64,000 nucleotides of DNA from assembly GCA_041660925.1 (NCBI GenBank), contig JBAZVI010000003.1, positions 221,832 through 285,831 of the forward strand, written 5' to 3'. Shown here one piece after another: positions 1 through 64,000 of this stretch (positions are counted from its first letter, which is position 1; each line of letters starts with the position of its first letter). Source of the DNA: Elusimicrobiota bacterium. GTDB taxonomy: Bacteria > Elusimicrobiota > Elusimicrobia > UBA1565. Below the pieces are notes generated by a model. The model was not told the origin of the DNA and ran no database searches. It worked only from the letters and a program-made list of their open reading frames with translations. Both the position numbers and the translations under genes were made by a program.

Positions 1-83
1 CGGCGTTCTCCTTCCTCGGGGCGGAGGGCTTCAAGGAGCACTCGCGTCGGGAAGCCGGTCAGATCCACGTCGAGAAATACTGG
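1..83 (+). CDS. C-terminal fragment of an unidentified protein (..AFSFLGAEGFKEHSRREAGQIHVEKYW*), gene starts upstream of the window
   Basis: Frame 3 reads a protein-like C-terminus ending at TAG 81..83; the other two frames look like GC noise. Confidence 0.25.
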
Positions 84-305
84 TAGACCTCCGCGGGGTC
101 AGACGTTAACTTTTGCAACTTATTATCCGACGCCCTGTCGCGGCATCCGGCGATCGGAGAGGGCTTCGGCGCTTCTGCGTCCGGGAATAAGTTTCATAAG
201 TTATGGTGCCTGACGCCGTGGGATGCGCAGCAAATGCAGGGCTCACACTATGGGATACGATCCACATTCGGAGAAGTTCCATCTCGCGAAGGGCGGTCTG
301 ATGAC

Positions 306-1211
306 ATGAGGACTGAAAGGAGCGCGACGGCGGCGGGGCTCGGGGCGCTGCTCCTGTGGTCCACCTCCATCGCGCTCATGCGCGGCATGAGCGAGCGCAG
401 CGGTCTCCTGACCGGGCCCATGTGCGCGTCCCTGCTCGGCGGCGTCGTCGGTCTTCTCTGGGCGCTCGCGCGGGGGACCTCCCCTGCGCGCATGCTGGGG
501 CTCGGCCGCCGCTACCTGCTCGGCTGCGGCGTCCTCTTCGTGCTCTGCAACGTGACTCTCTACCTCGCCATCGGGGCCTGCCGCGACCGCGCGCAGACCC
601 TGGTCGTCGGCCTCGTCAATTATCTGTGGCCCTCGCTGACCGTGGCGCTCTCGGTCCCGCTGCTCGGGCGCCGGGCGCGCGCCGGGCTCCCGTTCGGGCT
701 CGCGGCCGCCGTGGCCGGCACCGCGCTCGCGGTCCTTGGGGGCGGGGCGCTCGCGGGCGCCGACAACGCCTTCTGGGCCACGCCGCGCGGGCTTTTCGCG
801 CTCGCCATGGCCGCCGCCGCCGCGCTCACCTGGGGACTCTACTCCAACCTCGCGCGCCGCTGGGGCGACCCGGAGCGCGGCGCGGTGCCGCTCTTCGCGC
901 TGGCCACCGCGGGAGCGCTCGGCTTCCTGCTGCTCCTGCGGCCGGAGACCGTGGTCTGGAGCGCGCGGGGGGCCGCCGAGGTCGCCGTCATGGGCGTCGC
1001 CTCTCTGGCCGGCGCATACGCGCTCTGGGACCTCGGCATGCGGCGCGGCGACCATGCTCTTCTGGGGGTGGCCAGCTACTTCGTCCCGGTGGCCTCCACC
1101 GCCGTCTCGGCCCTCTACCTGGGGGTGCGGCCGGGCTGGAACGTTCTCGCCGGCTGCGCGCTCGTGGTGCTTGGTGCCTGGCTTTCGAAGAGCGCATTGC
1201 TCGAGTCCTGA
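306..1211 (+). CDS. DMT/EamA-family membrane transporter (about 10 TM helices)
   Basis: ORF 234..1211 is hydrophobic throughout with EamA-like paired 5-TM halves; the antisense 332-aa ORF is R/G/E junk. Start placed at MRTERSAT (M25); an alternative start is at 234. Confidence 0.6.
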   Translation: MRTERSATAAGLGALLLWSTSIALMRGMSERSGLLTGPMCASLLGGVVGLLWALARGTSPARMLGLGRRYLLGCGVLFVLCNVTLYLAIGACRDRAQTLVVGLVNYLWPSLTVALSVPLLGRRARAGLPFGLAAAVAGTALAVLGGGALAGADNAFWATPRGLFALAMAAAAALTWGLYSNLARRWGDPERGAVPLFALATAGALGFLLLLRPETVVWSARGAAEVAVMGVASLAGAYALWDLGMRRGDHALLGVASYFVPVASTAVSALYLGVRPGWNVLAGCALVVLGAWLSKSALLES

Positions 1212-1338
1212 GACACAGCTAAAAGAACGGGTGCCAGACACCGGAGGGGTCGCTTTTCATGGCTCCTTTCGGTCGGATAACTGCTATTCTGGATGAGGAC
1301 GGGGAAGGATTGCCGCGCGCCGTTCTTTCCCCCAGCGG

Positions 1339-2766
1339 ATGACTCCTTCTAACGCAGCCCTTCCCGACATCATCGTAGGCGGAATGGGCATCGACGTGTC
1401 CAGCGTCGAGCTCGTTTCGACCGTCGCCAATCACCCCTCCGGCCGCTGTTCCGGCAGCCTCTCCGCCACGGCCCTCCCCGAGGTGTACGCGCGCATCCTT
1501 CAGCTCGGCGACCCTGAAGGAAAGGTGCGCGAAGCCTTCGAGGCCTGCGGTCGCGCCGCGCCCGCGCTCGCCGCCGAGATCGACGCGCTCTACCGGCGCT
1601 TCCACATCGCCGGCGGCAAGGCCGCCGACGCCTTCTTCCGCGGGCCCTCCATGGCGGGGATGACCCCTCCGCGCGACGTCCAGATCCTGACGGTGGCCGC
1701 GACCTTCGCGCACGTCTGGCGCGCGAAGAAGGCCGCGCCCGGCCGGCCCATCGGCATCAACTTCCTTCGAAAGATCGACCGCATCCTCCTTTTCGGCATC
1801 TACGGCGCCATGCTCGGCCGCGCCGACTGGATCGTCATGGGCGCCGGCGACCCCGGCGACATCCCGGCCATCATGAACGCCTTCGCCCGCCACGAGCCCG
1901 CCGAGCTCGCCGTGCCCGTCGCCGCCGTCCCGCGCGGCACGCATCGCATCCGCTTCGACCCCAAAGACCTCGTCGGGAACATGGCGCCGCCGCCGCGTCC
2001 CGCCTTCTACGCCATCGTGAGCTCGCACCTGCAGGCGCGCGCGCTGGCGCTCTCGGCCGAGAAGCGGCCCGAGGGCTTCGTCATCGAGGGCCCCACCGCG
2101 GGCGGGCACAACGCCCCCCCCGTGAAGGGCGGACGCGACGCGCGCGGCTATTGCGTCTACGGGCCCGAGGACGACGCCGACCTCTCGGCCGTCGCGGCCC
2201 TCGGCCTTCCCTTCTGGATCGGCGGCTCCTGCGGCTACCCCGAGTGCCTCAAGGGCATGGGGCCGTGGCATCGGCGCATCCAGGTCGGCACGCTCTTCGC
2301 GCTCTCGAAGGAATCGGGGATGGCGCCGGAAGTGCGCCATCAGGTCCTCGAACTCATCTGGAAGCGCAGACTCGAGGTGGCGACGATGGCCAACGCCTCC
2401 CCCAGCATGTACCCCTTCAAGGTCGCGCTCGCGCCGGGCACCCTCGGCGACGACACCGTCTACGCCGCGCGCAAGCGCGTCTGCGACGTGGGCCACCTGC
2501 GCAGCTGGCGCTTCCACGGCGACGAGCTCGTCGGCCTCTGCCCGGCCAACGATCCCGAGCGCTACACCGGTTCCGGCGGGCCCGCCTGGCGCACGAAGGG
2601 CTCCATGTGCCTCTGCAACGGCCTGCTCGCCGCCCGCGGCCTGAGTCTCGAGGGCGAGACGCCCGTCGTCACGCTCGGAGACATCGGCTCGGTGCGCATC
2701 CTGCAGAACCGTCTGCGGCGCATCGAGTACACCGCCTCCGAAGCCGTCGACTACCTCCTGTCCTAG
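1339..2766 (+). CDS. Nitronate monooxygenase (NMO/2-nitropropane dioxygenase) family FMN oxidoreductase, long form
   Basis: N-terminal IIVGGMGIDVSS and the central GFVIEGPTAGGHN motif (NMO E-G-x-E-A-GGH signature); antisense ORFs are low-complexity. Confidence 0.55.
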   Translation: MTPSNAALPDIIVGGMGIDVSSVELVSTVANHPSGRCSGSLSATALPEVYARILQLGDPEGKVREAFEACGRAAPALAAEIDALYRRFHIAGGKAADAFFRGPSMAGMTPPRDVQILTVAATFAHVWRAKKAAPGRPIGINFLRKIDRILLFGIYGAMLGRADWIVMGAGDPGDIPAIMNAFARHEPAELAVPVAAVPRGTHRIRFDPKDLVGNMAPPPRPAFYAIVSSHLQARALALSAEKRPEGFVIEGPTAGGHNAPPVKGGRDARGYCVYGPEDDADLSAVAALGLPFWIGGSCGYPECLKGMGPWHRRIQVGTLFALSKESGMAPEVRHQVLELIWKRRLEVATMANASPSMYPFKVALAPGTLGDDTVYAARKRVCDVGHLRSWRFHGDELVGLCPANDPERYTGSGGPAWRTKGSMCLCNGLLAARGLSLEGETPVVTLGDIGSVRILQNRLRRIEYTASEAVDYLLS

Positions 2767-2928
2767 TCGGGGATTCCTTCAGTCGAGATCGTTGCCGTGC
2801 ACCGTTCCAGCGGGCGGGTGGGCGGTGGCGCCTGGCAGCAGGTTCGGCTCGGAGAACGTCGAAAGACCGAACCGGCTGCCGCCGGATCCTCGTCCTAAGC
2901 TGTCATGGGCCGATCCAGGAGGAGTTCG

Positions 2929-3357
2929 ATGAGCTTATCGAAGGACTATTTCCGGCGTTCGATCCTGCTCGCGGCGTTCCTCGCCGTCGCCGCGCCCGCC
3001 GGCACGCCGCTCGCCGAGCCGGGCAAGCGCGCCGCGCCGGCGCCCGTCGTGCTGAGCGCGTACGACCGCATCCAGTACGCGGCGGACACCGGCGAGCTGA
3101 CGCGCAAGGAGGCCGTCCTGCTGACGGCCGAGCTCCTCTTCATCCCCTCCCTCATCCCCAAGGATTCCAAGTTCGCCCTCAAGGCGGGCGACGTCCTGAC
3201 GCGTGAAGAGGGGGCGACCGGATTCTACAAGGACGTTCACCGGGTCTTCGCCCAGCTCGACGCGCAGGAGCGCCGCTTCCTGAGGGGCCTCAGTCCTTCC
3301 CTGGAAGCCATCATCTCGACGAAGGAACAGGAAGAGAAGGCCGCGCGGAAGAAGTAG
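2929..3357 (+). CDS. Small secreted hypothetical protein (signal peptide LLAAFLAVAAPAG)
   Basis: ORF 2905..3357; the internal ATG at 2929 is preceded by AGGAGG (ccaggaggagttcgATG); cleavable signal peptide; composition rich in K/E/F/Y. Confidence 0.5.
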   Translation: MSLSKDYFRRSILLAAFLAVAAPAGTPLAEPGKRAAPAPVVLSAYDRIQYAADTGELTRKEAVLLTAELLFIPSLIPKDSKFALKAGDVLTREEGATGFYKDVHRVFAQLDAQERRFLRGLSPSLEAIISTKEQEEKAARKK

Positions 3358-3399
3358 CTCCACCCTCCCCGCCCACCGCGGCGGTGCGCGGCGGCTTTC

Positions 3400-6300
3400 C
3401 TAGTCGACGACGCTGAAGAGGTCTTCGGGCTGCGCCTGGAGGAGGCCGTCGGCGGCGAGGCGGTCGTACTGCGCGAGGAGGCCGGCGAAGAAGTCCCGGC
3501 CGACGAGGCGGATGTCCATCTTCGGCGCCTTGCCCCGGTACTTGTTGAGCGCGATGAGCCGGGTCGCTTCCTTGAGCGCGTCGGGGCCGGGCGTCACGAC
3601 GTAGGCGTCCCCTTCCCGGCGGACGGAGCTTCCCCCCGCCGCTTTGCGCTTCGCGGGCGCGATCTTGAGCGGCGTCCCGACCAGGGCGAGGATCTCGTCG
3701 GCCGAGTCGACGACCGAGAAGAGCTCCTCGGGGCGGTGCGCGAGCAGGCCCTGCGCGTGGGCCCGTGCATACTGCTCGCTCAAGCCGCGGTAGTACTCCT
3801 TGCCGACGAGGATGATGCGCTTGGGCGCGGCGCCGAGGTCGTTGCCGTCGATGAGCGCCGAGACCTCCTCGAGCGACGAGGCGCCGCCGGGGAACAGGAG
3901 GAAGTGGTCCGAGGCCTTCGCGAACTGCCCGACGCGGGCGCTCTCGGACTCGGCGGTGCCGATGGCGCGGGAGCGGACGATGTCCTCGTCGCCCCAGGTC
4001 GGGATGCGGACGATGGCGAGGTTCTCCCCCGGCACGACGCCCTCGCGCGGCTTCTCCTGGGAGCCGACGGCCGCGGCCTCGAAGGCCGCGCCCATGACGC
4101 CGGCGTTCCCGCAGCCGGAGAGGATGTTGTAGCCGCGGGCGATGAGCTCGGCGGCCACCTTCGCCGCGACGGCCATGGCGGCGAGGATCTTCTCGTCGGT
4201 GCGCGAGCTGCCCAGCACGGTCACGGTCATCGCGCGCGAGGCGTGCGCTGCGTAGCGCTCGTCGAAGGCCGGGATGTCGGCGAAGGTCTTGGGGCGGGGC
4301 GCGTCCACGGAGGGCCTCCAGGCGCCGGTCTTCCAGGCGGCCTTCACGCGGTCGGCGGCGGCCCACCACGCGTCGAGCGATTCCCAGCGGCCGGTCTTCG
4401 CGTCTTTCTCGACGGGGACCGAGAGGGTCTCCACGGCGAAGCGCGGGTCTGCGAGCGAGCCGCCCAGCTCGGCCAGGTCCCAGACGAGCTCCTTCTCTCG
4501 GATGCGGTCCCAAGCCCGCCAGCCGGTCCAGATGTAGGCGCGGTTCTCCATCACGCGCAGGTATTCGTCCGTGTCCGCCGGGCGGCCGAGGATGTCCTTC
4601 GGGCGCTTCGCGATGAGCGCTTTGTTCAGCGGCAGGCGCATCTTCACGAGGGTCAGCGTGCGCGGGGTGGCCCAGGAGATCTGGCGGGTGAGGTAGCTGA
4701 GGGCCGTCTTGGGGTCGAGCGTCGTGAAGATATGGGAGCCGAAGCGGCCCGCTTCGTCGGGCTCGGCGTAGTCGTCGTAGTGCATGTCGCCCATCGTGCC
4801 CGAGGCCTTGGCCGAGTTCAGGCCGCCGCGCAGGCCGCGATAGACCGTCACGTAGGGTTCGCCGTCGACGTATTCGATGCGGGTCGGGGAGAAGGGGAGG
4901 AGGAAGCGGAGGGAGGGGCCGGCGGGCGTCTTGAGAGCGGCCTGTTCGGGCGGCGCGGGTCCGGATCTCGACGCGCCCTTGCGCATCAGAAGGCCGATCG
5001 TGAGCGCGGCGAGCGCGCTGACCGCGACGTTGACGCCGAAGAGGATGGCCGGCATCGTGAGCACGGCGCCCACGGCAGGGAAGAGGCGCGAGGCGCTCAC
5101 GGCCATGAAGATGGGCAGCATCGCGGCGATGCTCGCCGTCATCATCCACTTCGAGAGGTTGCGGTACTTGTCCTGGGGGAGCTTCTCGGAGTAGTAGGTC
5201 ATCCACTTGTTCGAGTTGATGGTGATGAGCCCGCCCAGGAGCCCCGCCAGCGCGAAGGTGAGCATCGGCAGTTGGAGGAAGGTGGACCAGACGAAGGCGG
5301 TCGCCGCGAGCGCGCCGAGCACGGTCCAGCCCTTGCGGCCCAGCGCCTTCTCGGGCAGGAAGGCGAGGGTGGCGAGCAGGCCCGCGAGCCAGCTCCCCCC
5401 GTCGTAGAGTCCGATCATCGTCCCGGCGGCCGAGGGCGCCGAGAACACGCTCAGCGCCAGCACCGTCGCGAGCACGCCGTAGACCATGAAGTGCATGAAG
5501 CGGAAGAAGGCGTAGGGCAGGTACTCCCCCCAGGAGAGCCGGGAGCCTTCCTGCGCCGAAGGCTTCGACTCGGCCCCCTCCTTGGGCGCGGGAGCGGGCT
5601 TCGTCCAGGGCTCCTTGAACTTGAGGGAGGCGTAAAGAGCCGTCGAGAGGCCGATGCCGATGCTCGAGACCACCATCATCGCCGGTCCGCCCAGGAGGTT
5701 GAGCAGCGGCACCGCGGCGAAGAGGGCCATGACGATGCAGGCGACCTCGACCCACTGGTAGGCGTAGTTGAGGCCGAGCTCGAGCTTCGCGGGGTTCTGG
5801 TTGCCGATGATCATGCGCGGAAGGAGGTTCTCGGCGACGCCGCGGTTGACGCCGTAGACGAGGCCGCCGACGATGGAGTTGGCGAGGAAGAGCCCGAACA
5901 TCACGGCGTTCGTCGCTCCGAGCGCCGCGGCGATGGGGATGGGGAGGCCGGAGACGGCGAGCGCGAGGATGGCGGCGACGTTGACCCACTTCGGGTTGAA
6001 GCGGGCCATGAAGGCCGAGCCCATCCAGGCGCCGGCGACGCGCATGACGTAGCCGATGCCCGCGATCATGAGCGCGGCGGGCAGGCCGAAGAGCGATGCG
6101 GTGAACAGCGGCAGGGCCACCGCCTGCACCTCCTGCGCCATCGCGTTGACGGTCCAGGCCGGGACGAACCCGAGGTGGAAGGAGCGCGGCAGCATGCGCA
6201 GGCGGCCGAGGGCGCCCGCGCGCTGGAAGTCGATGCGGTCGACCCAGTCCTCGGCGAGGGTGCGGCCCTCGCTCGAATCGTGGCCGTAGAGTCCGTCCTG

Positions 6301-8295
6301 GACGACGATCCGGCCGTTCTCCGTATCGATCTCGAAGCGCACGCCCTTGAGGAGCTCGTAGAGGCGGTCGCGCGCGGAGGCCTCGTCCTTGCCGCGGACG
6401 GTGATGTTGCCGAGGAGGTCGCCCTCGCCGACCTTGGCGCCCGGCTGGAGGAAGAGCTCGGAGAGGAAGACGGCTCCCCCCTCCTTCGGGAGGCCCTGCA
6501 CGCTCTTGAGCGTGCCGGCGGCCTTCGCGATGAAGAAGCGGTGCTGGAGGAGGACCGGCTCGCCGCGCGGCTCGGGGCGGCTCTCGAGCGAGAAGGCCGC
6601 GAGCAGGCCCTCGCGCATGACGTCCACCCCGTAGGATTCCTTGAGGCTCGCCCAGATGTCGGCGCCGCCCATGCGGGCGTTGATCTCGACGATGGGCGCG
6701 GCGAGCTTCCCGCCCACCAGCGTGAGGATGGCCTCGACGTGCGCGTTGCCGGTCTTGAGGCCGACGGCGTCGAGGGACTTGAGGGCCTGGGCGCGGGCGA
6801 GCTCTTCCATCTCCTTCGGCAGCCGCAGGCCGTAGGTCGTGCCGCGCTCCTGGTTCCCGAGGGCGGGCGGGTTGTAGCTCACGGAGGTGAAGACGGCCTT
6901 GCCTTCGCGCACGACGACCTCGACATCGGTCATGAGCCCGTCGGGGATCTGCGCCTCGAAGAGCACCGGGGGCTTCTCGTCGACCTGCTTGCTGCGGGCC
7001 TTGCGCGGGTCCGTGCGGGCGAGCTCGTCGATCTTCCCCTCGATGTCGCGGAAGGCGGCCTCGGCGGCCTCCGGGCTGTCGATGTCCAGCGTCACGCCCC
7101 AGCCGCCGCCGCCCGAGTCGGGCTTGGCCACGGCCTTCTCGAAGCCGGCGGCCTTGATCTTCTTGAAGGCCTCGCGGGCCTCGGCCGCGCTGTGCGCCTG
7201 GAAGGCGGGCAGGTGGAGGCTCGGGTCGCCGTAGGCGTTCATGAGTTCGCGGGCCCGGATCTTCGAATGCGCGGCGCTCACGGCCTCCGGCGAGAAGCCG
7301 GGGACCCCGAGCCCCTCGGCCAGTTCGGCCTCGAGCTGGGCGTAGGCGTTGAGGTAGGTCTTCACCGCGTCGATGCGGCGGGTCTTCGCGATGCCCTTCG
7401 CCTGCTCCACGATCGCGCGCAGGTTGTCGGCGGAGTGGCCGCCGACGTCGGCGGAGTAGTAGTTGCCGGGGAGGATCCCCTTCGAGACGGCGAAGTCCTT
7501 CTGGTCCGGGTAGCCGAGGACGAGGAGCTCGAAGCCGAGCTCTTTCGAGAGCGCCGCCATGTGCTCGTAGAGGTAGTCGCGGCCGCCGACCTTGGAGACG
7601 ACGTAGAGCAAGGATTTCCCCGCGAGCGGCTTGTCCGCGGGCAAGGCCGGGGACAGCGAGGAGCGCTTCCGCCCGTTCGTGCCCGAGACATCGAGGACAG
7701 GCTCTTCGGTGGAGCCTGTCCTTCCGCGGCCTTCGAAGAGAAGTCCGGTCGCCGCGCGGGTCTTCTCCGTCCCCGCGCCGGGCTCGGCGAGGGTCTCGGA
7801 GACCTCGGTCTGGCCGGTCTTCGTCGTTTCAAGGACGGAGACCGGAGCCTTCTTGTCGGAGGAGGCCTTGGCGGGAAGGATCGCGTCCTTCGCCGGGAGC
7901 GGGAGGGACTTCGATGCTTCGGCTGCCGGGATGATCGCGGCGTTCGCGGCCGGGGTCTTGAGGGTCGCAGCGGCCGCGGCGCTCTGGACCGTCGGCTGGA
8001 CGGAGGGCGGGGTCGGGAGGGCGAGCCCGTTGGTGAGCGGCGCGATGTTCGGAGCCGCGAGCGGTGCGAGCTGGACCGACGGCGCGACCGCGGTCGGTAC
8101 GACGGGGGTCCCCGCGGTCGTCGCCGATTGGGCGGAGCTGGCCGCGGCCTGACAGAACGCCTCCCCTGATAAGGAAAGGACCAGGCAGGCCGAGAGGAGC
8201 GCGGCGAAGCCCTTCTTCAGTTCACGCACGATATGAAGGATAGCCCCCCGCCCGGATTCCAGCAAGGGGTCGAAGGGGCAGGGAGCATGGGCCAT
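3400..8295 (-). CDS. Giant multidomain fusion protein: N-terminal hydrophobic segment + Ala/Pro/Thr-rich linker, ATP-grasp ligase domain, 12-TM MFS transporter domain, unknown domain (about 250 aa), LOG-family (TIGR00730-like) domain, partially duplicated LOG C-terminal segment
   Basis: A single uninterrupted 1631-codon frame. ATP-grasp motifs AVAKPDSGGGGWGVTL and EINARMGGA. Long hydrophobic block with MFS-like helices. LOG motifs VTVLGSSR, GCGNAGVMGA and PGGASSLEEV. The opposite-strand 1477-aa and 892-aa ORFs are compositional junk. Confidence 0.6.
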   Translation of the reverse strand: MAHAPCPFDPLLESGRGAILHIVRELKKGFAALLSACLVLSLSGEAFCQAAASSAQSATTAGTPVVPTAVAPSVQLAPLAAPNIAPLTNGLALPTPPSVQPTVQSAAAAATLKTPAANAAIIPAAEASKSLPLPAKDAILPAKASSDKKAPVSVLETTKTGQTEVSETLAEPGAGTEKTRAATGLLFEGRGRTGSTEEPVLDVSGTNGRKRSSLSPALPADKPLAGKSLLYVVSKVGGRDYLYEHMAALSKELGFELLVLGYPDQKDFAVSKGILPGNYYSADVGGHSADNLRAIVEQAKGIAKTRRIDAVKTYLNAYAQLEAELAEGLGVPGFSPEAVSAAHSKIRARELMNAYGDPSLHLPAFQAHSAAEAREAFKKIKAAGFEKAVAKPDSGGGGWGVTLDIDSPEAAEAAFRDIEGKIDELARTDPRKARSKQVDEKPPVLFEAQIPDGLMTDVEVVVREGKAVFTSVSYNPPALGNQERGTTYGLRLPKEMEELARAQALKSLDAVGLKTGNAHVEAILTLVGGKLAAPIVEINARMGGADIWASLKESYGVDVMREGLLAAFSLESRPEPRGEPVLLQHRFFIAKAAGTLKSVQGLPKEGGAVFLSELFLQPGAKVGEGDLLGNITVRGKDEASARDRLYELLKGVRFEIDTENGRIVVQDGLYGHDSSEGRTLAEDWVDRIDFQRAGALGRLRMLPRSFHLGFVPAWTVNAMAQEVQAVALPLFTASLFGLPAALMIAGIGYVMRVAGAWMGSAFMARFNPKWVNVAAILALAVSGLPIPIAAALGATNAVMFGLFLANSIVGGLVYGVNRGVAENLLPRMIIGNQNPAKLELGLNYAYQWVEVACIVMALFAAVPLLNLLGGPAMMVVSSIGIGLSTALYASLKFKEPWTKPAPAPKEGAESKPSAQEGSRLSWGEYLPYAFFRFMHFMVYGVLATVLALSVFSAPSAAGTMIGLYDGGSWLAGLLATLAFLPEKALGRKGWTVLGALAATAFVWSTFLQLPMLTFALAGLLGGLITINSNKWMTYYSEKLPQDKYRNLSKWMMTASIAAMLPIFMAVSASRLFPAVGAVLTMPAILFGVNVAVSALAALTIGLLMRKGASRSGPAPPEQAALKTPAGPSLRFLLPFSPTRIEYVDGEPYVTVYRGLRGGLNSAKASGTMGDMHYDDYAEPDEAGRFGSHIFTTLDPKTALSYLTRQISWATPRTLTLVKMRLPLNKALIAKRPKDILGRPADTDEYLRVMENRAYIWTGWRAWDRIREKELVWDLAELGGSLADPRFAVETLSVPVEKDAKTGRWESLDAWWAAADRVKAAWKTGAWRPSVDAPRPKTFADIPAFDERYAAHASRAMTVTVLGSSRTDEKILAAMAVAAKVAAELIARGYNILSGCGNAGVMGAAFEAAAVGSQEKPREGVVPGENLAIVRIPTWGDEDIVRSRAIGTAESESARVGQFAKASDHFLLFPGGASSLEEVSALIDGNDLGAAPKRIILVGKEYYRGLSEQYARAHAQGLLAHRPEELFSVVDSADEILALVGTPLKIAPAKRKAAGGSSVRREGDAYVVTPGPDALKEATRLIALNKYRGKAPKMDIRLVGRDFFAGLLAQYDRLAADGLLQAQPEDLFSVVD

Positions 8296-8370
8296 AGGGT
8301 CTATGCATAAACGTTCCCATTGTGCCTGTTCCCCGCAGCGAAACGTGAAAGGTGTGGGGCAGCCCCCTCT

Positions 8371-8780
8371 TCAGGGGGTCGCGGGCGGCGGCGGCAGGAC
8401 CTTCGCGATCTTGGCGAGCACGGCCTTCATCTCGAAGGGCTTCACGATGTAGTCGCGCGCGCCGAGCGAGAGGCACTGCTCGACGGTGTCGAAGCGGTCC
8501 TGGGCGGAGCACATGATGATGGGGACGTCCTTGAGGCGCGGATCCTTGCGGATGTTCGCGATGCACTCGGGCCCGGTGAGCTGCGGCATGTTGACGTCGA
8601 GGAGGATGAGGTCGGGGACCTCGGAGGCCGCGATGCGGACCGCCTGCGCGCCGTCGGCCGCCTCGACGACCCGCCAGCCCTGGGACTCGAGCAGGTTCCC
8701 GAGCAGGCCGCGGATGACCACGTCGTCGTCGGCGACGAGGACGGTCCGCTGCCCCTTCTTCTTCCCGAAGAACCAGCCCA

Positions 8781-8781
<1 letters not shown>
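8371..8781 (-). CDS. Single-domain response regulator (CheY-like receiver, 136 aa)
   Basis: C-terminal 136 aa of ORF 8371..10209 read MGWFFGKKKGQRTVLVADDD..LILLDVNMPQLTG..KPF (receiver D-D-K signature); the rest of that ORF is R-rich junk. ATG overlaps the OPT gene stop (ATGA). Confidence 0.8.
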
Positions 8782-10718
<1,937 letters not shown>

Positions 10719-10730
10719 GTCGGTCTCCCC

Positions 10731-10759
10731 GTCGGGAATCCTTGACGGGGATTCCCGAC
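10731..10759. repeat. Palindromic element GTCGGGAATCC-ttgacgg-GGATTCCCGAC (11-bp perfect arms); second copy at 47021..47048
   Basis: Read directly from the sequence; it sits 13 nt upstream of the OPT start codon and downstream of the receiver gene stop. Confidence 0.7.
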
Positions 10760-10839
10760 CTGTCTACAAAAGTTGTTTCCGGCGCCTGGAATGACTTGCT
10801 GAAACCGTCCTGCGAAACGCCGCTGCGTTTCGCAGGCTA

Positions 10840-11244
10840 TTATACACCGTCTCCCTTCCTCTCCGGCGGCGCCGTGAGCAGCTCGCGGATGCGGCCGAGG
10901 AGCTGCTCGGGCGTGAAGGGCTTGGAGATCCACGCGTCCCCGCCCGCGCTGACGCTCTCCTTGAAGGACTCCTCGGGGTTCATGGCGGTCATGAAGAGCA
11001 CCGGGGTCGTCCGCGTCTCCGCGCGCTCGCGCAGTTGCCGGCAGACCTCGAAGCCGCTGATGCCGGGCAGGAGGATGTCGAGGAGGATGAGGGCCGGGCG
11101 CAGCGCGACGGCGCGCTCGAGGGTGTCCTCCCCGTAGGCGAGGGGCTGGACGCGGTAGTCGTTCTTCAGGGTCCCCGCGAGGGCCTCGCGGATCCCCAGG
11201 TCGTCGTCGATGACGAGGATGAGGGGGCGGATGTCGTCGTTCAT
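10840..11244 (-). CDS. Single-domain response regulator (CheY-like receiver, 134 aa)
   Basis: C-terminal part of ORF 10840..13134 reads MNDDIRPLILVIDDD..LILLDILLPGISG..SKPF; ATG overlaps the stop of the radical SAM gene (ATGA). Confidence 0.8.
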   Translation of the reverse strand: MNDDIRPLILVIDDDLGIREALAGTLKNDYRVQPLAYGEDTLERAVALRPALILLDILLPGISGFEVCRQLRERAETRTTPVLFMTAMNPEESFKESVSAGGDAWISKPFTPEQLLGRIRELLTAPPERKGDGV

Positions 11245-13028
11245 GCGGCCTCCTTCCCCGCGCGGACGCGGGGTCTGAGCACGCGCCGGTAGCGCGTTTT
11301 GACGGCGTTGGACGGCGAGAGGAACTGGTCGGAGCCGAAGGGCTTGAAGCGGCGGGTCGCCAGGCGCACGAGGCGCGAGATGACGCCCTTGCGCGCGTGG
11401 CCGAAGACGGAGTAGAGGAACATCAGGAGCTCGATGTGGACGCTGTCCACCTCGAGGGTCGGCTGGATGCGCTCGAGCGTCTCGGTGACCGCGCGCGTCG
11501 AGTCCATGATCTGGCGGTCCTTCGCCTCCCAGGAGAGCCCCCCCACCTCGTCGAAGCGCTCGGAGTAGGCGCTGACGAACTCGTCGGCGGAGAACGGGTC
11601 GAGGGCGCCGGCCGGCGCCGGACGCAGGGACACGCCGAAGCGCCCCGGGGTGCGGTAGAGCGGCGAGCCGGGGTAGAGGTAGAAAGGGTTGAGAGAGTGC
11701 ACGTCGATGCAGTCGCGGTGCTCCTCGAGGAAGCGCACGGTGTCCGCGACGTCCGCGGGGGTCTCCGTGGGCAGGCCGCCGATGATCTCGATGTGGTTCC
11801 AGATCCCCAGCGCGTGGGAGCGGCGCAGGAAGCGCGAGGCGCGCTCGGGGGTCGTCCCCTTGCGGATGTAGCGCAGCAGGCGCGCGCTGCCCGTCTCGAG
11901 CCCGAAGGTCAGCTTCACCGCGCCCGATTCCCGCATCTTCTCGAGGAGGCGTTCGTCGAGCTGGCGGAAGTTCACGCAGTCGCACCACTGCAGGCCGAGC
12001 CGCGCGCGGACCATGCGCCCGCAGAGCTCGAGGGCGAAGTCGTAGTGGTTGTTGAAGTTCGCGTTGATGAAGTAGACGCCGGTGGCGCCCTGGTCCTTGA
12101 GCGCGCGCAGGTGCTCGACGACCTCGGCCGGGGTGCGGCGGTCGCTGCGGGTCTGGCTCGAGCAGAAGATGCACTGCCCCGCGCAGTGGGACTCGAAGCG
12201 GCTCATGAGCACGAGCTGCTCCCTGCCCCCGTGCTCGGCGAGGAGGCGGCGGAAGGCGGGGCCGGAGGCGTTGTAGCTCGCCAGGATGCGCCGCCCCGTG
12301 CGCCGGTAGAGCTCGAGCGGGTAGCCGCGGTAGTCGGGGAAGGTCAGCGGCGGATAGTGGCCCTGCATGACGCCCTTGAGGACGCGGCCCGAGGACGTAC
12401 GGCGGTAGACGTTGAAGGGCAGGCGGCGCTCGCGCTCGACGACGGCGTGCGCGAGCTGCTCGAGCTCGCGCTCTCCCTGGATGACGACGGCGTAGTCGAA
12501 GCAGGGATAGTCGCGCAGGATCTCGTAGTAGAGCTGCTTGGAGACGTCCTTGTGCCCGATGACGACCGGCTTGCCCGTGCGCCGGCGGATCTCGTCGGCG
12601 AGGAGCGCGGCCGCGTTGAGCAGGAACGGCGTCTTGAGGTCGGCCAGGGTGAGGCCGTAGAGGTCGGCCTCGGGAAGGGCGTCGCAGAGCGGCGCGAGGG
12701 CCGCGGCGGCCGCCTCGAGGGAACGGGCGCCCTTTCCCTTGAGCTTCCCGGAGAGCCACCGGGCGACCGCGTGCGGGTCGCGCAGCAGCGAGAAGTCGGT
12801 CCAGGGGTGCGCCGGCTTCACCTTGAGATGGAAGGGCACGTCGAAGTCGTGGAGCGTCGTGTCGATGCGCTTGCGGCGCAGGTGGGCCGCCAGCGTCGGG
12901 ATCGAGATGTTCGGGACGGGGAAGCACTCGTTGTTGCGCGTCTCGGCCGGCGGGACGATGAGCGCGACTCTCGCCCTGCGCGGGCGGTCCGCGGACGCTT
13001 TCTCCCGCGCCGGGCGACCGTGTGCCAT
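11241..13028 (-). CDS. B12-binding-domain radical SAM protein (595 aa)
   Basis: N-terminal B12-binding-like region (RVALIVPP..) followed by the CxxxCxxC radical SAM cluster motif (CAGQCIFCS) and a TIM-barrel-like remainder. Confidence 0.8.
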   Translation of the reverse strand: MAHGRPAREKASADRPRRARVALIVPPAETRNNECFPVPNISIPTLAAHLRRKRIDTTLHDFDVPFHLKVKPAHPWTDFSLLRDPHAVARWLSGKLKGKGARSLEAAAAALAPLCDALPEADLYGLTLADLKTPFLLNAAALLADEIRRRTGKPVVIGHKDVSKQLYYEILRDYPCFDYAVVIQGERELEQLAHAVVERERRLPFNVYRRTSSGRVLKGVMQGHYPPLTFPDYRGYPLELYRRTGRRILASYNASGPAFRRLLAEHGGREQLVLMSRFESHCAGQCIFCSSQTRSDRRTPAEVVEHLRALKDQGATGVYFINANFNNHYDFALELCGRMVRARLGLQWCDCVNFRQLDERLLEKMRESGAVKLTFGLETGSARLLRYIRKGTTPERASRFLRRSHALGIWNHIEIIGGLPTETPADVADTVRFLEEHRDCIDVHSLNPFYLYPGSPLYRTPGRFGVSLRPAPAGALDPFSADEFVSAYSERFDEVGGLSWEAKDRQIMDSTRAVTETLERIQPTLEVDSVHIELLMFLYSVFGHARKGVISRLVRLATRRFKPFGSDQFLSPSNAVKTRYRRVLRPRVRAGKEAA

Positions 13029-13261
13029 GGGCCAGATGATAGCAAACGCCCCGCCCCGCCCGAGGGCCCGCCCGATTCTCCCTCCCTCTTCGAGAGTTCG
13101 CGCTATCGGTTCCCTTACGGCGCGATCGCGGCACTATCAGCGTCTGGGTGTCGCCGAGGGTTAGGGGTGGGTAGAACGGATGGCTGTTTCGGCTGGGGTC
13201 AGCCGCCGCTGCGCGTTGCGGTGGGCGGGTGGGCGGTGGAGCCTCAAGGGTTCATGCAAGG

Positions 13262-14038
13262 CTAATGAGTATAGAAATGAGATTCGGATCCCTCTCCTAA
13301 CACACAGCCGACGCCCACATACCTCTTGCGTGCCAATTCAATTGGAGAAGTTTGCAGAGCAACATTATCTCGAGAGATGCCTCCCAGGAGCAGTGTCGCC
13401 TCATTAATCATGTTGGCGGGAATCGTGAATGTCAGGTCAAACCGAGTCCAGGGCTCGACGACAGTTGACGACACATTGAGGATGTATGTCCCATCGTTCG
13501 ATGGGGAGCAATCGGCGTTCACCCCGACAGAAGAGCCATCACCGAAGCAGGAAGCTTTGACGGATGCAGGCGCTAGAAGTCGTTCCCTGTTGATCCGTAG
13601 ACGTATCTCCTGTGGCCGCACTTTGAATTGGACGAGCGGTTTGTTTTTCCAGTAAGGCCAGTTGGTCTGCCGGAAGTCTAATGATACTTGCAGGTGTTCG
13701 TCAGAAATATCCCAATTCTTTCGATTCTTGATTGCCGAGTAGATTCCCAGGGGGTTTGGTATCAGGGCAAGCGGAAGCATGATGCATGGCCCGACGGATA
13801 GGATACTCTCGGTCACGCGTGGGTTCGCATAGACATAGAGCGGCGGATCTGTGAGCCTGACAAGAGGGCCCCATTCCTTCGGCTGGCCCTCCTTGTTTAT
13901 GTGGGAGGGGTCTGCAACCACCAAACCCTTTGAATAAGTCACATAGGCGCACGAGTTGAGGCACAAGCATGCGGCCGCGACGAGCACTGCTGACGATTTC
14001 TTGTGGATTAGCATGTAAGGTAGCAGCAATTTTGACAA
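13262..14038 (-). CDS. Hypothetical lipoprotein (lipobox LNSC) encoded in a low-GC island
   Basis: Signal peptide plus Cys lipobox; protein-like composition; local GC is far below the window average. An alternative start is at the M 8 codons downstream of the ORF start. Confidence 0.5.
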   Translation of the reverse strand: MSKLLLPYMLIHKKSSAVLVAAACLCLNSCAYVTYSKGLVVADPSHINKEGQPKEWGPLVRLTDPPLYVYANPRVTESILSVGPCIMLPLALIPNPLGIYSAIKNRKNWDISDEHLQVSLDFRQTNWPYWKNKPLVQFKVRPQEIRLRINRERLLAPASVKASCFGDGSSVGVNADCSPSNDGTYILNVSSTVVEPWTRFDLTFTIPANMINEATLLLGGISRDNVALQTSPIELARKRYVGVGCVLGEGSESHFYTH

Positions 14039-14089
14039 ATTTTGCCTGCGAAGCTATGTGCATGGTCGTATCATAAGTTCTAAAGGTTT

Positions 14090-14122
14090 GGGGGCAGGTT
14101 CGCATGCTGCGAACCTGCCCCC
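14090..14122. repeat. Perfect 15-bp stem / 3-nt loop hairpin GGGGGCAGGTTCGCA-tgc-TGCGAACCTGCCCCC
   Basis: Read directly from the sequence; no adjacent T-tract, so it is not a classic intrinsic terminator. Confidence 0.7.
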
Positions 14123-14184
14123 AGCGTCCCCGCCCCCCACCCGCCGCACCGCTTCCCGGCAGTTATAGCGGTCCCAGAAATGTC

Positions 14185-14220
14185 CGAGGGCGGGCTCGCA
14201 TCATCGCGAGCCCGCCCTCG
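14185..14220. repeat. Perfect 15-bp stem / 6-nt loop hairpin CGAGGGCGGGCTCGC-atcatc-GCGAGCCCGCCCTCG
   Basis: Read directly from the sequence; it is the second strong hairpin in the 240-bp spacer between the lipoprotein gene and glnN. Confidence 0.7.
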
Positions 14221-14260
14221 TATTAAGAACTCCTCTGCCGGGAACAGCTTATCTTCCCGA

Positions 14261-14283
14261 GCAGAATCCCGAAGGGATTCTGC
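14261..14283 (-). terminator. Hairpin GCAGAATCCC-gaa-GGGATTCTGC abutting the glnN stop codon (possible terminator or 3' stabiliser)
   Basis: 10-bp perfect inverted repeat whose last bases overlap the glnN TAG; there is no T-tract, so its function is uncertain. Confidence 0.4.
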
Positions 14284-16439
14284 TACAGGAGGTTGAGCAT
14301 GTCCCGGTACTTGGGCAGCGGCCAGTAGCGGTGCTCGACGGCCTGCTCGGTGCGGTCGCAGGCCGAGCGCATCTCCGAGAGGGTCTCGACGCCCGCGCCG
14401 GCGAAGACCTTCGCGCGCTGGACCATGTCGGTCTCGGCGCCGGCCTTCTCGAGGACCTTCTCCGCGCCGTCGGCGCCCGCGTAGAGCTCGGCGAGCAGCC
14501 CGCCGAACTCCGCGAGCTTCGCCTTGAGCTCCTTGCCGCCCTTCGCGGACTCCAGGCGCCCGGCCGCCGAGCCGTAGAGGTCGATCTGGCGCACGAGCGC
14601 GGGCGCGATGTCGGTGACGATGAGCTCGCGGAGCTGGCGCAGCTCGATCTCCTTGAGCTTCACGTAGGCCTCGAGCTTGATCTCGTGCTTAGCCTCGAGC
14701 TCGTGCTTCGAGAGGACCTTGTAGCGCTCGTAGAGCTCGACGACGGCCTTCTCGACGAAGGTCTCGAGCGCGTCCGGGGTGTTCTTGGCGTTGGGCAGGC
14801 CGCGGCGCGCCGCCTCCCTGTGCCACTCCTCGGAGTAGCCGTTGCCCTCGAAGCGGATGCGCTTGGTCTCCTTGACCAGCTCGCGCACGACGTCGAGCGC
14901 GCGCTTCGTGAAGTCCTCGTCGCCGGCGTGCTTCTCGAGCTTCTCCAGCACGCGGTCGAGACCGTCGGCGACCGCCAGGCAGAGGGCCGTGGCCGGCTCC
15001 GCGATGCTCTGCGAGGAGCCGACGGCGCGGAACTCGAACTTGTTGCCGGTGAAGGCCAGCGGCGAGGTGCGGTTGCGGTCGGAGTTGTCGAGCACGATGC
15101 TCGGCAGGCTCTTGAGGCCGTGCCCGATGGCCTCGCGCGAGGCGTCCTTGGACAGAGAGCCCTTCTCGATGTCGGTGAGGAGGCGGTCGAGGTACTCTCC
15201 GAGGTAGACGGACATGATGGCCGGCGGAGCCTCGTTGGCCCCGAGCCGGTGGTCGTTGCCCGCGTCGGCGACGGCCGCGCGCAGGAGCCCCCCGTACTTG
15301 TTCACGCCGGCGAGGAAGGCGGCCAGGTAGACGAGGAACTGGATGTTCTTCTTGGGGGCCGCGCCGGGCTCGAGGAGGTTCTGCCCCTCGCTATCCGCCA
15401 TCGACCAGTTCAGGTGCTTGCCGCTGCCGTTGATGCCCGAGAAGGGCTTCTCGTGTAGGAGCAGGGCGAAGCCGTGGTCGTCGGCCGTCTTGCGCATGAT
15501 CTCCATGAGCTGGAGGTTGTGGTCGATGGCCAGGTTCGCGGTCTCGAAGATCGGCGCGAGCTCGAACTGGTTGGGCGCGACCTCGTTGTGGCGCGTCTTG
15601 GCCGGGATGCCGCGCTCGAAGAGCGCGCGGTCGAGGTCCGTCATGAACTCGAGGACCTTGGGCTGGATGGAGCCGAAGTAGTGGTCCTCGAGCTGCTGCT
15701 GCTTGGCGGAGGCGGCGCCGAAGAGCGTGCGGCCCGCGTAGACGAGGTCCGGGCGCCGGCGGTAGAACTCCTTGCGCACGAGGAAGTACTCCTGCTCGGG
15801 TCCGATGGTCACGCGCACGTTGCGCGCGGTGCGGTTGCCGAAGAGCTTGAGGAGCTTGAAGGCGCGCTCCTCGACGACGCGCACGGCGCGCAGGAGCGGG
15901 GTCTTCATGTCGAGCGTCTCTCCGGTCCAGGAGAGATAGACCGAGGGGATGACGAGGGTCGCGCCCTTCCCGTCGCTGTTCTTAAGGAGGAAGGCCGGGG
16001 AGGTCGGGTCCCACGCGGTGTAGCCGCGGGCCTCGAAGGTCGAGCGCATGCCGCCCGAGGGGAAGGAGGAGGCGTCGGGCTCGCTCTGGATGAGCTGGCG
16101 GCCGGAGAAGCGGTCGATGGGCTGGCCGGTCTCGTCGAAGCTCAGGAAGGAGTCGTGCTTCTCGGCGGTGACGCCCCGCTGCGGCTGGAACCAGTGGCAG
16201 AAATGGGTCGCGCCCTGTGAGATGGCCCACTCCTTCATGGCGTGGGCGACCTCGTCGGCGATCTCGACCTCGAGCTTCTCGTCGTTCTCGATGACGTCGA
16301 GGATCTGCTGATAGGTGGCCTTGCTCAGGTTCCGGGCCATCGCCTTCTTGTCGAAGGTCAGGGCGCCGTAGTCCGCGAAGAGGCCTTTCGATTCTTTCAC
16401 CAGGTTGACTCCGTTTTGCGAGATTTGCGCGCTCGGCAT
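14283..16439 (-). CDS. glnN: Glutamine synthetase type III
   Basis: Its length and N-terminal sequence resemble Bacteroides GlnN (MPSAQISQ..HFCHWFQPQRGVTAEKHDSF..QSEPDASSFPSGGMRSTFEARGYTAWDP). The ORF begins at a TTG 11 codons upstream; the ATG at 16439 was chosen as the start. Confidence 0.9.
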   Translation of the reverse strand: MPSAQISQNGVNLVKESKGLFADYGALTFDKKAMARNLSKATYQQILDVIENDEKLEVEIADEVAHAMKEWAISQGATHFCHWFQPQRGVTAEKHDSFLSFDETGQPIDRFSGRQLIQSEPDASSFPSGGMRSTFEARGYTAWDPTSPAFLLKNSDGKGATLVIPSVYLSWTGETLDMKTPLLRAVRVVEERAFKLLKLFGNRTARNVRVTIGPEQEYFLVRKEFYRRRPDLVYAGRTLFGAASAKQQQLEDHYFGSIQPKVLEFMTDLDRALFERGIPAKTRHNEVAPNQFELAPIFETANLAIDHNLQLMEIMRKTADDHGFALLLHEKPFSGINGSGKHLNWSMADSEGQNLLEPGAAPKKNIQFLVYLAAFLAGVNKYGGLLRAAVADAGNDHRLGANEAPPAIMSVYLGEYLDRLLTDIEKGSLSKDASREAIGHGLKSLPSIVLDNSDRNRTSPLAFTGNKFEFRAVGSSQSIAEPATALCLAVADGLDRVLEKLEKHAGDEDFTKRALDVVRELVKETKRIRFEGNGYSEEWHREAARRGLPNAKNTPDALETFVEKAVVELYERYKVLSKHELEAKHEIKLEAYVKLKEIELRQLRELIVTDIAPALVRQIDLYGSAAGRLESAKGGKELKAKLAEFGGLLAELYAGADGAEKVLEKAGAETDMVQRAKVFAGAGVETLSEMRSACDRTEQAVEHRYWPLPKYRDMLNLL

Positions 16440-16534
16440 TGTAAAAATAGCAGAAAATGCCGAATTTCGCAATACCTAAGTCTTGTTTAGCGGAAAAATC
16501 ACATGAAGAAGCTACAAATATCGATTTAAAGCCA

Positions 16535-16572
16535 TAAAAAATCGGGCCCCCCTTGCGGGAGGCCCGGTTTTC
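16535..16572 (-). terminator. Rho-independent-like terminator (GC hairpin flanked by A/T runs) downstream of the 16637..17452 gene
   Basis: CGGGCCCCCC-ttgc-GGGAGGCCCG stem with a T-run on the minus strand (+strand aaaaaa before the stem) and tttt after it, so it may act bidirectionally. Confidence 0.5.
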
Positions 16573-16636
16573 CCTTCCCCCCTCTCCCGCCCCGCCGGGA
16601 GAGGGGTTGGGGGTGAGGGGACTGAGCGCGGAGCGC

Positions 16637-17452
16637 TCAGTCCCAGCGGATGTCGCTCTGCAGCGCCGCCATCGGCTTCTTGAGGTCCTCGCGGAAGCTG
16701 ATCTTCGACTGCTGGAGTTCCTTGAAGAGCCCGTCGCCCTGGACGAAGTAGCGGCTCGTGCCCTCGGTGTACTTCACCGCGGTCTCGATCTTCCAGGAGA
16801 GCTTCACGGTCATGCCGGCGATGGGGTCCTCGGGCTGCGCGACGTTGATGATGCTCGTCGGCGGCACCTCGGCCTTCATGGAGAACTTGTACGCCCACAG
16901 GACGTTCACCTGGAGCGGCTCGATGGTGACGTTGGTGAGGTACTTGCCCTTCCCCTTGTAGTTCCCGCCGTAGCAGCGCGTCACCTCGAAGCGCACGTCG
17001 ATGGTGTTGGCGCCGTACATGTTCTTGGCGGTGAGCTGGTAGACCCGCCCTTCCGGCGGGCGCCAGCCGCCGAGCTGCGCCCAGTGGGTGATCCCGTCGG
17101 GGACGGCCGCCGCGTAGGTCGTCTGCACGTCGACGACCGGCTTGTTGTTCTCGATGATCTGCCAGATCTGCTGTCCGATGTTGATGATCTGGCCGATGTC
17201 GATGTCGCCGCCGATGGGCGGGACGCCGCCGCCCACGGGGGGCAGGTCGCCGGGCCCGTCGGGCATCCCGCCGTGGGGATGGATGCTCGGGCCCTCATCC
17301 TTGAGGACGATGGAATTGGGGTCGATGGTATACGCCAAGGGGTCCAGTTTCGCGGCCTGGACTTCCAGGGGAGAGAACGACGGCTTCTGTGGGGTCTGCT
17401 GCGCCTGGGCGTTGACGCCGACGGCGAGCACGAATGCGAGCAGTGCCTGCAT
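16637..17452 (-). CDS. Secreted hypothetical protein (signal peptide MQALLAFVLAVGVNAQA)
   Basis: Protein-like composition (W, Y, K, N, Q-rich) and a Gly/Pro-rich linker; the competing ORFs overlapping it are low-complexity. Confidence 0.55.
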   Translation of the reverse strand: MQALLAFVLAVGVNAQAQQTPQKPSFSPLEVQAAKLDPLAYTIDPNSIVLKDEGPSIHPHGGMPDGPGDLPPVGGGVPPIGGDIDIGQIINIGQQIWQIIENNKPVVDVQTTYAAAVPDGITHWAQLGGWRPPEGRVYQLTAKNMYGANTIDVRFEVTRCYGGNYKGKGKYLTNVTIEPLQVNVLWAYKFSMKAEVPPTSIINVAQPEDPIAGMTVKLSWKIETAVKYTEGTSRYFVQGDGLFKELQQSKISFREDLKKPMAALQSDIRWD

Positions 17453-17649
17453 ACCACCTCCGTTCGGACCTCCGTCCCTTCTCGGGGTGCGAAGCGATCG
17501 GGCATCGGGCCGAAGGTCCTTATCATGTTAGCACAAGGACCTATGTTCAGGAAGGGTAAGGCGGCCCATCCATTTCTGAGCCCTAGGGCCTAGGTTGTTG
17601 AGTCCTCCCACTGCGGGGTGCTTGACCCGGGGCGACAGGAACCCTATCC

Positions 17650-19044
17650 TTGGGTGCGCGCATGATCCGGGAAGCGGACCTCCTTCAGCTCGTCCTCGCG
17701 GCCTCCGCCCTCCGGGCAGGGCTGCTGGCGTTCGCCCGGCCGCGCTTCGCCCCCAGCGCCTCTCCCCACGGCGCGCTGGCGGCCTGCGAGGAGGAACTCT
17801 TCACGCTCCGCCGGGCCTCCTCGGCGCTGTGGGCCTTCGTCCTCCTCGACTCCCTGCTGCGCACCTACGTCGCATACTGGGCGCTGCGCCCTCCGGTCTC
17901 CTGGGGGCTGCTGGCGTGGACGGCGGGCAGCGACGTCGTCCTCGCCTTCGCGGCCGCCGGGCTCCGTCGACCCGGGCGCTGCCTCGCGGCGCCGCTCCTG
18001 CATCCTCTGAGGCTCCTGGCTGCCGCGCTCTCCGGCGGGTCGGCCTTCCACGACGACGGCCGGAGCCTGCTCCTCCCTCGCGGAGGGCCTCTGCCGAGCG
18101 TCCTCCCCGCGCCGCTCGCCGACAACGGGACCTGCGCGGCGTGGCTCTCCGAGCTGACGGGCGCGGCTCCGAGCGACGTCCTCCGCGGCCTGCGCGACGA
18201 GGAGCTCTGGCCGGGCTCGCGCGTGCGCGAAGCCCTCGCGCGGCTCGGCGTCCGGCCGCACGAGCGGAGCGCGGAGCTCGAGCGCTATTGCGCGGAGACC
18301 GGAGACTTCCTTTATGAGCTCGTGCTTTGGAACCGCTGCCGCTTCAAGCTCGGGATGCGGGCGCGGATCATGGCGGCCCTCGGGACCGCGGGCCCGAAGC
18401 CGCTGCGGGTCCTCTGCTTCGGCGACGGTCTGGGAGCCGACGCCGCATGCCTGAGCGCGCTCGGGCACGCGGTGGAGCACTGGGAGCCTGCGCCGGCGTG
18501 CCGCGCCTTCGCCCGGAGGCTCTTCGCGGCCGAGGGCCGCGCGGTCCGCGTGCTGGAGCGCGAGCCCGCAGAGACGGGCGCCTACGACGCCGTCGTCTGT
18601 CTCGACGTCCTCGAGCACGTCCCCGACCCTCCGGCGCTCGCCGCGCGCTTGAGCGCGCTGTTGAGGCCCGGCGGCCGGCTCTTCGTCCACGCGCCCTTCG
18701 GCATCCTCACTCCGGAGGCGGGCACGCACCTGCGCTCCAACCGCGTCTACTTCGGGCGTCCCGAGCGCGTGTTCCCCCCGGAGCTGCGCCTCGCGGGCGG
18801 GGAGCCGCTCTTCTGGGCGCCGGTCGTCTTCGAGAAGAGTCCCGGGGCGGCCGCCCTCCCTCCCGCCTTCCGCGCGAGCGCGCTTCTCATGCGCTGCGGC
18901 GTCTACGCTTTCGCGTGGAGGATGCTCGTCGAGGTCCCCGTCCGCTGGGCCAACCTCATCTCCCTGAGCGCGTTGCGCCGTACCTTCTTCGAGGCCTCGC
19001 GGCTGGCGCCGTTTTGCTCCTCGGACGGGGAGGTCCGTCCGTGA
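17650..19044 (+). CDS. Membrane-anchored class I SAM-dependent methyltransferase; the N-terminal TM region is paralogous to a segment of the downstream GT21-Lnt protein
   Basis: C-terminal Rossmann MTase motifs (LRVLCFGDGLGADA .. DAVVCLDVLEHVPDP .. LLRPGGRLFVHAP). An upstream TTGACC-N17-TATCCT promoter-like sequence is present. Stop overlaps the next gene start (GTGA). Confidence 0.6.
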   Translation: MGARMIREADLLQLVLAASALRAGLLAFARPRFAPSASPHGALAACEEELFTLRRASSALWAFVLLDSLLRTYVAYWALRPPVSWGLLAWTAGSDVVLAFAAAGLRRPGRCLAAPLLHPLRLLAAALSGGSAFHDDGRSLLLPRGGPLPSVLPAPLADNGTCAAWLSELTGAAPSDVLRGLRDEELWPGSRVREALARLGVRPHERSAELERYCAETGDFLYELVLWNRCRFKLGMRARIMAALGTAGPKPLRVLCFGDGLGADAACLSALGHAVEHWEPAPACRAFARRLFAAEGRAVRVLEREPAETGAYDAVVCLDVLEHVPDPPALAARLSALLRPGGRLFVHAPFGILTPEAGTHLRSNRVYFGRPERVFPPELRLAGGEPLFWAPVVFEKSPGAAALPPAFRASALLMRCGVYAFAWRMLVEVPVRWANLISLSALRRTFFEASRLAPFCSSDGEVRP

Positions 19045-21749
19045 GCGCGTTCGGCTCCCCGCAGACGCTCGCGGCCGCGCTCGCGCTCGCCGCGGCTCAG
19101 CTCACGGCGCTCGGGCTCTTCCTGCGGCGGCTGCGCACACGCGCCGCGCCGGGTGCGGGGGCGCCGCCGTCGGCGGCCGTCATCGTCCCCTGCGCCGGAC
19201 CGGTCGCGGACCTCGAGGGAGCCGTGCGCTCCTACCTCGCGCAGGACTATCCCGGTCGCGTGGAGTTCCTCTTCGTGACCCCGTCGGCCTCCGACCCGTC
19301 CCACGCGGCGCTCGAGCGCCTCCTCGCGGGGGAGCCGCGGGCGCGGCTCCTCGCCTCCGAGGTCTTCCCGACGCGCTGCAGCGGCAAGTGCGCCGACCTC
19401 GCGTTCGCGGTGCGCTCGGCGGGCTCCTGCGAGCTCCTCGTCTTCGCGGACGCCGACCAGCGGGTCCCGCGCGGCTGGTTGCGCGCGCTGACGGCCCCGC
19501 TCGCCGACGCGTCGGTCGCCGCGGCCACGAGCGCCGCGCTCCCCGTGCCGCGCGCCGCGGCCCCGGCCTCCTGGCTCCACGCGGCGTGGCAGGGCTTCGG
19601 GCTCCCGTACCTCGCGCTCTCGGGGAGCGTCTGCGGGCAGTCGCTCGCGCTGCGGCGCGCGGACTTCGAGTCCTGGGGCGTCGCGGAGCTCTGGGAGCGC
19701 AGCTTCTCCGACGACCTGTCTCTGAGCGTCCTTCTCGCGCGCAGGGGCGCGCGTGTCCGCTTCGTCGGCGAGGCCATGCCCGAGGGCGGCTCGCCGTCGT
19801 CGCTCGCGGGGGTCTTCGCGCTGACCTCGCGCTGGTTCTTCACCTTCCGCGTCTATCGTCCGGGCGTCTGGGGAATGGGGCTCGCGCTCGTCTTCGCGAA
19901 GCTCTGGCTGCTCGCCTGGGCGCTCGGCGCCCCGGTCTCCTGGGGCCTGCTGTCGCTGCTCTGCGCCTCCGACGCGGTCGCGGCGCTGTTCCTGGCCGCA
20001 CCGGTCGGGAAGGGCTCCGCCGCTCGGGCCGCGCTCGCGCTCCTGTCCGCGGCGGCGGCGGTCCCCCTCATCCTGCTCCAGGCGGCGGGGCTCGCGTCCT
20101 CCGCGCTGCGCGTCGAGGTCCGCTGGGGGACGCGCCGCTATCGCGTACTGGGTCCCGCCGACGTCTGCGTGCTCGAGGGGCCTCCCTTCGTCTCCCCGGA
20201 GCTCCGTGCCGTCCTCGGGGGCGCCGCCGCCGCGGCGTCCTATCTCTTCCCCGCCCTCGGCGTTCTGGGCTTCTTCTGCTACGTCCCGCTGCTCGCCTTC
20301 GCGCGCGAGGGTCCGCCGCGGCGGGCGTTCCTCCTCGGCTGGCTCTACGGGCTCTCCATGTGGGGGTTCGGGCTGCTCTGGTTCGTCGAGACGCTCCGGC
20401 GCTTCCTCTCGATGGGCGCGTTCGAAGCCGCGCTCCTTCTGCTCCCCTGCGCCCTCTATCACGGCCTCCTGCCCGCCCTCGTCTGCGCACTGCTCGCGTC
20501 CCAGCCGCTCCGGCTTCGCGCGCGCGCGGCCCTCTTCGTCCCCGCCGCTGCGGCGCTCTGGGCCTGCGCGGAGGCGCTCTTCCCGACCCTCTTCCCTTAT
20601 TCCGTGGGCGCGAGCGCGGCCTCGCACCTCCCGTTCGCGCAGGCGCTGGAGTTCGTCGGCCTCGGGGGCCTCTGCGCGGCCGTGCTCCTCGTCAACGGGC
20701 TCGTCCTGTCGGGGCTCGAGGCCTTCGGCCGGCGCGAACGGCGAGCCGCCGCCGCGGCCCTTTGCGTCGCGCTGACGCTCGCCGCCGCGCTCGAGGCGTC
20801 GGGCCGCGCCCGGATGGCGCGCATCGACGCGCGCGTCTTTGCCGCGCTCGCGCGCGGCGAGGGCTTGCGGGTCGTCGCCGTCCAGGGCGCGTTCCCGGGC
20901 GGGTGGCGGCTGCGCGACGGGCGCCGCTCCCCCGAGCGATTCGAGGCCTATCGGGACTCGACCGCGGGGCTGCGCGGACGCGGCGGCGCCGACCTCGTCG
21001 TCTGGCCGGAGTATTCCTACCCGGGCGTCGTCTCCTACGCGTCGCCGGCGGACCCTTCGGGCGCGAGGCTCGACGGCCCGGAGGCGGCCGCGCTGATGAG
21101 CCTCCTGCCGCGGGGCGCCGACCTTCTGCTCAGCAGCGAGGCGCGCCGCGCAGGGAGCCGCGGCGTCGCCGCGTTCCTCCTCGGACCTTCCGGGAGCGTG
21201 CTCGGCGTCTCCGAGAAGTCCCGGCTCGTCCCCTTCGGAGAGTATCTCCCGGTCCCGGGTCTCGACGCCCTGATGGCGCGCCTGAGCCCCCGCACCGAGC
21301 GCATGTCGGTCGGGCGGCCCGGGCTGCTGCGCACGCGCGCCGGAGTCCGCGTAGGCACGCTCATCTGCTACGAGGACCTCTCCCCGCCGGCGGCGCGGGA
21401 GCTCGCCGCGGCCGGGGCCGAGCTCTTCGCCAGCGTCGGCAGCGACGCGTGGTTCGTCCCCGCGGCGGCGCGCCTGCATCTGCGGCAGTCCGTCCTGCGC
21501 GCGGTGGAGAACCGGCGCTTCCTCGTGCGTGCGCTCGACGACGGCTGCAGCGCCGTCGTGGATCCCGTCGGGCGGGTCCTGGTCGGGTTCTCTCCGGAGG
21601 AGGCCGGCGCGCTCGGGCGGGAGGTCGCGCGTTCGAGCGGGGCGACGTGGTACGCCCGCGCCGCCGGCGCGTTCGGCCGGCGGCCGGCCGTCCTGGTCGT
21701 GCTCCTCTTCGTCCTGGCCGTTCTGGCTCCGCGCCGCCCGGAGCATTGA
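19041..21749 (+). CDS. Fusion protein: GT21-like (ceramide-glucosyltransferase/HpnI-like) GT2 glycosyltransferase domain + complete apolipoprotein N-acyltransferase (Lnt: polytopic membrane domain + CN-hydrolase domain + C-terminal TM)
   Basis: GTG start at 19041 overlapping the upstream stop. GT motifs VIVPCAG..QDYP..SDPS..SGKCADL..FADADQ. Lnt CN-hydrolase motifs VVWPEYSYPG..LICYEDLSPP..ELFASVGSDAWF. The ORF upstream of 19041 and the two giant overlapping ORFs (18903..22103 minus; 19388..21787 plus) are R-rich junk. Confidence 0.7.
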   Translation: MSAFGSPQTLAAALALAAAQLTALGLFLRRLRTRAAPGAGAPPSAAVIVPCAGPVADLEGAVRSYLAQDYPGRVEFLFVTPSASDPSHAALERLLAGEPRARLLASEVFPTRCSGKCADLAFAVRSAGSCELLVFADADQRVPRGWLRALTAPLADASVAAATSAALPVPRAAAPASWLHAAWQGFGLPYLALSGSVCGQSLALRRADFESWGVAELWERSFSDDLSLSVLLARRGARVRFVGEAMPEGGSPSSLAGVFALTSRWFFTFRVYRPGVWGMGLALVFAKLWLLAWALGAPVSWGLLSLLCASDAVAALFLAAPVGKGSAARAALALLSAAAAVPLILLQAAGLASSALRVEVRWGTRRYRVLGPADVCVLEGPPFVSPELRAVLGGAAAAASYLFPALGVLGFFCYVPLLAFAREGPPRRAFLLGWLYGLSMWGFGLLWFVETLRRFLSMGAFEAALLLLPCALYHGLLPALVCALLASQPLRLRARAALFVPAAAALWACAEALFPTLFPYSVGASAASHLPFAQALEFVGLGGLCAAVLLVNGLVLSGLEAFGRRERRAAAAALCVALTLAAALEASGRARMARIDARVFAALARGEGLRVVAVQGAFPGGWRLRDGRRSPERFEAYRDSTAGLRGRGGADLVVWPEYSYPGVVSYASPADPSGARLDGPEAAALMSLLPRGADLLLSSEARRAGSRGVAAFLLGPSGSVLGVSEKSRLVPFGEYLPVPGLDALMARLSPRTERMSVGRPGLLRTRAGVRVGTLICYEDLSPPAARELAAAGAELFASVGSDAWFVPAAARLHLRQSVLRAVENRRFLVRALDDGCSAVVDPVGRVLVGFSPEEAGALGREVARSSGATWYARAAGAFGRRPAVLVVLLFVLAVLAPRRPEH

Positions 21750-21783
21750 CACCGATGGACGGCGCTGGTAAACTTCAACTGCG

Positions 21784-22689
21784 ATGAACGAGGATCCGAC
21801 GCGCGAGCCGCCGCCGGAGGAGCGCCGGCAGAGCAGCTTCCTCATGTGGCTGATGCTGCTCCCGCTCGTCGGGACGCTCGGCGTCGGCGTGTGGCTCGTC
21901 AGCCGGCCCGGGCCCGAAGGACAGGGCGACAGCTTCAACGCCTTCAACCTCTCCGAAGTCCCGAAGGACTCCCAGCCGAAGGTCCCGACCGGCGGCCCTT
22001 TCTCCGCACCGATGCCTTCGCCGAAAGACGCCGCCCCCGCCGCTCCCGGCGGACCGGGACTCTCCGGCTTCGTGCCCGAGTCCGATCCGCTCTTCACGGC
22101 CAAGGGCGGGGCGAAGGGCCCGCAGACGACCTCGCAGCGCGAGCAGGATTTCCTGAAGAAGAACGACGCAGCCCTGCGCGACTACCAGAACCGCGTCCTC
22201 GGCCCCCTCGCCGCCAGATACTTCAAAAAGTCCGCCGTCGTGCGCGAGGTGGACGCGGCGTTCGGCAAGCTCGGCCGCTACATGGACGCCTGCGCCCAGT
22301 ATCAGAAGGACCGGGATCCCTACAAGTGGGCGCGCAGCGTCGCGGGGATGCCCGAGGTGCGTCAGACCGTGGTCAAATATGCCCTGCGTCCGGACGTGTG
22401 GAAGGTCGCGGTCGGCATGAGCATGGAGGCCATGAAGAGCCCTCCGCCGAAGGCCATCAACGACGAGTTCACGCGCTTCCTGAGCTCGGATAAGGCGGTC
22501 GGCAGCGCCCTCTCGGAGGTCACCCAGCAGATCATGCCGAACATGACGGCCCTCATGAAGCAGGGCATCCCGCCCGGCCTCGACATCAGCCCCCTGACGA
22601 AGCTCACGGGCGCCATCGTCCCCGGTGGAGCTCCTCCCCAAACGCAGACGAGCCCCGCCCCTCCTCGCGGAGGGACGGGGCGTCGTTGA
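21784..22689 (+). CDS. Hypothetical membrane-anchored protein (N-terminal TM, Pro-rich linker, globular C-terminus)
   Basis: Protein-like composition (K/Q/N/F/Y/M); one TM helix WLMLLPLVGTLGVGVWLV. Confidence 0.55.
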   Translation: MNEDPTREPPPEERRQSSFLMWLMLLPLVGTLGVGVWLVSRPGPEGQGDSFNAFNLSEVPKDSQPKVPTGGPFSAPMPSPKDAAPAAPGGPGLSGFVPESDPLFTAKGGAKGPQTTSQREQDFLKKNDAALRDYQNRVLGPLAARYFKKSAVVREVDAAFGKLGRYMDACAQYQKDRDPYKWARSVAGMPEVRQTVVKYALRPDVWKVAVGMSMEAMKSPPPKAINDEFTRFLSSDKAVGSALSEVTQQIMPNMTALMKQGIPPGLDISPLTKLTGAIVPGGAPPQTQTSPAPPRGGTGRR

Positions 22690-22711
22690 GCGGCGCTTCC
22701 GGCTCGAGCGC

Positions 22712-23005
22712 CTAGTTGCTGCTGCCGCTGCCGCCGCAGCACCCGCTCGACTTGCTGGCGTTGTCGGCTTCGTTCTGCAGCTGCTGCTTCTCGGACGAGA
22801 AGTTGTTCTGGGCCTGCTTGTAGCCGGCCTGATAGCCGCTGTCGTAGCTGTTCTGCGACGTCGCGCTGTTCGACGCGGTGGCGGCGGTCGCCTTGCTCGC
22901 CGTCGGCGTGTCCTGCGCGCCGGTGCGCGAGACGGCCAGCGCTCCGAGGGTCGCCAGGGTGAGGGCGGCCACGGCGATCTTGATCTTCAGGATTCTCGCG
23001 TTCAT
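22712..23005 (-). CDS. Small secreted low-complexity protein ending in ..SSGCCGGSGSSN
   Basis: Signal peptide MNARILKIKIAVAALTLATLGALA; RBS GAGAGGA before the ATG; TATAAT -10 on the minus strand about 45 nt upstream. Confidence 0.5.
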   Translation of the reverse strand: MNARILKIKIAVAALTLATLGALAVSRTGAQDTPTASKATAATASNSATSQNSYDSGYQAGYKQAQNNFSSEKQQLQNEADNASKSSGCCGGSGSSN

Positions 23006-23120
23006 ATCATCCTCTCTCGTGGGCGGCTACTTGCCGCGCCGATACCCGATTATAGCCGAAAACGTCTCGCTCATGCATAGGGTAAGGACTTAGGACCCCC
23101 TTCCACAAGGGACTAAAGTC

Positions 23121-23939
23121 CTATTTTTTCTGGGCCCCCCCTTCGGGGAGGGCTCCGGCGGGGACGCTCGGGAGTCCCGTCATGGACGGCAGGCGCACGC
23201 CCTTCAGGCAGAGGGTCACGACGGCGGCGTCGAAGAACATCCCGAAGAGGATCCCGGTGGCCAGGCCGTCGGGGGAGGAGCGCTGGGTGTAGTAGCTCCA
23301 GCAGCCGTTGGTCGTCCCCCAGAGGTCGGCGAAGAACACCAGGACGAGACCGGTCGCGAGCGTCCAGAAGTCCTCCGCGGAGCTCCGCGCCAGGAGCGCC
23401 CAGGCCAGCAGGGCGAGCAACAGCGCGTCGGCGGGGTCGGCCGAGACCGAGAAGACGAAGATCCCGAAGACGAGGAGGAAGAGTCCCGAGAGGATGCGGT
23501 AGCCGCGGTGCTGGGCCTCCTCGGAGAGGAACCTTCCCAGGCGCCCGCGCGCGGCCCGCGCGAGCCGGTCGATCACCAGCGTCCCCGCCGTCCAGGCGGG
23601 CACGATCCAGAGCGGCGGGGTCTCGCGCGTGTAGTAGACCCAGAGCCCGCCGCGCGTCCCCCAGGTCTCGGCCAGATAGCCGGCCAGCGTGGCGGCCAGC
23701 GCGGCCGGGAGGTCGCGCCGCGGCTCGAAGTCCGCGGCGAGCGCGCGCAGCACGAGGGCGAAGATCCCTGCGAGCAGGGCGATCTCGGCGAGGACTTTGG
23801 TCCGCGCGGCTCCGCCCTTTCCAAGCTGGACGAGCGTCACGCGGGCGGCCTCGGCGACGAGGTCGTGGCGCCAGAGGGCGATGAGGAGGATGAGCGCGGC
23901 GAAGGCGGCTGCGAGGGCCCGCTCGCGCGTGAGCTTCAC
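23121..23939 (-). CDS. Hypothetical polytopic membrane protein with a two-fold internal repeat (WVYYTRE / WSYYTQR modules), co-transcribed with lgt
   Basis: GTG start overlapping the lgt stop (GTGA); hydrophobic helices; the long N-terminal part of ORF 23121..25226 is junk. Confidence 0.5.
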   Translation of the reverse strand: MKLTRERALAAAFAALILLIALWRHDLVAEAARVTLVQLGKGGAARTKVLAEIALLAGIFALVLRALAADFEPRRDLPAALAATLAGYLAETWGTRGGLWVYYTRETPPLWIVPAWTAGTLVIDRLARAARGRLGRFLSEEAQHRGYRILSGLFLLVFGIFVFSVSADPADALLLALLAWALLARSSAEDFWTLATGLVLVFFADLWGTTNGCWSYYTQRSSPDGLATGILFGMFFDAAVVTLCLKGVRLPSMTGLPSVPAGALPEGGAQKK

Positions 23940-24718
23940 CGTGCGGACTTCCAGCGGCGCGCGAGGAGCGCGGCGGCCGCGAGCGTCGCCAGCGAGGACC
24001 ACTGCGAGGTGGTCAGGCCGGATGCGTCGAGGATCCCTCCCTCCCCCCCGCGCGTGAAGTCGAGCACGAAGCGCAGGACCGCGTAGAGCGCGGCGCTCGC
24101 GCAGAAGAGGGCGCCCGGGAAGAGGGTTCCGCGACGGAGCGCCGGCGTCAGGCGCAGGTGCAGGAAGAGGAATATCCCCAGCGCGCCCGCCGCCTCGTAG
24201 AGCTGGCTCGGGTGCAGCGGGACGCCGAGCAGGCGGTCGGGCACCGCGCAGCGCGGGTCGTGGAAGACGAGGGCCCAGGGCAGGTCCGTCGGTCGGCCGT
24301 GGCAGCAGCCGTTGAGGGTGCAGCCCAGGCGCATCAGCGCGAGCCCGAGCGGGGCGGCGGTCCCGAACATGTCGGCGACGCCGCGGAAGTCGACGCGTCG
24401 GCGCAGGCAGTAGAGCCCGGCGAGCGCGAAGGCGCCCCAGAAGCTGCCGTAGAAGGCCCCGCCCGGGAAGGCCCGGCGGCGGGTCATGAAGCGGAGGTTG
24501 TGCTCGAGGCCCCCGCCATAGAGGAAGAGGTAGGCGAGCGCCGCGCCGAGCATCGTGCCCAGCGCCAGGCGGAGGATGAGCCCCCAGAAATCCTCCTCGG
24601 AGAGGGCCGCGGGGCGGTTGCGCGCGCAGTAGAAGTAGGCGAGCAGGCCGCTCAAGCCCGCGAAGACGGGGGCGGAGAGGACCTGCCAGCCGCCGAAGGC
24701 GAGGAGGATCGGTCGCAT
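23936..24718 (-). CDS. lgt: Prolipoprotein diacylglyceryl transferase
   Basis: Lgt signature HPSQLYEA, polytopic membrane protein, 260 aa. Confidence 0.85.
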   Translation of the reverse strand: MRPILLAFGGWQVLSAPVFAGLSGLLAYFYCARNRPAALSEEDFWGLILRLALGTMLGAALAYLFLYGGGLEHNLRFMTRRRAFPGGAFYGSFWGAFALAGLYCLRRRVDFRGVADMFGTAAPLGLALMRLGCTLNGCCHGRPTDLPWALVFHDPRCAVPDRLLGVPLHPSQLYEAAGALGIFLFLHLRLTPALRRGTLFPGALFCASAALYAVLRFVLDFTRGGEGGILDASGLTTSQWSSLATLAAAALLARRWKSAR

Positions 24719-24785
24719 GCGGGCCTATTCTACAACAAGGCGCCTCTCCCGACGCCTCAAAACATGCGACAATCCCCCCGTGGAT

Positions 24786-24812
24786 GGAACTTTTTCGCCC
24801 CCTCGCCCGTAA
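24786..24812 (+). promoter_or_regulatory. Putative ECF-type promoter GGAAC-N17-CGTAAC upstream of the ECF sigma operon (possible autoregulation)
   Basis: tggatGGAACtttttcgccccctcgccCGTaacc read in the sequence, about 20 nt before the GTG start at 24831; it fits the AAC-N16/17-CGT class of ECF promoters. Confidence 0.4.
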
Positions 24813-24830
24813 CCGGGGGGCGGAGGGCGA

Positions 24831-25382
24831 GTGGATCAGGCTGGGTGCGAGCGCTACGAGCAGTTCGTCCGGAGCCACGGCGAGAGGGCGTTCCGCTTCG
24901 CCTACCGGCTCGCGGGCGACGCGGAGGAGGCGAAGGAGGTCGTGCAGGACGCCTTCTTCCGTCTGTTCCGCACCTGGGAGTGCTACGACCCCTCCCAGCC
25001 GCTCGAGGCCTGGTTCACGGTCATCCTGCGCAACGTTTTTCTCGACGGCCGCCGGCGCTACGAGCGGCGGCACACCGTCCCGCTCGACGAGGGACCGCGG
25101 GACGGGGAGGAGGAGGGCCGGACGCGGGCCCTCGGGGACGGGGAGCCGCCGCTGCTCGAGGTCCTCGAGCGCGAGGAGGTCTCCGCCCGGGTGCGAGCGG
25201 CGCTCGAGCGGCTGGAGTACGACCACCGAACGGTGCTCACGCTCTGCGACATGGAAGGGTGCAGCTATGAGGAGATCTCGCGGGTCGTGGACGTCCCGGT
25301 GGGCACGGTGCGCTCGCGGCTCAGCCGCGCCCGCGAAGCCCTGCGCCGCGAGCTGCTCTCGGAGGAGGGAGTGACGGCATGA
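24831..25382 (+). CDS. ECF-subfamily RNA polymerase sigma-70 factor
   Basis: Regions 2 and 4 are recognisable (..FRLAYRLAGDAEEAKEVVQDAFFRLF.. and ..LCDMEGCSYEEISRVVDVPVGTVRSRLSRAR); GTG start. Confidence 0.85.
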   Translation: MDQAGCERYEQFVRSHGERAFRFAYRLAGDAEEAKEVVQDAFFRLFRTWECYDPSQPLEAWFTVILRNVFLDGRRRYERRHTVPLDEGPRDGEEEGRTRALGDGEPPLLEVLEREEVSARVRAALERLEYDHRTVLTLCDMEGCSYEEISRVVDVPVGTVRSRLSRAREALRRELLSEEGVTA

Positions 25383-25846
25383 ACTGCATCGAGCGTGAAG
25401 TCCTCTCGGCGTACGCGGACGGGGAGTGCGTCTCCTCCGAGCGCGAGACCGTCGAGAAGCACCTCCCCGCCTGCGCGGACTGCCGCGCCCGGCTCGCCGA
25501 GCTGCGCGCGCTGAAGGGCGCCGTGGCCTCCGCGTTCCCCTCGCCCTCCCTCTCTCCCGCGCTCGCCCGCGCGCTCCTCGAGCCGGGAGCGCGCCGCCGC
25601 GGCTGGGGCGAGGCCCTCCGCGCGCTGCGCGAGAGCCTCCTGCGGCCCGCGGCCGGCTTCGCCTTCGCGGCGGCGGCGCTCGCGCTCGGCGTATGGTTCA
25701 CCCGCGTCGACGAGCCTCTCGGGGCGCCCGAGCTCCCCGTGGAGCTGCTGCTCTGCGCGCATGAGGATTACGCCCGCACCCTCCCCCTCGCCGCGCGCGA
25801 GGCCGCTCCGCTCTCCGCGGACGACGACGAGGCGGCCGATGATTAG
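25379..25846 (+). CDS. Anti-sigma factor with zinc-finger motif (HLPACADC = HxxxCxxC) and one TM helix
   Basis: Position immediately after the ECF sigma with an ATGA overlap, plus the H-x3-C-x2-C motif. Confidence 0.7.
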   Translation: MNCIEREVLSAYADGECVSSERETVEKHLPACADCRARLAELRALKGAVASAFPSPSLSPALARALLEPGARRRGWGEALRALRESLLRPAAGFAFAAAALALGVWFTRVDEPLGAPELPVELLLCAHEDYARTLPLAAREAAPLSADDDEAADD

Positions 25847-26900
25847 GACCCGCGTCCTTCTTTCCGCGCTCCTCGCCGCCGCTCCGACGGCGGCGCTCGC
25901 CGGGCCGCGCGCCGCGGCCGCGGCGAAGCCCGAGGCCGCCGCCGAGACGCTTCTGCGCGCGACCCTCGCACCGCCGCGGCGGGCCTGGGACGGCGAGCTC
26001 GTCGTCGAGAACCGCGCCGGAGGCGTCGTGGAGCGTCGGACGGTGAAGGCCCTCTTCTCCCCTCCGGACCTGCGGCGGCGCGAGGCGCTCTACCCGGACG
26101 GCCGCGTGCGCCTGCTCATCGTCTCCGACGGCCGGGTGGAGTGGGTCTACGACGCCGCGCGCGGGCTCGCGCTCAAGGGCGAGCCCGCCGACCCTGACGT
26201 CAAGCTCCTCGACCCCGACGAGGAGCTCGAGCTCCTGCTGCGCAGCCACGAGCTCCGGGAAGGGGACGGAGAGCGCGTCGCCGGACGCGAAGCGCGCGTC
26301 CTCGAGCTCTTCCGCCGCGCCGACGGGAAGCTCTCCCTGCGCCTGTGGGTGGACGCGCGCGAGGGTCTCGTGCTCAAGCGCGAGGCCTACGGCGCGGACG
26401 GCGAGCCGCCGCTCGTCTCCGAGTTCCGCGCGGTCGTCTTCTCCAGCGCCATCGCCCCGGCGGCCTTCTCCTTCGTCCCCCCCCGGGGGGTGCGCGCGCG
26501 CGAACGCCGCTGGCGCGGCGATTTCCTCGACCTCGAGGAGGCTGAGGCTCAGGCCGGGATGCCGCTCATGCTTCCGCGGCGTCTGCCGGAAGGTTTCGTC
26601 CTGGAGAGCGTGAACGTCCTCCCCTACAAGGGAGCTTCGATCCTCCATGCCCGCTTCACCGACGGGGTCGGCCTGCTCTCTCTCTTCCAATACCCGCGCA
26701 CGGCGCGCCTGCGCCTCGGCTGGGGGAAGCTCGGCCGTCCGAAGAGCGTGCGCGTAGGGGTCTCCCCCGGGCGCATGGCGGCGACCGGGGACGGGAAGAT
26801 CCTCGACTGGAAGGGGGCGCGCTTCCGCTTCGTGCTCATCGGCCCGGGCTCGGCCGAGGCCCTGCGCCGGGTCGCCGAGTCGATCGAGGAGGTCCCATGA
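25839..26900 (+). CDS. Periplasmic MucB/RseB-like or LolA-fold protein (sigma-regulon accessory)
   Basis: Signal peptide MIRTRVLLSALLAAAPTAALA; start overlaps the anti-sigma stop. Family assignment rests on operon position and size only. Confidence 0.5.
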   Translation: MIRTRVLLSALLAAAPTAALAGPRAAAAAKPEAAAETLLRATLAPPRRAWDGELVVENRAGGVVERRTVKALFSPPDLRRREALYPDGRVRLLIVSDGRVEWVYDAARGLALKGEPADPDVKLLDPDEELELLLRSHELREGDGERVAGREARVLELFRRADGKLSLRLWVDAREGLVLKREAYGADGEPPLVSEFRAVVFSSAIAPAAFSFVPPRGVRARERRWRGDFLDLEEAEAQAGMPLMLPRRLPEGFVLESVNVLPYKGASILHARFTDGVGLLSLFQYPRTARLRLGWGKLGRPKSVRVGVSPGRMAATGDGKILDWKGARFRFVLIGPGSAEALRRVAESIEEVP

Positions 26901-27268
26901 AGGCCGCGCTCGCGCTCATCCTCCTTCTTGTCCCGGTCATGAGCCGCGCCGAGAGCTTCGTCGGGGTCTCCGCGTCGACCGTCCCCGCCGCCGCTCGGCC
27001 ATCCGCTCTCGACTCCGCATCGGATCCGCGGATCGCGAAGGTGAAGGCCGAGATCCGGGAGACCTTGCTCGAGGTGCGCCGCGCGCGCTATGCTCTGCGC
27101 AAGGCGGAGGGCGCGCGCGACCCCGCGGCGGTCGAGGCGGCACGCGCGCGGCTCGACGAGGCGAAAGCGGGGCTCAAAGCGCTCCGCACGAAGCTGCGCG
27201 AGCTGCTCGCGCCCGGCGGCGCGGGGAAGGCGAAGAAGAGTCGGAAGGCGGGAGGCGCCTCGCGATGA
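26897..27268 (+). CDS. Small periplasmic alpha-helical protein (signal peptide + coiled-coil, CpxP/Spy-like architecture)
   Basis: ATGA overlap with the upstream gene; signal peptide; K/E/R-rich helices. Confidence 0.45.
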   Translation: MKAALALILLLVPVMSRAESFVGVSASTVPAAARPSALDSASDPRIAKVKAEIRETLLEVRRARYALRKAEGARDPAAVEAARARLDEAKAGLKALRTKLRELLAPGGAGKAKKSRKAGGASR

Positions 27269-27951
27269 CCCGCATCGCGGACCTGCATCCCTGCGAGCGG
27301 CCCCGCGAGCGCCTGGCGGCGCGGGGCGCGGCGGCCCTCGGCGACGACGAGCTTCTGGCCCTGGCCCTGCGCACGGGCAACGCCGGCCGCGGCGTCCTGG
27401 ACCTCGCTCGGGACCTGCTGGCCGCGCATCCGGACGGCGCGCTCGGACGACTGGGCTACGAGCGGCTCGCGGAGCTCGAGGGCCTCGGCACAGGGAGGGC
27501 GGCCGCGCTCGCCGCCTCCTTCGAGCTGGCCCGGCGCTGGCGGACCCCGGAGGAGCGCGCGCTCCCCCGCGTGGATTCCCCGGCGCGGGTGTGGGAGCGC
27601 CTGGAGCCGCTGCGCGCGCAGCGCAAGGAGCATTTCGTGGGACTCTATCTCGACGCCTGCAACGGCCTCCTCTACCAGGAGACCGTCTCCATCGGCACGC
27701 TCACGGCGAGTCTCGTGCATCCGCGCGAGGTCTTCGTGCCGGCCGTGGAGCGCTCGGCGGCCGGGGTCATCGTCGCGCACAACCACCCTTCCGGCGACCT
27801 GCGGCCCTCCCATGAGGACCGGGAGACGACGCGGCGCCTCTCTTCCGCCGGGCGCATCCTCGGCATCCCTCTCCTCGATCACGTCCTGGTCACCGCGGGC
27901 GGCTGGCTGAGCTTCCGGGAGCAGGGTCTCCTCGGGGGGAGCCCGGCATGA
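27265..27951 (+). CDS. radC: RadC-family JAB-domain protein
   Basis: HNHPSG motif and an N-terminal HhH-like region; ATGA overlaps with the genes on both sides. Confidence 0.85.
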   Translation: MTRIADLHPCERPRERLAARGAAALGDDELLALALRTGNAGRGVLDLARDLLAAHPDGALGRLGYERLAELEGLGTGRAAALAASFELARRWRTPEERALPRVDSPARVWERLEPLRAQRKEHFVGLYLDACNGLLYQETVSIGTLTASLVHPREVFVPAVERSAAGVIVAHNHPSGDLRPSHEDRETTRRLSSAGRILGIPLLDHVLVTAGGWLSFREQGLLGGSPA

Positions 27952-28853
27952 AGGTCTTCCGGGCTCCCCCCCCTCACCTCTCTCCCCCGTCCCCTCTCCC
28001 CTCTCCCGCGTGGCGGGCGAGAGGAGAGGGGTGTTCTGCGTTCTGGATCCTGCTGATCTCTCTGTTCGGTCTTTGCGGTTGTGGGAAGTTGGACCTTCGG
28101 CAGGCGCGCCACCTCGAGAAGGCCGGAGACTATTCGCGCGCGCTGAAGGTCTACGAGCGCTGCGCGGAGCGCCTCTCCGGAGAGCGGCAGGCCGAGGCCC
28201 TCGAGCGCGCAGGCGCGATCTACGCCGGCGTCTTCGGCCGCTGCGACCGCGCGGTCCCCCTCTTCGAGCGCGCCGCGCGTCTGGGTCCCTTCCCGGACGC
28301 GAAGAACGACTGGCCCGCCGAGGCGCGCGCCGCTCTGCTCGAGTGTCCCGACCTCTTCCCGCTGCGCCCCGGCTCGCGTTGGACCTACGTCGACAGCGCC
28401 AGCGGCGGCGCGAACATGCGCCTCGAAGTCTCGGTTTCCACCGAGGGGTCGCGCGTGAGCGGCGCCTACTTCGCCGGCAAGCAGCGCTTCCGCGGCTACG
28501 ACCGCTCCTACGACAAGGCCGACTGGGCGCTCTGGGAGACCGAGGGCCGCGAGCGGCGGCCCATCCTGCGCTATCCCTTCCGCGCCGGGCGGAGCTGGAG
28601 CGGCGCCTCCTCCGGCCGCAAGCTCGAGTACACGATCGAAGCCGACGGCGTTCTCGTGCGCGTGAAGGCCGGCGCCTTCAAGGACTGCATCAAGGTCCGT
28701 GCGCGTCCCGTCGGGGAGCCGGCCTGGGTCTACGAGTACTTCTGTCCCGGCGTCGGCCGTGCGAAGACCACGATCGGCACCTCCGAGGGCGAGAACCCCA
28801 ACACGGAGCTCTCCTTCTGGGAGCCCGCCGCCCGGCCCTCCGCGCCGCGCTGA
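27948..28853 (+). CDS. Hypothetical lipoprotein (lipobox LCGCG)
   Basis: Signal peptide + Cys; protein-like composition; last gene of the 6-gene coupled operon. Confidence 0.55.
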   Translation: MKVFRAPPPHLSPPSPLPSPAWRARGEGCSAFWILLISLFGLCGCGKLDLRQARHLEKAGDYSRALKVYERCAERLSGERQAEALERAGAIYAGVFGRCDRAVPLFERAARLGPFPDAKNDWPAEARAALLECPDLFPLRPGSRWTYVDSASGGANMRLEVSVSTEGSRVSGAYFAGKQRFRGYDRSYDKADWALWETEGRERRPILRYPFRAGRSWSGASSGRKLEYTIEADGVLVRVKAGAFKDCIKVRARPVGEPAWVYEYFCPGVGRAKTTIGTSEGENPNTELSFWEPAARPSAPR

Positions 28854-28911
28854 GCGGCCGCTTCCGTCGCCGCGTCCCCGTACGCGCGCGCAAAACTGTA
28901 TAATCCCGGCG

Positions 28912-30186
28912 ATGCGACCCCTCTCGCACTCCGCGGTGACGACCTATCTGGACTGTCCGCAGAGATGGAAGCTCAAGTACGTCGACAAGCTTCCCGAGAA
29001 GCCGCGCCACTTCTTCTCCTTCGGCAAGACCCTCCACTCGGCCCTCGAGTTCCTCTACGGCGTGCCCACCCCGCCGCCCCCCTCCCTCGCGGACCTGCTC
29101 GAGTACTACCGCAAGAACTGGCTCACCGAGGGCTACACGAGCCCCGACCAGGAGGCCAAGTACCGCGCCGAGGGGCGGAGCATCCTCGAGGCGTACTACG
29201 CGAAGAACGTGCCGGGCTTCCGCGTCCCCTTCTTCGTCGAGTACAAGTTCGAGACCCAGGTCGAGATCCCGGGGCAGAAGACCTTCGTCCTCCCGATCGG
29301 CGGGCGGCCGCAGGAAATCTCCCTGGAGCCCGAGTTCCTGACCCCGGTCCCCCTGCTCGGCTACGTGGACCGCATCGACAAGACCGAGGATGGACGCCTC
29401 GAGATCGTCGACTACAAGACCGGCAAGGCCTTCGACCTCGACCGCGTGCGCGAGGATCCGCAGCTCTCCCTCTATCAGATGGTCTGCGAGGAGAAGCTGG
29501 GGATGAAGGTCGCGGGCCTCACGCTCTACCACCTCCCCTCCCAGACCCCCTTCACCGTCGACCGCCGCGGCGAGGCGCTGGTCCGCGCCGTGCGCGAGCG
29601 CGTCGTCGGCGTCGGCGGTCTCGTGCGCCGCGGCCTCCAGAAGCTCGACGAGGCGTCGGACGTCCTTCCCGCCGAGTTCGAGCCCAAGCCCGAGGAGCGC
29701 AAGTGCTCCTGGTGCGACTTCAAGCCCTTCTGCCCCGCGTGGCGGCAGGCCTACGCGAAGCCCGTCCCGGCCGCCGACGAGGCGCCCGTGCTCAAGAGCG
29801 ACCGGCAGATCGAGAAGCTCGTCGACCGCTACGGCCAGCTCCACGATCGGATGGCGGCCCTCGAAGAGGAGTCCGAGGCCCTCAAGAAGGACATCGTCGC
29901 CCAGCTCAAGAGCCACGGCTACGTCCGCGCCTTCGGGGTCGGCTACGAGGTCGCGATGCACAGCGAGGAGAAGTGGGAGATCCAGGACAAGGACAAGCAG
30001 AAGATCCGCGACGCGATCCAGCGCGCCGGCTTCTGGGACCGCATCATCGCCCCCTCCGCCCCGCTCGTCCAGAAGCTCATGAACGACCCTGCGCTCCCGC
30101 TCGACCTGCAGGAGCGGCTGCGCAAGCTCGCGAAGAAGGTCGAGCACCATACCCTGCGTCTCAAGAAGATCGCAGAAACGGAGTGA
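28912..30186 (+). CDS. PD-(D/E)XK nuclease superfamily protein (Cas4/RecB-like) with a C-terminal Cys cluster and coiled-coil tail
   Basis: D..EIVDYKTGK motif and CSWCDFKPFC cysteine cluster. The start is placed at MRPLSHSAV (28912) because the upstream part of the ORF overlaps the previous gene and is Pro/Arg-rich. Confidence 0.65.
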   Translation: MRPLSHSAVTTYLDCPQRWKLKYVDKLPEKPRHFFSFGKTLHSALEFLYGVPTPPPPSLADLLEYYRKNWLTEGYTSPDQEAKYRAEGRSILEAYYAKNVPGFRVPFFVEYKFETQVEIPGQKTFVLPIGGRPQEISLEPEFLTPVPLLGYVDRIDKTEDGRLEIVDYKTGKAFDLDRVREDPQLSLYQMVCEEKLGMKVAGLTLYHLPSQTPFTVDRRGEALVRAVRERVVGVGGLVRRGLQKLDEASDVLPAEFEPKPEERKCSWCDFKPFCPAWRQAYAKPVPAADEAPVLKSDRQIEKLVDRYGQLHDRMAALEEESEALKKDIVAQLKSHGYVRAFGVGYEVAMHSEEKWEIQDKDKQKIRDAIQRAGFWDRIIAPSAPLVQKLMNDPALPLDLQERLRKLAKKVEHHTLRLKKIAETE

Positions 30187-30189
30187 CCC

Positions 30190-30768
30190 ATGGATGAATT
30201 GAAGCTCGTGCGTCTCGACCGCCGTCACCTCGGGGAGTTCGAACGCCTGCTCTCCGGCCGCGAGTTCGGCGGCTGCTTCTGCTCGCACTGGCTCGTCCCC
30301 TTCACCGAATGGGACGCCCGCTATCGCGAGCGCAAGGCGGAGAGTTTCGAGGACGTCCGCCGGCGCGTCCAGGAGGGCGGCCACGTGGGCTACCTCGTGC
30401 TGCGCGAGAACGACGGGGCCGTCGTGGGCTGGACGGGCGCGGGCCCCAAGACCGCGTTCCCCGCGATGAAGGAGCGCCCCGGCAGCCGCCTGGGCCCCTG
30501 CGAGGACTCCATCTGGGCCGTGGGCTGCATGGCGATCGCCTTCGCCTACCGGGGACTGGGCTACGCGCCCGAGATCGTCCGCCTCGTCGTCGTAGAGGCG
30601 CGCAAGGCCGGCGCGAAGGCCGTCGAGGCCACCCCGCTCGAGGCCAACGAGGACGGCGGCGCGTTCCGCCTCGGCAAGGCGCTCTACGAGCGCCATGGCT
30701 TCGCGCAGACCGGGCGCGAGGAAGTCGACGGGCGCGCGGTGCTGCGCATGGAGAAGGTCCTTTCCTGA
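30190..30768 (+). CDS. GNAT-family N-acetyltransferase
   Basis: Size, acetyl-CoA-binding-like region (..[20 protein letters not shown]..) and conserved YERHGF tail. Confidence 0.6.
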
Positions 30769-30778
30769 GAGGGACGCG

Positions 30779-31189
30779 ATGAAGTCCCAGACCGAGTACC
30801 TCTGGTTCGAGACGAAGACGCGGCGCGAGCTCGTGAACATCACGGACACCATCGCCGGCATCGTCGCGAAGAGCGGCGTACGCGAGGGCTTCTGCCTCGT
30901 GAGCGCCATGCACATCACGGCCGGCGTGTGGGTCAACGACGAGGAGCCGGGCCTGAAGATGGACCTCATGGAGTGGCTCGACAAGCTCGCCCCTCACGCC
31001 GACTACGAGCACCACCGCACGGGCGAGGACAACGGCGACGCCCACCTCAAGCGCACGCTCCTCAACCACCAGACTCTCATCCCCGTCACCGCCGGCAAGC
31101 TCGACCTCGGCCCCTGGGAGCAGGTCTTCTACGCGGAGTTCGACGGCCGGCGCCGCAAGCGCGTGGTCGTCAAGGTCCTTGGCGAGTAA
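30779..31189 (+). CDS. YjbQ/UPF0047-family protein (secondary thiamine-phosphate synthase-like)
   Basis: [44 protein letters not shown] is typical of the family. Confidence 0.75.
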
Positions 31190-32318
31190 GCGGGAACCCC
31201 TCGCGGGATTCCCGGCTGTCGGCGGAACCCTTCGAACAGACCTCCGCGCTTGCGGCGACGGAAGCGCCCCGGCCTTCCACGCGCCGCTGCGCTTCGCGGC
31301 GCGCTGGCTCTTCACCGCCTACCACGACATCCGGGTCAAGGGCGCCGAGAACGTCCCCGCCGAGGGGCCGGTCATCATCGCCTCCAACCATCCCACCTAC
31401 CTCGACGCGGCGTTCCTCATGGTCGGGCTCCGCCGTTCCGTGCGCTTCATGGCGTGGGAGAAGCACTACCGCGTGCCGCTGCTCGGGGCGCTCATGCGCG
31501 CCTACGGCGTCATCCCCGTCGACATCCGCAAGCCCGGCCGCGCCTCCTTCGAGGCGGCGGTCCGCGTCCTGCGCGGCGGCGAGGCCTTCGGCATCTTCCC
31601 CGAGGGCGGGCGCACGAAGAGTCTGGCGCCCATGAACCCCTTCAAGTCCGGCGTCGCGCGCCTGGCCCTCATCACCGGCGCGCCCATCGTCCCCGCCACG
31701 ATCACCGGCGGCCTGCGCGTCTGGCGCCGCGGCGACTGGCTGCCCAAGCCCGGCCGCATCGAGGTCGTCTTCCATCCTCCTCTGCGCGTCCCCCCCGAGA
31801 GCCGCACGCTCTGGCGGCGCGATAAGACCCTCGAGCACGCGCTCATCGAGCGCATCATCGACACGATCCATCGAAGCCTCCTGCCCTACCTGCGCAAGGA
31901 GCGGCGCCTGCGCCGGCTCCTCGAGGGGCCGCCCCAGCCCCCCCACCTCTTCGTCGAGGGGCTCCCCTTCTTCTTCCTGGCCCTCGGCTTCTTCGAGCTG
32001 CCGCCCGCGCTGCGCGCCGAGCGCGCCGCCTCCGTGGCGTCCTGGCTCTCGGCCTACGGACTCGCGCTCGTCGCCGAGCTCGCGCTCGAGGCGCGCGGCG
32101 CCTGGGCGAAGGTCCTGCGTCAGACCCTCCCCTGGGTCCTGCTCGGCGGCCTGCTCTGGCAGGAGGGCCTTCGCGCCCACGCCTGGGCCGCGGCCGGGGC
32201 CGCGGCGGCGCTGCTCATCCTCTGGCTCCAGATCCTGCGCTTCTCCCTTTACCGGCGCCTGCGCACGCCGATGCTCGCCATCGGCTACAGTCTCTGGCTT
32301 TACATGCTCCTGAGGTGA
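31179..32318 (+). CDS. 1-acyl-sn-glycerol-3-phosphate acyltransferase (PlsC-like) with a C-terminal 4-TM extension
   Basis: NHPTYLD (HX4D) and FPEGGRT motifs; the TTG start overlaps the yjbQ-like stop, so the start is uncertain. Confidence 0.6.
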
Positions 32319-32320
32319 AC

Positions 32321-33805
32321 ATGGACCACGTCCTCGCTCTCGATCAAGGTTCCTCCTCGACCCGCGTCGTCGCCTTCGACGAGAGCGGCTCGTCGACGGC
32401 CCTCTCCCAGCGTCCGCTGCGCACCCTCCGCCCGGCTCCCGGCTTCGTCGAGCACGACCCCGAGGAGCTCGCCCGCGGCGCCGAGGAGGCGCTCGACACG
32501 GTGCTCACGACCTTTCCGGCCGCCGCGGGCGTCGCCGCGCTCGGCCTCAGCGCCCAGCGCTCGACCGTCGTGTTCTGGGACGCGCGCACCGGGAAGGCGG
32601 CGGGCCGTGCCCCCTCTTGGCAGGACGGGCGGGCCGCCGACATGCTGGTTCCCCTGCAGGACCGCCAGCGCGAGACCCACGAGCGCACCGGCCTCTACCT
32701 GACCCCCTACTACTCGGCCTCGAAGATCCGCTGGATGCTCGACAACGACCCGGACGTCCGGCGCCTGGCCGAGGCGGGGACCCTCCGGATCGGCCCGGTC
32801 ACGAGCTGGCTGCTCTGGCGCCTCTCGGGCGGGACGGTCTTCGCCGCCGACCCGACGACGGCGCAGCGCACCCTCCTCCTCGACCTGCGCACGATGGACT
32901 GGGACCCCGAGCTCCTGAAGCTCTTCGGCGTGCCCCGCGAGTTCCTCCCCGCCGTGCGTCCGACCACGGGCGAGCTCTGCGTCCTCGAGCGCGGCGGCCG
33001 CCGCATCCCCGTGCTCGCCGCCCTCGGCGACCAGCAGGCCGCCGCGGTCGGGCAGGGAGCCTCCGCGGAGGGCGCCGGCGTCCTCAACTACGGCACGGGC
33101 GCCTTCTTCCTGCTTCACACGGGCGCGAAGGCCCATCGCGTGCCGGGCATCCTGACCTCGGTCGCGCTCCAGAAGAAGAGCGGGGCCCCGCAGTTCTTCC
33201 TCGAAGGGACCGTCCATGCGGCCGGCACGGCCTATGAGTGGCTCAAGCGCAACTTCGGGCTCCTCTCCGACGTGCGCGAGGCCGACCGCCTCTGCCGCGA
33301 ATCCACCGAGCGGATCTGGTCGCTGCAGGCCATCGGCGGGCTCGGCGCTCCGCGCTGGGACTACAAGACCCCGACGGTCCTGCTGGGCCTGAGCGCGCGC
33401 ACGAAGCCCGCCGACGTCGTCCGCGGCGCCACCGAGGCCATCGCCTTCCTCATCGCCGACTGCGTCGCGGCGGTGCGGGCGGCCGGTCTGGAGCCGCGCA
33501 CGCTCAACGCCTCCGGCGGCGTCGCGCGCAACGACTACCTCCTGCAGTTCCAGGCCGACATCCTTCAGAAGCCCGTCTCCCGCCTCAAGGAGGGCGAGGC
33601 GACCGCGCTCGGCGCCGCCTATCTCGCCGCCGAGGAGGCCGGCCTGCCGTGGGCGGGGAAGCTGCTCGAGTCGGGCGTGGACCGCGAGTTCAAGCCCCGC
33701 ATGAGCGCCGACGACGCGAAGCGTCTTTCTCAGGCCTGGACGCTTTTCGTCGAGACCCAGCAGAAGCTCGGCGAGGACCTCCGCCGACTCGGCGTTCTCT
33801 CCTAG
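32321..33805 (+). CDS. glpK: Glycerol kinase (FGGY family)
   Basis: LALDQGSSSTRVVAF N-terminal motif, FGGY architecture, 494 aa. Confidence 0.85.
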   Translation: MDHVLALDQGSSSTRVVAFDESGSSTALSQRPLRTLRPAPGFVEHDPEELARGAEEALDTVLTTFPAAAGVAALGLSAQRSTVVFWDARTGKAAGRAPSWQDGRAADMLVPLQDRQRETHERTGLYLTPYYSASKIRWMLDNDPDVRRLAEAGTLRIGPVTSWLLWRLSGGTVFAADPTTAQRTLLLDLRTMDWDPELLKLFGVPREFLPAVRPTTGELCVLERGGRRIPVLAALGDQQAAAVGQGASAEGAGVLNYGTGAFFLLHTGAKAHRVPGILTSVALQKKSGAPQFFLEGTVHAAGTAYEWLKRNFGLLSDVREADRLCRESTERIWSLQAIGGLGAPRWDYKTPTVLLGLSARTKPADVVRGATEAIAFLIADCVAAVRAAGLEPRTLNASGGVARNDYLLQFQADILQKPVSRLKEGEATALGAAYLAAEEAGLPWAGKLLESGVDREFKPRMSADDAKRLSQAWTLFVETQQKLGEDLRRLGVLS

Positions 33806-33926
33806 CACCCTACCCCCGAACTTCAAGCGCCGGTGGGAGGACCGATACGCGGCGCGAGCGGACTGCACGGGGATGCGCGCCGCGGCTGTCCATATCCACG
33901 GTCGAATAGATATCATCGGTAGAGAT

Positions 33927-34706
33927 ATGAAGACCATTTCCCGCGCGTGTCTCGTGGCCATTACCGGAACATCCCTTCTGCTGGCGGGGGCGCTCTCGGC
34001 CGCGGCCGAGCCCAAGTACGGTCCCGCCGGGGACCCGGTCGCGGCCCCGCTCTCCCGCGAGCACGCTTATCTCAGCTCGTCGAGCGGCGTCTCCTCGGAC
34101 TACTGGCGGCTCAGCCCCTTCTATGTCCCGCAATACAACGAATACTCCTGCTCGGCGGCGGCGGCCGTCGCGGCCTTCAACGCGCTCCTGTCGCAGGGGC
34201 GAGAGCGCGGCGACTCCGACCGCAATCTGACGCAGGCGGCGCTCCTGGCCGACCCCGTCAACGCCGACTGGCGCGACCTGCTCTCTCCCGCGGGCCTCAA
34301 GGGCCGTCACGGGGTGACGCTCGAGCAGCTCGAGGCCTTCCTGAAGAGGAACCTCAAGCCGCGCGGCTGCCGCGGCTGCACGGTCGAGCGACGAGAGGTC
34401 TCCGAGACCGGCGAGGAGACCCGCGAGGCCTTCCGCAAGGCGCTCGCCGCCGGCGAGAACGACCCCCATGACGTGCTCCTCGTCCACTTCGTTCAGGACG
34501 AGCTGACGAAGGCCCCGGGCGGGCCCTTCGCGCACGTCTCTCCGGTCGGCGGCTACGACGCCGCCACGCGGCGAGTGCTCATCCTGGACGTCGACAGGGA
34601 TTGGTATGAACCGTACTGGGTGCCGGAGAGGCGTCTGGTCGAGGCGATGGCCCGCCGCACGAGGGAATTCGGCTGCGGCGGCTGGATCCGGCTCCGCGCT
34701 CCCTGA
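33927..34706 (+). CDS. Secreted phytochelatin-synthase-like papain-fold protein
   Basis: Signal peptide, then QYNEYSCSAAAAVAAFNAL (the PCS catalytic Cys context Q..yCG.A..LNAL) and AHVSPVGGYD (PCS His motif GHFSPIGGY), and ..YWVPERRLVEAM. Confidence 0.6.
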   Translation: MKTISRACLVAITGTSLLLAGALSAAAEPKYGPAGDPVAAPLSREHAYLSSSSGVSSDYWRLSPFYVPQYNEYSCSAAAAVAAFNALLSQGRERGDSDRNLTQAALLADPVNADWRDLLSPAGLKGRHGVTLEQLEAFLKRNLKPRGCRGCTVERREVSETGEETREAFRKALAAGENDPHDVLLVHFVQDELTKAPGGPFAHVSPVGGYDAATRRVLILDVDRDWYEPYWVPERRLVEAMARRTREFGCGGWIRLRAP

Positions 34707-34732
34707 CGCCCGGTTTTCACCCGTAAAATGAA

Positions 34733-34762
34733 AACCGCCGGGGGAGACCCCGGCGGTTTTCG
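34733..34762. terminator. Bidirectional rho-independent terminator AAAACCGCCGGGGG-aga-CCCCGGCGGTTTT
   Basis: Perfect 13-bp GC stem with an A-run and T-run on either side, located between convergent genes. Confidence 0.8.
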
Positions 34763-34791
34763 TCGGACCCTTCGGATCCGGGACTCGCCGC

Positions 34792-35613
34792 TCACTTCAG
34801 GACGTTCTCTCCGTAGCGCAGCTCGGTGCGGTAGGCGGCCGCTTTCGTGTCCTTGAGGCATCGGACCCAGATGTCCCAGGTGTCGCGGCTGCGATCCTCG
34901 GCCGCGAGCTTCGCGGCTTCCATCTGGTTCGCGGGCGGGGCCTGGAACTTCTTGCTGTTCTGGGCCAGCGCCATCATCCCCGCGATGTCGCCCTGCGCCT
35001 TCAATTCCTTCATCTTCCGCTTGAGCTCCTTCGCCTCGGCCTTGTCGTCGGCGGAGACCTTGTTGTGCCGCCCGGCCGCCTTCAGCTTGTCCTGGTCGGG
35101 GTGGGCTTCCTTTCCCGCGCGCTCGGCGATCTCTTTGTATTCGTTCCCGCGGTAATACGCGCTGTCGATGTCCCCGTACTCCTTGAGCATCTTCTGTAAT
35201 TCGGCGTCCTTATGCCGGCCGGACTGGACCTGCGCGGACAATTCGCCGAACGCCGTGTGCAGGGGGCGCTTCTCGGTCCGGGCGGCCGCGCTCACTTCGA
35301 AGGCGGTCAGCTCCTTGCGGCCGATCTTCCGGGCGTAGACGACCTTGAAGCCGGTTTCGCCGCCCTTGCTGAAAGTCTCGATCCGGTCGCCGGGCTTCAG
35401 ACGCGACTCGAAGTATCTCTTCACCGCGCCCAGGTCGTCCTTGCTCAGGCGGCGCTGTTCGTCGGAGTCTTTGGCGGCCACGCTGCCCGGGTAGAGCGGC
35501 ATCGGGTGCGCGACGATGAATTCCACGTCGCCGTCCGCGAAAAGCTGCCCCGGCGGGAAGGCTTGGACCGTGAGGCACAGGAGCGCCGACAGGAACCAGG
35601 TGTTCTTCGTCAT
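34792..35613 (-). CDS. Secreted hypothetical protein (signal peptide MTKNTWFLSALLCLTVQAF, K/E-rich helical C-terminus)
   Basis: Real-looking C-terminal 273 aa of ORF 34792..36228; GAGGA RBS before the ATG. Confidence 0.5.
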   Translation of the reverse strand: MTKNTWFLSALLCLTVQAFPPGQLFADGDVEFIVAHPMPLYPGSVAAKDSDEQRRLSKDDLGAVKRYFESRLKPGDRIETFSKGGETGFKVVYARKIGRKELTAFEVSAAARTEKRPLHTAFGELSAQVQSGRHKDAELQKMLKEYGDIDSAYYRGNEYKEIAERAGKEAHPDQDKLKAAGRHNKVSADDKAEAKELKRKMKELKAQGDIAGMMALAQNSKKFQAPPANQMEAAKLAAEDRSRDTWDIWVRCLKDTKAAAYRTELRYGENVLK

Positions 35614-35648
35614 CGTGTCATCCTCGGGAGTGCGGCGAATTTCGCGGG

Positions 35649-36584
35649 TCAGTCCTCTTGTCCTGCGAGGAAGCGCTCGGCTTCGAGCGCGGCCATGCAG
35701 CCCGTCCCGGCGGCTACGACGGCCTGCCGGTAGCGGGGGTCCATGCAGTCTCCGGCGGCGAAGACGCCTTTCACGCTCGTGCGCGCGCGCGCGTCGGTCT
35801 TGATGTAGCCGCTCTCCTCGAGCTCGAGCTGGCCCTTGAAGATCCCGGTGTTGGGCTGATGCCCGATGGCCATGAAGACTCCCTGGCACGCGAGGTCCGT
35901 CGACTTCCCCGTCTTCACGTTCTTGAGGCGGATCCCCGTGACCTTCTCGGTCCCGAGGATGTCGTCGACGACGCTGTCCCAGGCGACCGCGCATTTGGGG
36001 TGCTCGAGCACGCGCTTCTGCATGATCTTCGAGGCGCGGAAGGCGTCGCGGCGGTGGACGAGGGTGACCTTCGAGGCGAAGTGGGTGAGGAAGTGGGCCT
36101 CCTCCATCGCGGTGTCTCCGCCGCCCACGACCGCGATCTCCTTGCCCTTGAAGAAGAAGCCGTCGCAGGTCGCGCAGGCGGAGACGCCCTTGCCGCGCAG
36201 GCGCGTCTCCGAGGGGATGCCCAGCCACTTGGCCTCGGCGCCCGTGCCGATGACGACGGTCTCGGCGAGGACGACGCGGCCCTCGGTGGATTCCAGCCGG
36301 AAGGGGCGCTTCGAGAAGTCGACCTTCGCGACGAGTTCCTGCACGATGGGGACGCCGAGGCGCTGGACCTGCTTCATCATCCGTTCCATGAGCTCGGGTC
36401 CGGCGACGGGTTCGGGGAAGCCCGGGAAGTTCTCGACGTCGGAGGTGATCATGAGCTGGCCGCCCATGCTCACGCCGCCGAAGATGAGGGGAGCGAGGTT
36501 GGCCCGGGCGGCGTAGATGGCGGCGGTGTAGCCGGCCGAGCCGGAGCCGATGACGACGACCTTGCGCGTTTCCGTGTTTTCCAT
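35649..36584 (-). CDS. trxB: Thioredoxin-disulfide reductase
   Basis: CATCDG redox-active site; FAD and NADPH GxGxxG motifs; start at MENTETRKVVVIGSGSAGY. Confidence 0.9.
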   Translation of the reverse strand: MENTETRKVVVIGSGSAGYTAAIYAARANLAPLIFGGVSMGGQLMITSDVENFPGFPEPVAGPELMERMMKQVQRLGVPIVQELVAKVDFSKRPFRLESTEGRVVLAETVVIGTGAEAKWLGIPSETRLRGKGVSACATCDGFFFKGKEIAVVGGGDTAMEEAHFLTHFASKVTLVHRRDAFRASKIMQKRVLEHPKCAVAWDSVVDDILGTEKVTGIRLKNVKTGKSTDLACQGVFMAIGHQPNTGIFKGQLELEESGYIKTDARARTSVKGVFAAGDCMDPRYRQAVVAAGTGCMAALEAERFLAGQED

Positions 36585-36660
36585 GTGCCGATTATATAAC
36601 TTCGCGCTGGAGGGACGGATATTGCGAATCAATCGAGGATTATGTTTGATATGTTTCAAG

Positions 36661-37923
36661 ATGGAACGCTTCCCGCACGGCTTCCTCTGGGGCGCCTCGA
36701 CCGCCGCCTATCAGGTCGAGGGCGACAACGAGCGCTCCGCCTTCACGGCCTGGGAGCGCTCAGAGGGCTGGGAGCCCTGCGGCCGCGCGGCGGACTCCTG
36801 GCGGCTCTGGCCCGAGGACCTGCGCTGCCTGCGCGCTCTCAACCTGGGCGCCTACCGCTTCTCCGTCGAATGGTCGCGCGTCATGCCCGCGCCCGGCGTC
36901 TTCGACGACGCGGTCCTCGCGCGCTACGCGAGGATGGCCGAGGACTGCGTCCGCGCCGGCGTGCGTCCCATCGTCTGCCTCCACCACTTCTCCGAGCCGG
37001 GCTGGCTCTTCAGAGAGGTCCCCGAAGGGTGGCGCTCTCCGCGGGTCCTCGAGCACTTCCTCCCCTTCGTCGAGCGCACGGTCCGGGCCCTCGGGCCTTC
37101 CGTCCGGGATTGGCTCACCTTCAACGAGCCGATGGTCGGTCTGCTGGCGGGCTACGCGATGGGCCGCTTCCCCCCAGGACGCCGCCGGTATCTCGGGCTC
37201 TCCTCGCTCTTCGAACGCGAGCTCCTCCCCAACGTCGCCCGAGCCCACCGCGAGGCGCGCGCGCTCATCGCCGGTCTCGCGCCGCTCGCGCGCGTCGGGC
37301 TGGCGCAGAACGTGGCCGACGTCGAGCCGGCGACGCCCTCGCCCGGCGACGTCGAGGCCGCGCGCGTCTTCGACCGCTTCATGCACACCGATCTGCTCGC
37401 GCGCGTGCGCGGCGAGCTCGACTTCATCGGCGTGAACTACTACACGCGCATCCTCGTCTCGAAGGCGCGCCTGCCGTTCTTCCCTTTGGGCGTCGTCCCG
37501 GGCTACGCGGAGCTCGAGTCGGCGCTGGGTCCCGGGCTCTTCCGCCTGCTCGGCGGACGGCGCGGCACCCGGCCTCGCACCGACATGGGCTGGGAGATCG
37601 CCCCGGAGGGTCTCGGGCGCGTCGTCTCCCGGCTCTGGCGGGAGTTCCGGCTCCCGCTCATCGTCACGGAGAACGGGGTCGCCGACGCCTCCGGCGTCGC
37701 GCGCAAGGACTACATCCACCGCCACCTCGAGTCCCTGCTCGGGGCCATCGGCGACGGCGCGAAGGTGGAGGGCTACCTCCACTGGTCCCTGATGGACAAC
37801 TACGAGTGGGGCTCCTACGCGCCGAAGTTCGGCCTCTACCGCGTGGACCGCACGAACTTCGCCCGCACGCTCGCCCCGGGCGCCGAGTACTACGCCCGCG
37901 TCGCGCGCAGTAATTCCCTCTGA
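36661..37923 (+). CDS. Glycoside hydrolase family 1 (beta-glucosidase-like)
   Basis: FLWGASTAAYQVEG, TFNEP (acid/base) and IVTENG (nucleophile) motifs. Confidence 0.85.
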   Translation: MERFPHGFLWGASTAAYQVEGDNERSAFTAWERSEGWEPCGRAADSWRLWPEDLRCLRALNLGAYRFSVEWSRVMPAPGVFDDAVLARYARMAEDCVRAGVRPIVCLHHFSEPGWLFREVPEGWRSPRVLEHFLPFVERTVRALGPSVRDWLTFNEPMVGLLAGYAMGRFPPGRRRYLGLSSLFERELLPNVARAHREARALIAGLAPLARVGLAQNVADVEPATPSPGDVEAARVFDRFMHTDLLARVRGELDFIGVNYYTRILVSKARLPFFPLGVVPGYAELESALGPGLFRLLGGRRGTRPRTDMGWEIAPEGLGRVVSRLWREFRLPLIVTENGVADASGVARKDYIHRHLESLLGAIGDGAKVEGYLHWSLMDNYEWGSYAPKFGLYRVDRTNFARTLAPGAEYYARVARSNSL

Positions 37924-37930
37924 AGCCCTG

Positions 37931-37975
37931 AAAAGACGGCGCCCTCCTTCGTCCGGGAAGGAGGGCGCCCTCTTC
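37931..37975. terminator. Bidirectional terminator hairpin GGCGCCCTCCTT..AAGGAGGGCGCC between convergent GH1 and queD
   Basis: 12-bp perfect stem with a flanking A-run. Confidence 0.6.
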
Positions 37976-37980
37976 CCCGA

Positions 37981-38382
37981 TTATGGACGGTAGGAGGCGC
38001 AGCAGCTCGGCGTCTCCCAGAACTTGACGGAAGCGACGGGGAGGCCGCGGCTGCGGGCGTACTCGTGGATATGCTTGGCCAGCGCCTCGGCGGTGGGGTT
38101 CCCGGGGAACGCCACGACGGCCTGGTCGTGCTGCTTGAGCACGGGAAGGAGCGGGTCCTGGGCGCTGAGGATCATGCGGTGGTCGAGCTCCGCGTCGATC
38201 CAGAGCTTCAGCACGGCCTTGATGTCCTCGAAGTCCACCGCCATCCCGCGCGAGTCCAGCGAGGGCTTCTCGAGCGTCACCTCGACGACCGCGTTGTGCC
38301 CGTGCAGGTTCCGGCACTTGCCCTGGTAGTCGAGCAGGCGGTGGCCGTAGCAGAAGTGGATGAGCTTGGTGACGGCGAACAT
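37981..38382 (-). CDS. queD: 6-carboxy-5,6,7,8-tetrahydropterin synthase
   Basis: CxxxHGH zinc motif (CRNLHGHN), 133 aa. Confidence 0.85.
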   Translation of the reverse strand: MFAVTKLIHFCYGHRLLDYQGKCRNLHGHNAVVEVTLEKPSLDSRGMAVDFEDIKAVLKLWIDAELDHRMILSAQDPLLPVLKQHDQAVVAFPGNPTAEALAKHIHEYARSRGLPVASVKFWETPSCCASYRP

Positions 38383-38399
38383 GGGTCTAGTCTATAAAA

Positions 38400-39971
38400 T
38401 CAGCGGAGCTGCGGGAGGAGGACCTTCATCGCCTCTCTGCGGGCCTCGACGGCCGACAGGAACGAGGACTGGCTCCAGGAGAGGTCGCGGCTCGATGCGG
38501 CCTCCCCCGAGGTCTGATCGATCTGTTCGGCGAGCGCACCCGAGGGCGGGGTCACCCGTCGGACCGCGCGCAGAAGGTCGTCGCCGCGCAGGAGCAGCCC
38601 GGTCAGAAGCGCGCGGCGCTCGGCGGAGTGCGCGAGCACGTCGCGGCCCGCCGTGAGCGGCCGGACCCGGCCCGCGCGCCGCAGGGCCCGTTCCAGGAAA
38701 GGACGGCTCCGCTCCGTCGCGGAGTAGCCGTAGCGGTCGGCGAGGAGGCGCGCGAGGCGGTAGTGGAGCTCGGCGTAGCCGAGGGTGATGAAGACGAAGG
38801 CGTTGCCTCCGAAGTACTCGTCGCCCTGGTAGCGGCCCAGGGCGACGCCCTCGTCGGGGGCGCGGCGGGCGTTCATCGTGTAGATGGAAGCGAAGAGGTC
38901 CTCCGCGGCCGTCGCCGTCGCGAGGACGCGGTCGTCGAGGATCGAGTGGCGCCCCTCGGGCCGGCGCCCGTGCAGGGCGGCGAGGAGGACGGCCGAGTCG
39001 AGGTTCTCCCCCGGCTTCTCCCTCGTACGGCCGTCCCAGTAGACGCGCGGGCCGAGCGCGAAGCCGTAGTGGCCCTTCTCGGGGAGCCAGTGCTCGTCCA
39101 GGGAGTCCGTGATCATGGCGGCGGCGTCGGCGTAGGTCTTCGCGCGCTCGGGGTCTTTCGCGGCGAGGGCCCGTCGGGCTCCCTCGGCGAGCGCCGCGCC
39201 CTGCACCGAGCGGGCGTAGTAGTCGCGCCCCTTGTACTCCTCCCAGAGGTCGAAGCCGGGGTCGCGCCAGTGCTCCGCGATGAAGTCGAGGTCGGTGCGG
39301 ATCGTCTCGCGCAGCGCCTCGGCGAGCTCCGGGGGCGGCGGCGCACGGCGCAGCCGCTCGTAGCGCATCAGCGCCAGCGCGCGCAGCGCCGGGCCGTCGT
39401 ATTGCGGACGCGACCACTTCAGGAAGTCCGGCGTCCCGTCGGCGTTGCAGCGGACCTCCCCGAGCCCTTCCGGCGACGGCGCGAGCTGCAGCTCGCGGCT
39501 GAAGCGTACGAACTCGTCGATTCTCGTCGAGACGCCCGCGTCCTCCGGCTGCGCGCCGGCGGCCTGGAGCTCGGCGAGGCCGTACATGACGACCGCGGAG
39601 TCGCGGACCCAGTGGAAGAAGTAGTCCGGCTCGGGAGGGTTCCCCGCGGGAGCCGCCGCGACGGCGCCGGGCTTGGGCAGGATGCTCTGGCGCAGTCGTC
39701 CCCCCTCGAGCCGGATGCGCCCTTCCGGCGCGCGTGCGGCCGCCTTCACCCCGTCCCAGCGGTCCGGCGCGACGTGGACGGTGTCGAAGACCTTGTCGAC
39801 GCGGCCCTTCGGCGAGACGTTGCGCAGCAGGCGCTCGAGCGAGAGCTCCCGCTGGGCCTCGATCCACGCCTCGAGCTTCTCGTCGGGGAAGGGCTTGAGC
39901 TTCGGCTGGAGCAGGGAGCAGCCCGAGAGCAGAAGGGGAGCGAGCAGGAGCGCGGGGAGCGCGGCCTTCAT
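38400..39971 (-). CDS. Glycoside hydrolase family 15 (glucoamylase/glucodextranase-like) lipoprotein
   Basis: Lipobox LLSGCS; YFFHWVRDSA and (alpha/alpha)6 barrel-like sequence; ATG overlaps the SDR stop. Confidence 0.65.
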   Translation of the reverse strand: MKAALPALLLAPLLLSGCSLLQPKLKPFPDEKLEAWIEAQRELSLERLLRNVSPKGRVDKVFDTVHVAPDRWDGVKAAARAPEGRIRLEGGRLRQSILPKPGAVAAAPAGNPPEPDYFFHWVRDSAVVMYGLAELQAAGAQPEDAGVSTRIDEFVRFSRELQLAPSPEGLGEVRCNADGTPDFLKWSRPQYDGPALRALALMRYERLRRAPPPPELAEALRETIRTDLDFIAEHWRDPGFDLWEEYKGRDYYARSVQGAALAEGARRALAAKDPERAKTYADAAAMITDSLDEHWLPEKGHYGFALGPRVYWDGRTREKPGENLDSAVLLAALHGRRPEGRHSILDDRVLATATAAEDLFASIYTMNARRAPDEGVALGRYQGDEYFGGNAFVFITLGYAELHYRLARLLADRYGYSATERSRPFLERALRRAGRVRPLTAGRDVLAHSAERRALLTGLLLRGDDLLRAVRRVTPPSGALAEQIDQTSGEAASSRDLSWSQSSFLSAVEARREAMKVLLPQLR

Positions 39972-40699
39972 GCGGCGAGTCGTCCGCCGTCGACGGGGAG
40001 GGCCGTCCCCGTGACGAAGTCCGCCTCGAGGAGATAGAGCACGGCGCGCGCCACGTCGTCGGGGTCTCCCATGCGCTTGAGGAGCGTCGCCGCGAGCACC
40101 TTCTCGCGTCGACGGGGGCGCGAACCCGCGGGCATGAGCACGGGGCCCGGGAGCACCGCGTTGACCTGGACTTCCGGGGCCAGGGCCTTCGCGAGCGCCG
40201 CGTTCAGCGCGAGCAGCCCCGCCTTCGAGACGCAGTAGGGCATGAACCCGGCGTTGGGCCGCAGCCCGGAACCGTCGGCGATGTTCACGATCTTTCCCCC
40301 GCCGAGACGCTTCATGCGCGGCCCCAGCGCCTGTGCGAGGAGGAAGGGCGCGCGCAGGTTCACCGCCTGGTAGGCGTCCCATTCGGCCGGGCGGGTCTTC
40401 CCGAAGCGGCTCGGCGCGTAGATCGAGGCGCTGTTGACCAGGACGTCCACGCGTCCGAAGCGGCGCACCGCGGTCCGAGCCAGGCGCTCGCAGTCGGCGG
40501 GGCGGGCGAGGTCGGCGCGCAGGGCCTCGGCGTCGACTCCGAGGGCGCGGAGCTCGCGGGCGAGGGCCTCGGCATCGCGGCGCGAGGAGCGGTAATGGAC
40601 GGCGACGTCGGCGCCGTGCTCGGCCAGGCGCAGGGCGATCCTGCGGCCGACGCGGCGGCCGGCGCCGGTCACGAGCGCGACGGCGCCCCTCAGCTCCAC
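39968..40699 (-). CDS. SDR-family oxidoreductase (possibly pteridine-reductase-like, given the queD neighbour)
   Basis: TGAGRRVG cofactor motif and YCVSK catalytic pair. Confidence 0.7.
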   Translation of the reverse strand: MELRGAVALVTGAGRRVGRRIALRLAEHGADVAVHYRSSRRDAEALARELRALGVDAEALRADLARPADCERLARTAVRRFGRVDVLVNSASIYAPSRFGKTRPAEWDAYQAVNLRAPFLLAQALGPRMKRLGGGKIVNIADGSGLRPNAGFMPYCVSKAGLLALNAALAKALAPEVQVNAVLPGPVLMPAGSRPRRREKVLAATLLKRMGDPDDVARAVLYLLEADFVTGTALPVDGGRLAA

Positions 40700-41340
40700 G
40701 GTCCGGCTCCGTAGACGTCGCAGAAGGCCGCGCGCACGGCCGCGCGGGCGGCCTCCATCGTCGCGTCCGGCCGCAGGGCGTGCAGGGAGGTCATCGTCTC
40801 CGGCTCGAGGCGGCAGGGGTGGACGGCCCGGAAGGGCGCCATCTCCGTGCGCACGTTGAGCGCGAAGCCGTGGTAGGCGACCCAGGCGCGCGCGCCGACG
40901 CCGATGGAGGCGATCTTCTTCTCGCCGACCCAGACGCCGGTGAAGCCGGGCAGGGCGCGGGCTTCGGCGCCCATGCGGGCGAGGGCCCGCACGAGGGTCT
41001 CCTCGAGCATGCGCAGGTGGCGGCCGATGGTGAGTCCGCGCTCCTTGAGGTGGACGACGGCGTAGCCGACGAGCTGTCCGGGGCCGTGGTAGGTGATGTC
41101 CCCGCCCCGCTGGACGTCGTGGAGCGGATGGGGCAGCTCGGGAGCGCTCTGTCCGCGGGCGGTCGTTCCCCGCGTGTAGACGGGAGGGTGCTCGAGCAGG
41201 AAGAGCGTGTCGGGCCGCTCCCCGGCGGCGCGTTCGCGCAGGGCGCTCTTCTGGAGCTCGAGCGCCGAGAGGTAGTCCACGGTCCCGAGCTCTCGGATCT
41301 CGAGGGCGCGGCGCAGCGCGGGGAGCGCGGAGGTCTTCAT
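40690..41340 (-). CDS. lipB: Octanoyltransferase (lipoyl(octanoyl) transferase)
   Basis: GGDITYHGPGQ motif; ATGA overlap with lpdA. Confidence 0.85.
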   Translation of the reverse strand: MKTSALPALRRALEIRELGTVDYLSALELQKSALRERAAGERPDTLFLLEHPPVYTRGTTARGQSAPELPHPLHDVQRGGDITYHGPGQLVGYAVVHLKERGLTIGRHLRMLEETLVRALARMGAEARALPGFTGVWVGEKKIASIGVGARAWVAYHGFALNVRTEMAPFRAVHPCRLEPETMTSLHALRPDATMEAARAAVRAAFCDVYGAGPWS

Positions 41341-42737
41341 CGCCGGACGGGGAGCATGTGCACGGCGTGCCCGAGGGCGGCCTCGGCGGCCTCCCCGAGC
41401 GCTTCCGAGAGGGACGGGTGCGGGTGCACCGTGTTGGCCAGGTCCGCGACGGCGGCTTTCAGGCGCAGCGCGAGCGCCGCCTCGCCGATGAGGTCGCTCG
41501 CGTCGGGTCCGACGATGCCGACGCCGAGCAGGCGTCCGTCGGCGCGGTCGCCGAGCACCTTCACGAAGCCCTCGGCCTCGCGCATCGTCTGCGCCCGGCC
41601 GTTGGCGGAGAACGGGAAGCGGCCGATCAGGAGCTCGACGCCGCGCGCCTTCGCCGCGGCCTCGGTCTCTCCGACGTAAGCGACCTCGGGGTCGGTGTAG
41701 ACCGCCCACGGGATGTGCCCCTTCGCCTCGACCTCCTTGCCCGCGAGGGCGTGCGCGGCGAGGATGCCCTCGCGCGACGCCTTGTGCGCGAGGTAGGGCG
41801 CGCCGATGACGTCCCCGGCCGCGTAGATGTGCTCCGCGCTCGTGCGCATGCGCTCGTCGACCTGGATGAAGCCCTTCGCGTCGGTCTTCACGCCGGCGTT
41901 CTCGAGGCCGATGCCGTCGCTGTTGGGGCGGCGGCCGACGCTGAGGAGGATCTTCTCGGCCGAGACGGTCTTCTCCCCCTCGGGGGTCTGCACCGTCAGC
42001 TCGAGGACGCCGTCCTTCTCGAGCCAGCTCAGGGCTTTGCTCTTCAGGTGGACCGCGCAGCCGAGCTTCTGGAGGGAGCGCGCGACGGGGGCGCTCAGGT
42101 CCGCCTCGATGCCCGGCAGGAGCCCGTCCATGAACTCGACGACCGTCACCTTCGTCCCGAGCTTCGCGAAGACCGTGCCGATCTCGAGCCCGATGACGCC
42201 GCCGCCGATGACCGCCAGGCTCGCCGGCGGAGCCTGCAGCGCCAGGGCTTCCGTGGAGCCGATCACGCAGGAGCCGTCGAAGTCGAAGCCGGGCAGGGAG
42301 AGCGGGCGCGAGCCGGTGAGGACGACGGCCTGCTCGAACTTCAGGTCCTCCTTCGCGGGGCCCCCGGTGACCTCGGCGGTGTGCGGACCGGTGAAGCGGG
42401 CGGTGCCCTCGACGAGCTCGACGCCGTTGGCCTTGAGCAGGGCCCCGATGCCGCGCGTGAGGCCTCCGACGACCGCGTTCTTCCAGGCCACGGTCTTTCC
42501 CCAGTCGACGGTGAGCTCCGAGGCGCCGATCCCGAGCGCGCCGCCGCGGCGCAGCTTGTGCACGAGGCCGGCGCCGTGGATGAGGGCCTTCGAGGGGATG
42601 CAGCCGACGTTGAGGCAGACGCCGCCGACCTTCTCTTTCTCGGCGAGGACCACCTTCTTCCCGAGCTGCGCGAGGCGGATGGCGCAGACGTAGCCGCCGG
42701 GGCCGGCTCCGATGACGAGGACCTGGGTCTCCTTCAT
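41337..42737 (-). CDS. lpdA: Dihydrolipoyl dehydrogenase (E3)
   Basis: GGVCLNVGCIPSK disulfide motif and a C-terminal HPHPS/L interface motif; ATGA overlap with lipA. Confidence 0.85.
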   Translation of the reverse strand: MKETQVLVIGAGPGGYVCAIRLAQLGKKVVLAEKEKVGGVCLNVGCIPSKALIHGAGLVHKLRRGGALGIGASELTVDWGKTVAWKNAVVGGLTRGIGALLKANGVELVEGTARFTGPHTAEVTGGPAKEDLKFEQAVVLTGSRPLSLPGFDFDGSCVIGSTEALALQAPPASLAVIGGGVIGLEIGTVFAKLGTKVTVVEFMDGLLPGIEADLSAPVARSLQKLGCAVHLKSKALSWLEKDGVLELTVQTPEGEKTVSAEKILLSVGRRPNSDGIGLENAGVKTDAKGFIQVDERMRTSAEHIYAAGDVIGAPYLAHKASREGILAAHALAGKEVEAKGHIPWAVYTDPEVAYVGETEAAAKARGVELLIGRFPFSANGRAQTMREAEGFVKVLGDRADGRLLGVGIVGPDASDLIGEAALALRLKAAVADLANTVHPHPSLSEALGEAAEAALGHAVHMLPVRR

Positions 42738-43657
42738 GAGGATGCCTCCGAAGAGCGGGTTCCTGCGGCCTTCTCCATGAAGAGCTCGGCGGCGCGGTAC
42801 GAGCTGCGCACGAACGGGGCCGAGGCGACGTGGAGGAAGCCCATCGCGCGGGCGCGCGCGCCGAGCTCCTCGAAGCGCGCGGGCGGGACGAACTCGACGA
42901 CGGGAAGGTGGCGCGGCTCGCGCGTCGGGCGCAGGTACTGCCCGAGGGTGAGGACCCGGACCCCGGCCGCAAGGAGGTCCGCGAAGGCCTGCAGAAGCTC
43001 CTCCTCGGTCTCGCCGAGACCGAGCATGAGGGAGGACTTCGTCCAGACCCCCGGCCGCAGTCGCCGGGCGGCGCGCAGGACGGCGAGGGAGAGCGCGTAG
43101 CCCGCGCGCCGGTCGCGCACCGACGGGGTCAGGCGCTCCACGGTCTCGAGGTTGTGGGAGAGCACGTCCGGCCCCTCGGCGAGGACGCGGGCGAGGAGCG
43201 CTTCGTCGCCGCGGAAGTCCTGGGCGAGGAACTCGAGGCGCGTGTCCGGGCAGCGCGTGCGCACGGCGCGCAGGCAGGCCGCGGCGTGCGCGGCGCCCTG
43301 GTCGGGGAGGTCGTCGCGGCAGACGGTGGTGACCACCGCGTAGCGCAGACCCAGGGCGGCGACGCTCTCCGCGAGACCGCGCGGTTCCTCGGGGTCGGGC
43401 GGCGCGGGGCGGGCGGCCGCGGCCACCGAGCAGAAGCGGCAGGTGCGGGTGCAGGAGTCGCCGAGGATCATGAAGGTCGCGGTCCCGGAGGACCAGCACT
43501 CGCCGGCGTTCGGGCAGCGGGCCTCGGAGCAGACGGTGTGCAGGCCCCGGGCGGACGAGAGTCCCTTCACCGTGCGGAACGCGTCTCCGGAGCCGAGTCG
43601 CACCCGCATCCAGGGCGGTAATTTCGCCAGCGGGACCTGCGCCGGTGCCGGGCTCAA
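42734..43657 (-). CDS. lipA: Lipoyl synthase
   Basis: CSEARCPNAGEC and CTRTCRFC cluster motifs; the ORF begins at a TTG overlapping the upstream stop (TTGA); an alternative ATG is 16 codons downstream. Confidence 0.85.
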   Translation of the reverse strand: MSPAPAQVPLAKLPPWMRVRLGSGDAFRTVKGLSSARGLHTVCSEARCPNAGECWSSGTATFMILGDSCTRTCRFCSVAAAARPAPPDPEEPRGLAESVAALGLRYAVVTTVCRDDLPDQGAAHAAACLRAVRTRCPDTRLEFLAQDFRGDEALLARVLAEGPDVLSHNLETVERLTPSVRDRRAGYALSLAVLRAARRLRPGVWTKSSLMLGLGETEEELLQAFADLLAAGVRVLTLGQYLRPTREPRHLPVVEFVPPARFEELGARARAMGFLHVASAPFVRSSYRAAELFMEKAAGTRSSEASS

Positions 43658-44838
43658 CGCGCCTCCGTCTCCGGAGGGGTCGCCGTGCCGGGCTCGGGGA
43701 CGCGGATCTTCTTGCGCCGCGGCCCCTGCTGCTGAGGCGCGCTCCCCTGGAGGTTGCCGAGCATCTGCATCGCCTGCTGCATCATGCGCTGGCGGTCGGC
43801 GGGGGTCAAGTTCGGGTCGCGCATGCCCGTGCGCATCTGGTCCATGAGCTGGGTGACCTGCTTGAGCTGCTCCGCCTGCTCGGGAGGCACGTTCTTCATC
43901 ATGGCGGGGTCATGGAGCTTCTGGCTGACGTTGTCGAGCATGTTGAGCCCCGTCTCGCGCATCTGCTGGACGTCCTGCGCCGTGAGCTGTCGGCCCGGCT
44001 GCACCAGCGGCAGGCCGGAGTTCTGTCCTTCGCTCATGCCCTGGACCATGTCGACGCTCGAGCTCCCGGTGAGCGGGGTCAGCGGCGAGTCGGGGGTCGC
44101 CGCGCCGACGAGGTCGGGGACCGGCTGCACCGGAGTGCCCGTCGCGCCGGGCTCCCCGCCCGCGGGGCCTGCGGCCTGCTGCAGGGCGCTCATCCCGGAG
44201 GCGAGACCGGAGGCCGTCGAGTAGAGGTTGGCCGCCAGCTCGGCCTGGCGCTGCGCCCGCTCGAAGGCGGGGCGCATGAGGATCTGTCCCGCGAGGAGCA
44301 CCACGGTCAGGGCCCCGACGACGATGGTCGACTGGACGCCGGGGGCCTCGTGGAGCTCGCTGAGTCCCCGGGCGAAGAGGAAGGCGCCGAGCAGGGTGGG
44401 CACCAGCGAGAGGTAGGGGACGGGGACCCAAAGGGCCGCGGAGGCGACCGCGAGCAGCGGGGAGAGGAGCGCGAGGAGCTGGTAGCTCCGCTCGTAACCG
44501 CCCTTCCCGCCCGAGAGGGCCGAGAGCGCGAGGATGACGCCGGCTCCGGCGAAGCCGAGGACGAGGGCGAGCAGGAGTCCTCCGAGCAGGGCCAGAGAGG
44601 CGGGGAGCGGACCGATCGCCGCCGTCGCGGGCAGGGTCATGAGGGCCATGAGCAGCTGCACGAGGAGGGCGGCCGCGGCCCAGACCAGGACGACGCCCGT
44701 CATCGCGCCGAAGCCGGGCGGGGGCGCGAAGCGGTGCGCCTCGAAGACGGCGCCCGGCGCGAAGAGCACGCGCAGGGAGTCCTCGAGCAGGGCGAGGAGT
44801 CCGGGGGCTTCGACGGGGGCGGCTTCTTCTTCGCTCAT
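43654..44838 (-). CDS. Hypothetical membrane protein (Yip1-like 5-TM core, Q/M-rich C-terminal tail)
   Basis: Hydrophobic core and a low-complexity tail rich in Q/M; begins 2 nt after the HK stop. Confidence 0.45.
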   Translation of the reverse strand: MSEEEAAPVEAPGLLALLEDSLRVLFAPGAVFEAHRFAPPPGFGAMTGVVLVWAAAALLVQLLMALMTLPATAAIGPLPASLALLGGLLLALVLGFAGAGVILALSALSGGKGGYERSYQLLALLSPLLAVASAALWVPVPYLSLVPTLLGAFLFARGLSELHEAPGVQSTIVVGALTVVLLAGQILMRPAFERAQRQAELAANLYSTASGLASGMSALQQAAGPAGGEPGATGTPVQPVPDLVGAATPDSPLTPLTGSSSVDMVQGMSEGQNSGLPLVQPGRQLTAQDVQQMRETGLNMLDNVSQKLHDPAMMKNVPPEQAEQLKQVTQLMDQMRTGMRDPNLTPADRQRMMQQAMQMLGNLQGSAPQQQGPRRKKIRVPEPGTATPPETEAR

Positions 44839-44839
44839 C

Positions 44840-46078
44840 TCATCCTCCGGCGCGGCGGGAGGCCCAGGTCGAGTCTCCGGTGCGGACGTTCGGCAGGGCG
44901 GGTCGGACGGGGAAAAGGACGCGCACGAGGGTCTTCCCCCCCGCGCTCTCGAGGGCGAGGGTCCCGCCGGTGCCCTCGACCATGCGCCGGGCCATCGAGA
45001 GGCCCAGACCGAGACCCCCGCGGTCGGACTTCGAGGTCGAGAGCGGCTCGAAGACCCGGGCGATGCGGTCGGGGGCGACCCCGCCGGCGTCGTCCTCGAT
45101 GACGACCTCGGCGCAGGGCTCTCCGGGCTTGAGCTCCACGCGGACCGTCCCCGCGCCGTCGGCCGGGAAGGCCTCGAAGGCGTTGTCGAGCACGCTGGCG
45201 AGAACGCAGAAGGCGAGACGGCGGTTGCCCTGCAGGGCCAGGGAGGAGGATGCGAGCTTCAGGCGCACCCGCGGCCGGGGGACCGAGGCGCGCGCCGACT
45301 CCGCGGCCTCGGCGAGGACGGTGCCGAGGTCGAAGTCGACGGCCATCGGCGCCGTGCGCCGCGTCGTCGTCTGCACGGCGTCCACGGTCCGGACGATCTT
45401 GGCGTTGAGCTCCGCGACCATGCGCCGCAGCTTCTGGGCGATGTCCTTGCCCGCTTGGTCGTGCGCGGAGAGGGCGATGTGCTCGGCGACGGTGGTGATG
45501 GAGGTGAGGTAGTCGCGCAGCTGGAAGAAGAGGTGCGTGACGTACTCCGTCACCTGGAGCTGGCGCTGCAGGGACACGGATTCGCGGACGGTCCGCGCGC
45601 GGCGGGCGAGGAGGAGCGCGGAGACGACCGCGCAGGCGGCGGGCGCGAGCGCGAGGGCGCTCAGGCGCACGATGAACAGCGGGTCGGTCCAGGCCAGGCC
45701 TGCGCGCAGGAGCAGGAAGGCCGTGCAGGCGGCGGCGGCGGCCCAGACCAGGACGGCCAGGAGCCCGGGCAGCAGGAGCGCCGCGAGGGTCAGGGGCACG
45801 AAGAAGCCGGGGAGGAGGTCGGCGGAGGCCGGCTGCGCGTACAGGCTCGCGATCCCGACGGCGAGCGCGTCGAGCGACAGGAGCGCCGCGATCGCCGCCG
45901 GCGGCGGCTCGCGCAGGAGGAAGGCCGCGACGGCCGAGACCCAGACCGCGGCGGAGAGGATCGCGAGCGGGAACTCCGTCGAGATGAGCAGGCCGCCCTT
46001 CTTCAGGAGGAAGATCCAGGCGATGACGGCGAGGAGGTTCGCGGCGCGCAGGATCGTCGCGGCGCGGAAGAGGCTCAT
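44840..46078 (-). CDS. Membrane sensor histidine kinase (polytopic N-terminus, HisKA + HATPase_c), orphan
   Basis: HATPase G-boxes (..DDAGGV..RIFEPL..GLGLGLS..), a conserved His region and about 6 TM helices; start at MSLFRAATIL overlapping the maf stop (ATGA). Confidence 0.7.
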   Translation of the reverse strand: MSLFRAATILRAANLLAVIAWIFLLKKGGLLISTEFPLAILSAAVWVSAVAAFLLREPPPAAIAALLSLDALAVGIASLYAQPASADLLPGFFVPLTLAALLLPGLLAVLVWAAAAACTAFLLLRAGLAWTDPLFIVRLSALALAPAACAVVSALLLARRARTVRESVSLQRQLQVTEYVTHLFFQLRDYLTSITTVAEHIALSAHDQAGKDIAQKLRRMVAELNAKIVRTVDAVQTTTRRTAPMAVDFDLGTVLAEAAESARASVPRPRVRLKLASSSLALQGNRRLAFCVLASVLDNAFEAFPADGAGTVRVELKPGEPCAEVVIEDDAGGVAPDRIARVFEPLSTSKSDRGGLGLGLSMARRMVEGTGGTLALESAGGKTLVRVLFPVRPALPNVRTGDSTWASRRAGG

Positions 46079-46668
46079 CGGGCCGTCTTCCTCCGGCGCG
46101 CGCAGAGGGCCCGGCGCAGCAGCGAGCGCACGCTCGCGAGCGGCAGGCCGACGACGTTGTCGAACGGGCCCACGATGCGCTCGATGAAGGGGTCCCCGTG
46201 GTCCTGCACGGCATAGGCGCCGGCCTTGTCCATGTGGCGGCCCACGAAGCGCTCGAGCTCCTCGGCCGTTAGGCGGCGGGCCTTGACCCGGGTCACGGCC
46301 GCCTCGCGCCACCAGCGGCCCGACTCGGAGTCGACGAGCGCGACCCCGGTGTAGACGCGGTGCCAGCGGCCGTTGAGCGAGCGGAGGATGCGGCGGCCGT
46401 CCTCGCGGTCGATCGGCTTGTTGAGGACCTCTCCGCGGCAGACGACGATGGTGTCCGCCCCGAGGACGAGCGCGCGCTTTCGCCGCCCGGCCACGGCCCG
46501 CGCCTTGCGCAGGGCGAGCTCGAGCACGAGCCGGCGCGGCGTGCAGGGAGCGACCTCCTCGCTGACGTGCGAGGGGGCGATGCGGAAAGGGAGCTTGAGG
46601 GCGCGCAGGAGCTCGCGCCGGCGCGGGGACGCCGAGGCCAGGACCAGCGTGCGCGCAAGGGCGCTCAT
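46075..46668 (-). CDS. maf: Maf-like nucleoside triphosphate pyrophosphatase
   Basis: LASASPRRRELL signature; start overlaps the cutA stop. Confidence 0.8.
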   Translation of the reverse strand: MSALARTLVLASASPRRRELLRALKLPFRIAPSHVSEEVAPCTPRRLVLELALRKARAVAGRRKRALVLGADTIVVCRGEVLNKPIDREDGRRILRSLNGRWHRVYTGVALVDSESGRWWREAAVTRVKARRLTAEELERFVGRHMDKAGAYAVQDHGDPFIERIVGPFDNVVGLPLASVRSLLRRALCARRRKTAR

Positions 46669-46994
46669 CGGGGCCTCGCGTCCGCGGCGGCGTCGAGCCA
46701 GGAGAGATAGGAGGGACTTCCCCCCGCCACGGGCAGCGCGAGGACCTCGGGCACGGAACAGGGGTGAAGCGCCTTCACGCGGCGCTGGAGGCGCGGGAGC
46801 AGGGCCGCGCGGGTCTTGGCGAGGAGCAGGACTTCGGAGGCCTCCTCGACCTTCCCCTTCCAGCGGTAGACGGAGCGCAGGCTTCCGACGAGGTTCACGC
46901 ACGCCGCCAGGCGCTCGGCGACCAGGGCGCGGGCCAGGCGCAGGCCGGTCCGGCGGTCGGGGGCGGTGACGAGGACCACGCAGCGTTTCGGCAT
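46665..46994 (-). CDS. cutA: Divalent-cation tolerance protein CutA
   Basis: 109 aa, MPKRCVVLVTAP..VKALHPCSVPEVLALPV typical of CutA1. Confidence 0.8.
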   Translation of the reverse strand: MPKRCVVLVTAPDRRTGLRLARALVAERLAACVNLVGSLRSVYRWKGKVEEASEVLLLAKTRAALLPRLQRRVKALHPCSVPEVLALPVAGGSPSYLSWLDAAADARPR

Positions 46995-47020
46995 CGGCGC
47001 ATGATACCAATTCCTGCGTG

Positions 47021-47048
47021 GTCGGGAATCCCCGTTGGGGATTCCCGA
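47021..47048. repeat. Second copy of the palindromic element GTCGGGAATCCCC-gtt-GGGGATTCCCGA
   Basis: Identical arms to the element at 10731..10759; located in the divergent spacer between cutA and the 47074 gene. Confidence 0.7.
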
Positions 47049-47073
47049 TGAACTTGGTAACATTACGCGCGTA

Positions 47074-47670
47074 ATGGGAGAGGAGCTCGAGTCCCTGCGG
47101 AAGGAAGACCTGGTGTCGGCGTTGAACTCCACCCAGCAGCGGGTGCGAGAGCTCGAAGACGCGCTCGGCCGCTTCAAGGACGAGGTGCGCTGGCTCGAGG
47201 ACTGCCTGAAGAAGCGCACGCGCGAGCTCAACGAGCGGGTCAAAGAGCTCGACTGCCTCTTCGGCGTAGCCCGGCTCGTCGAGAAGCCCGGTGCGACGCT
47301 CGACGAGATCCTCTCCGAGGTCGTCGCGATGCTCCCCCGCGCCTGGCAGTACCCCGACGCCGCCTGCGCGCGCGTACGCCTGCGGGGGCGCGAGCACCGC
47401 TCTCCCGGCTTCCAGAAGACTTCCTGGGTGCAGACCTCCGAGTTCCGCGTCCAGGGCCGAGCCGTCTGCGCGGTCGACGTGTTCTATACCCGCGTCCTGC
47501 CGAAGGCGGACGAAGGTCCGTTCCTGCTGGAGGAGCGCAAGCTCCTCGACGAGGTCGCGCGCCGCGTCGGAGAGATCGTCGCGATCAAGGACGCCGAGGA
47601 CGACATCTCCGGCTTCCTGCGCCAGGTCTCCCGCCTGCGCTCTCCGAAGCCCCCCCCTTCCGGCTCATGA
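47074..47670 (+). CDS. Hypothetical coiled-coil / GAF-like sensor-domain protein
   Basis: Protein-like composition; start placed at MGEELESLRK (internal ATG at 47074). Confidence 0.45.
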   Translation: MGEELESLRKEDLVSALNSTQQRVRELEDALGRFKDEVRWLEDCLKKRTRELNERVKELDCLFGVARLVEKPGATLDEILSEVVAMLPRAWQYPDAACARVRLRGREHRSPGFQKTSWVQTSEFRVQGRAVCAVDVFYTRVLPKADEGPFLLEERKLLDEVARRVGEIVAIKDAEDDISGFLRQVSRLRSPKPPPSGS

Positions 47671-47854
47671 CCCCCGAGGGGGCGCTCGCCGCCTGGGGTC
47701 CCTGGGCGGTGTTCCTCATCACCTTGTCTATCGCTTCATCTACGGCTCGCGGGCCTTCGCGCCGCTCGCCCTCGGCCTCGGAGGGATGGAGGGGCGCCGC
47801 GGCGAGCTGTCGGCGCTCGAAGTCGACGCCGACGACGAGCCCTGAAAGAACCGT

Positions 47855-48874
47855 CTATATCGAGAGGACCCGCTTCAGGTTCGCGCCGGAGGCGGGCTTC
47901 ACCACGCCCTTCTCCGTGACGATGGCCGTGATGAGGGCGTGCGGGGTCACGTCGAAGCCGGGATGCCGGGCGACCGCGCCCTTGGGCGCGATGGACTTCC
48001 CGTGGACCTCGACGACTTCCCGGACGCTGCGCTCCTCGATGGGGATGCGGCTCCCGTCGCTCAGGGAGAGGTCGACGGTGGTCGAGGGCGCGACGACGTA
48101 GAAGGGGATCCCGTGATGGCGGGCGAGGATGGCGAGCCCGTAGGTCCCGATCTTGTTGGCCGCGTCGGCGTTCGCCGCGATGCGGTCGGCGCCGACGAGG
48201 ACCGCATCCACCTTCTCGGTCGCCATGATGTGGGCGGCCATGTTGTCCGTGATGAGGGTCGAGGGGATCCCCTCGGTCATGAGCTCCCAGAGCGTCAAGC
48301 GGCTCCCCTGGAGGTAGGGGCGCGTCTCGCAGGCGAAGGCGCGGCGGACCTTCCCCAGGCGGTAGGCGCGGCGGATGACGCCGAGCGCCGTTCCGATGCC
48401 GGCGGTCGCGAGCGCTCCCGCGTTGCAATGGGTCATCACGGTCGAGCCGCGCTTGAGCAGGCGCGCGCCGAAGTCGGCCATGCGGCGGTTGGCGTCGAGG
48501 TCCTCTTCGAAGACGGCGTGGGCCTCGCGCAGCAGGGGGCCGCGCGGATCGCCGGTCCCGCGGAGCGCGCGGGTCCGTTCCTGCATGCGGCGCACGGCCC
48601 AGGCGAGGTTGACGGCGGTCGGCCGGGAGGCGAGCAGGGTCTTCGCCGCGCGGTCGAGGTCGAGCCCCTCGCGGGCGGCGAAGGCGTAGCCGTAGGCGGC
48701 CGCGACGCCGATGAGCGGGGCGCCGCGCAGCAGCATGCTGGAGATCGCGTCGACGACCTGCGCGCAGGTGGAGAGGCGGACGTAGACCTTGCGGCGCGGC
48801 AGCAGGCGCTGGTCGAGCGCGTACAGGGCGCCGGCGCGGAAGCGGACGGGGCGGACGGAGTCGAAGTCTTTCAT
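47855..48874 (-). CDS. mtnA: S-methyl-5-thioribose-1-phosphate isomerase (eIF-2B-like family)
   Basis: eIF2B-related fold motifs (..THCNAGALATAGIGTALG..); 339 aa. Confidence 0.8.
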   Translation of the reverse strand: MKDFDSVRPVRFRAGALYALDQRLLPRRKVYVRLSTCAQVVDAISSMLLRGAPLIGVAAAYGYAFAAREGLDLDRAAKTLLASRPTAVNLAWAVRRMQERTRALRGTGDPRGPLLREAHAVFEEDLDANRRMADFGARLLKRGSTVMTHCNAGALATAGIGTALGVIRRAYRLGKVRRAFACETRPYLQGSRLTLWELMTEGIPSTLITDNMAAHIMATEKVDAVLVGADRIAANADAANKIGTYGLAILARHHGIPFYVVAPSTTVDLSLSDGSRIPIEERSVREVVEVHGKSIAPKGAVARHPGFDVTPHALITAIVTEKGVVKPASGANLKRVLSI

Positions 48875-48884
48875 GTTTTCGAGC

Positions 48885-48925
48885 AGAAAAATCCCCGGGC
48901 GATGGGGCTGCCCGGGGGATCTTTC
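48885..48925 (-). terminator. Rho-independent terminator for the DUF167 gene (stem ATCCCCCGGGC/GCCCGGGGAT followed by TTTTT on the minus strand)
   Basis: Read from the sequence between DUF167 and mtnA. Confidence 0.65.
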
Positions 48926-48938
48926 TATGTGGATATCG

Positions 48939-49202
48939 TCAGGGGATGGATTCCATCACGCGGCGCAGCGACTCCTCGGGCTGCCCGGTGATCTCGACGG
49001 TCTTCTCGCGGCCTTTCGCCCCGCGGATGATGTTGACGGCGCGGGGCGCCACTTCGAAGAACTCTGCGAGGTAGCCGCGCAGCGCGTTGTTGGCTTCCTC
49101 GTTGACTTCTCCGGCGGTGACCTTGACCCTCAGGACGCTGCCGATGCGGCTGACGACCTCGTTCTCGGGGGCATTGGGGATGACGCGCACTTTGACGATC
49201 AT
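48939..49202 (-). CDS. DUF167 (YggU-like) small protein
   Basis: 87 aa, MIVKVRVIPNAPENEV..; conserved linkage with yggS. Confidence 0.65.
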   Translation of the reverse strand: MIVKVRVIPNAPENEVVSRIGSVLRVKVTAGEVNEEANNALRGYLAEFFEVAPRAVNIIRGAKGREKTVEITGQPEESLRRVMESIP

Positions 49203-49252
49203 TCTGTCTTCTCCCTTCCTCGATGCGGAGTTCCGTCTCTACCGCGGGACCG

Positions 49253-49936
49253 CTAGGCGTTGAACAGCGCGGTCCCGATGCGTACGAGCGTCGCTCCTTC
49301 TTCCACGGCGACTTCGAAATCCTGGCTCATCCCCATCGAGAGCTCCCGGTCCGGCACGGTCCCCGCGGGGAAGTGGCGGTCGAGCAGCTCCTTCATGCGC
49401 CGGAAGTGCGGGCGGGTCTCCTCGACCCGTTCCGTCAGCGGCGCGATGGCCATCAGGCCTTGCGCCTTCAGGCGCGGGAAGCCCCGGAGCTTCTCCAGGA
49501 ACTCCCCCAGGGCCTCGGGATCCACGCCCGACTGCGCGTCCCGGCCGGTCAGCTTGACCTGCACCAGCACGGGCAGCGTGTTCCCGGCCTCTGCGGCGAG
49601 GGCGTCGAGCGAGGCCGCCAGCTTCAGCGACTCCAGCGAATCCAGGCGCTCGAAGAGCCCCGCGGCGGCGACGGCCTTGTTCGTCTGGAGGTGGCCGACG
49701 AACCTCCAGCGCACCCGGGCGGCGTCCGGGCCCAGCTCCTCCCGGCGGCGCGCGGCATCCTGCACGCGGCTCTCCCCGAACCAGCGGACCCGGCCCGAAG
49801 CGGCGAGGGCGCGTAGGTCCATGGTCGGGGCCTTCTTGACGACGGCGATGACGTCCACGGCCGACGCGTCCCGGTCGCCGCGAGCCGCGGCCGCCTCGAT
49901 GCGTCGTCGAATCCCGTCGAGTCTTTCAAGGACCAT
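49253..49936 (-). CDS. yggS: YggS-family PLP homeostasis protein
   Basis: FVGHLQTNK motif; 227 aa; the upstream part of ORF 49253..50266 is P/R junk. Confidence 0.8.
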
Positions 49937-49969
49937 GATCCGGCGTGGACTCCGGTCCGGCTGACCTTC

Positions 49970-49992
49970 TGTAACCATTATACCAAATAGAC
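49970..49992 (-). promoter_or_regulatory. Extended -10 promoter (TGgTATAAT on the minus strand) for yggS
   Basis: +strand ..ccattataccaa.. equals TTGGTATAATGG on the minus strand, about 35 nt before the yggS ATG. Confidence 0.4.
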
Positions 49993-50060
49993 GCCCATAA
50001 GCATAGGACCTCCTAGGACCATTGGCCCCTTGCTGGTCGGTTCCTAAAATGGTCGGCGCG

Positions 50061-51077
50061 TCAGTGCTTCGTTTCGGGGGGGTCGTCTTTGGAGGAGATG
50101 TTCTCGAAGGCCTTCTTGAGGAGGGTGCGCCAGGGCCGCGGGACGGGACGGACCTCCCCTTCCGGGGGAAGGTGGGATTCCGGGACGGGGTCCGATTCGA
50201 GGACGGTCCGCGGATCCCCTTCCGGGGGCGCGGGGGTCTCCGGGGGCGCCTCGGCCGGCGGCGCATCCGGGGCGGCGGCTTCCTCGGGGGCGCCGAGCGC
50301 CTCCTCGGCGGGAAGGCTCAGGTCGGGGACCTCGCGGGAGATCCCCGCGGTCGCGGAGGGCACGATGTCGCAGAGGGTCTGCTCGAGGCGGCGGACGATC
50401 CCGTAGGCCTTCGCCAGCGAGAGCTCCTTCTCCGCGAGCTGGGCCGAGAGCTCCTCGGCCACCTTCTCGTGCCGGGAGGCCGCGCTCTCCGCGCCCTCAG
50501 CGCGCCGGAGCGCCTCCTCGAGCTGGAGGCGGGCCTTCGCGAGCTCCTCGCGCAGGGCGATGAGCTCCGCTCCGCGCTCGCGCAGCTCGGAGCGGGCGCG
50601 GGCGATCTCCGCCTGCAGCATCCGCTCGCGGTCCTCGAAGCCGGGGAGGAGCGCGGCGCGCTCGTCGAGGCGGGCGATGCGCTCGCGTGCGGCGAGCAGT
50701 TCCCCGCGCAGCTCGGCGACCTGGCGCTGGAGGGCCTGGGTGAGCGCGCGCTCCTCGCGCCGGTTCTCGAGCTCGCGCATGAGGTCGGCGACGTGCAGGA
50801 AGATCTTCGATGAGGCGTCGTTGAGCACGTCGTCGACGCTCAGCGGGCGGACGGCTTCCGGCGCCGGGTCGACGGCGGCCGGGCGCTCGGCGAGACGGCG
50901 GGACTGCATCGCGTCGAGGATGTCGCTGAACTCTCCCGCGCGGCGCCAGTTGCGCGCCTCGGTCGGCCCCTCGACGGGGCAGACCATCGAGGTCTGGGCG
51001 AAGCCGGGCAGGGCCGCGAGCTCCGCGGGGGCGTAGGAGCCGGGGACCTCTCCGTCCAGGTAGACCCAGTACTTCAT
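50061..51077 (-). CDS. Coiled-coil protein with N-terminal DUF4339/GYF-like module (MKYWVYLDGEVPGSYAPAELAALPGF)
   Basis: Protein-like composition, a long heptad region and a Pro/Glu-rich tail. Confidence 0.5.
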   Translation of the reverse strand: MKYWVYLDGEVPGSYAPAELAALPGFAQTSMVCPVEGPTEARNWRRAGEFSDILDAMQSRRLAERPAAVDPAPEAVRPLSVDDVLNDASSKIFLHVADLMRELENRREERALTQALQRQVAELRGELLAARERIARLDERAALLPGFEDRERMLQAEIARARSELRERGAELIALREELAKARLQLEEALRRAEGAESAASRHEKVAEELSAQLAEKELSLAKAYGIVRRLEQTLCDIVPSATAGISREVPDLSLPAEEALGAPEEAAAPDAPPAEAPPETPAPPEGDPRTVLESDPVPESHLPPEGEVRPVPRPWRTLLKKAFENISSKDDPPETKH

Positions 51078-52090
51078 CGCGCGTCCTCATCCGAGAGCAG
51101 GCGTCCGAGGGCGTCGAGCAGGCCGCGGACCTCTTCGTAGTGGGAGGAGGCGTCGCGCTCCACTTCGAGGAGCTTCGCCTCGAGGAAGCGCGCGGTCTCG
51201 CGCACCTGCTTGTCCCCCTCCACCCGCTGTTCGGCGAAGCCGCGGCGGAGCTGCTCGGCGACGCCGCTGCGGGCCTCCTCGGCGGCCGCGAGGGCCTGTT
51301 CGAGGGTGCGGCGGCGCTCGGCGAGATCGGCTTCGAGCGTCTCGCGTCCCCGCAGGATCCGTTCCTGGAGGGCGCCGGCCTGGACGCGGAGTTCGCGCAG
51401 CGAGCCTTCGAGGGAGGCCTTATCGACGCCGACCTGGGAGAGCTCGCGCTGGAGGCCGTCGACGCGGGTCTTGAGCTCGGTGTTCTCGTGCTCGAGGACC
51501 TGCGCCTTCGCGCGGGCCTCGTCGAGCGAGGCCTCGTGGTCGCGCACGCGGTCGGCGTTGCGCGCGAGCTGCCCCTCGAGGAACTGCTTGTCGCGGGAGA
51601 GTTCGGTGCCGCGGTCTCCGAGGAGCCGGATCTGCTGCTCGAGGCGGAGGATCGCCGCCTCGTAGCCTTCCTGCGCCCGGTAGGCCTTCGCCTGGGCGTC
51701 GGAGACCTGCGCGTGCAGGTCGGAGAGCTGGCGCTTGAGCTCGTCGTTCTCCGCGTGCAGGCGCTCCGTCTGCGTCCGCAGAGCGGCGCGCTCCGCCTCG
51801 CCCGCCGCGGCCTTCGCTCCGGCTCCGTGGGCGCTGAGGCCGGTCTTGACCGCCTCGAGCTCTCCTCGGGCGCGCTCGAGCTCCCGGCGCAGCGCGTCGA
51901 GGCGTCCGTCGTCGGCGGACGCCTCGGCCTCGGTCGAGGCCGGGACCTCGCGGCTCCACCAGTGTTCGAATTCCTCGAGGGCGCGGCGCATCGCCGGCAG
52001 GGGGTCGGCGCCGGGAGCCGGCTGGCTCCGGAGCGTTCGCTCGACCTCGCGGCCGTATTCGTCCGCGTACTCCCGATAGGGGTCGGCCAT
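51074..52090 (-). CDS. Long coiled-coil protein
   Basis: Diverse residue content (K/Q/N/T/D) compared with the junk plus-strand ORF 51140..52309; ATGA overlap with the downstream gene. Confidence 0.5.
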   Translation of the reverse strand: MADPYREYADEYGREVERTLRSQPAPGADPLPAMRRALEEFEHWWSREVPASTEAEASADDGRLDALRRELERARGELEAVKTGLSAHGAGAKAAAGEAERAALRTQTERLHAENDELKRQLSDLHAQVSDAQAKAYRAQEGYEAAILRLEQQIRLLGDRGTELSRDKQFLEGQLARNADRVRDHEASLDEARAKAQVLEHENTELKTRVDGLQRELSQVGVDKASLEGSLRELRVQAGALQERILRGRETLEADLAERRRTLEQALAAAEEARSGVAEQLRRGFAEQRVEGDKQVRETARFLEAKLLEVERDASSHYEEVRGLLDALGRLLSDEDAR

Positions 52091-52122
52091 CGTCCTAAGA
52101 GTACCTTCTCCTTATTGCGTAA

Positions 52123-52839
52123 TCATTTCAGCTGGCCCTTCTCGCGCAGGAAGGCGCGCAGCCGCTCGTCCGAGGGGTCGAGCGCCAGCGCCTTGCGCCA
52201 GGCGGAACCCGCCTCGTCGGCCTGTCCGAGCGCGTACTGCGCCGAGCCGAGGCGCTGCCAGGCCTTGGCGGAATCCGGGTCCAGCAGGAGCGCTCGTCGG
52301 GAGTGCTGAGCGCTGGCGCCGTAGCGCTGTTCGAAGAAGGCCGTCTCGGAGAGGCGCAGCTCGTGCTGGAGCAGCGCCGGCAGCGGCAGCAGGCCCTGGG
52401 GGTCGGGCTCGATCCCGCTGCGCTTGAGGAGCGCGGCGAGCAGGGACCGGCGCGTCTCGTTGCCCGGGTCGTCGCCCACGGCGGCCTGCGCGAAGAGCAC
52501 CGCGCGGAGGTCGTCGCGGCGCAGGTAGGCGTCGAGCGCGGCGCGGACCCAGGCTCCCCCCCGCGTCTCGTCCTTGAAGAGCTCCTCCTCCCGCGCGGGG
52601 TCGCGCTCTCCGAGTCCGAGCTCTGCGAGCAGGCGGCTCAGGCGCTGGAGCTCGAGGGAGGGTGTCGGCGGCTCCGGGGAGGGCGGCTCCGCGGGCGACG
52701 ATTCCGGGGAGGGCGGCAGGGAGGGGTCGGGGGCGAAGGCGTCCGCGAACGCCGCGTCCTCGGCCGCGGCCGGCTCCGGGGGCGGCAGGGTGCGGCAGGC
52801 GGCCGCGAGCAGGAGCGTCAACGGGAGGAGGCGCTTCAC
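52123..52839 (-). CDS. Secreted TPR-repeat protein
   Basis: GTG start overlapping the upstream stop (GTGA); signal peptide; Pro-rich linker; TPR-like repeats (..AKAWQRLGSAQYALGQADEAGSAWRKALALDP..). Confidence 0.5.
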   Translation of the reverse strand: MKRLLPLTLLLAAACRTLPPPEPAAAEDAAFADAFAPDPSLPPSPESSPAEPPSPEPPTPSLELQRLSRLLAELGLGERDPAREEELFKDETRGGAWVRAALDAYLRRDDLRAVLFAQAAVGDDPGNETRRSLLAALLKRSGIEPDPQGLLPLPALLQHELRLSETAFFEQRYGASAQHSRRALLLDPDSAKAWQRLGSAQYALGQADEAGSAWRKALALDPSDERLRAFLREKGQLK

Positions 52840-54266
52840 GGGGCGGCCGCCGGAGGGACGCGGCCTTCGAGGGAGAGGCGGCGCCAGCGCGCGAGGAGCT
52901 CCCCCCGCAGGGAGAGCGTCCTCTCTCCTCCGGGGTCGACGGCGACCTCCTCTTCGCCGACCGTCGCGGCGACGGCGTCCGGCAGGGACGCGAGCAGGCG
53001 CTCGCGCGTCGCCTCCTGCGCGCCGTGGAGGGCGCCCGCGAGCTCGGCGCTCGAGAAGCGGCAGAGCAGGACGCGCAGGGCCGCGGGCTCCGCCGCGGCG
53101 AGGTCGTCGAGGTCCGGCAGGCCGCGCAGGCTCCGCGCGCGCGCGGGGCTCACGGTCTCGACGGCGGCCGCGAGCTCGTCCTGTTCCCCGCGGTCGAGGC
53201 GCAGGAAGAGCTCGTCGAGGAACGCTTCGCGCTCCTCCTCTCCGAGGCGGCGCGCGAGCCGGCGTCCGACCGGCTCCGGCGGCGGCGGGGATTTCGTCCA
53301 GGGCCAGCGTCGGCCCGCGGGCGCCGGGGGCGCCGACGCGGGCTGCTCCCGCGCTCGCGCGAGTTCGGCCGCGGCGGCCCTGCGGGCCGGGGCGCTCATG
53401 CGCCGCAGGACGAGCGCGGCCGTGCGCGCTCCGAAGACCCTCAGCGCGGCCGCGGCCGCCGCCGACGGCTCGCCGGAGAGGAATTCCGCGGCGGCGCCGG
53501 CCTCTCCGGGCTTCAGTCGGGGCAGGTCCGCTCCGTCGGGATCGGGCAGGAGGCGCGCGAGCGCCGCCGAGCCGGCCAGCCGCCGCCGCAGCGCGGTGCG
53601 CCGCGCTGAGCGGGACCGGGAGCCGCCCGGGAGCGGGACGATCATGCGCAGGGCCGCCAGCGCCGCGACGAGCAGGACGGCGGTGGCGAGCAGGGACTGC
53701 AGGCCGGCGAGCGCGCGTTCGGACAGTCCGCCCCAGGCGCGTCCGGACGCCGTCGCCTGCGGGGCGATGTTCTCGCGGACGAGGCGCAGAGAATCCCCCC
53801 GCTCGGCGTCGAGGTTGAGCACCCGCTCCGTGAGGTCCATCGCTCGCTGGACGCCCTCTTGCGGGACGCCCCGGTCGAGCACGAGCGTCGCCTCCAGGAC
53901 CGTCGGGCCCGGCGCGGGAGCGGCGTACGCGCGCAGGATCTCGTCCTTGAGCGTGCGCGGGAGCGCGAAGCCGGGCAGCACCGGCGGGGCTTCGTCGAGG
54001 CTCCGTTGGACCCGGTCGAAGAGCGCGGCGTCCGGACCTTCCGCGGGCGCGGAGGCCTGCGCGCGCGCGCGCAGGAACACGCGTGCGCGTCCCGGGCCGA
54101 GCGCGTCGCTCAGGAGGAGTTCCGCGCGCTCCTCCTGGGAGCGCAGCGCCAGCCAGTCGGGCGGAGCGGCCGCGCGCGCCCTTCCCGCCGCCCACGACAG
54201 CAGGAGGGCGGCCGTGAGGACGGCCGCTCGGATCGGGCTCATACGCTCGTAAAGTAGCAGGCGCAT
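52836..54266 (-). CDS. Hypothetical membrane protein (N-terminal signal/TM, second TM near aa 200, Ala/Arg-rich helical C-terminus)
   Basis: Composition is borderline; weak resemblance to FliG/MgtE-N helical repeats only. Confidence 0.4.
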   Translation of the reverse strand: MRLLLYERMSPIRAAVLTAALLLSWAAGRARAAAPPDWLALRSQEERAELLLSDALGPGRARVFLRARAQASAPAEGPDAALFDRVQRSLDEAPPVLPGFALPRTLKDEILRAYAAPAPGPTVLEATLVLDRGVPQEGVQRAMDLTERVLNLDAERGDSLRLVRENIAPQATASGRAWGGLSERALAGLQSLLATAVLLVAALAALRMIVPLPGGSRSRSARRTALRRRLAGSAALARLLPDPDGADLPRLKPGEAGAAAEFLSGEPSAAAAAALRVFGARTAALVLRRMSAPARRAAAAELARAREQPASAPPAPAGRRWPWTKSPPPPEPVGRRLARRLGEEEREAFLDELFLRLDRGEQDELAAAVETVSPARARSLRGLPDLDDLAAAEPAALRVLLCRFSSAELAGALHGAQEATRERLLASLPDAVAATVGEEEVAVDPGGERTLSLRGELLARWRRLSLEGRVPPAAAP

Positions 54267-54304
54267 GTTACGCTTTCAAGTCGCGGCCCCCGGCAAGAGG
54301 GGTG

Positions 54305-54333
54305 TTGACAATGTCGGGGGCCTATGGTACAAA
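54305..54333 (+). promoter_or_regulatory. Sigma70-like promoter TTGACA-N17-TACAAA for the C11 peptidase gene, overlapped by a direct repeat GGGCCTAT x2
   Basis: ggtgTTGACAatgtcgggggcctatggTACAAAgggcctatt read in the sequence about 60 nt before the ATG at 54396. Confidence 0.45.
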
Positions 54334-54395
54334 GGGCCTATTCCGGGGGTGGGCCCTGTGGTCCTCTCTTGGATTTCGGACACACGGGGGTGTGT

Positions 54396-55685
54396 ATGTT
54401 CAGAAAGGTGTTGCTGTCCGCGCTCGCGGCGCTCGTCTGCTGCGGCGTGTGGTCCGCGGCCGCCGATGTCGACTTCGACCAGGGCCGCGCCGACGTCAAA
54501 GAGTTCCTCCAGCTGCCGGACAAGCCCGCGATCGACGCCCAGGCGCTCTCCTCCGACAAGGGTTGGTGGTGGTGGTCGACCAAGAAGGAGTGGACCGTCA
54601 TGGTCTACATCAACGGCAAGAACAACCTCGAGACCTACGGGCTCGGGGACGTCAACGAGATGGAGAAGGTCGGCTCCAACGACAAGATGAACGTCGTCGT
54701 CGAGCTCGGCCGCATCGACGGCTCGGGCGGACCGGACGCCGACTGGAAGGGTATCCGGCGCTACCTCGTCCAGAAGGACGATGACCCGAACAAGATCACC
54801 TCGCCGGTCGTCCAGCAGTTCACGGCCGACATGGGGAGCTCGCAGCACCTCTACGACTTCGCCAAGTGGGCCATGGAGAAGTACCCCGCCAAGCACTACA
54901 TGGTGATCGTCTGGAACCACGGCAGCGGCTGGGCCAAGGAGCAGGGCTTCAAGGCCTGGACGAAGGGCATCTCCTACGACGACGAGACCGGCAACCACAT
55001 CACGACCCAGCAGCTCGGCGCGACGCTCGCGCAGCTCGGCCACATCGACGTCTACGCGAGCGACGCCTGCCTCATGCAGATGGCGAGCGTGGGCTATGAG
55101 ATGAAGGACACGGTCGACGTCATCGTCGGCTCCGAGGAGACCGAGCCCGGCGACGGCTACGACTACACGGGCTTCCTGCAGCGCCTCGCGGCGCGGCCGG
55201 CGGCCGGCGCCGAGGACGTCGGGCGCTTCGTCGTCGAGAGCTACCGCGACTTCTACGCGAAGAAGAACCAGGCGACGACGCAGTCGGCGCTGCGCGCGCG
55301 GGCCTTCCCGGGCCTCGTGAGCATCCTGAACCAGTGGGTGACGCTGGCATTGGACCCGGCCGAGGCGGCGAACGTGAAGGCCGCGAAGTCCGACGCCGTG
55401 CACTTCGCCGACTGGGACTCCCGCGACCTTCATCACCTGGTCCGGCTCATCACGGAGAAGACGGCGAACCCGGCGCTCAAGCAGAAGGGCGGGGAGCTGC
55501 TCTCTTACATCGAGACGAGCCTCGTCGTCGCCAACGGCCTCAGCGGCGACAAGTTCAAGGACGCCCGCGGCCTGGCGATCTACACGCCGAGCTACGGCTA
55601 CAACAACGACTACGACAAGCTGAAGTGGGCGCGGGACACGAAGTGGCCCGCGTTCATCAAGTCGGCTCCTCAGTCTCTGAACTGA
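54396..55685 (+). CDS. Clostripain-family (C11) cysteine peptidase, secreted
   Basis: Signal peptide; VIVWNHGSGW (His) and YASDACLMQM (Cys) catalytic dyad contexts. Confidence 0.75.
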   Translation: MFRKVLLSALAALVCCGVWSAAADVDFDQGRADVKEFLQLPDKPAIDAQALSSDKGWWWWSTKKEWTVMVYINGKNNLETYGLGDVNEMEKVGSNDKMNVVVELGRIDGSGGPDADWKGIRRYLVQKDDDPNKITSPVVQQFTADMGSSQHLYDFAKWAMEKYPAKHYMVIVWNHGSGWAKEQGFKAWTKGISYDDETGNHITTQQLGATLAQLGHIDVYASDACLMQMASVGYEMKDTVDVIVGSEETEPGDGYDYTGFLQRLAARPAAGAEDVGRFVVESYRDFYAKKNQATTQSALRARAFPGLVSILNQWVTLALDPAEAANVKAAKSDAVHFADWDSRDLHHLVRLITEKTANPALKQKGGELLSYIETSLVVANGLSGDKFKDARGLAIYTPSYGYNNDYDKLKWARDTKWPAFIKSAPQSLN

Positions 55686-55708
55686 GTCCTGAGCCGCACG
55701 CAAGCGGA

Positions 55709-55745
55709 GGGCCCGTACCGCGAGGTACGGGCCCTTCCTGCTTCT
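55709..55745 (+). terminator. Rho-independent terminator GGGCCCGTACC-gcgag-GGTACGGGCCC + T-rich tail
   Basis: Perfect 11-bp stem directly after the C11 gene. Confidence 0.7.
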
Positions 55746-55951
55746 ACAGGAAAGCCGGCATGACGGAGAGAAGGTCCAGGGCGGCGTCCGTCGGGATCAC
55801 CATCTCGAGGTCGTCCTCGAGCGCGGCGAGCACGTCGCGCGAAAGGTCCGGCTCCTCCGAGCGCAGCGCAAGGACCGGCGGGACGGCCAGCGCGCGCGCA
55901 TGATGCCGGCGCGGCGCGCCTCGCCTGCGGCCGTGCGGTCTTCCCCCCCGC

Positions 55952-56122
55952 TCAGAGGCCCCCATCGCGGCCCCCATAAAGGTCCATCCTCACCGCGAGC
56001 AGGTTCCAGCGGTGTCCCGCGGGCAGGTTGTCGATGCAGAGCCCGTTCGAGCCGTCCACGGCGGGATGTCCGATCCGCCGATGGTTCCACACGTAGACCA
56101 CGTCCTTCAGCGCCTGGATCAT
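55952..56122 (-). CDS. Putative small toxin partner (56 aa) of the RHH antitoxin; family not recognised
   Basis: ATG overlaps the antitoxin stop (ATGA) in the classic toxin-antitoxin arrangement; the sequence itself gives no family assignment. Confidence 0.3.
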   Translation of the reverse strand: MIQALKDVVYVWNHRRIGHPAVDGSNGLCIDNLPAGHRWNLLAVRMDLYGGRDGGL

Positions 56123-56292
56123 CGCTTCACCCCCTGAACGCGCCGCTCCAGGTATTCCCTGATCGCTTTGCGCGTCAGCGACGACAGACTGCGGTCCTCG
56201 GCGCGGGCCCGCTCGATGAGCCGCGCCCAGAGAGCTTCCTCGAGGATGAGGTTGCGCCGCTTGGGCCGGACCAGGATGCGTACTCGCGCCAT
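56119..56292 (-). CDS. Ribbon-helix-helix (CopG/RHH) antitoxin-like DNA-binding protein (57 aa)
   Basis: MARVRILVRPKRRNLILEEALWARLIERARAED.. is a typical RHH beta-strand plus two helices; own promoter/operator immediately upstream. Confidence 0.6.
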   Translation of the reverse strand: MARVRILVRPKRRNLILEEALWARLIERARAEDRSLSSLTRKAIREYLERRVQGVKR

Positions 56293-56293
56293 A

Positions 56294-56331
56294 GGTGTGT
56301 AATTTATACACACCAAACCCAAAACTGTCAA
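56294..56331 (-). promoter_or_regulatory. Sigma70 promoter TTGACA-N17-TATAAAT with an overlapping palindromic operator GGTGTGTATAAATTACACACC and a leaderless start
   Basis: Minus strand reads TTGACAgttttgggtttggtgtgTATAAATtacacacctATG; the inverted repeat GGTGTGT/ACACACC spans the -10. Confidence 0.55.
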
Positions 56332-56392
56332 GACCCAATTCCGCGGCATTTTCGTTCAGCGTTCTTCAGGCCGCGGCGGGCGGCGGCGCGCG

Positions 56393-56929
56393 TCAGTGCG
56401 GCTTCGGAAGCTGGATGGAGACGAGGCTCACGCGTGCGCCGGCGGTCTCGCCCGAGACTTCCTCGTAGACGTAGCCCACGCCGGGCGCGTAGTAGCGGAT
56501 GGCGGAGCCCGCGTCTCCCCCCGCGAGGTAGGTGTTGACGCGCAGGCAGCCGCGGAACTTCCCGGCGGGTACGGCGATGGTCTCGTCGATGGAGGCGATG
56601 CGGTGCCGGTCCGGGGAGGTGTCCCACTCCTTTCCCGGCAGGGCGGGGAGCGGGTATTCGAGGCGGGCGCAGCCCAGCACCCCGGAAGCGCTGAAAACCT
56701 CTCGGGCGCTCTTGCGGACCTCGTACTCCTTCGTCACCGAGCCGCCCATGCGCGTGCGGGTCAGGACCGCCTTCGCCAGGCAGTCGTCGCGAAAGGCGCG
56801 GATGTCGGTGAAGAGGATCTCCGCCGTCTCGACCTCCTCGAACTCGGTCGAGGTGTGGTGATAGGTGAGCCGGAGCCCCTCCAGCAGAGGGAACCAGTCG
56901 GGGTCGCGGCGGATTCTGATGGTGTCCAC
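56393..56929 (-). CDS. Hypothetical protein (178 aa)
   Basis: Protein-like composition (W/Y/H/K/F present); no family recognised. Confidence 0.45.
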   Translation of the reverse strand: MDTIRIRRDPDWFPLLEGLRLTYHHTSTEFEEVETAEILFTDIRAFRDDCLAKAVLTRTRMGGSVTKEYEVRKSAREVFSASGVLGCARLEYPLPALPGKEWDTSPDRHRIASIDETIAVPAGKFRGCLRVNTYLAGGDAGSAIRYYAPGVGYVYEEVSGETAGARVSLVSIQLPKPH

Positions 56930-56950
56930 TGGAACGATTCTATAAAAAAA

Positions 56951-57091
56951 CGGGTTTCCCTATTGCCTCCCCCCACGGGGGAGGGTGGGGAGAGGGGCAT
57001 TTGGGTTTAGGAGGAGGATAGCGGGCCGCAAGGCGCCATGATTCGCCCCCCCCACCCTGCCCTCCCCCCGCAGGGGAGGAAATAGGGAAAC
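56951..57091. repeat. Composite inverted-repeat structure: two local hairpins (CCTCCCCCC..GGGGGAGG) bracketed by long-range complementary arms GTTTCCCTATT / AATAGGGAAAC
   Basis: About 38-nt imperfect arms (about 85% identity) separated by about 58 nt, in the divergent spacer before the S8 protease gene. Confidence 0.5.
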
Positions 57092-57258
57092 TGCGAACGC
57101 TAACAATCTAGGCCCTAGTACCCACACGCCATAGGGACCACCGGAACTTGCTCATGGGTCTTTCGGGACTATCCTAGGGATAGGACTCAGGACCCAGAGA
57201 CGGTGGGCCTGGACGACGCAAGACGGAGACGGGAGACCCGGTCGAGACGGACAGGGAG

Positions 57259-59709
57259 GTGGAGAAGATGAAGAAGGCTGCGGCGCTCTTCATACTGGCG
57301 ATCCAGCTGCACTCGGCGGCCTTCGCGGCGGGCGTCCCCGCCACGCTCGCGGCCGGCGAGTCCCTCCCCCCCCATGCCGAGAGCTTCGGACTCGGAGCCG
57401 CCAACGACGGGAGCATCCTCCGCCAGCGCCAGGACGATGCCTCGGGCGCGGTCGAGATCGAGAAGGTCGAACGCGAGGCGTTCCGCCGCATCGCCGCCTT
57501 CCTTCTTAGGCTCCCCCTCTCCGACCCCCAGGGCGGCATGGCCCTGGCCCTCAAGAGCTACCTCGCGCCCCGCATGGACCCCCGGGAGGTCGACAACAAC
57601 ATCTTCCTCAAGCGGACCGCGGGCGGCCAGCTTCGCTTGACGAAGCTCGGCTATCAGGCCCTTTTCGACATCATCACGGCTCGCGACGGCGCCCTCATCG
57701 AGCCGATCGTCGAGCTCAAGCCGTCGGTCCCGACGACCCAGGCCTCCGCCGGCGGCTCCGCCGCCTGGGCCGAGCCGGGAGCCCTCGCCGCCTTCGACGC
57801 CGCCGAATTCGCGGGGGCCTCCCCGGCCCGGGCTTTCGACGGCGCCCGCCACAGCGTGGGCTCCTTCGACTGGAACGGCCTCGAAACCGCGGTGACCGCC
57901 GCCGGCGGCCTGACCTCCGCGGGCTCCGCCGCCCCCGCCGCCCCCGCCATGCTCGAGGGCTACGCGGTGGACCGGGAGCGCAACACGGTCCGCGTCATCG
58001 TCGCCGCCAGCCGCACGGTGGCCTCCGACCGCTTCAAGATGCGCGCCGAGGACGGCGCCGAGGTGCTCCGCGAGGCCGGTCTCGACGCGCAGCTCTTCGA
58101 GCGCAGCGGCGCGAAGGTCGTCCGCGCCGTCGACAACCTCGTCACTGTGGACGTCCCCCTCCCGCAGGCGGCCGCCCTCGGCCTGTCCCTCGAGGCGCGC
58201 GGCGTCGAGAGCCGCCCCGCGCGCGTCTTCCGCGCCGCCGCCGAGGCCCTCGCGGGCCCGGCGGGCTCCCTGCTCGGCGCACAGTTCCTCCCGGTCCCCT
58301 CCGCGCCGCTCGTCGGCGCCGTCTCCGACGCCGCGCGCAAGGCGGCCGAGGCGAAGATGGTCGACGCTCTCTCGACCCTGCGCGCCGGCGAGCTCTGGGA
58401 CGCCGGGATGAAGGGCCGCGGGACGCTCGTGGGCGTCATCGACTCGGGAATCGACCCGACGCACCCGGACTTCAAGGACAAGAGCGGGAACAGCCGCATC
58501 GAGGAGTACCTGGACTTCACCGAGGAGGGCAAGGACGACGTCGTCGGGCACGGTACCCACGTCTCCGGCACCATCGGCGGCACCGGCGCGGCCTCTGAGG
58601 GCCGCTTCGCCGGCCTCGCGCCCGAGACCCGCTTCAAGGTCGCGAAGGTCTTCGGGGTCAAGGGCGAGACCGACGAGTCGGTCATCCTCGCGGCGATGAA
58701 GTGGATGGCCGACGCCGGCAAGGACGGCAAGGCCAAGGTCGACGTGCTCAACATGAGCCTCGGCGGCCCCGGCGAGCCCAACAAGGACCCGCTCGGCTCG
58801 ATGGCCAACCATCTCGTCGTGGACAAGAACATCCTGGTCGTCGCCGCGGCCGGCAACGAGGGCGCCGCGGGCATGCGCACCGTCGGCACCCCGGGCAACG
58901 CGCGCTACGCCCTCACCGTCTCCGGGGTCAACAAGGACGGGGAGTTCCCCTTCTTCGTCTCGAAGGGCCCTGCCGCCGGCGAGGACGGCGACCTCTACAA
59001 CAAGCCCGACGTCAGCGCCATCGCCGGCGACGTGGACCTGAGCAAGCTCGAGCAGTCCCTGCTCCAGACCCAGCTCCGCAAGGACGAGCAGGCCGAGCCC
59101 CCGACGACCACCGCCGCGGCGAAGCCCGAGGGGATGACCGCGGTCGCCGGCCCCGCTCTCAACGCCGTCGGCTGCGTCTACGCGCCGGGAGGCGTCATCG
59201 CTCCGCGCAGCTCCAAGGACCCCGACGGCGTCTGCGGCGTCGACGGCGCCCCGGCCTACCGCTACATGTCGGGCACCTCGATGGCGACCCCGATGGTGGC
59301 CGGGATGTCCGCCGACGTCATCGGCTACCTCAAGGACAAGGGCGTCCGCTACGACGCCTTCCAGGTCCGCGCCCTCGTCATGGAGACCGCCCGCGACCTC
59401 GGCAAGGGGCGCGAGCAGCAGGGGACCGGCCTCGTCGACGGCAAGCGCCTCGCCCAGACCGTTGCCGACCGCGTCTCCCGCGGCCTGCCGGTCGGCAACG
59501 TGGCCTTCGCCCTCTCGACGCGCATGACCGTCGAGGATCAGGGGCGCATCAAGGACCAGACCCGCTACGCCATGACCCCGCTGGGCCTGCTCGACACGCG
59601 GACCGGGCGCCTCATCAACAACGAAAAAGACTTCAAGCGCGCCGTCGAGGAGATCCACCGCACGCCCAAGCTGCTGATGGTCAACAGCAACGCCATCCGG
59701 CAAGCGTAA
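57259..59709 (+). CDS. Secreted subtilisin-like serine protease (S8 family, 816 aa)
   Basis: Asp/His/Ser triad contexts GVIDSGIDPTHPDF, HGTHVSGTIGG and GTSMATPMVAG; signal peptide; the antisense 838-aa ORF is junk. Confidence 0.85.
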   Translation: MEKMKKAAALFILAIQLHSAAFAAGVPATLAAGESLPPHAESFGLGAANDGSILRQRQDDASGAVEIEKVEREAFRRIAAFLLRLPLSDPQGGMALALKSYLAPRMDPREVDNNIFLKRTAGGQLRLTKLGYQALFDIITARDGALIEPIVELKPSVPTTQASAGGSAAWAEPGALAAFDAAEFAGASPARAFDGARHSVGSFDWNGLETAVTAAGGLTSAGSAAPAAPAMLEGYAVDRERNTVRVIVAASRTVASDRFKMRAEDGAEVLREAGLDAQLFERSGAKVVRAVDNLVTVDVPLPQAAALGLSLEARGVESRPARVFRAAAEALAGPAGSLLGAQFLPVPSAPLVGAVSDAARKAAEAKMVDALSTLRAGELWDAGMKGRGTLVGVIDSGIDPTHPDFKDKSGNSRIEEYLDFTEEGKDDVVGHGTHVSGTIGGTGAASEGRFAGLAPETRFKVAKVFGVKGETDESVILAAMKWMADAGKDGKAKVDVLNMSLGGPGEPNKDPLGSMANHLVVDKNILVVAAAGNEGAAGMRTVGTPGNARYALTVSGVNKDGEFPFFVSKGPAAGEDGDLYNKPDVSAIAGDVDLSKLEQSLLQTQLRKDEQAEPPTTTAAAKPEGMTAVAGPALNAVGCVYAPGGVIAPRSSKDPDGVCGVDGAPAYRYMSGTSMATPMVAGMSADVIGYLKDKGVRYDAFQVRALVMETARDLGKGREQQGTGLVDGKRLAQTVADRVSRGLPVGNVAFALSTRMTVEDQGRIKDQTRYAMTPLGLLDTRTGRLINNEKDFKRAVEEIHRTPKLLMVNSNAIRQA

Positions 59710-59726
59710 AGCCGTCCGTCGGGCGA

Positions 59727-59765
59727 AGACGAGGCCCCGCCGAGAGGCGGGGCCTCGTCTTTCGG
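59727..59765 (+). terminator. Rho-independent terminator AGACGAGGCCCCGCC-gaga-GGCGGGGCCTCGTCT + TT
   Basis: Perfect 15-bp stem 18 nt after the protease stop. Confidence 0.7.
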
Positions 59766-59793
59766 TGCGCGGCGGACGGCCGCCGCTTCAGGG

Positions 59794-60165
59794 TCAGCGC
59801 ACGGCGTCGCCGACGTCGAAGCGGCAGGCCTCGTCCCAGCCGAGCGTGAACGGCAGTCCCGCGTGCGCCACCAGGACGCGCCGGCCGGGCGCGATGGTCG
59901 CGCTCGCCGGGACGGATACGACCGGATGAGCGGCCGCGTCCGCGGCGTAGAAGGTGAAGCGCACGTTTCCGTCCACTTCGAGGGGTACCGGGTTCCGGTT
60001 CAGGACGTAGCCATCGACCGCGCTGCGGCCGCCGATGACGCAGTCCGCCTGGTAGCCCGGGTCTTCCGGAGGCGTCGGCGGGAAGACCTGCCCGCCCGAG
60101 GGGCACTCGACGAGGATCGCCCCGCCCAGCGCCAGCGCCTGCACGACTCTCTTCCGCTTCGTCAT
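59794..60165 (-). CDS. Small secreted hypothetical protein (123 aa)
   Basis: Signal peptide MTKRKRVVQALALGGAILVECPSG; convergent with the S8 protease gene. Confidence 0.45.
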   Translation of the reverse strand: MTKRKRVVQALALGGAILVECPSGGQVFPPTPPEDPGYQADCVIGGRSAVDGYVLNRNPVPLEVDGNVRFTFYAADAAAHPVVSVPASATIAPGRRVLVAHAGLPFTLGWDEACRFDVGDAVR

Positions 60166-60258
60166 GGGGCCTCCTCCCGTCAGGAAACGGGCCCACCCTA
60201 TAGTATGGGCCCGCGGAGGAGCGGTTTCAAGGGGAGAAAACGCTGTTTTGAGCGCCGA

Positions 60259-61398
60259 CTAGACGGGCTTGGAGCCCCGGGGGAAATGCATGGGGACGGG
60301 CAGGGAAACCTGGCGCATGCACTCGAGCGCGAAACCGTCGGTCATCCCGGCGATGTAGTCGGTCACGATGGTCCTGGCGGCCCAGCCCTCGCGCTCGTAG
60401 ACGGGGCGCAGCTGTTCGCAGTAGTGGCCGAAGTTGCGGTCGCTCTCGAGGTCGAGCGCGTGGTAGGCCTTGAAGTCGGTGCCGTTCCTCTCGAAGAGCT
60501 CGACGAAGTAGTCGAAGAGCGTGTGGATGACCGTCTTGATGTGGCGGCGGTACTTGAGCAGGCGCGGGTGGTAGTAGATGCGCTGGTAGTTGAATTCCCC
60601 GAGTTCCTTGACCAGGAGGAGGCGCTCCGGGGAGAAGCCGATGGCGTCGGCCTTCGCGGAGTGCGCGACCACGTCGTCGATGAGGGCGCTGATGATGTCG
60701 GTGTTGGAGTCTCCGAGCGCCTCCGCCACGCGCCGCGGCACATCGGCCTTCGTGATGAAGCCCGCGGTGACCGCGTCCTCGATGTCGCGGCCGAGGTAGG
60801 CGATGCGGTCGGCCAGGCGGACGACGCAGCCCTCGCAGGTGGTGGGCATGTAGGCGCGGTCGTGGATGTTCTCGAGGTCGTTGGCCGTCGTCGATGGGCG
60901 CAGGTCGTTCTGCAGGAAGTCCTCGCCGTTGTGGCAGATGATGCCGTCCTTCACGGCGTAGGTCAGGTTGAGGCCCTGGCCGTGGTTGGCGAGGTGTTCG
61001 ACGACGCGGTAGCTGTTGAGCTCGTGGAGGAAGGCTTTCGGGGCGCCGAGGCGCGCGGCGAGCTCCTTCTCCCCCTCGTGGCCGAAGGGTGCGTGCCCGA
61101 GGTCGTGTCCCAGGCCGATGGCGTAGGCCAGCTCGGTGTCGAGCTCCCAGTCCCCGCCGGAGAGGTTCAGGCCGCGGCAGACCGTCGCGGCGATGGTCGC
61201 GACGTGGAGGACGTGTTCGATGCGCGTGCAGATGTGGTCGTTGTCGGGGGCGTAGAAGACCTGGGCCTTGTGCTTGAGGCGCCGGAACGGGTAGGAGTGG
61301 ATGATCTTGGTCTGGTCGCGGAAGTAGTCGGCGCGCATGTCCGGCGCGGTCTGTTTGCTGCGGCGGAGGTAGACGTCGACGGGGAGCGGGTTCTTCAT
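60259..61398 (-). CDS. dgt: dGTP triphosphohydrolase-like HD-domain protein
   Basis: HD motif ..HVLHVATIA..GLGHDLGHAPFGH..; 379 aa; ATGA overlap with the upstream gene; the rest of ORF 60259..63114 is junk. Confidence 0.8.
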   Translation of the reverse strand: MKNPLPVDVYLRRSKQTAPDMRADYFRDQTKIIHSYPFRRLKHKAQVFYAPDNDHICTRIEHVLHVATIAATVCRGLNLSGGDWELDTELAYAIGLGHDLGHAPFGHEGEKELAARLGAPKAFLHELNSYRVVEHLANHGQGLNLTYAVKDGIICHNGEDFLQNDLRPSTTANDLENIHDRAYMPTTCEGCVVRLADRIAYLGRDIEDAVTAGFITKADVPRRVAEALGDSNTDIISALIDDVVAHSAKADAIGFSPERLLLVKELGEFNYQRIYYHPRLLKYRRHIKTVIHTLFDYFVELFERNGTDFKAYHALDLESDRNFGHYCEQLRPVYEREGWAARTIVTDYIAGMTDGFALECMRQVSLPVPMHFPRGSKPV

Positions 61399-62489
61399 CG
61401 GGGCCTCTGCTTCTGTCTCTGCGCGGAGCTGAAGGCGGCGCCGGAGCGCGCGACGCCGGCGGGGATGGCGCGCGCGAGCTCCCTGAGCGCGCGCAGGGCC
61501 TCCTCGCGGTCGCAGGCGGTGCTCAAACAGTGGCGCGCGTGCTCGTGCGCGAAGCGGACGTCCGGCGCGGCGAGCGCGCGCGTGTAGTCCTGGACGGCGT
61601 CGGCGCGGCGGCCGAGGACGTCGCGGGCGAGGCCGCGCCAGAACAGGAGCGCGGCGGTCCAGCGCGCGGCGGACTTCTCGACGAGCGCGCGGTCCAGCCA
61701 GCGCTCGGCCTCCTCGGCGTAGGGGCGCTCGAAGCAGTGCGCGCCGGCGAGACCGCAGAAGAGCGAGAGCTCCTTGCGCTCGAAGGAGGGGTCCGCGGGG
61801 GCTTCCGCGAGCAGGGCGAAGAGGGCGCGCGCGGAGCGGTCCCAGTCGCCGGCGCGGGAGAGCAGGATGACCTCGCGATAGCGGAGGTAGGCGCTGCGCG
61901 GGAACTCGACGCGCAGGCGCGCGAGCAGCTCGAGGGCGCCGGCGACGTCGCCCTCCCTTATGAGGATCGTGAGGAGGAAGCCGGCGGCCTGGTCCTTCGA
62001 GAAGCGGCCGCGCTCCATCGCCTGACGCATGCGCGCGAGGCCTCGCCGGGCGTCGCCGCGGTGGACGAAGAGCATCGGGAGCTTCATGAGCGTCGGCAGC
62101 CGGTCGGTCTGATAGTCGAAGATCCCGAGCCCGAGGTAGGCGTCGTGGTAGTCCGGGTCGAGCTTCACGCACTTCTTGAGGTGCCTGATGGCTTTCTTTC
62201 CGTCGGAGTAGGCCTTCAGGTGATGCCCGCGGGCGAGCTCCATCTGGCCATGGATCCCGAGCGCCATGCCCGCGGCGAAGTGCCCATCGGCCTTGCGCGC
62301 CGGGTCCTTGGAGTCGAGCAGCGGCTCGCTCGTCTCCAGGACCTTGCGCACGTCCTCCTCGAAGAGGGCGTCGAGCGGGGAGGTGTCCTTGAAGAGCGCG
62401 TACTCCGCGTCGGCCTCCCACCACAGGACGCCGGCCTCGCCGAGCCAGCCCAGCGGGTTGTTGGGCTGCTCGTCGATGAGGCGGCGCAT
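61395..62489 (-). CDS. TPR-like repeat protein; probably secreted if the in-frame upstream signal-peptide-like stretch (to about 62654) is translated from a non-canonical start
   Basis: Helical-repeat composition; the first canonical start is ATG 62489, but 55 in-frame codons upstream encode ..RLLSVVLLLVPGALWAAEGP.. Confidence 0.5.
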   Translation of the reverse strand: MRRLIDEQPNNPLGWLGEAGVLWWEADAEYALFKDTSPLDALFEEDVRKVLETSEPLLDSKDPARKADGHFAAGMALGIHGQMELARGHHLKAYSDGKKAIRHLKKCVKLDPDYHDAYLGLGIFDYQTDRLPTLMKLPMLFVHRGDARRGLARMRQAMERGRFSKDQAAGFLLTILIREGDVAGALELLARLRVEFPRSAYLRYREVILLSRAGDWDRSARALFALLAEAPADPSFERKELSLFCGLAGAHCFERPYAEEAERWLDRALVEKSAARWTAALLFWRGLARDVLGRRADAVQDYTRALAAPDVRFAHEHARHCLSTACDREEALRALRELARAIPAGVARSGAAFSSAQRQKQRPR

Positions 62490-62654
62490 GTGCGCGCGGG
62501 CCGCGGCGTAGTCGAGGTCGTAGATCGCACCGACGGCGCGATGGGCGGTCTCCTCGATGCCGGCCTCCGTGACGGTCCCCGCGGGAGGGCCTTCGGCGGC
62601 CCAGAGGGCCCCGGGGACGAGGAGGAGGACGACGCTCAGGAGCCGGATCGTCGT

Positions 62655-63587
62655 TCAGACCTCGGAGGGGTCGTGTTCGCGGTGCGACTGCACGGTGTGG
62701 CGGTGGTGAGCGATGGGCATGCCGTTGCGCCGCCAGTAGCTGCGGATGGCCCCCCAGGCCTCTTCGGCGGTGTCCACGGTCTGCACGAGGTCCAGGTCTC
62801 CGGGCGAGATGACGCCCTGCTCGGAGAGGTACTTCACGTCGATGACCCGCGACCAGAACTCCCGCCCGACGAGGATGACGGGGAGCTGGGACTTCTTGCT
62901 CGTCTGCACGAGGGTCAGAGTCTCGAAGAGCTCGTCGAAGGTCCCGAAGCCGCCGGGGAACGCGACCATCGCCTTCGCGCGCATGAGGAAGTGCATCTTG
63001 CGGATGGCGAAATAGTGGAACAGGAAGGAGAGCTCGGGCGTGACGAAGGGGTTGGGCTCCTGCTCGTGCGGGAGGGTGATGTTGAGCCCGATGCTCTTCC
63101 CCCCCGCCTCCCACGCTCCGCGGTTGGCCGCTTCCATGATGCCGGGGCCTCCCCCGGTGACCATGACGAAGTGGCGGCGTCCCTTCCCCTGGGAGGCCTT
63201 CGTGACGATGTAGCTGAAGCGTCGGGCCTCGTCATAATAGCGGGAGAGCTTCTGCAGGCGCTTGGCCGCGTCGAGCTCCGTGCGCAGGCGCGCATCGCGG
63301 GGCAGGCGCTTGAGCGCCGCGCCCAGCTTCGCGATCTGGGCCTCCGCTTCGTCGGGAGGCTGGATGCGCGCGCTGCCGAAGACGATGATGGTGGACTCGA
63401 TCTTGTTCTCGATGAGGACCATCTCGGGCTTGAGCAGCTCGAGCTGCAGGCGCATGGGGCGCAGCTCCTCGCGGGCGAGGAAGTCGATGTCCTGATAGGC
63501 CTTCCGGTAGGTGCGGGAGGCTCGGAGATCGTCGAGCATCTTGCGGCGCTGCTGGGGGGTGATCTTCACGGCTTTCATGTCGTCCAT
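62655..63587 (-). CDS. LOG-family protein (TIGR00730, cytokinin riboside 5'-monophosphate phosphoribohydrolase / PpnN-like nucleotide nucleosidase)
   Basis: GGGPGIMEA and PGGFGTFDEL motifs; 310 aa. Confidence 0.8.
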   Translation of the reverse strand: MDDMKAVKITPQQRRKMLDDLRASRTYRKAYQDIDFLAREELRPMRLQLELLKPEMVLIENKIESTIIVFGSARIQPPDEAEAQIAKLGAALKRLPRDARLRTELDAAKRLQKLSRYYDEARRFSYIVTKASQGKGRRHFVMVTGGGPGIMEAANRGAWEAGGKSIGLNITLPHEQEPNPFVTPELSFLFHYFAIRKMHFLMRAKAMVAFPGGFGTFDELFETLTLVQTSKKSQLPVILVGREFWSRVIDVKYLSEQGVISPGDLDLVQTVDTAEEAWGAIRSYWRRNGMPIAHHRHTVQSHREHDPSEV

Positions 63588-63618
63588 TGGGGGTCTCGCT
63601 CCGTCACGGCGATTTCGG

Positions 63619-63924
63619 GTGCACGGACCGGGTAATTATGCACGTTTTGGCCGGGCGATTTCGGCCGCCCGGCAAGGCGCAAGGAGCGAGGATACCTTGA
63701 GGTATCTGAGCGACGCGCAACGCCGCCGGCGGCTGAAAGCGCCCGAGCCTGCGCAAGGAAGCTTCTCCGTCGGAGACAGCGGAACGACTGCCGAGGCCCT
63801 CCCCTGGGCGGCTTCCGCGTCGCTCCTCCCTCAGATAGCTCTGGCCGCTATCCTCGGTCATCGCTCCTTGAATCCGCATCAGGCTCGGGCCTCCAAAACG
63901 CGCATAATTACCCGGTCAGTGCAC
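63619..63924. mobile_element. MITE-like element or large structured RNA: 306 bp bounded by 32-bp terminal inverted repeats (30/32 identical), with no transposase
   Basis: Left GTGCACGGACCGGGTAATTATGCACGTTTTGG. Right CCAAAACGCGCATAATTACCCGGTCAGTGCAC. Internal hairpin GGCCGGGCG..CGGCCGCCCGGC. Internal ORFs (91 and 138 aa) look spurious. Confidence 0.4.
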
Positions 63925-64000
63925 TAGGCACAGGCTCAGCCCGGGGGCGTAGGTCACGGCCAGAAGCACGAGCGCATGGATCAGCCAGAACGGCGTCACG
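63916..64000 (-). CDS. C-terminal end of a membrane protein whose gene continues beyond the window (..VTPFWLIHALVLLAVTYAPGLSLCLVH*)
   Basis: Open hydrophobic reading frame to the window edge; its TGA stop lies inside the right inverted repeat of the MITE-like element. Confidence 0.3.
   Translation of the reverse strand, partial: VTPFWLIHALVLLAVTYAPGLSLCLVH

Follow-up and report, generated by a model that had tools for sequence, protein, structure and literature searches.

The palindrome at positions 10731–10759 is probably a copy of a small dispersed REP-like hairpin repeat, specific to a high-GC (~70%) lineage of Elusimicrobiota, and not a regulator site. "The window" denotes the whole stretch of 64,000 nucleotides analysed here. 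The sequence-only reading had offered two candidates for the palindrome, an operator for a dimeric regulator and a lineage-specific REP-like element. The second is supported by near-identical copies in a related high-GC Elusimicrobiota population, by the 3' ends between convergent genes at which they lie, by dimers with a conserved spacer, and by one filled site with an empty orthologous counterpart. The palindrome is most likely an ordinary kind of element that is new to Elusimicrobiota.

Palindromes in the window

Three related hairpins are present in the window, which has a GC content of ~70% (70.6%).

10731–10759: site 1 palindrome, GTCGGGAATCC-TTGACGG-GGATTCCCGAC, arms perfect over 11 bp
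47021–47049, plus strand: site 2 palindrome, solo, GTCGGGAATCC-CCGTTGG-GGATTCCCGAT, with GTGG immediately before it on the plus strand
14260–14284, minus strand: third (variant) hairpin, AGCAGAATCCC-TTC-GGGATTCTGCT (on the plus strand AGCAGAATCCC-GAA-GGGATTCTGCT), partner 1 of the dimer W3

The "forward" orientation of site 1 (loop CCCCGTCAAGG) is on the minus strand, and site 1 is partner 1 of the dimer W1. The earlier claim that the palindrome occurs twice was confirmed; the copies at 10731–10759 and 47021–47049 are identical at 26 of 29 positions. The two copies had been described with identical 11-bp arms and with the second ending at 47048. The arms of site 1 are indeed perfect, but the right arm of site 2 matches at 10 of 11 positions (its final base is T, not C), and this palindrome runs to 47049. 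The stem of site 2 extends inward as TCGGGAATCCCC-GTT-GGGGATTCCCGA, with 12 perfect pairs and a GTT loop. A related hairpin is present at the glnN stop, as had been noted; its position is 14260–14284, and it does not abut the TAG stop codon but shares two bases with it. The preceding GTAG includes that TAG.

The pattern GGAATCC-N(1-12)-GGATTCC has two matches in the window against 0.01 expected by chance, and GAATCC-N-GGATTC has three against 0.03 expected. Lone 11-mer arms with at most two mismatches number 30, against 31.5 expected. Lone arms are thus at chance level, and only the palindromes stand out. The repetition of the palindrome is non-random. Among all perfect hairpins of at least 9 bp in the window, about 15 further intergenic ones were found, every one unique in sequence, and the three GAATCC-type hairpins are the sole sequence-repeated ones. 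As RNA, the palindrome hairpins are predicted at about −17 to −24 kcal/mol (−18.7 to −23.6 kcal/mol in the folding run). Their stems of 11–13 bp and units of 25–29 nt fall within the size range of REPs (20–50 nt, 6–13-bp stem).

Genes at the window sites

The genes that flank the sites are as follows.

8781–10718, minus strand: OPT-family oligopeptide transporter gene, flanking site 1, outside the element
10840–11244, minus strand: CheY-like receiver-only response regulator gene, at whose stop W1 begins, outside the element
11241–13028, minus strand: radical-SAM gene, at the head of the radical-SAM/receiver/OPT gene string
46665–46994, minus strand: cutA gene (ATG at 46994), flanking site 2, outside the element
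47074–47670, plus strand: gene of a 198-aa hypothetical protein, flanking site 2, outside the element; product and start are the same in the NCBI annotation

Site 1 lies just upstream of the OPT gene, as had been noted. Its nearest base is 12 nt away from the OPT ATG (10718–10716, minus strand), and the arm adjoins the Shine–Dalgarno sequence GGGGAG. The window OPT protein is 100% identical to MFA6029409.1, and NCBI assigns the source to an Elusimicrobiota MAG. The dimer W1 lies between same-direction genes and fills nearly the whole 121-nt gap from the receiver TAA to the OPT ATG. The divergent spacer that contains site 2 is 79 nt long, and the palindrome is separated from the cutA ATG (46994) by 26 nt and from the other ATG (47074) by 24 nt. 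Thus both window copies are next to gene starts, as the sequence-only reading had stated, but this is not a property of the family. Site 2 is the only copy in a divergent spacer, a minority location for REPs and a classic place of an operator.

As an operator, the palindrome would bind a dimeric transcription factor for OPT, for the divergent cutA and 198-aa genes, and perhaps for more nitrogen- or peptide-related genes. The half-sites are perfectly inverted over 10–11 bp with N7 at both window sites; site 2 is central in its spacer, and site 1 is just upstream of the Shine–Dalgarno sequence. However, no DNA-binding regulator is encoded beside either site. A promoter role of the loop was also considered and rejected. 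TTGAC as a −35 element is out of register between the copies and has no acceptable −10 partner; the arrangement TTGACG-17-TACAAA at site 1 faces away from OPT, and its site 2 counterpart TTGGGG is 3 nt out of register. A scan for the sigma-70-like promoter consensus gave no matches at the sites.

Several other features were observed around these genes. In the divergent spacer (46995–47073), −10-like hexamers are located 6–10 nt from both ATGs (TGGTATCAT for cutA and TAACAT for the 198-aa gene) and there is no clear Shine–Dalgarno sequence; the mRNAs of both genes may be leaderless. The 198-aa protein has no Pfam domain of its own; its homologues are longer proteins bearing GerE (LuxR-type HTH) or GAF domains, in which it corresponds to the N-terminal part. 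In the relative L235 (4804–5454), Maf is located between a histidine-kinase-like gene and cutA; the window has ~350 nt of room there (46313–46664), and Maf may have been shortened or lost. The only matches of the 1631-aa ORF at 3400–8295 (minus strand) are a LOG/"lysine decarboxylase" domain at the C-terminus and, weakly, L-amino-acid-ligase C2; a further LOG-family gene is present at 62655–63587.

The gene glnN encodes a type III glutamine synthetase. Past the third hairpin, two more strong hairpins (14185–14220 and 14089–14123) are followed by a low-GC lipoprotein-like ORF of 258 aa (13262–14038, minus strand). This ORF, located between glnN and the radical-SAM gene and downstream of the three successive strong hairpins, has a lipoprotein-like signal peptide (..LNSC..) but no Pfam match, and its GC content is only 52% (window, 70.6%). 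It looks like a horizontally acquired insert.

Copies in other contigs

A metagenome scan with the query TCGGGAATCC-N3-11-GGATTCCCGA gave 103 loci, most of them from repeat families unrelated to this one, of which one is low in GC and one is of Gaiellales type. Three contigs with a GC content of ~0.70 from sample Ga0172379 (L126, L157 and L170) match the window copies with the loop included. These three short contigs hold four to five outside copies. The window and outside copies are aligned below.

Site 1, minus strand: GTCGGGAATCCCCGTCAAGGATTCCCGAC
Site 2, plus strand: GTCGGGAATCCCCGTTGGGGATTCCCGAT
L157, plus strand: GTCGGGAATCCCCGTTGAGGATTCCCGAC
L170, minus strand: GTCGGGAATCC-TGACAAGGATTCCCGAC
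L126: ATCGGGAATCCCCTGCCGGGGATTCCCGAT

The L157 copy is identical to site 2 at 27 of 28 positions and to site 1 at 27 of 29. Counting the loops, copies are 90–96% identical across contigs, and the palindromes of the window are members of one family with them. The unit consensus is GTCGGGAATCC-CCGTYRR-GGATTCCCGAC, with a 10–13-bp stem and variable loop length. Because its CoaD protein shows 84–96% identity to Elusimicrobiota proteins, L157 is assigned to Elusimicrobiota.

The hairpins of L126, L157 and L170 are located between convergent Pfam-supported genes (YCII, GNAT, BioY, DUF350), 0–14 nt from the stops. In L126 the TGA of the YCII gene overlaps an arm, in L170 the BioY gene terminates within the hairpin loop, and in L157 an arm adjoins the TAG of the DUF350 gene. 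W1 and W3 also lie at 3' ends, as is usual for REPs, with site 2 as the exception. For an operator, the outside copies are thus misplaced, since they sit on stop codons between convergent genes and not at promoters. The gap between the 10-nt arms also varies, with 6 nt in L170, 7 nt at site 1, site 2 and L157, and 8 nt in L126. The loops are conserved, and not the arms alone; the sharing of loops along with arms indicates common descent and not selection on half-sites alone.

The scan of a genome collection with CGGGAATCC-N3-11-GGATTCCCG gave at least 120 matches. Among the matches listed, most are chance terminators from many phyla, together with an unrelated Gaiellales repeat family. One palindrome, GCCGGGAATCC-TAG-GGATTCCCGGC, was found in an uncultured Elusimicrobia MAG (L035, CAYHRV010000020.1, 2686–2706), with an AT-rich stretch on one side and, on the other, the GGAGG/ATG of a PFOR gamma-like gene. 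Its place ahead of a gene start would suit an operator; it is a single match and could be of chance origin. Among the matched loci (L001–L120 and L121–L223), several unrelated repeat families of distant taxa have the CGGGAATCC...GGATTCCCG core in common, as the search was designed to find it. These are the low-GC family (caatatttgggattTCGGGAATCC-NNN-GGATTCCCGAaatccc), the Gaiellales-type family (gcgcgaTCGGGAATCCGC-N4-GCGGATTCCCGAtcgcgc) and a TTCCCGCGAAAG-CGGGAATCCA type in Proteobacteria and Nitrospira MAGs.

The two-hairpin module

The unit occurs either solo (site 2) or as half of a BIME/REPIN-like heterodimer (site 1 and the glnN 3' end). In W1, W3, L157 and L170, the hairpin is followed by ~10 nt, the box AAGYTGTTYCCGGCG(Y)C(Y)GGRAT, and then a second, different hairpin, ~105–130 nt in total; the hairpin-box-hairpin order is that of REP dimers. 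The spacer box AAGYTGTTYCCGGC is on the same relative side of the hairpin in all four. The parts in the window are as follows.

10760–10808, plus strand: W1 spacer, box AAGTTGTTTCCGGC at 10770–10783; the similarity runs to ~10793
10809–10836: W1 partner hairpin 2, CCTGCGAAACGC-CGCT-GCGTTTCGCAGG, −20.7 kcal/mol
14237–14250, minus strand: W3 spacer box AAGCTGTTCCCGGC, identical to the L170 box
14185–14220: W3 partner hairpin 2, CGAGGGCGGGCTCGC-N6-GCGAGCCCGCCCTCG, −35.7 kcal/mol

On the minus strand, W1 hairpin 2 is preceded by TAG (10839–10837), which comes right after the receiver TAA (10842–10840). The modules occupy gaps between genes, where they touch or overlap the stop codons and sometimes provide TAG. 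W3 and L170 carry an exact box, and in W1 and L157 it deviates at two positions. Allowing two mismatches, it has two matches in the window against 0.61 expected, and both adjoin GAATCC-type hairpins. The spacers of L157 and L170 are identical at 31 of 35 positions. When only the outside contigs L157 and L170 are used to build a family profile, it matches W1 (10731–10792) with E=9.5e-10, site 2 with E=7e-4 and W3 with E=7e-3. That the hairpin belongs to a longer repeated module is a further point against an operator.

Other roles of the box were rejected. As a structured sRNA, CCGGCG/CGCCGG pairs in L170, and not in W1 or L157. As a sigma-54 promoter, the GG-to-GC spacing is 8 nt and not 10 (by eye). 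A scan of viral contigs with the palindrome gave no matches; 50 viral-contig matches to a box 16-mer matched the box alone according to the family profile, and were treated as chance.

Orthologous sites in relatives

One orthologous site, between a HEAT-repeat gene and a DUF350 gene, is filled in L157 and empty in L232, a relative of lower GC content from the same sample. Only 3 nt separate the two stops in L232 (..TTTTAGCGCCTAGCG..), whereas in L157 ~127 nt of module occupy the interval. This pair indicates insertion. The direction of the difference would follow from the presence of the same module at unrelated loci; in the outgroups L290 and L292 the gene order differs.

Relatives of the window loci also lack the element. 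No such hairpin was found in the upstream regions of four OPT orthologues (78–87% aa identity). In L235 the syntenic spacer between cutA and a 194-aa gene lacks the element and gives no match to the family profile, and ~138 kb from nine relatives (GC 0.60–0.70) contain zero copies. An operator would be expected at these promoters. With the variable arm spacing and with most outside copies off promoters, the absence at the OPT orthologues and in the cutA spacer makes the operator that the sequence-only reading had proposed highly improbable.

The compact module of ~105–130 nt with hairpin-forming ends may also be compared with a MITE, that is, a non-autonomous derivative of a DDE-transposase insertion sequence which inserts at TA/CTAG and is not handled by a RAYT. 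The L157 insert lies between ..CGCTAG and CTACCG.., and the empty site has a single CTAG, which resembles a 3–4-bp target duplication. However, no matching duplication is present around W1, W3 and L170, and the module ends are different hairpins and not mutual terminal inverted repeats. A solo hairpin exists (site 2), and the window has no transposase gene. According to these results, a MITE is very unlikely.

RNA structure of the hairpins

Fold z-scores from −3.2 to −7.7 mark the stems as very stable, G-U pairs extend them on one strand, and copies lie at 3' ends. These features would fit immobile RNA elements selected at each locus, namely U-tract-less terminators or 3' stabilisers and a gate in the OPT 5'-UTR, with their likeness arising by gene conversion or convergence. 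In the OPT leader, the MFE fold joins CCCCGUC, from the arm and loop, to GACGGGG, from the arm end and the Shine–Dalgarno region, at −29.8 kcal/mol against −20.3 kcal/mol for the plain hairpin; GGUCG also pairs with CGACC before the AUG. By the folding model, this structure could reduce OPT translation. We provisionally regard it as a by-product of where the element landed.

On the other hand, no sequence is shared among the other hairpins at terminator positions in the window, and a structural role by itself therefore does not call for the palindrome sequence. An identity of 90–96% at unrelated loci, including the loops and a 35-nt spacer, points to copying. The hairpin is not kept at orthologous loci, it has no U-tract, and it matches no Rfam family. 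Terminator scans gave nothing at any site (the post-stem sequences are ctgtctac, gaacttgg and acaggagg). With Rfam 15, no matches were found in the window at the gathering thresholds; with E up to 5, the region around site 1 again gave none, and that around glnN gave only miRNA or frameshift-element matches attributable to chance. Thus, RNA elements selected locus by locus are unlikely.

Proposed spread and meaning of the repeat

Under the REP-like reading, a trans-acting enzyme would act on copies in the form of folded single-stranded DNA, and these would spread by insertion. By analogy with the known family, the model for this enzyme would be a RAYT/TnpA(REP)-type tyrosine HuH enzyme. Inserted copies may be co-transcribed with neighbour genes and form stable RNA stem-loops, which could serve as 3'-end barriers. 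The site 1 element could lower OPT translation through the alternative fold of the leader. The adjacency to two gene starts would be incidental.

REPs typically have many dispersed copies per genome, usually more than 100, and a cognate RAYT/TnpA(REP) gene (Pfam Y1_Tnp) that is often flanked by REPs. The window holds two copies and one variant in its 64 kb; classical REPs number in hundreds. By Pfam, no Y1/RAYT or other transposase was detected among the ~55 window proteins. Since a RAYT is usually single-copy, its absence in the window says little. The bases before the hairpin are GTAG at W3, L157 and hairpin 1 of L170, GTGG at site 2, CAGG/CCCG at site 1, and CTGA/TCTA at L126. GTAG, where present, could be just a stop codon. 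A more elaborate version would make the family the first REP/BIME-type (REPIN-like) system in Elusimicrobiota, with boxed heterodimers that fill gaps and donate stops, at least one copy co-opted (at OPT in the radical-SAM/receiver/OPT string, where the alternative fold of element and flank would hide the Shine–Dalgarno sequence and gate translation), and a mobiliser that, given the inconsistent GTAG tag, might not be a classical RAYT; we consider this whole combination rather unlikely.

If the palindrome is a REP-like repeat, it is a false regulatory lead, and it should not define a regulon of OPT, cutA and glnN. A candidate REP/BIME-like family is added for a poorly studied, uncultured phylum in which none was previously described. 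A full-text literature search found no paper linking Elusimicrobia with REPs, and a full-text search for the sequence motifs returned primers only. Such repeats serve as strain markers and give rise to assembly breaks in MAGs; in addition, they can alter C-termini and stop codons, or affect the expression of neighbour genes. If a cognate enzyme were found, the family would widen the range of hosts known for REP systems.

Comparison with known systems

Like intrinsic (Rho-independent) terminators, the hairpins are stable GC-rich stem-loops, and several copies are directly past a stop. Unlike such terminators, they have no U-tract, are palindromic on both strands and are repeated at the sequence level, and two copies are just upstream of gene starts.

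A second REP-like pair was observed in a lower-GC Elusimicrobiota relative (Ga0376277). A CGTC-tagged inverted pair, CGTCATTCCGGCGAAAGCCGGAATCCAGG...CCCCGGCTTTCGCCGGGGTGACG, is located in its orthologous cutA spacer (L235, 5870–5935); a half-copy (the same 30-mer) is directly past the OPT stop codon of that organism (L227, 11951–11980). The linker of the pair, GCAAGCTGGACCCCGGC, is similar to the window family's box. Both kinds of repeat occupy the same kind of positions, the orthologous cutA spacer included, and the CGTC-tagged pair contains GGAATCC and a box-like spacer motif, CAAGCTGG-CCCCGGC. It differs in its stem (TTCCGGC-GAAA-GCCGGAA) and its tag (CGTC), and the family profile gives no match.

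GTAG- and CGTC-tagged palindromic repeats were described by Di Nocera et al. (2013; PMC3733652), and the REPtron model is given in PMC8266576. According to these two papers, REPs have 6–13-bp stems and form dimers 20–100 bp apart, with conserved spacers in head-to-head dimers. Their distance from the 3' end of a convergent or same-direction ORF is at most 20 bp, and the GTAG tag often provides a TAG stop (PMC3733652; PMC8266576). Elusimicrobiota as a REP-carrying phylum has zero mentions in PMC3733652 and PMC8266576. Unlike in REPs and BIMEs, the tag of the window family varies (GTAG, GTGG, CAGG), the G of GTCGGG is paired and not part of an unpaired tag, and a RAYT is missing from the window proteins. 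Like them, the window family is an extragenic palindrome of 25–30 nt with a 10–13-bp stem, which occurs solo or as an inverted heterodimer, 20–100 bp apart, with a conserved spacer. Its copies are 0–20 nt from 3' ends, and the GTAG before several of them yields a TAG stop. Its insertion pattern is also that of REPs, as L157 is filled where L232 is empty and the OPT and cutA relatives are without a copy; the family is lineage-specific, as REP/BIME families are.

Follow-up and report, generated by a model that had tools for sequence, protein, structure and literature searches.

A low-GC islet beside glnN in an Elusimicrobiota genome carries a single foreign-looking lipoprotein gene whose closest relatives are integron gene cassettes

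The window that we analysed, a 64-kb stretch of Elusimicrobiota DNA, contains at positions 13240..14089 an 850-bp islet whose GC content is far below that of its surroundings. The sole open reading frame of the islet (13262..14038, minus strand, 258 aa from a TTG) encodes a putative lipoprotein and has housekeeping genes of the host on either side. Upstream lies glnN (14283..16472, minus strand), encoding a type III glutamine synthetase with a GC3 of 0.96; the matches to the Pfam families GSIII_N (E = 7e-72), Gln-synt_C and Gln-synt_C-ter bear out an earlier note on this DNA, made from the letters alone, that had named glnN as the neighbour. Downstream lies a radical SAM gene of the B12-binding rSAM-like type (11241..13028, minus strand), which is overlapped by a response-regulator gene (10840-11244). 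Since the minus strand encodes all three genes of the locus, the perfect hairpins that separate the islet from glnN, here called C, B and A in order of increasing distance from that gene, lie downstream of glnN.

Several measures indicate that the islet differs in composition from the rest of the window. Two-boundary maximum-likelihood segmentation of positions 12000-15500 placed the edges at 13240 and 14089, with GC of 0.513 inside and 0.693 outside and an abrupt shift at both edges. In 200-bp windows, GC was 0.50-0.57 over 13200-14100 versus about 0.70 on either side, and the bin at 13501-14000 had the lowest GC (0.542) of all 128 500-bp bins of the window. Compared with 850-bp chunks of the host (GC 0.709 +/- 0.032, minimum 0.625), the islet has a z-score of -6.1, and its dinucleotide signature ranks second of 74. 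The codon usage of the lipoprotein gene is likewise aberrant, with GC at the three codon positions of 0.54, 0.43 and 0.59 against a host GC3 of 0.926 +/- 0.033, and a CAI-like score of 0.229, the lowest host value being 0.581. The earlier note had described a sharp drop in GC (roughly 50% versus 70%) over about 850 bp holding one lone gene, had read it as horizontally acquired DNA, and had proposed checking GC and codon usage; both proved far from uniform across the islet. With composition, codon usage and dinucleotide signature all extreme outliers, the islet is foreign-looking DNA, and its horizontal acquisition is supported.

No close relative of the host lineage was found among the matches listed, in which glnN relatives from genome and metagenome contigs shared 46-60% identity; across the collections compared, the highest identities noted were 57% for glnN and 49% for the radical SAM gene, whose orthologs lacked synteny to glnN. 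As a search for a genome with an empty site found none, it is from composition alone that we infer the insertion event itself. Because the source is a metagenome-assembled genome and the composition changes abruptly at both edges, a low-GC segment of another organism might have been spliced in during metagenome assembly or binning. We consider such an artefact highly improbable. An assembly by a second assembler (Logan, run SRR18595301) yielded a 4167-bp contig corresponding to window positions 10495-14661 that is 100% identical across both islet junctions; the two flanks are of the same host type (GC3 0.96-0.97, the same style of hairpin), and a single contig carries both with the islet between them; and an internal 850-bp chimera would require two false joins.

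With regard to the gene itself, only 2 of 5000 shuffles of the islet produced an equally long open frame, and on sequence evidence the open reading frame is a real gene, intact over its full length. Although the maximal frame extends to the TTG at 14038, translation more likely begins at the ATG at 14014, giving a protein of 250 aa (13262..14014), because an independent gene call on the Logan contig (250 aa) and the alignment of homologs agree on this start. A JGI start at V33 (P0001) removes the conserved signal peptide. This peptide together with the lipobox spans 13949..14014 on the minus strand (MLIHKKSSAVLVAAACLCLNS-C22), Cys22 being the conserved, predicted lipidation cysteine. The N-terminus of the protein reads MLIHKKSSAVLVAAACLCL, with a KK n-region followed by a hydrophobic h-region; the signal peptide is among the two most hydrophobic segments of the protein, and residues 2-19 are predicted to be helical. 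The lipobox of the window copy is L-N-S-C22, compared with L-S/C-S/G-C in most family members, and the Asn at position -2 is atypical, occurring in the window copy and in one of its closest relatives (P0002). Nevertheless, 15 of 16 family members retain the cysteine, directly after which comes a conserved KGL motif; together with the basic n-region and hydrophobic h-region, this upholds the identification of the product as a lipoprotein. Since an Lgt gene (23936-24718) and a gene for an Lnt fusion (18327-21749) are present, the host appears to have the capacity for lipoprotein maturation; lipidation of the islet protein is a prediction. The product would be a lipoprotein of about 250 aa, mostly beta-stranded. 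Searches of Pfam, NCBIfam, PHROG and PADLOC gave no match to it, nor did comparison with solved structures and viral predicted structures give a significant fold match.

Between hairpin A and the start codon runs an AT-rich leader of 74 nt (14015..14088, minus strand) that begins with TTAGAAC. A promoter scan gave no convincing sigma-70 match in this leader, nor does the leader contain a convincing Shine-Dalgarno sequence. The stop codon of the lipoprotein gene is not followed by a hairpin, the fold of the DNA downstream of it having a z-score of -1.8. We therefore rejected the idea that the islet gene carries a promoter and terminator of its own.

The lipoprotein belongs to a previously unnamed and very rare family, which we define here: searches returned 2 matches among 5.8 billion proteins and 19 among 1.84 billion representatives. 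The window copy shares 40% and 49% identity over its full length with its two closest relatives (P0002 and P0030, respectively), and a C-terminal motif, GCVLGEGSExHFYTH, is conserved between the three proteins. Since even the nearest relative reaches no more than 49% identity, the true donor is still missing from the sampled sequences. The earlier note had suggested a BLAST search for relatives in phages and plasmids; when we ran this search with tblastn, the islet gene had no phage or plasmid match.

Instead, the genomic context of the relatives points to integrons. Of four relatives whose surroundings could be retrieved, three are integron gene cassettes bordered by canonical attC sites, and the two closest are among these three. 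Contigs L001 and L002 bear 13 attC sites (R'' GCCTAAC, R' GTTAGGC) in which 9 of 19 predicted pairs show compensatory changes, and P0002 is flanked by two of them, a5 and a6. P0038 likewise lies between attC sites, scoring 79.5 and 84.4 bits, and P0030 is followed by an attC of 42.3 bits (E = 2.6e-10). The cassettes of these relatives have a GC content of about 50% (open reading frames 0.49-0.52), and their arrays adjoin DNA of 64-69% GC. The window gene, with a GC of 0.525 and a GC3 of about 0.60, is close to its cassette-borne relatives (GC 0.49-0.52, GC3 0.50-0.53) and unlike its host. Judging from these sequences, the family appears to travel chiefly in integron cassettes of about 50% GC, carried by hosts whose GC content is 64-69%, and most members of known context are cassette-borne. 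It is not exclusively so, as the fourth relative, P0042, occupies a context that is not that of a cassette: its contig has 44-49% GC, the gene overlaps the one downstream of it as in an operon, and there is no attC.

The context of P0042 bears on an alternative in which no integron took part, the islet gene having been a chromosomal gene of a low-GC donor that arrived by transformation or conjugation and was joined to the host chromosome by illegitimate recombination, with the cassettes of the relatives reflecting parallel recruitment. P0042, in its operon-like setting, speaks for this alternative; moreover, the islet lacks an intact attC, the window lacks an integrase, and the 74-nt leader of the islet gene is unlike the leaders of the related cassettes, in which 13 nt separate the R' box from the start codon. 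Against direct transfer, cassette carriage extends from the two closest relatives (49% and 40% identity) to a distant one (~20-25%) and hence across the family; in size the islet corresponds roughly to one cassette, and it holds exactly one gene; and a weak attC-like stretch lies at its edge (E = 0.011 locally). On balance we regard direct transfer without an integron as unlikely, if a serious contender.

If the islet gene did enter as a cassette, an attC might be expected to remain beside it, and the locus was searched accordingly. A covariance model built from the 13 attC sites of the relatives' array, on which real sites score 42-95 bits, found no intact attC at the islet, its best match anywhere in the window scoring 12 bits and lying on the strand opposite the open reading frame. 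A generic structural scan that is independent of the model found no AAC...GTT hairpin in 12950-14350, and with nhmmer concurring, an intact attC at the islet is ruled out. The 12.0-bit match, at 13159..13226 on the plus strand, stops 14 nt short of the start of the low-GC DNA. Its E-value is 0.54 for the whole window and, by a rough calibration, 0.011 when the 1.3-kb locus alone is considered; it ranks second in the window by nhmmer, and GGGTAGAACGGA and AGCCGCCGC occur both in it and in attC sites a5 and a10. Most of its stem pairs are broken, and its DNA fold has a z-score of -1.8. The match may reflect either the erosion of an attC or chance. The 5' end of the islet, TTAGAA, was compared with the cassette-boundary consensus TTRRRY; neither this start nor the local E-value of the attC-like match is significant on its own.

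Other marks of mobile DNA were sought at the locus and in the window. Among the approximately 43 genes scanned in the 64-kb window, none encodes an integron integrase or contains a Phage_integrase or other recombinase domain, and no gene for an HUH enzyme or a tyrosine recombinase was found. The window also has no tRNA or tmRNA genes, which rules out a tRNA-linked island. At the islet boundaries there is no significant direct repeat or target-site duplication, the best candidate matching at 8 of 10 bases, a score equalled in 21% of shuffles and in 36% of genomic control pairs, and no terminal inverted repeat was found at the edges. The islet thus resembles a classical genomic island in its atypical composition but lacks the tRNA gene, integrase and flanking direct repeats of one. 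With the small genomic islets, or orphan-like acquired genes, that are detected by atypical GC and codon usage, it shares an abrupt break in composition, a single accessory gene for an envelope protein and housekeeping flanks.

The three hairpins between the islet and glnN consist of hairpin C (14260..14284), with an 11-bp perfect stem and a 3-nt loop, which overlaps the glnN stop codon; hairpin B (14185..14220), with a 15-bp perfect stem, a 6-nt loop and a GC content of 0.78; and hairpin A (14089..14123), with a 16-bp perfect stem, a 3-nt loop and a GC content of 0.69, which directly adjoins the islet. All are on the minus strand, at 0, 63 and 160 nt past the glnN stop codon, respectively, and all form in the folded 3' RNA of glnN (z = -8.5). 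Hairpin C had escaped the earlier sequence-only reading. The other two had been described as perfect hairpins without T-tracts, and they are so on either strand, hairpin B with the 15-bp stem given for both and hairpin A with one of 16 bp; they are followed by GACATTTCTG (B) and AACCTTTAGA (A), and a terminator scan found no U-tract terminator at the hairpins.

The earlier note had called these hairpins exceptional, a description that does not survive comparison with the rest of the window. There are 16 perfect hairpins with stems of at least 10 bp in the window versus about 2 expected, and 11 of them are intergenic, 0-160 nt past a stop codon. Two genes besides glnN are likewise followed by hairpins in tandem, and a further 16-bp stem occurs at 59726-59761. 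The GC content of hairpins A and B is that of the host, and the hairpins are best read as the host's usual gene-end stem-loops, not as mobile DNA. Two other identities were considered for them and set aside. Within the 64-kb window, a REP-like or otherwise dispersed repeat family is ruled out, as the sequences are unique there and no 12-mer of hairpins A, B and C recurs. The attC model did not match hairpin A, for which Rfam gave only sub-threshold microRNA artefacts, so it is neither an attC nor a known RNA.

From their position, the three hairpins may serve as terminators or 3'-end stabilisers of glnN. They have the GC-rich stem-loop at a gene end of a canonical Rho-independent terminator but lack its U-tract. 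I-shaped intrinsic terminators, which have no U-tract, have been described in high-GC bacteria such as mycobacteria, and the perfect hairpins of this window are alike in being long, perfect and GC-rich, in standing 0-160 nt past stop codons without a T-run, and in occurring at many gene ends, sometimes in tandem. Typical terminators have shorter stems than the 15-16 perfect base pairs of hairpins A and B, which could instead act as 3'-end stabilisers or barriers to read-through. Recognition of stem-loops without U-tracts at gene ends should be useful for annotating such Elusimicrobiota genomes.

The earlier note had also suggested that the foreign DNA was inserted at a hairpin-rich site. The low-GC DNA, as delimited by maximum likelihood, does indeed end at the base of hairpin A (14089), and the three stem-loops in 200 bp after glnN are the densest cluster in the window. 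One could therefore envisage a recombinase (an integron integrase acting on folded DNA, or an HUH enzyme of the IS200/IS605 or REP type) inserting the gene beside hairpin A, or the gene bringing that hairpin with it. However, hairpins of the same kind and of host-like GC follow many other host genes, and those beside the islet are unique in sequence and not a repeat family. Their perfect stems have neither the bulged bases nor the AAC/GTT cores of attC, and the attC model does not match them; the window has no HUH or tyrosine recombinase gene; and there is neither target duplication nor terminal inverted repeat. With no sign that a hairpin was a target of recombination, we consider it quite improbable that the hairpins were the target of the insertion or part of the mobile DNA.

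Taken together, we think it likely that the islet records the recent horizontal acquisition of one intact gene, most plausibly a gene of the cassette pool that became fixed outside an integron, beside hairpins that derive from the host. In the history that we propose, a cassette, or some other gene of the mobile pool to which such cassettes belong, would have entered the cell and been fixed outside any integron platform, at an intergenic site that has the terminator-like stem-loops of glnN on one side and the region upstream of the radical SAM operon on the other. As to the mechanism of insertion, the route may have been integrase-mediated insertion at a minimal genomic site of the attG type, or illegitimate recombination. 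The attC would later have been lost or eroded, leaving the gene immobile. That the window copy itself was once a cassette is, in our estimate, about an even chance.

The islet shares several features with a SALIN, an isolated cassette inserted into the genome through an attC x attG reaction (CALIN and SALIN as used by IntegronFinder): a single small gene of foreign composition occupies an intergenic site in the chromosome with no integrase nearby, and the relatives nearest to that gene are genuine cassettes, their attC sites canonical. It differs in lacking the intact attC that defines cassettes and SALINs and in having a longer 5' leader than the related cassettes. Because the intact attC is missing, we do not class the islet as either.

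Integrase-mediated insertion at genomic attG sites has been described, and attC loss has been predicted as a means of domestication (Loot et al., bioRxiv 10.1101/2022.09.11.507474). More tentatively, and with somewhat less than even confidence, we suggest that attG insertion and attC loss, a pathway lately demonstrated in laboratory work, gave rise to the islet naturally in Elusimicrobiota and that the product became fixed, with 13159-13226 as the scar and the gene as the first example to define a new lipoprotein family borne on cassettes. A literature search found no report of integrons in Elusimicrobiota. The acquisition of single genes by horizontal transfer is commonplace, and current understanding is not overturned by this locus. 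The islet would offer a concrete case, from an uncultured lineage, of how genes of the cassette pool may become ordinary chromosomal genes far from integrons, a step that experiments have shown but that is seldom traced in nature.

The low-GC islet that holds the lone lipoprotein gene is real and sharply bounded, as the earlier note had described. In 200-bp windows, GC content falls from about 0.70 to 0.50–0.57 across ~13200-14100, and a two-boundary maximum-likelihood segmentation of 12000-15500 placed the low-GC segment at 13240-14089 (GC 0.513 inside versus 0.693 outside). Among the 128 consecutive 500-bp bins of the window, the bin 13501-14000 has the lowest GC (0.542), and relative to 850-bp chunks of the host (0.709 ± 0.032, minimum 0.625) the islet lies at z = -6.1. 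Its dinucleotide signature ranks second of 74. Codon usage is likewise not uniform with that of the host: GC1/2/3 of the islet ORF are 0.54/0.43/0.59, against a host GC3 of 0.926 ± 0.033 (minimum 0.848, n = 32 genes), and its CAI-like score of 0.229 falls below the host range (0.58–0.84). These values support the earlier proposal of horizontally acquired DNA, and we are confident that the gene arrived horizontally, by some route. That the islet was joined to its surroundings by assembly chimerism is highly improbable: a 4167-bp Logan contig (L163, run SRR18595301) is 100% identical to window positions 10495-14661, which means that a second, independent assembler arrived at both junctions as well.

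On the minus strand, the only long ORF of the islet spans at most 13262..14038; when the islet sequence was shuffled 5000 times, open frames of at least 258 codons appeared in two shuffles. The Logan gene call and the homolog alignment agree on an ATG that is the likely start of a 250-aa product (13262-14014). The JGI version of the protein (226 aa, 13262-13942) instead begins at GTG/V33, which cuts off the conserved signal peptide. As the homolog alignment begins inside the signal peptide and the motif NSCAY, with the lipobox cysteine, is conserved, the JGI start is too short. Pairwise alignments cover the full length of the protein with the relatives P0002 (40% identity, E = 3e-62) and P0030 (49% identity), and all three have in common the C-terminal motif GCVLGEGSExHFYTH. 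The lipobox cysteine is present in 15 of 16 family members, mostly as L-(S/C)-(S/G)-C; behind it, the 16-member comparison shows a KGL motif and the hydrophobic, proline-rich motif GPxIxxPLPxIPWPPGI. The description of a lone lipoprotein gene is therefore supported. Genes for Lgt and an Lnt fusion are present in the host less than 10 kb from the gene: Lgt lies at 23936-24718 on the minus strand, and the fusion, at 18327-21749 on the plus strand, is an unusual 1140-aa protein that joins a family-2 glycosyltransferase to an apolipoprotein N-acyltransferase (LNT_N and CN_hydrolase). An AlphaFold2 model of the islet protein, built from a five-sequence alignment, consists of a signal helix and, behind it, a body made up mostly of beta-strands (pLDDT 74.5, pTM 0.69). 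In Foldseek searches, nothing in the PDB or among viral models matched this model at E ≤ 0.001; generic adhesin- or CBM-like beta-sandwiches came nearest, with a best TM-score of ~0.25. We can say only that the product is a predicted secreted, membrane-anchored, beta-rich protein; a binding or shielding role at the surface or in the periplasm would be a guess.

The family to which this lipoprotein belongs is very rare. A word-indexed search of 5.8 billion proteins found only the islet protein itself and P0002, and when 1.84 billion cluster representatives were searched exhaustively with a HMMER profile, 19 family proteins reached E ≤ 0.001, nearly all of 220–260 aa. The protein has no Pfam, NCBIfam, PHROG or PADLOC match, and comparison with phage and plasmid collections by tblastn, a check proposed in the earlier note, matched nothing. 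The host lineage is itself isolated. The radical SAM protein encoded next to the islet is identical to one that NCBI names from an Elusimicrobiota MAG; among the matches listed from representatives of 185,579 species, the best identity for glnN is 57%, and the best ortholog of the radical SAM protein has 49% identity and no synteny with glnN.

Genomic context could be retrieved for four relatives, and three of these proved to be integron cassettes. P0002 is found on two overlapping metagenome contigs (L001 and L002) within a same-strand row of small ORFs, among them BrnT/BrnA, ParE and CopG toxin-antitoxin pairs. The spacers of this row carry 13 repeats of 58–82 nt that start with GCCTAAC (R'', RYYYAAC) and end with GTTAGGC (R', GTTRRRY), and the fold of each is an imperfect hairpin in which the central spacer is unpaired and single bases bulge out; RNAalifold predicted 19 pairs for the 13 repeats, nine of them with compensatory changes. 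These repeats are canonical attC sites, the recombination sites of integron cassettes. A covariance model built from them scored its own 13 sites at 54–95 bits and also found sites on two contigs outside the model-building set. On L169 it identified four attC sites (77–93 bits), two of which directly flank the relative P0038. On L168 it identified a site six nucleotides past the stop codon of P0030 (42.3 bits, E = 2.6e-10), and just upstream of P0030 lie a truncated attC and a GTTAGGC box. The site behind P0030 (L168 824-902) has degenerate cores, GCCCATC for RYYYAAC and GCTAGGC for GTTRRRY, and may be a decaying, immobile site intermediate toward the attC-less state of the window copy. The three cassette-borne relatives, the two nearest to the islet protein and one that is among the most distant, have one attC type in common.

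These cassettes reside in high-GC hosts. Cassette ORFs have a GC of 0.49–0.52 and a GC3 of 0.50–0.53, close to those of the islet ORF (0.525 and 0.60), so the islet has the composition of this cassette pool; the DNA adjoining the relatives' arrays is 64–69% GC. The four-attC cluster of L169 (JGI sample 3300072652) occupies ~2.5 kb (about 500-3100) at a GC of 0.48–0.56 between flanks of 0.69 and 0.63–0.68, and no integrase is encoded on this 4.7-kb contig; the cluster is CALIN-like, with attC sites of the L001 type. The array on L001 (1-6500) and L002 (1-2261), from JGI samples 3300045919 and 3300046018, has at least 13 attC sites and ~50% GC, and holds many unknown ORFs beside its toxin-antitoxin cassettes. 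It adjoins ~65% GC DNA encoding DUF899, HxlR and HNH/McrA-like proteins, flank genes that recur on a 110-kb contig; the integrase end of the array is not on L001 or L002.

The window copy lacks an attC and is by definition not a cassette. The best attC model scores in the whole window are 12.2 and 12.0 bits (E about 0.5), on which we rejected an intact attC at the islet, and a model-independent scan of 12950-14350 found no hairpins closed by AAC...GTT. The 12.0-bit stretch (13159-13226, plus strand) ends 14 nt before the low-GC DNA, ranks second in the window by nhmmer, reaches E = 0.011, with rough calibration, when the search is limited to the 1.3-kb locus, and has a 12-mer (GGGTAGAACGGA) and a 9-mer (AGCCGCCGC) in common with two attC sites of the L001/L002 array, a5 and a10. 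Most of its stem pairs are broken, its region folds no better than shuffles (z = -1.8), and it lies on the strand opposite to the islet ORF, whereas ORF and attC are on the same strand in the three related cassettes. It is a possible eroded attC scar that we do not count as evidence. The usual marks of a genomic island are lacking too. No integrase, transposase or other recombinase was found among the ~43 window genes, no tRNA gene lies in the window, and the islet has no terminal inverted repeats; a seeming boundary repeat (CTCAAGGGTT / CTAAAGGTTT) lacks significance, since 21% of shuffles and 36% of the control pairs taken from the genome do as well.

glnN (14283-16472), the islet ORF and the radical SAM gene (11241-13028, in an operon with a response-regulator gene) are all on the minus strand, so that in the direction of transcription three strong stem-loops come after glnN and before the foreign gene. 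The order along the transcript is glnN, hairpin C (14260-14284, an 11-bp perfect stem overlapping the glnN stop codon), hairpin B (14185-14220, a 15-bp perfect stem with a 6-nt loop, GC 0.78), hairpin A (14089-14123, a 16-bp perfect stem with a 3-nt loop, GC 0.69), a 74-nt AT-rich leader, the lipoprotein ORF, 233 bp of host-like spacer and the operon. A promoter scan found no promoter-like site in the leader. No hairpin follows the stop codon of the islet ORF, so any transcript could continue into the operon. Directly upstream of glnN, 16637-17452 (minus strand) encodes a 271-aa predicted secreted protein with a signal-like N-terminus, host-like composition and no Pfam, NCBIfam or PHROG match. 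In the intergenic DNA upstream of glnN (16300-16600), beside the tandem hairpins that belong to the preceding gene, GC also drops to ~0.50 across 200–300 bp; this second and smaller dip has the look of an ordinary AT-rich promoter region, not of foreign DNA. Elsewhere on the minus strand, 3400-8295 encodes a 1631-aa protein that has both an L-amino-acid-ligase C-terminal domain and a LOG/'lysine decarboxylase'-like SLOG domain; near the opposite end of the window, another LOG-family gene stands alone (62655-63587).

Hairpins A and B are, as had been noted, perfect and without T-tracts. The further suggestion, that they mark an exceptional, hairpin-rich insertion site, found no support, and hairpin-targeted insertion is improbable. 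A scan of the whole window (perfect stem of at least 10 bp, loop of 3–9 nt) found 16 hairpins where first-order Markov simulations, in which the longest stem was 13 bp, predict ~2. Matched to the gene map, 11 of the 16 are intergenic and 0–160 nt past a stop codon, a strong enrichment in a window that is ~17% intergenic (binomial tail ~1e-5 by our own arithmetic). Besides the three behind glnN (14089-14284), two follow the response-regulator gene (10731 and 10809; 10731-10836), two the gene ending at 16637 (16579 and 16618; 16579-16644), and one each lies at 34730-34761, 37938-37969 (between convergent genes), 55708-55735 and 59726-59761 (a 16-bp stem, also between convergent genes); all 11 lack a clear T-run behind the stem. 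The GC of hairpins A and B is host-like, and the predicted glnN 3' RNA forms all three structures (-139.9 kcal/mol, z = -8.5). Their 12-mers do not recur in the rest of the window, and Rfam gave no credible match. Identical 10-nt stem cores occur in the hairpins at 10731-10759 and 47022-47048 (TCGGGAATCC) and in those at 14185-14220 and 26161-26188 (GCGGGCTCGC), one member of each pair lying inside a coding region; such sharing may be coincidence in so GC-rich a genome, or it may point to a faint repeat family. From their position, we read hairpins A, B and C as host terminator-like structures without U-tracts, or as 3'-end stabilisers. 'I-shaped' terminators, which lack U-tracts, have been described in other high-GC bacteria, and the three hairpins resemble them. 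Perfect stem-loops behind stop codons could supply a rule for terminator annotation in this lineage.

Whether this particular copy came from a cassette we judge to be an even call. On the reading that the evidence favours most, a gene from the integron cassette pool would have entered this Elusimicrobiota cell and become fixed in the intergenic region between glnN and the radical SAM gene, outside any integron. The main rival, by which the gene would have come straight from a low-GC donor whose members of the family are ordinary genes, is possible but rather doubtful: the fourth relative, P0042, with its operon-like, low-GC context and no attC beside it, may represent such a state, and three relatives are cassettes. 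In the work of Loot et al. (bioRxiv 10.1101/2022.09.11.507474), insertion of cassettes by integron integrases was efficient at minimal genomic 'attG' sites with a GWT consensus, isolated cassettes (SALINs) proved common in genomes, and their domestication was noted as possible, since replication slippage readily deletes folded attC sites. The islet matches the end state of such a route, attG insertion followed by attC loss. No report of integrons in Elusimicrobiota was found in the literature searched. The islet is a candidate natural case of cassette domestication, a known kind of event and not a surprising one; what it adds is provenance, as a very rare family that is mostly borne by integron cassettes is here present as a lone, attC-less gene in a housekeeping locus.

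Follow-up and report, generated by a model that had tools for sequence, protein, structure and literature searches.

Why would a glycosyltransferase (GT) that resembles lipid-modifying enzymes be joined to a complete Lnt, a short distance from lgt? By its sequence, a 902-aa membrane protein in the window (64 kb from a metagenome-assembled genome of the Elusimicrobiota) is a rare fusion of a ceramide-glucosyltransferase-like enzyme with a complete Lnt. We give about an even chance to the explanation that we favor, which is that a subgroup of uncultured Elusimicrobiota has a lipoprotein-acylation locus, specific to its lineage, that physically couples Lnt to a lipid glycosyltransferase in one bifunctional inner-membrane enzyme.

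Features of the locus, with positions in the window
Feature	Position	Strand	Basis or remark
Sigma-70-like promoter match, TTGACC-17-TATCCT	17622..17650	+	just upstream of methyltransferase start; consensus match only
Membrane-anchored class I SAM methyltransferase, 460 aa	17662..19044	+	Pfam; identical protein P0161 on record
Methyltransferase N-terminal membrane module, aa 8-124	17683..18033	+	homologous to the GT's C-terminal membrane module
GT21-like-Lnt fusion gene	19041..21749	+	902 aa; GTG start 19041
Glycosyltransferase half, aa 1-378	19041..20174	+	PF13506, profile match, invariant residues, model secondary structure
Lnt half, aa 386-902	20196..21746	+	TIGR00546, Foldseek, residue-level alignment, motif table
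Catalytic E657 codon	21009-21011	+	alignment to known Lnt
Catalytic K726 codon	21216-21218	+	alignment to known Lnt
Catalytic C776 codon	21366-21368	+	alignment to known Lnt
Promoter-like site of ~300-aa gene	21746-21774		consensus match
~300-aa conserved protein	21784..22689	+	one N-terminal TM helix, remainder predicted periplasmic
97-aa secreted or anchored protein	22712..23005	-	Ser/Gly-rich tail ending ...SSGCCGGSGSSN; eleven homologous small ORFs
272-aa polytopic membrane protein	23121..23939	-	start overlaps lgt stop (GTGA); no family match
Lgt-family diacylglyceryl transferase, 260 aa	23936..24718	-	Pfam LGT; variant signature R-L-G-C-T-L-N-G-C-C-H-G-R
ECF sigma factor	24831-25382	+	Pfam
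zf-HC2 anti-sigma factor	25379-25846	+	Pfam
MucB/RseB-like protein	to 26900	+	Pfam

A glycosyltransferase and an Lnt in one protein

The fusion, which was first noticed in a preliminary description of this DNA, is a single open reading frame of 902 codons plus a stop (19041-21749, forward strand). It has no internal stops, and its GTG start (19041) overlaps the TGA stop of the upstream reading frame (19042-19044) as GTGA. Both halves are recognized by Pfam and NCBIfam. In the N-terminal half, Pfam finds Glyco_transf_21 (PF13506, aa 116-265, 42.2 bits against a cut-off of 21.7) and Glyco_tranf_2_3 (aa 43-268), with PF00535 below its cut-off (18.4 vs. 23.3). The C-terminal half matches LNT_N (PF20154, aa 394-554), CN_hydrolase (PF00795, aa 647-870), and the NCBIfam lnt model TIGR00546 (aa 436-845, 177 bits against a cut-off of 132.9). 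At the junction, a linker of about 8 residues separates a complete GT from a complete Lnt. As the window comes from a metagenome-assembled genome, we considered whether an assembly error or a frameshift had merged two separate genes, but this is hardly credible. We found no supporting evidence for it, and the identical 902-aa protein is recorded in both NCBI and Logan. The AlphaFold2 model is continuous and confident throughout (pLDDT 91.3, pTM 0.84). Also, the single-ORF architecture is repeated in 15 other clusters from independent samples, which argues that the fusion is not an artefact.

The GT half is predicted to consist of an N-terminal transmembrane (TM) helix, with positive residues after it, a cytoplasmic GT-A domain, five membrane helices, and a beta-hairpin that, in the model, folds back to the GT-A domain just ahead of the first TM helix of Lnt. 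The GT-A residues are D85, D137-x-D139, D225, and SRW277. A profile of this half aligns at full length to the solved ceramide glucosyltransferase 26qf_A (residues 15-382 against 21-385, E = 1.6e-22), and together with the PF13506 match this supports the GT21, ceramide-glucosyltransferase, or HpnI-like class that had been suggested. The motifs that were named at that time are all in the protein: QDYP is at aa 68-71; the "DDPA-like" motif reads SDPS and includes D85, which is invariant in the family; and the "NPK-like" motif is SGK116...L120, which is invariant or nearly so across the family. The whole layout recurs in UGCG (GT21, PDB 26qf) and HpnI: a TM helix at the N-terminus, then a GT-A domain that carries D, DxD, D, and (Q/R)xxRW-type motifs, and a helical membrane module at the C-terminal end. 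Unlike HpnI itself, the GT half scores far below the cut-off of the HpnI equivalog TIGR03472 (91 bits vs. 310), yet the model aligns at full length (aa 10-371). We identified no hopanoid or sphingolipid genes among the window genes that we examined, and we know of no Lnt fusion of either UGCG or HpnI.

The Lnt half has a polytopic LNT_N domain, a periplasmic CN-hydrolase domain, and a C-terminal TM helix. It matches the Lnt structures 8aq2, 5n6m, and 5vrg in Foldseek (target TM-score of about 0.8). In a residue-level alignment with the Lnt of Escherichia coli and Pseudomonas aeruginosa, it keeps E657 (WPE), K726, E734 (PFGEY), and C776-Y-E778, so the proposal of a complete Lnt, with its E657-K726-C776 triad intact, holds up. 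The known enzymes (PDB 5N6H, 5N6M, 5VRG, 8B0K) have the same fold, topology, and E-K-C triad, and the equivalents of W237, E343, Y388, and E389 are present. On the other hand, the Lnt half is just 22-25% identical to them, bears a 385-aa N-terminal glycosyltransferase, and adjoins lgt. There is no second lnt or lgt inside the 64-kb window. The predicted topology of the fusion is self-consistent. In the relative P0022, a soluble SAM enzyme is joined at the same point where Lnt follows the GT in the fusion. In P0053, a NodB-type polysaccharide deacetylase (PF01522) lies ahead of the first TM helix of the same GT family, which would place the deacetylase outside the cell membrane.

Relatives of the fusion and the conserved link to lgt

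If relatives are counted as clusters at 50% identity, then about 15 other clusters have the same GT-Lnt architecture, at 33-41% identity. Fifteen full-length relatives align with the 902-aa protein as one stretch (aa ~10-895), and all of the named members of the fusion clusters are metagenome-assembled genomes of Elusimicrobiota. The GT and Lnt are also found unfused in close relatives. For example, the locus L093 has an operon of GT, B12-radical-SAM, Lnt, and Lnt genes with 4-bp overlaps. In L092, a deacetylase-GT gene and a DUF418-Lnt gene overlap by 4 bp. The gene that follows P0053, with a 4-bp overlap, encodes an Lnt fused to DUF418/YeiB, and in L085 a stand-alone gene that is homologous to the DUF418 of DUF418-Lnt lies 5 kb from the fusion. 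(We take DUF418 to be a member of the membrane acyltransferase-3 clan.) The closest stand-alone GT, P0024, is about 47% identical to the GT half and is not beside any Lnt. Both NJ trees intersperse fused with unfused forms, as could happen if neighboring genes had fused and split repeatedly. The operons of L093 and L092 and the mixed trees suggest that the GT and Lnt are functionally linked beyond the fusion itself.

In the motif table, 5 of the 15 fusion sequences that we compared have another residue in place of the catalytic Glu of Lnt (Q in P0008, P0011, and P0018, G in P0010, and D in P0015), and the DUF418-Lnt of L092 has H at this position. The fused Lnt of some relatives may therefore be inactive as a housekeeping enzyme. 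Tandem Lnt genes are present in L090, L093, and L094. Streptomyces also has two Lnt paralogues in one genome (Lnt1 and Lnt2), but the Elusimicrobiota paralogues are adjacent to each other and beside lgt, and one copy can carry the GT fusion.

The lgt gene that was reported at 23936 matches Pfam LGT (127.7 bits, E = 6e-37), and the NCBIfam lgt models score below their cut-offs. When aligned to 5azb, this Lgt has the substitutions N146C, E151C, and H103Y, which have been described as natural variants from distant phyla (PMC13251419); its signature motif is invariant in six loci. The link between lgt and Lnt is much stronger than could be known from the window: in eight further loci, Lnt is about 5 kb or less from Lgt, along with the translationally coupled membrane protein (~250-280 aa) and the anchored protein of ~300 aa. 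In all of these except L090, the GT is fused to Lnt or is in the Lnt operon. Lgt is within about 5 kb in the window, L085, L087, L090, L093, and L094; it is divergent and 36 bp away in L083; and in L095 it is in one operon with the fusion, with 4-bp overlaps. The association with lgt is well supported, but the idea that the pathway is "non-canonical" fares less well, as the Lnt half passes the lnt equivalog model and the Lgt substitutions are known natural variants.

The 272-aa membrane protein has an internal repeat (E-x-WGTRxGLWxYY and D-x-WGTTxxCWxYY). Its gene directly follows lgt in all of the compared loci, usually with a 4-bp overlap, except in L087, where one gene lies between them. 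The ~300-aa protein has no match in Pfam or NCBIfam, and it has homologues in the eight comparison loci and in L092. The sigma, anti-sigma, and MucB/RseB trio (24831..26900) is divergent from lgt. The same trio is beside lgt in L085, L087, L090, L093, and L094, and we count it as syntenic flanking DNA, not as a demonstrated component of the system.

What the coupling might do

If the locus acylates lipoproteins, then C776, in the periplasmic nitrilase-type domain of the Lnt half, would accept an acyl chain from a membrane glycerolipid. The chain would go on to S-diacylglyceryl-cysteine lipoproteins, at their free alpha-amino group, and the neighboring Lgt would supply these lipoproteins. On the cytoplasmic side, the GT-A domain would glycosylate a membrane lipid alcohol, with a nucleotide-activated hexose or N-acetylhexosamine as the donor; candidate acceptors are diacylglycerol-, ceramide-, or hopanoid-like. 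Because both halves are in one membrane-embedded body, lipoprotein triacylation would be physically and stoichiometrically coupled to glycolipid synthesis in the same envelope pathway. We infer these substrates and also the direction of the coupling: Lnt could use the glycolipid as a nearby donor or acceptor of acyl chains, or the glycolipid could be a glycosyl carrier for lipoprotein modification.

Mycobacteria provide a precedent. In Rv2051c of M. tuberculosis, Lnt is N-terminal and the PPM synthase is C-terminal (PMC3460810), and the order here is the reverse, as the preliminary description stated. In Ppm1 (Rv2051c) and in the ppm operon of the Corynebacteriales (Lnt/Ppm2 and Ppm1), as in Elusimicrobiota, Lnt is fused to or co-operonic with a GT-A enzyme that acts on a membrane lipid. 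Furthermore, the Lnt domain of the Ppm system can support the GT without catalyzing acylation (PMC3460810), which parallels the fused Elusimicrobiota Lnt domains that lack the catalytic Glu. But the GT here is polytopic, GT21/ceramide-glucosyltransferase-like, and has six membrane helices of its own, while Ppm1 is of the soluble DPM1-like polyprenol-phosphate mannose synthase type. The phylum differs as well, so we take the fusion to have arisen independently of the actinobacterial Lnt-Ppm1 coupling, as an analogue with the domains in reverse order and a GT from another family. The analogy is architectural only, as we know of no GT21-type enzymes that make glycosyl carriers for protein glycosylation.

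Instead of modifying proteins, the two halves might act in turn on one lipid to make an N-acyl aminoglycolipid, and we consider this to be a serious alternative, if a rather improbable one. The GT would add N-acetylhexosamine to a membrane lipid, the product would reach the outer leaflet and be de-N-acetylated, and the Lnt-type domain would then acylate the sugar amine from a phospholipid; in the window, the product may be methylated too. The periplasm-facing deacetylase of P0053, the Lnt-DUF418/YeiB gene after it, and the DUF418 homologue near the L085 fusion all speak for this, and the tandem Lnt paralogues and the variable catalytic Glu suggest that one of the Lnt copies has moved on to another substrate. 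Also, lipids are the substrates of the GT's closest named relatives, among which HpnI, going by its NCBIfam name, transfers GlcNAc that is later deacetylated. However, the window contains no deacetylase or DUF418 homologue (tblastn with P0053 matches the GT region only), its Lnt half has lost none of the canonical residues and scores above the cut-off of the lnt model, and the tight, conserved association with Lgt is most simply explained by lipoprotein maturation. Nor is Lnt known to acylate a non-peptide amine.

It is unlikely that the fusion is biochemically meaningless, which is to say that loss of a stop codon merged a glycolipid synthase with a housekeeping lnt and that the halves work independently, sharing only their expression and their location in the membrane. 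The unfused genes in close relatives, the intermixed trees, and the short linker between two complete enzymes would all agree with such an accident. Nevertheless, the fusion has been kept among proteins that are only 33-41% identical, and this GT family has further partners: it is fused to a methyltransferase and to a deacetylase, and it shares operons with Lnt in other arrangements. The AlphaFold2 model places the halves confidently relative to each other. Fused Lnt domains are retained even without the catalytic Glu, and this suggests that the partner has a structural role. We are more doubtful still that the locus is a dedicated lipidation and glycosylation system for its own small secreted proteins, with Lgt, the 272-aa protein, Lnt, and the GT building a lipid or glycolipid anchor on a C-terminal cysteine (G-C-C-G or S-C-x). 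The eleven homologues of the 97-aa protein are from five related loci, and just Met1 and the C-terminal Cys are invariant. These twelve small ORFs in six loci have a signal-like N-terminus and a Ser/Gly/acidic tail, and their place is always between the ~300-aa gene on one side and, on the other, the genes on the lgt side of the locus (lgt with the membrane-protein gene, or a flanking gene in L094). In L095, the same GGCCGG/GGGCGG motif comes after a signal peptide or a canonical lipobox. But co-location is the sole evidence, a C-terminal cysteine does not offer the free alpha-amino group that Lnt requires, there is no such ORF among the called genes of L083, and the Cys-Cys motifs could equally well bind metal or form disulfides.

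The upstream methyltransferase

The preliminary description paired the fusion with an upstream class I methyltransferase that has a membrane anchor, and the Pfam matches (Methyltransf_23/11/12/25, aa 236-345), the hydrophobic helices (aa 7-25 and 83-101), and the GTGA overlap all agree with this. The start is ATG 17662 in the NCBI record, and TTG 17650 is an alternative. Over residues 144-341, the enzyme shares 38% identity (E = 8e-25) with the methyltransferase half of P0022, which is a direct GT-methyltransferase fusion. The N-terminal membrane module is similar to aa 228-316 of the fusion protein (31% identity, E = 3e-7 by BLASTP; also found by tblastn) and to the GT profile (hhalign probability 92.7%, E = 4e-7), and stand-alone relatives of ~300 aa do not have this module. 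None of the five other fusion loci with a readable upstream gene (L001, L083, L085, L087, and L095) has the methyltransferase, nor does L094, so we view it as an accessory. Methylation is not a conserved step of the pathway, as only the window has the methyltransferase upstream of the fusion, but the enzyme is still tied to the GT by P0022. This lineage-specific accessory may descend from a GT-methyltransferase fusion that retained only the membrane module of the GT as an anchor, and it would probably methylate the lipid or sugar product of the GT on the cytoplasmic face. Between 17300 and 25000, there are two promoter-like sites, which are consensus matches only, while 0.1 would be expected from shuffled sequences.

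The fused protein and its relatives

The fusion of a glycosyltransferase (GT, aa 1-378) to an apolipoprotein N-acyltransferase (Lnt, aa 386-902) sits in a conserved, largely uncharacterized lipoprotein-modification block of Elusimicrobiota, and the conservation of this neighborhood is our main new result. The fusion itself is rare, and it is no artefact. In a window of about 70% G+C, its 902 codons contain no internal stop, its GTG start codon and the TGA of the gene before it share the sequence GTGA, and Pfam domains are present in both halves. The single GT-plus-Lnt protein of the preliminary description is confirmed. Fifteen further full-length fusions (815-1078 aa, 33-41% identity), each aligned in a single stretch across both halves, came out of an exhaustive HMMER search of 1.84 billion cluster representatives, as did a sixteenth, P0031, that is truncated. 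Stand-alone GTs of ~385 aa (up to ~47% identity) and stand-alone Lnts of ~520 aa (up to 40% identity) rank after the fusions. We consider an assembly artefact to be effectively excluded.

All of the named fusions are from metagenome-assembled genomes (MAGs) of Elusimicrobiota, and their records are labeled "apolipoprotein N-acyltransferase". Assemblies with the fusion include GCA_016209035.1, GCA_016196755.1, GCA_043819795.1, and GCA_016218495.1. Word-index protein searches, to which Ala/Gly-rich proteins are poorly suited, gave only 7 matches and 1 match. A profile scan of genome contigs with the GT alignment returned no fusions and only distant GTs (one from an Elusimicrobiota MAG at 33% identity, and others from Acidobacteriota at 28-32%). 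Literature searches found no description of a GT21-Lnt fusion and nothing relevant on the lipoprotein enzymes of Elusimicrobia. As for the phylogeny of the two halves, the fusions are not monophyletic in neighbor-joining trees, but resolution there is poor (distances exceed 1), so any count of fusion events from them would be tentative.

The GT half had been likened to GT21 and ceramide glucosyltransferases, and the domain models uphold this. Pfam Glyco_transf_21 (PF13506) matches aa 116-265 with 42.2 bits (gathering threshold 21.7), and Glyco_tranf_2_3 matches aa 43-268. Furthermore, a profile built from the GT half together with related sequences matches the solved ceramide glucosyltransferase 26qf_A (E = 1.6e-22) over nearly the whole length, membrane module included (GT residues 15-382 against 21-385 of 394). 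In a 16-sequence GT alignment, D85, D139, D225, and W277 (of xxRW) are invariant and D137 is nearly so. HpnI (TIGR03472) also aligns end to end (aa 10-371), yet with 91.1 bits against an equivalog cut-off of 310. Also, shc, hpnH, hpnJ, and hpnK were found neither among the window genes scanned nor among the tabulated genes of the related loci, and the radical SAM genes present fall far below the HpnJ cut-off. Given the score and the lack of hopanoid genes among the window genes examined, we dropped the HpnI identity. No sphingolipid genes were found among the window genes examined. The GT half probably transfers a sugar to a lipid.

The C-terminal half is a complete Lnt, as had been proposed. 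LNT_N (PF20154) covers aa 394-554, CN_hydrolase (PF00795) covers aa 647-870, and over aa 436-845 the protein passes the NCBIfam lnt equivalog (TIGR00546) with 177 bits (cut-off 132.9). From the Pfam matches and an AlphaFold2 model, the layout has all three parts: a polytopic N-terminal domain, a predicted periplasmic nitrilase-fold domain, and a C-terminal transmembrane helix. The model, built on 133 relatives, has a pLDDT of 91.3 and a pTM of 0.84, and its C-terminal half matches the E. coli and Pseudomonas aeruginosa Lnt structures with target TM-scores of 0.77-0.82. In the alignment to the PDB Lnts, the E. coli triad E267-K335-C387 corresponds to E657, K726, and C776, while E343, Y388, and E389 correspond to E734, Y777, and E778. 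Thus K726 and the motifs WPE (E657), PFGEY (E734), and C776-Y-E778 are all kept. Judged by its sequence, the Lnt half is a member of the apolipoprotein N-acyltransferase family.

Not all of its relatives are so canonical. The Glu of WPE is replaced in 5 of the 15 fusions compared (by Q in P0008, P0011, and P0018, by G in P0010, and by D in P0015), and a DUF418-Lnt protein of related locus L092 has H at this position. The Lys and Cys are invariant in these Glu-less domains, and the five fused ones have retained the fusion. L094 carries an intact second Lnt after its Glu-less fused copy.

The gene block shared among related loci

We retrieved nine related loci and searched them with the window's proteins. 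An Lnt, an Lgt-family gene, a membrane protein of ~250-280 aa, and an anchored protein of ~300 aa occur together in the window and in seven loci (L083, L085, L087, L090, L093, L094, and L095), usually adjoining a trio of ECF sigma factor, anti-sigma factor, and MucB-like genes. In L083, lgt is divergent from the fusion and 36 bp away, and in L095, a single operon with 4-bp overlaps comprises the fusion, lgt, and the membrane protein. This co-occurrence strengthens the link to lgt that was drawn in the preliminary description.

The coupling of GT to Lnt takes several forms. L093 has an unfused operon, L090 has two Lnts and no GT, and the first gene of the L092 pair joins a NodB-type polysaccharide deacetylase to a GT21-like GT, while the second joins a DUF418/YeiB-like domain to an Lnt. 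Near the fusion of L085 is a stand-alone DUF418 gene that is 35% identical to the fused DUF418 of L092. These varied arrangements imply that the GT has repeatedly been joined to or co-transcribed with an Lnt, and that the Lnt has repeatedly been linked with Lgt. The radical SAM protein of the L093 operon is a generic class B enzyme whose best weak matches are P- and C-methyltransferases, with HpnJ far below its cut-off. The window's radical SAM protein is weakly similar to class B (B12-dependent) enzymes and scores 66.7 bits for HpnJ against 577.6; we rejected it as an orthologue of the L093 protein (only 28% identity over 124 aa).

Features of the window and of related loci
Feature	Locus	Position	Strand	Description
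GT-Lnt fusion	Window	19041-21749	+	902 aa
Methyltransferase	Window	17662-19044	+	460 aa
Anchored protein	Window	21784-22689	+	~300 aa; one N-terminal TM helix; homologues in L083-L095, always in block
Small protein	Window	22712-23005	-	97 aa (small proteins: 67-135 aa, inside block)
Polytopic membrane protein	Window	23121-23939	-	272 aa (relatives 247-284 aa); no family assignment
Lgt-family protein	Window	23936-24718	-	
Small proteins	L085	15703-16176		
Small proteins	L087	13743-14360		
Small proteins	L090	4447-5188		
Small proteins	L093	9066-9768		
Small proteins	L094	16860-17341		
Small proteins	L095	15156-15840		
Operon	L093 (Logan SRR28401809)	1045-6816		GT / B12-binding radical SAM with DUF4070 / Lnt / Lnt; unfused, 4-bp overlaps
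Gene pair	L092 (Logan SRR22388273)	1477-6365		Overlapping genes, four catalytic domains
DUF418-Lnt	L092	3507-6365		Second gene of the pair
Flavoprotein set	L085	12768-14009		
Flavoprotein set	L087	8136-9464		
Flavoprotein set	L087	15276-16547		
Large ORF	Window	3400-8370	-	1656 aa
Radical SAM protein	Window	11241-13133	-	630 aa
Glutamine synthetase	Window	14283-16472	-	Type III
Secreted-looking protein	Window	16637-17452	-	271 aa
PD-(D/E)XK nuclease	Window	28666-30186	+	
PlsC-type acyltransferase	Window	30957-32318	+	
Phytochelatin-synthase-like protein	Window	33705-34706	+	

The window's Lgt matches Pfam LGT at profile positions 17-237 of 240 (127.7 bits) and misses the lgt equivalog cut-off (TIGR00544, 65.7 against 118.9); the other NCBIfam lgt models are also below theirs. 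The E. coli signature R143-x-G-N146-x-x-x-G-E151 reads R-x-G-C-x-x-x-G-C-C-x-G in this protein: R143, G154, and R239 are kept, while N146 and E151 are each replaced by C and H103 by Y. These replacements might indicate a non-functional or re-purposed paralogue. We dropped this idea because a 2026 survey (PMC13251419) reports that genuine Lgts from distant phyla carry N146C, E151C/D, and H103Y/W/F, so we do not count them against a normal Lgt role. No second lnt or lgt was found within the 64-kb window, and no lspA was seen there or in L083, L085, L087, L090, L093, L094, or L095.

The membrane protein gene follows lgt in L083, L085, L090, L093, L094, and L095, with its start overlapping the lgt stop, in most loci by 4 bp. 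L087 is the exception in both respects: there it is one gene further on, with a flavoprotein gene in between. Within the protein, a repeat occurs twice (E-x-WGTRxGLWxYY and D-x-WGTTxxCWxYY), and the acidic residues E52, D76, E91, D190, D205, and D237 are invariant; a single-sequence structure model of it was too poor for use (pLDDT 46.6). The ~300-aa protein has no Pfam or NCBIfam match and carries the motifs GPGLxGFVPE, VVREVDxAFGxLPRYMA, ALPEVR, and PPPK. The small proteins begin with a signal-like segment that ends in S-P-R/K, contain a YxxGYxxGY stretch, and have a tail that is acidic or rich in Ser/Gly. Only Met1 and a C-terminal or near-C-terminal cysteine are invariant, with tails such as ...GGCCG, ...SGCS, ...SCA, and ...SCG (...SSGCCGGSGSSN in the window). 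In the L095 proteins, a GGCCGG/GGGCGG motif is placed after the signal peptide or lipobox instead. One possible role for the Cys-tailed proteins is that of dedicated substrates, and another is a metal- or thiol-based activity. Together with the lgt-coupled membrane protein and the ~300-aa protein, they are direct candidates for lipoprotein-biogenesis steps that are still missing in deep-branching bacteria.

Amino-oxidase-family flavoproteins are directly beside the fusion in two loci, and a geranylgeranyl-reductase-like FAD protein adjoins lgt in one. These neighbors might point to a lipid of isoprenoid or carotenoid type. Just upstream of the window's methyltransferase is a secreted-looking protein with a 50%-identical homologue near the L094 fusion, and downstream of the sigma-factor trio, the window and L094 each have a PD-(D/E)XK nuclease. 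Thus, synteny between these two loci reaches beyond the block.

Possible roles of the coupling

Lnt is the final enzyme in bacterial lipoprotein maturation and a drug target, and its coupling to a lipid glycosyltransferase is already known. To our knowledge, the reason for this coupling in actinobacteria has never been fully explained. What is new here is a different GT family, the reversed order, and the presence in Elusimicrobiota. Among known couplings, that of the actinobacterial ppm system comes closest: an Lnt and a GT2 enzyme are fused or adjacent there. The fused Rv2051c of Mycobacterium tuberculosis has the Lnt at its N-terminus and polyprenol-phosphate mannose (PPM) synthase at its C-terminus (PMC3460810), whereas the Pfam and NCBIfam domains of our protein run from GT to Lnt, so the reversal noted in the preliminary description is real. 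The GT differs too: that of Rv2051c is DPM1-like, while ours is below the cut-off for PF00535 (18.4 bits against 23.3) and best matches GT21 and ceramide glucosyltransferase. In the ppm system, the Lnt domain can support the GT without catalyzing acylation (PMC3460810), which is echoed by the five Glu-less fusions and by the DUF418-Lnt of L092. A second independent coupling, in a distant uncultured phylum, suggests that the link between N-acylation and lipid glycosylation recurs and is more than a mycobacterial oddity. The fusion also offers a compact, single-polypeptide system, expressible in E. coli, for probing what the GT contributes.

What these proteins do beyond their family membership, we infer. 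The first helix of the GT is followed by RRLRTR, which suggests that the GT-A domain is cytoplasmic. In the AlphaFold2 model, a beta-hairpin at the end of the GT leads back to the GT-A domain immediately before the first Lnt helix, in agreement with the cytoplasmic N-terminus of E. coli Lnt. Related proteins provide other markers of topology: P0022 has a soluble SAM enzyme at the point of the Lnt junction, and P0053 has a NodB deacetylase before the first helix. So one membrane body would carry both a sugar-to-lipid transferase, on the cytoplasmic side, and an acyltransferase, on the periplasmic side. Our best-supported reading, to which we give about an even chance, is that Lgt would make lipoproteins that the fused Lnt half would then N-acylate, and that the GT half would supply a glycolipid to the same envelope pathway.

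The two halves might instead act in sequence on a single lipid, with a HexNAc-lipid being deacetylated and then re-acylated by the Lnt-type domain. In favor of this idea are the fused deacetylase-GT and DUF418-Lnt proteins, the tandem Lnts, and a catalytic Glu that varies; against it, no deacetylase is encoded in the window, and the Lnt there is fully canonical. We view it as somewhat unlikely. A functionally neutral fusion seems unlikely to us, as the fusion has been retained across deep divergence and the same families are coupled in many alternative ways. Less likely still is a system dedicated to the locus's Cys-tailed small proteins: the one thing that speaks for it is that these are located with the block.

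Beyond our preferred reading of lipoprotein acylation with a glycolipid supply, we tentatively raise the idea that the block is a self-contained envelope-lipidation system of a kind not described before. Its parts would be the GT, one or two Lnts, the Lgt variant, the 272-aa and ~300-aa proteins, and the proteins with the invariant C-terminal Cys. Its Lnt-type domain might N-acylate a deacetylated aminoglycolipid made by the fused GT, or all of its parts together might place a glycolipid anchor on the Cys-tailed proteins. We know of no demonstration that Lnt or Lgt family enzymes act on either class of substrate, and if true, either version would give these enzymes a new one.

The upstream methyltransferase and other window genes

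The upstream gene is a class I SAM methyltransferase, as first described: its Rossmann-type domain exceeds the Pfam cut-offs (PF13489, 51.5 bits against 27; PF08241, 37.6 against 21.2), and its glycine-rich motif I reads VLCFGDGLG. The catalytic part (about aa 150-430) resembles stand-alone enzymes of ~300 aa (39-47% identity), the named ones being from Planctomycetota. These relatives are missing the first ~125 residues, which are homologous to aa 228-354 of the GT, that is, the end of the GT-A domain and the membrane helices (BLASTP E = 3e-7; hhalign probability 92.7%, E = 4e-7). Furthermore, an Elusimicrobiota MAG encodes P0022, in which a GT and a methyltransferase of these families are fused directly (GT ~45% identity; methyltransferase 38% identity, E = 8e-25), with the methyltransferase attached exactly where the Lnt attaches in the window protein. 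The window methyltransferase therefore looks like a GT-methyltransferase fusion that has kept only the membrane module of the GT.

Although this link is real, the methyltransferase is not a conserved partner. It is absent from all of the other fusion loci examined (L083, L085, L087, L094, and L095), and the gene upstream of P0002 is unrelated. The C-terminal extension of P0016 contains "ILHLGSGDG" and might be a fused methyltransferase, yet it has no Pfam match and no similarity to the window enzyme. The pathway of acylation, glycosylation, and methylation that had been proposed is supported in part: the GT-Lnt fusion, the linkage to Lgt, and the anchored methyltransferase stand, while methylation as a conserved part of it does not.

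Farther upstream, the 1656-aa ORF has weak matches only, to LAL_C2 (an L-amino-acid ligase C-terminal domain) and, near its C-terminus, to Lysine_decarbox/LOG-like proteins. The phytochelatin-synthase-like, PlsC-type acyltransferase, and glutamine synthetase genes appear to be ordinary and unrelated to the fusion.

Follow-up and report, generated by a model that had tools for sequence, protein, structure and literature searches.

A TPR-protein gene without a canonical start codon directly behind a LOG-family gene in an Elusimicrobiota operon: probable initiation at a near-cognate codon

How is the product of a gene made when no ATG, GTG or TTG lies between the stop codon of the gene upstream and its own conserved N-terminus? 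This question is raised by a locus in a window of 64,000 nt (the whole stretch of DNA that was analysed), which is part of a 354,779-bp contig of an Elusimicrobiota metagenome-assembled genome. On the minus strand of the window, a gene of the LOG family is followed in the same frame by a gene for a TPR protein, and the latter by a gene for an HD protein. The main features are:

62655..63587, minus strand: LOG / TIGR00730-family gene, 310 aa (Pfam PF03641, NCBIfam TIGR00730)
62655..62657, minus strand: LOG stop codon TGA, next base A, in frame with the TPR gene
62490..62654, minus strand: 55 codons absent from the annotated TPR protein, assessed by GC3, comparison with a close relative (L001) and D48 of the LDY motif
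62487..62489, minus strand: ATG of the public annotation (MFA6029461.1), an internal Met in the middle of helix 2
61395..62654, minus strand: corrected TPR gene, about 415-419 codons according to the start used (homologue lengths, TPR_19, dN/dS)
60259..61398, minus strand: dGTP-triphosphohydrolase-like HD gene (TIGR01353, 174.9 against a cutoff of 152.35)

After the LOG TGA, the same frame continues for 55 sense codons (62654..62492, TTIRLLSVVLLLVPGALWAAEGPPAGTVTEAGIEETAHRAVGAIYDLDYAAARAH), none of which is ATG, GTG or TTG, then reaches the ATG at 62489 and runs for 363 further codons to the TGA at 61397-61395. The original prediction had described this arrangement, and both its coordinates and its content proved exact; the ATG at 62489 that it gave as annotated is indeed where the NCBI protein MFA6029461.1 (364 aa) begins. 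The gap is not specific to the reading frame, as no ATG, GTG or TTG trinucleotide was found in any of the three minus-strand frames from 62692 to 62531 (160 nt). Nevertheless, a start-free run of 55 codons is by itself unremarkable. The G+C content of the window is 70.6%, canonical start triplets make up 4.1% of the sense codons in its genes, the probability of such a run is P ~0.10, and 8.6% of the inter-start runs inside genes reach at least 55 codons. The case rests on homology, not on these statistics. The GC3 of the 55 codons is 0.93, like that of the genes of the window. TGA is an ordinary stop in this genome: it closes 25 of the 35 GC3-high frames, and the LOG protein ends where its homologues end, which rules out a genome-wide reassignment of TGA.

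The product of the upstream gene matches the profiles of Pfam PF03641 (106.6 bits) and TIGR00730 (103.8, cutoff 96.35) and carries the LOG motifs PGGxGTxxE and GGGxGxM in the forms FPGGFGTFDE and TGGGPGIME; its score against the cytokinin-LOG equivalog NF058542 (29.4, cutoff 300) is below threshold. Because its 120 best homologues measure 275-334 aa, all with LOG domains only, the TGA represents the native end of the gene. The downstream protein matches Pfam PF14559 TPR_19 (41.2 vs 25) and TPR_14 (31.3 vs 23.5), and no match was obtained with the TAtT profile PF16811. The ATG of the HD gene overlaps the TPR stop codon (ATGA, within GATGAAG), and the minus strand of the window opens with 84 nt that code for the C-terminal end of a DctM TRAP-transporter subunit. 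The arrangement is best explained by a single operon with the order DctM - LOG - TPR - HD, in which LOG and TPR are distinct genes packed closely together.

Two further sequences cover the junction. The first, JGI contig Ga0172379_10067459 (L008), is an independent assembly with 1 mismatch in 2916 nt, at 62858, and an identical junction. The second, L001 (Logan SRR29400112, a different sequencing run), is the closest distinct relative and its DNA is 92.4% identical to the window; its TPR gene was called from an internal Met (P0001, 362 aa). The L001 junction reads gag gtc TGA ACG CTC CGG CTC CTG AGC GCC GTC CTC..., against TGA ACG ACG ATC CGG CTC CTG AGC GTC... in the window, so that L001 has one ACG fewer and CTC for ATC, while TGAACG is common to both. 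As in the window, the TPR frame of L001 is the LOG frame, the 4-nt overlap of the TPR and HD genes is present, and 210 nt are free of ATG, GTG and TTG in every frame. With 160 nt in the window and 210 nt in L001 free of canonical starts in all frames, a canonical start in another frame followed by a frameshift is ruled out.

A sequencing or assembly error, which the original prediction had listed among the possible explanations, would mean that a real ATG stands at 62648 or that a frameshift near the junction was introduced. Two facts would suit such an error: the ATC found at 62648 differs from ATG by a single substitution, and the sequence comes from a metagenome-assembled genome. However, the JGI contig repeats the junction exactly while differing elsewhere, L001 has a different codon (CTC) at the ATC site and no canonical start either, and a corrected frameshift would not rescue the gene, since no frame offers a canonical start. 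We therefore dismissed this explanation, whose chance of being right is minimal.

Where, then, does the TPR protein begin? A search with the extended protein retrieved 25 relatives, most of them of 380-440 aa and, where a source is named, from Elusimicrobia; 24 were aligned. The TPR homologues measure 362-442 aa and have no LOG domain. In 21 of the 24 aligned homologues, or 21 of the 22 whose N-terminus is intact and correctly called, the sequence opens with a Met, usually next to a basic residue, and goes on with a hydrophobic leader in alignment with IRLLSVVLLLVPGA. The three exceptions in the alignment are P0001, called from an internal Met, P0006, with a mis-called start, and P0016, cut by the end of its contig. 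The annotated ATG falls within a conserved block, LYxLDY..RA..R.LIE..P.NP, to which the nearly invariant D48 belongs, and the homologues have R, T or K at the position of the annotated Met, not a start. Two parts of the extension can be distinguished:

62598..62648, minus strand: candidate signal-peptide coding stretch, (I/M)RLLSVVLLLVPGALWA, which aligns with the N-terminal hydrophobic segments of Met-initiated homologues
62520..62567, minus strand: helix 1 of the TPR-like solenoid, residues 30-45 when counted with the extension (AF2, pLDDT 86-89)

The leader has a hydrophobic core, LLSVVLLLV, with a Kyte-Doolittle 11-residue maximum of 2.8, and contains no Cys (no lipobox cysteine). The original prediction had called it a convincing signal peptide with an AxA site. 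The signal-peptide part of this claim is supported by the hydrophobic core and by the aligned leaders of the homologues, but the AxA part has to be softened: the best candidate cleavage site, between ALWA and AE, has L at -3 and A at -1, a tolerated combination but not a strict AxA. The AF2 model built on the alignment (mean pLDDT 82.3, pTM 0.80) is all-alpha with 23 helices; its residues 1-29 are disordered, as expected of a leader, and helix 2 comprises residues 49-62, which places the annotated Met, residue 56, in mid-helix. A Foldseek search of the PDB with this model returned only generic TPR solenoids, with CTPR, OGT and APC6 TPR domains at the top, and gave no lead to a function. Five cysteines are invariant or nearly invariant in the TPR family, a pattern that would fit an exported protein.

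These data show that the 55 codons before the annotated ATG code for protein and are conserved, and that they correspond to a predicted signal peptide and the first TPR-like helix. The best explanation is an exported, all-helical repeat protein with a predicted Sec-type signal peptide directly after the LOG stop. It had been proposed that orthologues with a clear canonical start at the equivalent of 62489, and upstream codons that are not conserved, would speak against such a reading; the outcome was the opposite: in the orthologues the upstream codons are conserved, and the start codon corresponds to about 62648.

The public annotation could in principle still be correct, with a leaderless, shortened, cytoplasmic TPR protein made from 62489 and the 55 codons left as a decaying relic. 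That ATG is the first canonical start of the frame, L001 has an ATG at the same position, and two gene callers picked it; moreover, a stop-free frame is cheap at 70% G+C and the lack of starts is within chance (P = 0.10). Yet the 55 codons show 92.5% amino-acid identity to L001, their indels are only of 3 and 9 nt and their GC3 is that of coding sequence. A start at Met56 would delete helix 1 and half of helix 2, a confident AF2 helix, and would leave the nearly invariant D48 outside the protein; there is no Shine-Dalgarno-like motif before 62489, where the upstream sequence is gccgcggcccgcgcgcac; and the conserved cysteines would be more in keeping with export. We consider a genuine start at 62489 very unlikely, and the public model MFA6029461.1 is about 50 residues too short.

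A gene without a canonical start might also be a dead one, and the comparison with L001 was used to estimate selection by the method of Nei and Gojobori. Within the 55 codons, 5 changes at about 46 synonymous sites and 4 at about 113 non-synonymous sites give a dN/dS of 0.305 (Fisher p = 0.08), against 0.160 for the TPR core (dS 0.26), 0.048 for LOG and 0.056 for HD. All indels between the window and L001 are multiples of 3. The signal of selection on the 55 codons alone is weak and only suggestive, whereas purifying selection on the TPR gene as a whole is clear, and this in a lineage that lacks a canonical start. By parsimony, the loss of this start predates the split between the window and L001, with ATG changed to ATC and ATC later to CTC in L001. 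In line with a young pseudogene, silenced by the loss of its start and with its frame not yet decayed, are the missing canonical start itself, a dN/dS of the TPR gene three times that of its neighbours, and a related genome from the same metagenome (L014) in which a response regulator, not a TPR gene, lies between LOG and HD, so that the TPR gene is dispensable in some relatives. Such a pseudogene is nevertheless highly improbable, because the loss before the split (dS about 0.25) has left the 417-codon frame intact in both lineages, with a dN/dS well below 1, in-frame indels only and the ATGA overlap with HD retained. Independent recent losses at the same codon would require three substitutions instead of two. 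In the search for further members of this start-less lineage, the scan of genome contigs gave only distant relatives and the metagenome scan only the near-identical L008; the 90% clusters have 2 members for TPR and 3 for LOG. The lineage is known from two independent sequences, and the ACG and CTG that these share after the LOG stop are not statistically meaningful at that number.

More distant relatives inform on the ancestral state. LOG lies directly upstream of TPR at five further loci, always (5/5) as a gene of its own in another frame, with the following TPR starts:

L002-L004: ATG, 8-nt overlap with the LOG stop (ATGCCTGA)
L013: ATG, 8-nt overlap with the LOG stop (ATGCCTGA)
L005: ATG, 17-nt overlap with the LOG stop
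L006: ATG, 14 nt past the LOG TAA, behind GAGGAAGGA
L011/L012: TTG, 11 nt past the LOG TAA

The gene caller took a later ATG in L011/L012, by which the leader was lost, and a similar mis-call affects P0006, a homologue from another genome. The suggestion that a recent nonsense mutation had split a LOG-TPR fusion finds no support here. Among the 120 best LOG homologues there is no fusion: none exceeds 334 aa and none has a TPR domain. Because the relatives have separate genes, each TPR gene with its own ATG or TTG in a frame other than that of LOG, and no LOG homologue is fused, the broken fusion was rejected. The ancestral state is a tightly packed gene pair, probably with translational coupling. 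The operon order is TAtT-DctP-DctQ-DctM-LOG-TPR in L002-L004 and DctQ-DctM-LOG-TPR in L011, and this recurrent place of the TPR gene behind TAtT-DctPQM-LOG hints at a link of its family, which is Elusimicrobia-specific, with TRAP transport. The closest other LOG protein (P0030, 75% identity) is from a genome with a response regulator in place of the TPR gene.

We propose that the ancestral ATG, at the position now occupied by ATC 62648, was lost in the lineage of the window and that the gene would still be expressed, ribosomes initiating at a near-cognate codon 0-15 nt past the LOG stop. The elements on which such initiation might depend are:

62637..62654, minus strand: predicted initiation zone with four in-frame near-cognate codons
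62654, minus strand: ACG, +0 nt from the TGA, common to L001
62651, minus strand: ACG, +3 nt from the TGA, missing in L001
62648, minus strand: ATC, +6 nt from the TGA, aligned with Met1 of the homologues, CTC in L001
62639, minus strand: CTG, +15 nt from the TGA, common to L001 and +12 nt there
62660..62663, minus strand: Shine-Dalgarno-like GAGG (GGAGG in L001), inside the last LOG codons

The GAGG lies 5, 8, 11 and 20 nt before ACG 62654, ACG 62651, ATC and CTG, respectively. Those genes of the window that have a Shine-Dalgarno sequence carry GGAG or GAGG 3-7 nt before the start, as does the HD gene, with GAGG 5 nt before its ATG. The box at 5-11 nt before the first three candidates may aid initiation, and ribosomes that terminate at the LOG TGA could feed the TPR start by termination-reinitiation coupling. 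In E. coli, AUC and CUG were reported to initiate at 1-2% of the level of AUG and most other codons at 0.1-1%, and GFP initiated at ACG or AUC carried an N-terminal Met according to mass spectrometry (bioRxiv 10.1101/063800). Termination-reinitiation is a short-range process: at +14 nt it has fallen by 40-80%, and by about 20-38 nt it is lost (PMC10666635; review PMC12548453). The four candidate codons are all inside this range.

For the window, ATC would be the best single candidate, since it is the best codon, lies at the ancestral position and would give a leader beginning MRLLSVV.... However, L001 has CTC at the ancestral Met site, so that at least one of the two lineages must use ACG or CTG. 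Both have drawbacks. ACG is weak in E. coli. With CTG, the Shine-Dalgarno-like box would be 20 nt (window) or 14 nt (L001) away, and the leader would have no positive charge: the R of its n-region at 62645 is kept with an ACG or ATC start, or with readthrough, and lost with a start at CTG 62639. Against near-cognate initiation in general, the codon at the ancestral Met position is not conserved (ATC vs CTC), and the common LOG/TPR frame is kept in both lineages, as readthrough would need. A rare start (CTG or ATC) had been among the explanations first offered for this locus, to which our analysis adds ACG; it is the best of them. On balance, we find it probable that a separate gene for an exported TPR protein is translated from a near-cognate start, with help from the Shine-Dalgarno-like box and from coupling to LOG termination. 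We infer initiation rather than readthrough from these comparisons, and the same holds for the codon used and for the contribution of coupling.

The shared frame brings readthrough of the LOG UGA into consideration. A near-cognate tRNA such as tRNA-Trp might decode this UGA at a low level to give a LOG-TPR fusion in which the hydrophobic stretch would serve as an internal signal-anchor; LOG would stay cytoplasmic while the TPR part would be exported and possibly cleaved after LWA. This would account for TPR being in the LOG frame in both start-less members, where even the 3-nt indel between them keeps the frame, while the five relatives with a start of their own all have TPR in another frame. 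The stop is UGA-A in the window as well as in L001; UGA is the leakiest stop and UGAA a rather weak context, as Poole, Brown and Tate are said to have described in 1995. The residues before the UGA are basic (HHRHTVQSHREH), which fits a positive-inside topology. On the other hand, the in-frame layout has a prior of 1 in 3 and the 3-nt indel can be put down to slippage of the ACG ACG repeat, no LOG protein is fused to anything among the 120 best homologues (0/120), and TGA is the normal stop of this genome. In addition, it would be unusual for a protein to be exported by an internal leader, 313 residues into a folded cytoplasmic enzyme. No dedicated signal was detected either: Rfam gave no SECIS or other element on the coding strand of the window (E <= 10), the 131-nt junction folds no better than shuffled sequences (z = 0.12), and the single local hairpin (ACGACG/CGUCGU) is abolished in L001. 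Programmed readthrough, one of the original suggestions, is not borne out, as neither a SECIS nor a conserved structure was found. Selenocysteine at the UGA was rejected, since the window has neither a SECIS nor a single tRNA. We regard low-level readthrough as unlikely.

A stricter form, in which the exported TPR protein would be made only via readthrough of the LOG UGA, the enzyme carrying an internal cleavable signal peptide, seems to us more unlikely again. If it were true, the output of TPR would be a small constant fraction of that of LOG, and the locus would be a natural bacterial case of readthrough-dependent export, kept for a dS of about 0.25, and considerably more interesting.

A near-cognate start of the TPR gene can be set beside systems already known. 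Non-canonical starts occur in bacteria, as in the AUU of E. coli infC and pcnB and the CTG, ATT, ATC and ATA starts of annotated genomes. As in such genes, the stretch from the in-frame stop of LOG to the conserved N-terminus offers no ATG, GTG or TTG, a Shine-Dalgarno-like box lies upstream and selection is maintained. The AUU of infC is conserved and serves autoregulation; unlike it, the codon at the ancestral Met site of the TPR gene varies between two lineages (ATC vs CTC) and no regulatory role is evident. The candidate starts 0-15 nt past the stop, and those of the relatives from -17 to +14 nt, resemble termination-reinitiation pairs (PMC6728339, PMC10666635, PMC12548453), and the TPR/HD junction is a classic ATGA overlap, as in coupled pairs. 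The pairs described there have canonical starts, unlike the near-cognate reinitiation that we suggest. With UGA readthrough and selenocysteine recoding, the locus has in common an in-frame UGA and a conserved coding frame downstream, but not a SECIS, a conserved structure or fused homologues, and its relatives have two independent genes. Finally, the operon context and the predicted export of an all-alpha repeat protein are reminiscent of periplasmic TRAP-linked TPR proteins (TAtT, PF16811; Treponema pallidum Tp0956). Unlike TAtT, the TPR protein gives no PF16811 match, and in L002-L004 its gene is separate from that of TAtT at the start of the operon.

To conclude, the locus probably belongs to a known kind, that of bacterial genes which start at a non-canonical codon within a coupled pair, and is no new class of system. 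What is unusual is that the two lineages do not share the near-cognate codon at the ancestral Met site and that the TPR gene continues the frame of the stop before it. Because the models MFA6029461.1 and Logan P0001 are without the signal peptide and the first helix, predictions of localisation or structure made from them will be wrong. The locus offers a natural example of a gene without ATG, GTG or TTG kept under selection in two diverged lineages, one of which (L001) lacks even an AUN near-cognate codon. With its start mapped by experiment, it could tell how far tight stop-start packing makes very weak starts tolerable, or whether the leakiness of UGA can replace initiation.

TRAP-transporter genes (TAtT, DctP, DctQ, DctM) with LOG behind them form a conserved operon context in several Elusimicrobia (L002-L004 and L011, more distant loci with LOG directly upstream of the TPR gene, and L014, a related genome). 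An S8 peptidase gene lies near the operon in the window and likewise in L002 and L014. In L014, which is 75% identical in LOG, the synteny reads TAtT-DctP-DctQ-DctM-LOG-HD-S8 peptidase, and the place of the TPR gene is taken by a response-regulator gene. The features concerned are:

63917-64000, minus strand, C-terminus of DctM (first 84 nt of that strand)
57268-59709, plus strand, S8 peptidase gene
63619-63924, MITE-like element of 306 bp in the spacer that separates the DctM stop from the LOG start
L014 (Ga0172379_10001185), 3501-6263, a second genome of the Elusimicrobia, obtained from the JGI metagenome that also contains the near-identical contig L008

The MITE-like element carries terminal inverted repeats of 32 nt each, which are 94% complementary and separated by 242 nt, and the DctM stop codon falls within one of these arms. 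The window holds no second copy. In relatives, DctM and LOG are spaced by 8-16 nt or overlap.

The gene call of the TPR homologue P0006 is also too short (L011 2432-2500, and L012). At both loci, an in-frame TTG located 11 nt past the LOG TAA opens a leader, MRPAGICILFCASCLPAKA..., which is left out by the ATG-based call at 2501 (L011). Separately, a further GC3-high open frame at 43654-45258 of the window (minus strand) has its first canonical start only at 44838, 140 codons after the upstream stop. This may be a further start problem, or else an artefact of antisense or overlapping reading at high G+C.

Many apparent operon-first genes of the window lack an SD sequence and carry a TATAAT-like box (variants tatagaat, tatagact, tagaat, tataat and tatcat) whose end lies 6-8 nt upstream of the start codon, ATG or GTG. 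Examples of such starts are:

56929, 38382, 24718, 28912, 36584, 13028, 8295

Other genes have GGAG or GAGG 3-7 nt upstream of the start. The position of the box together with the lack of an SD sequence suggests, from sequence, that leaderless mRNAs may be common in this Elusimicrobia genome.
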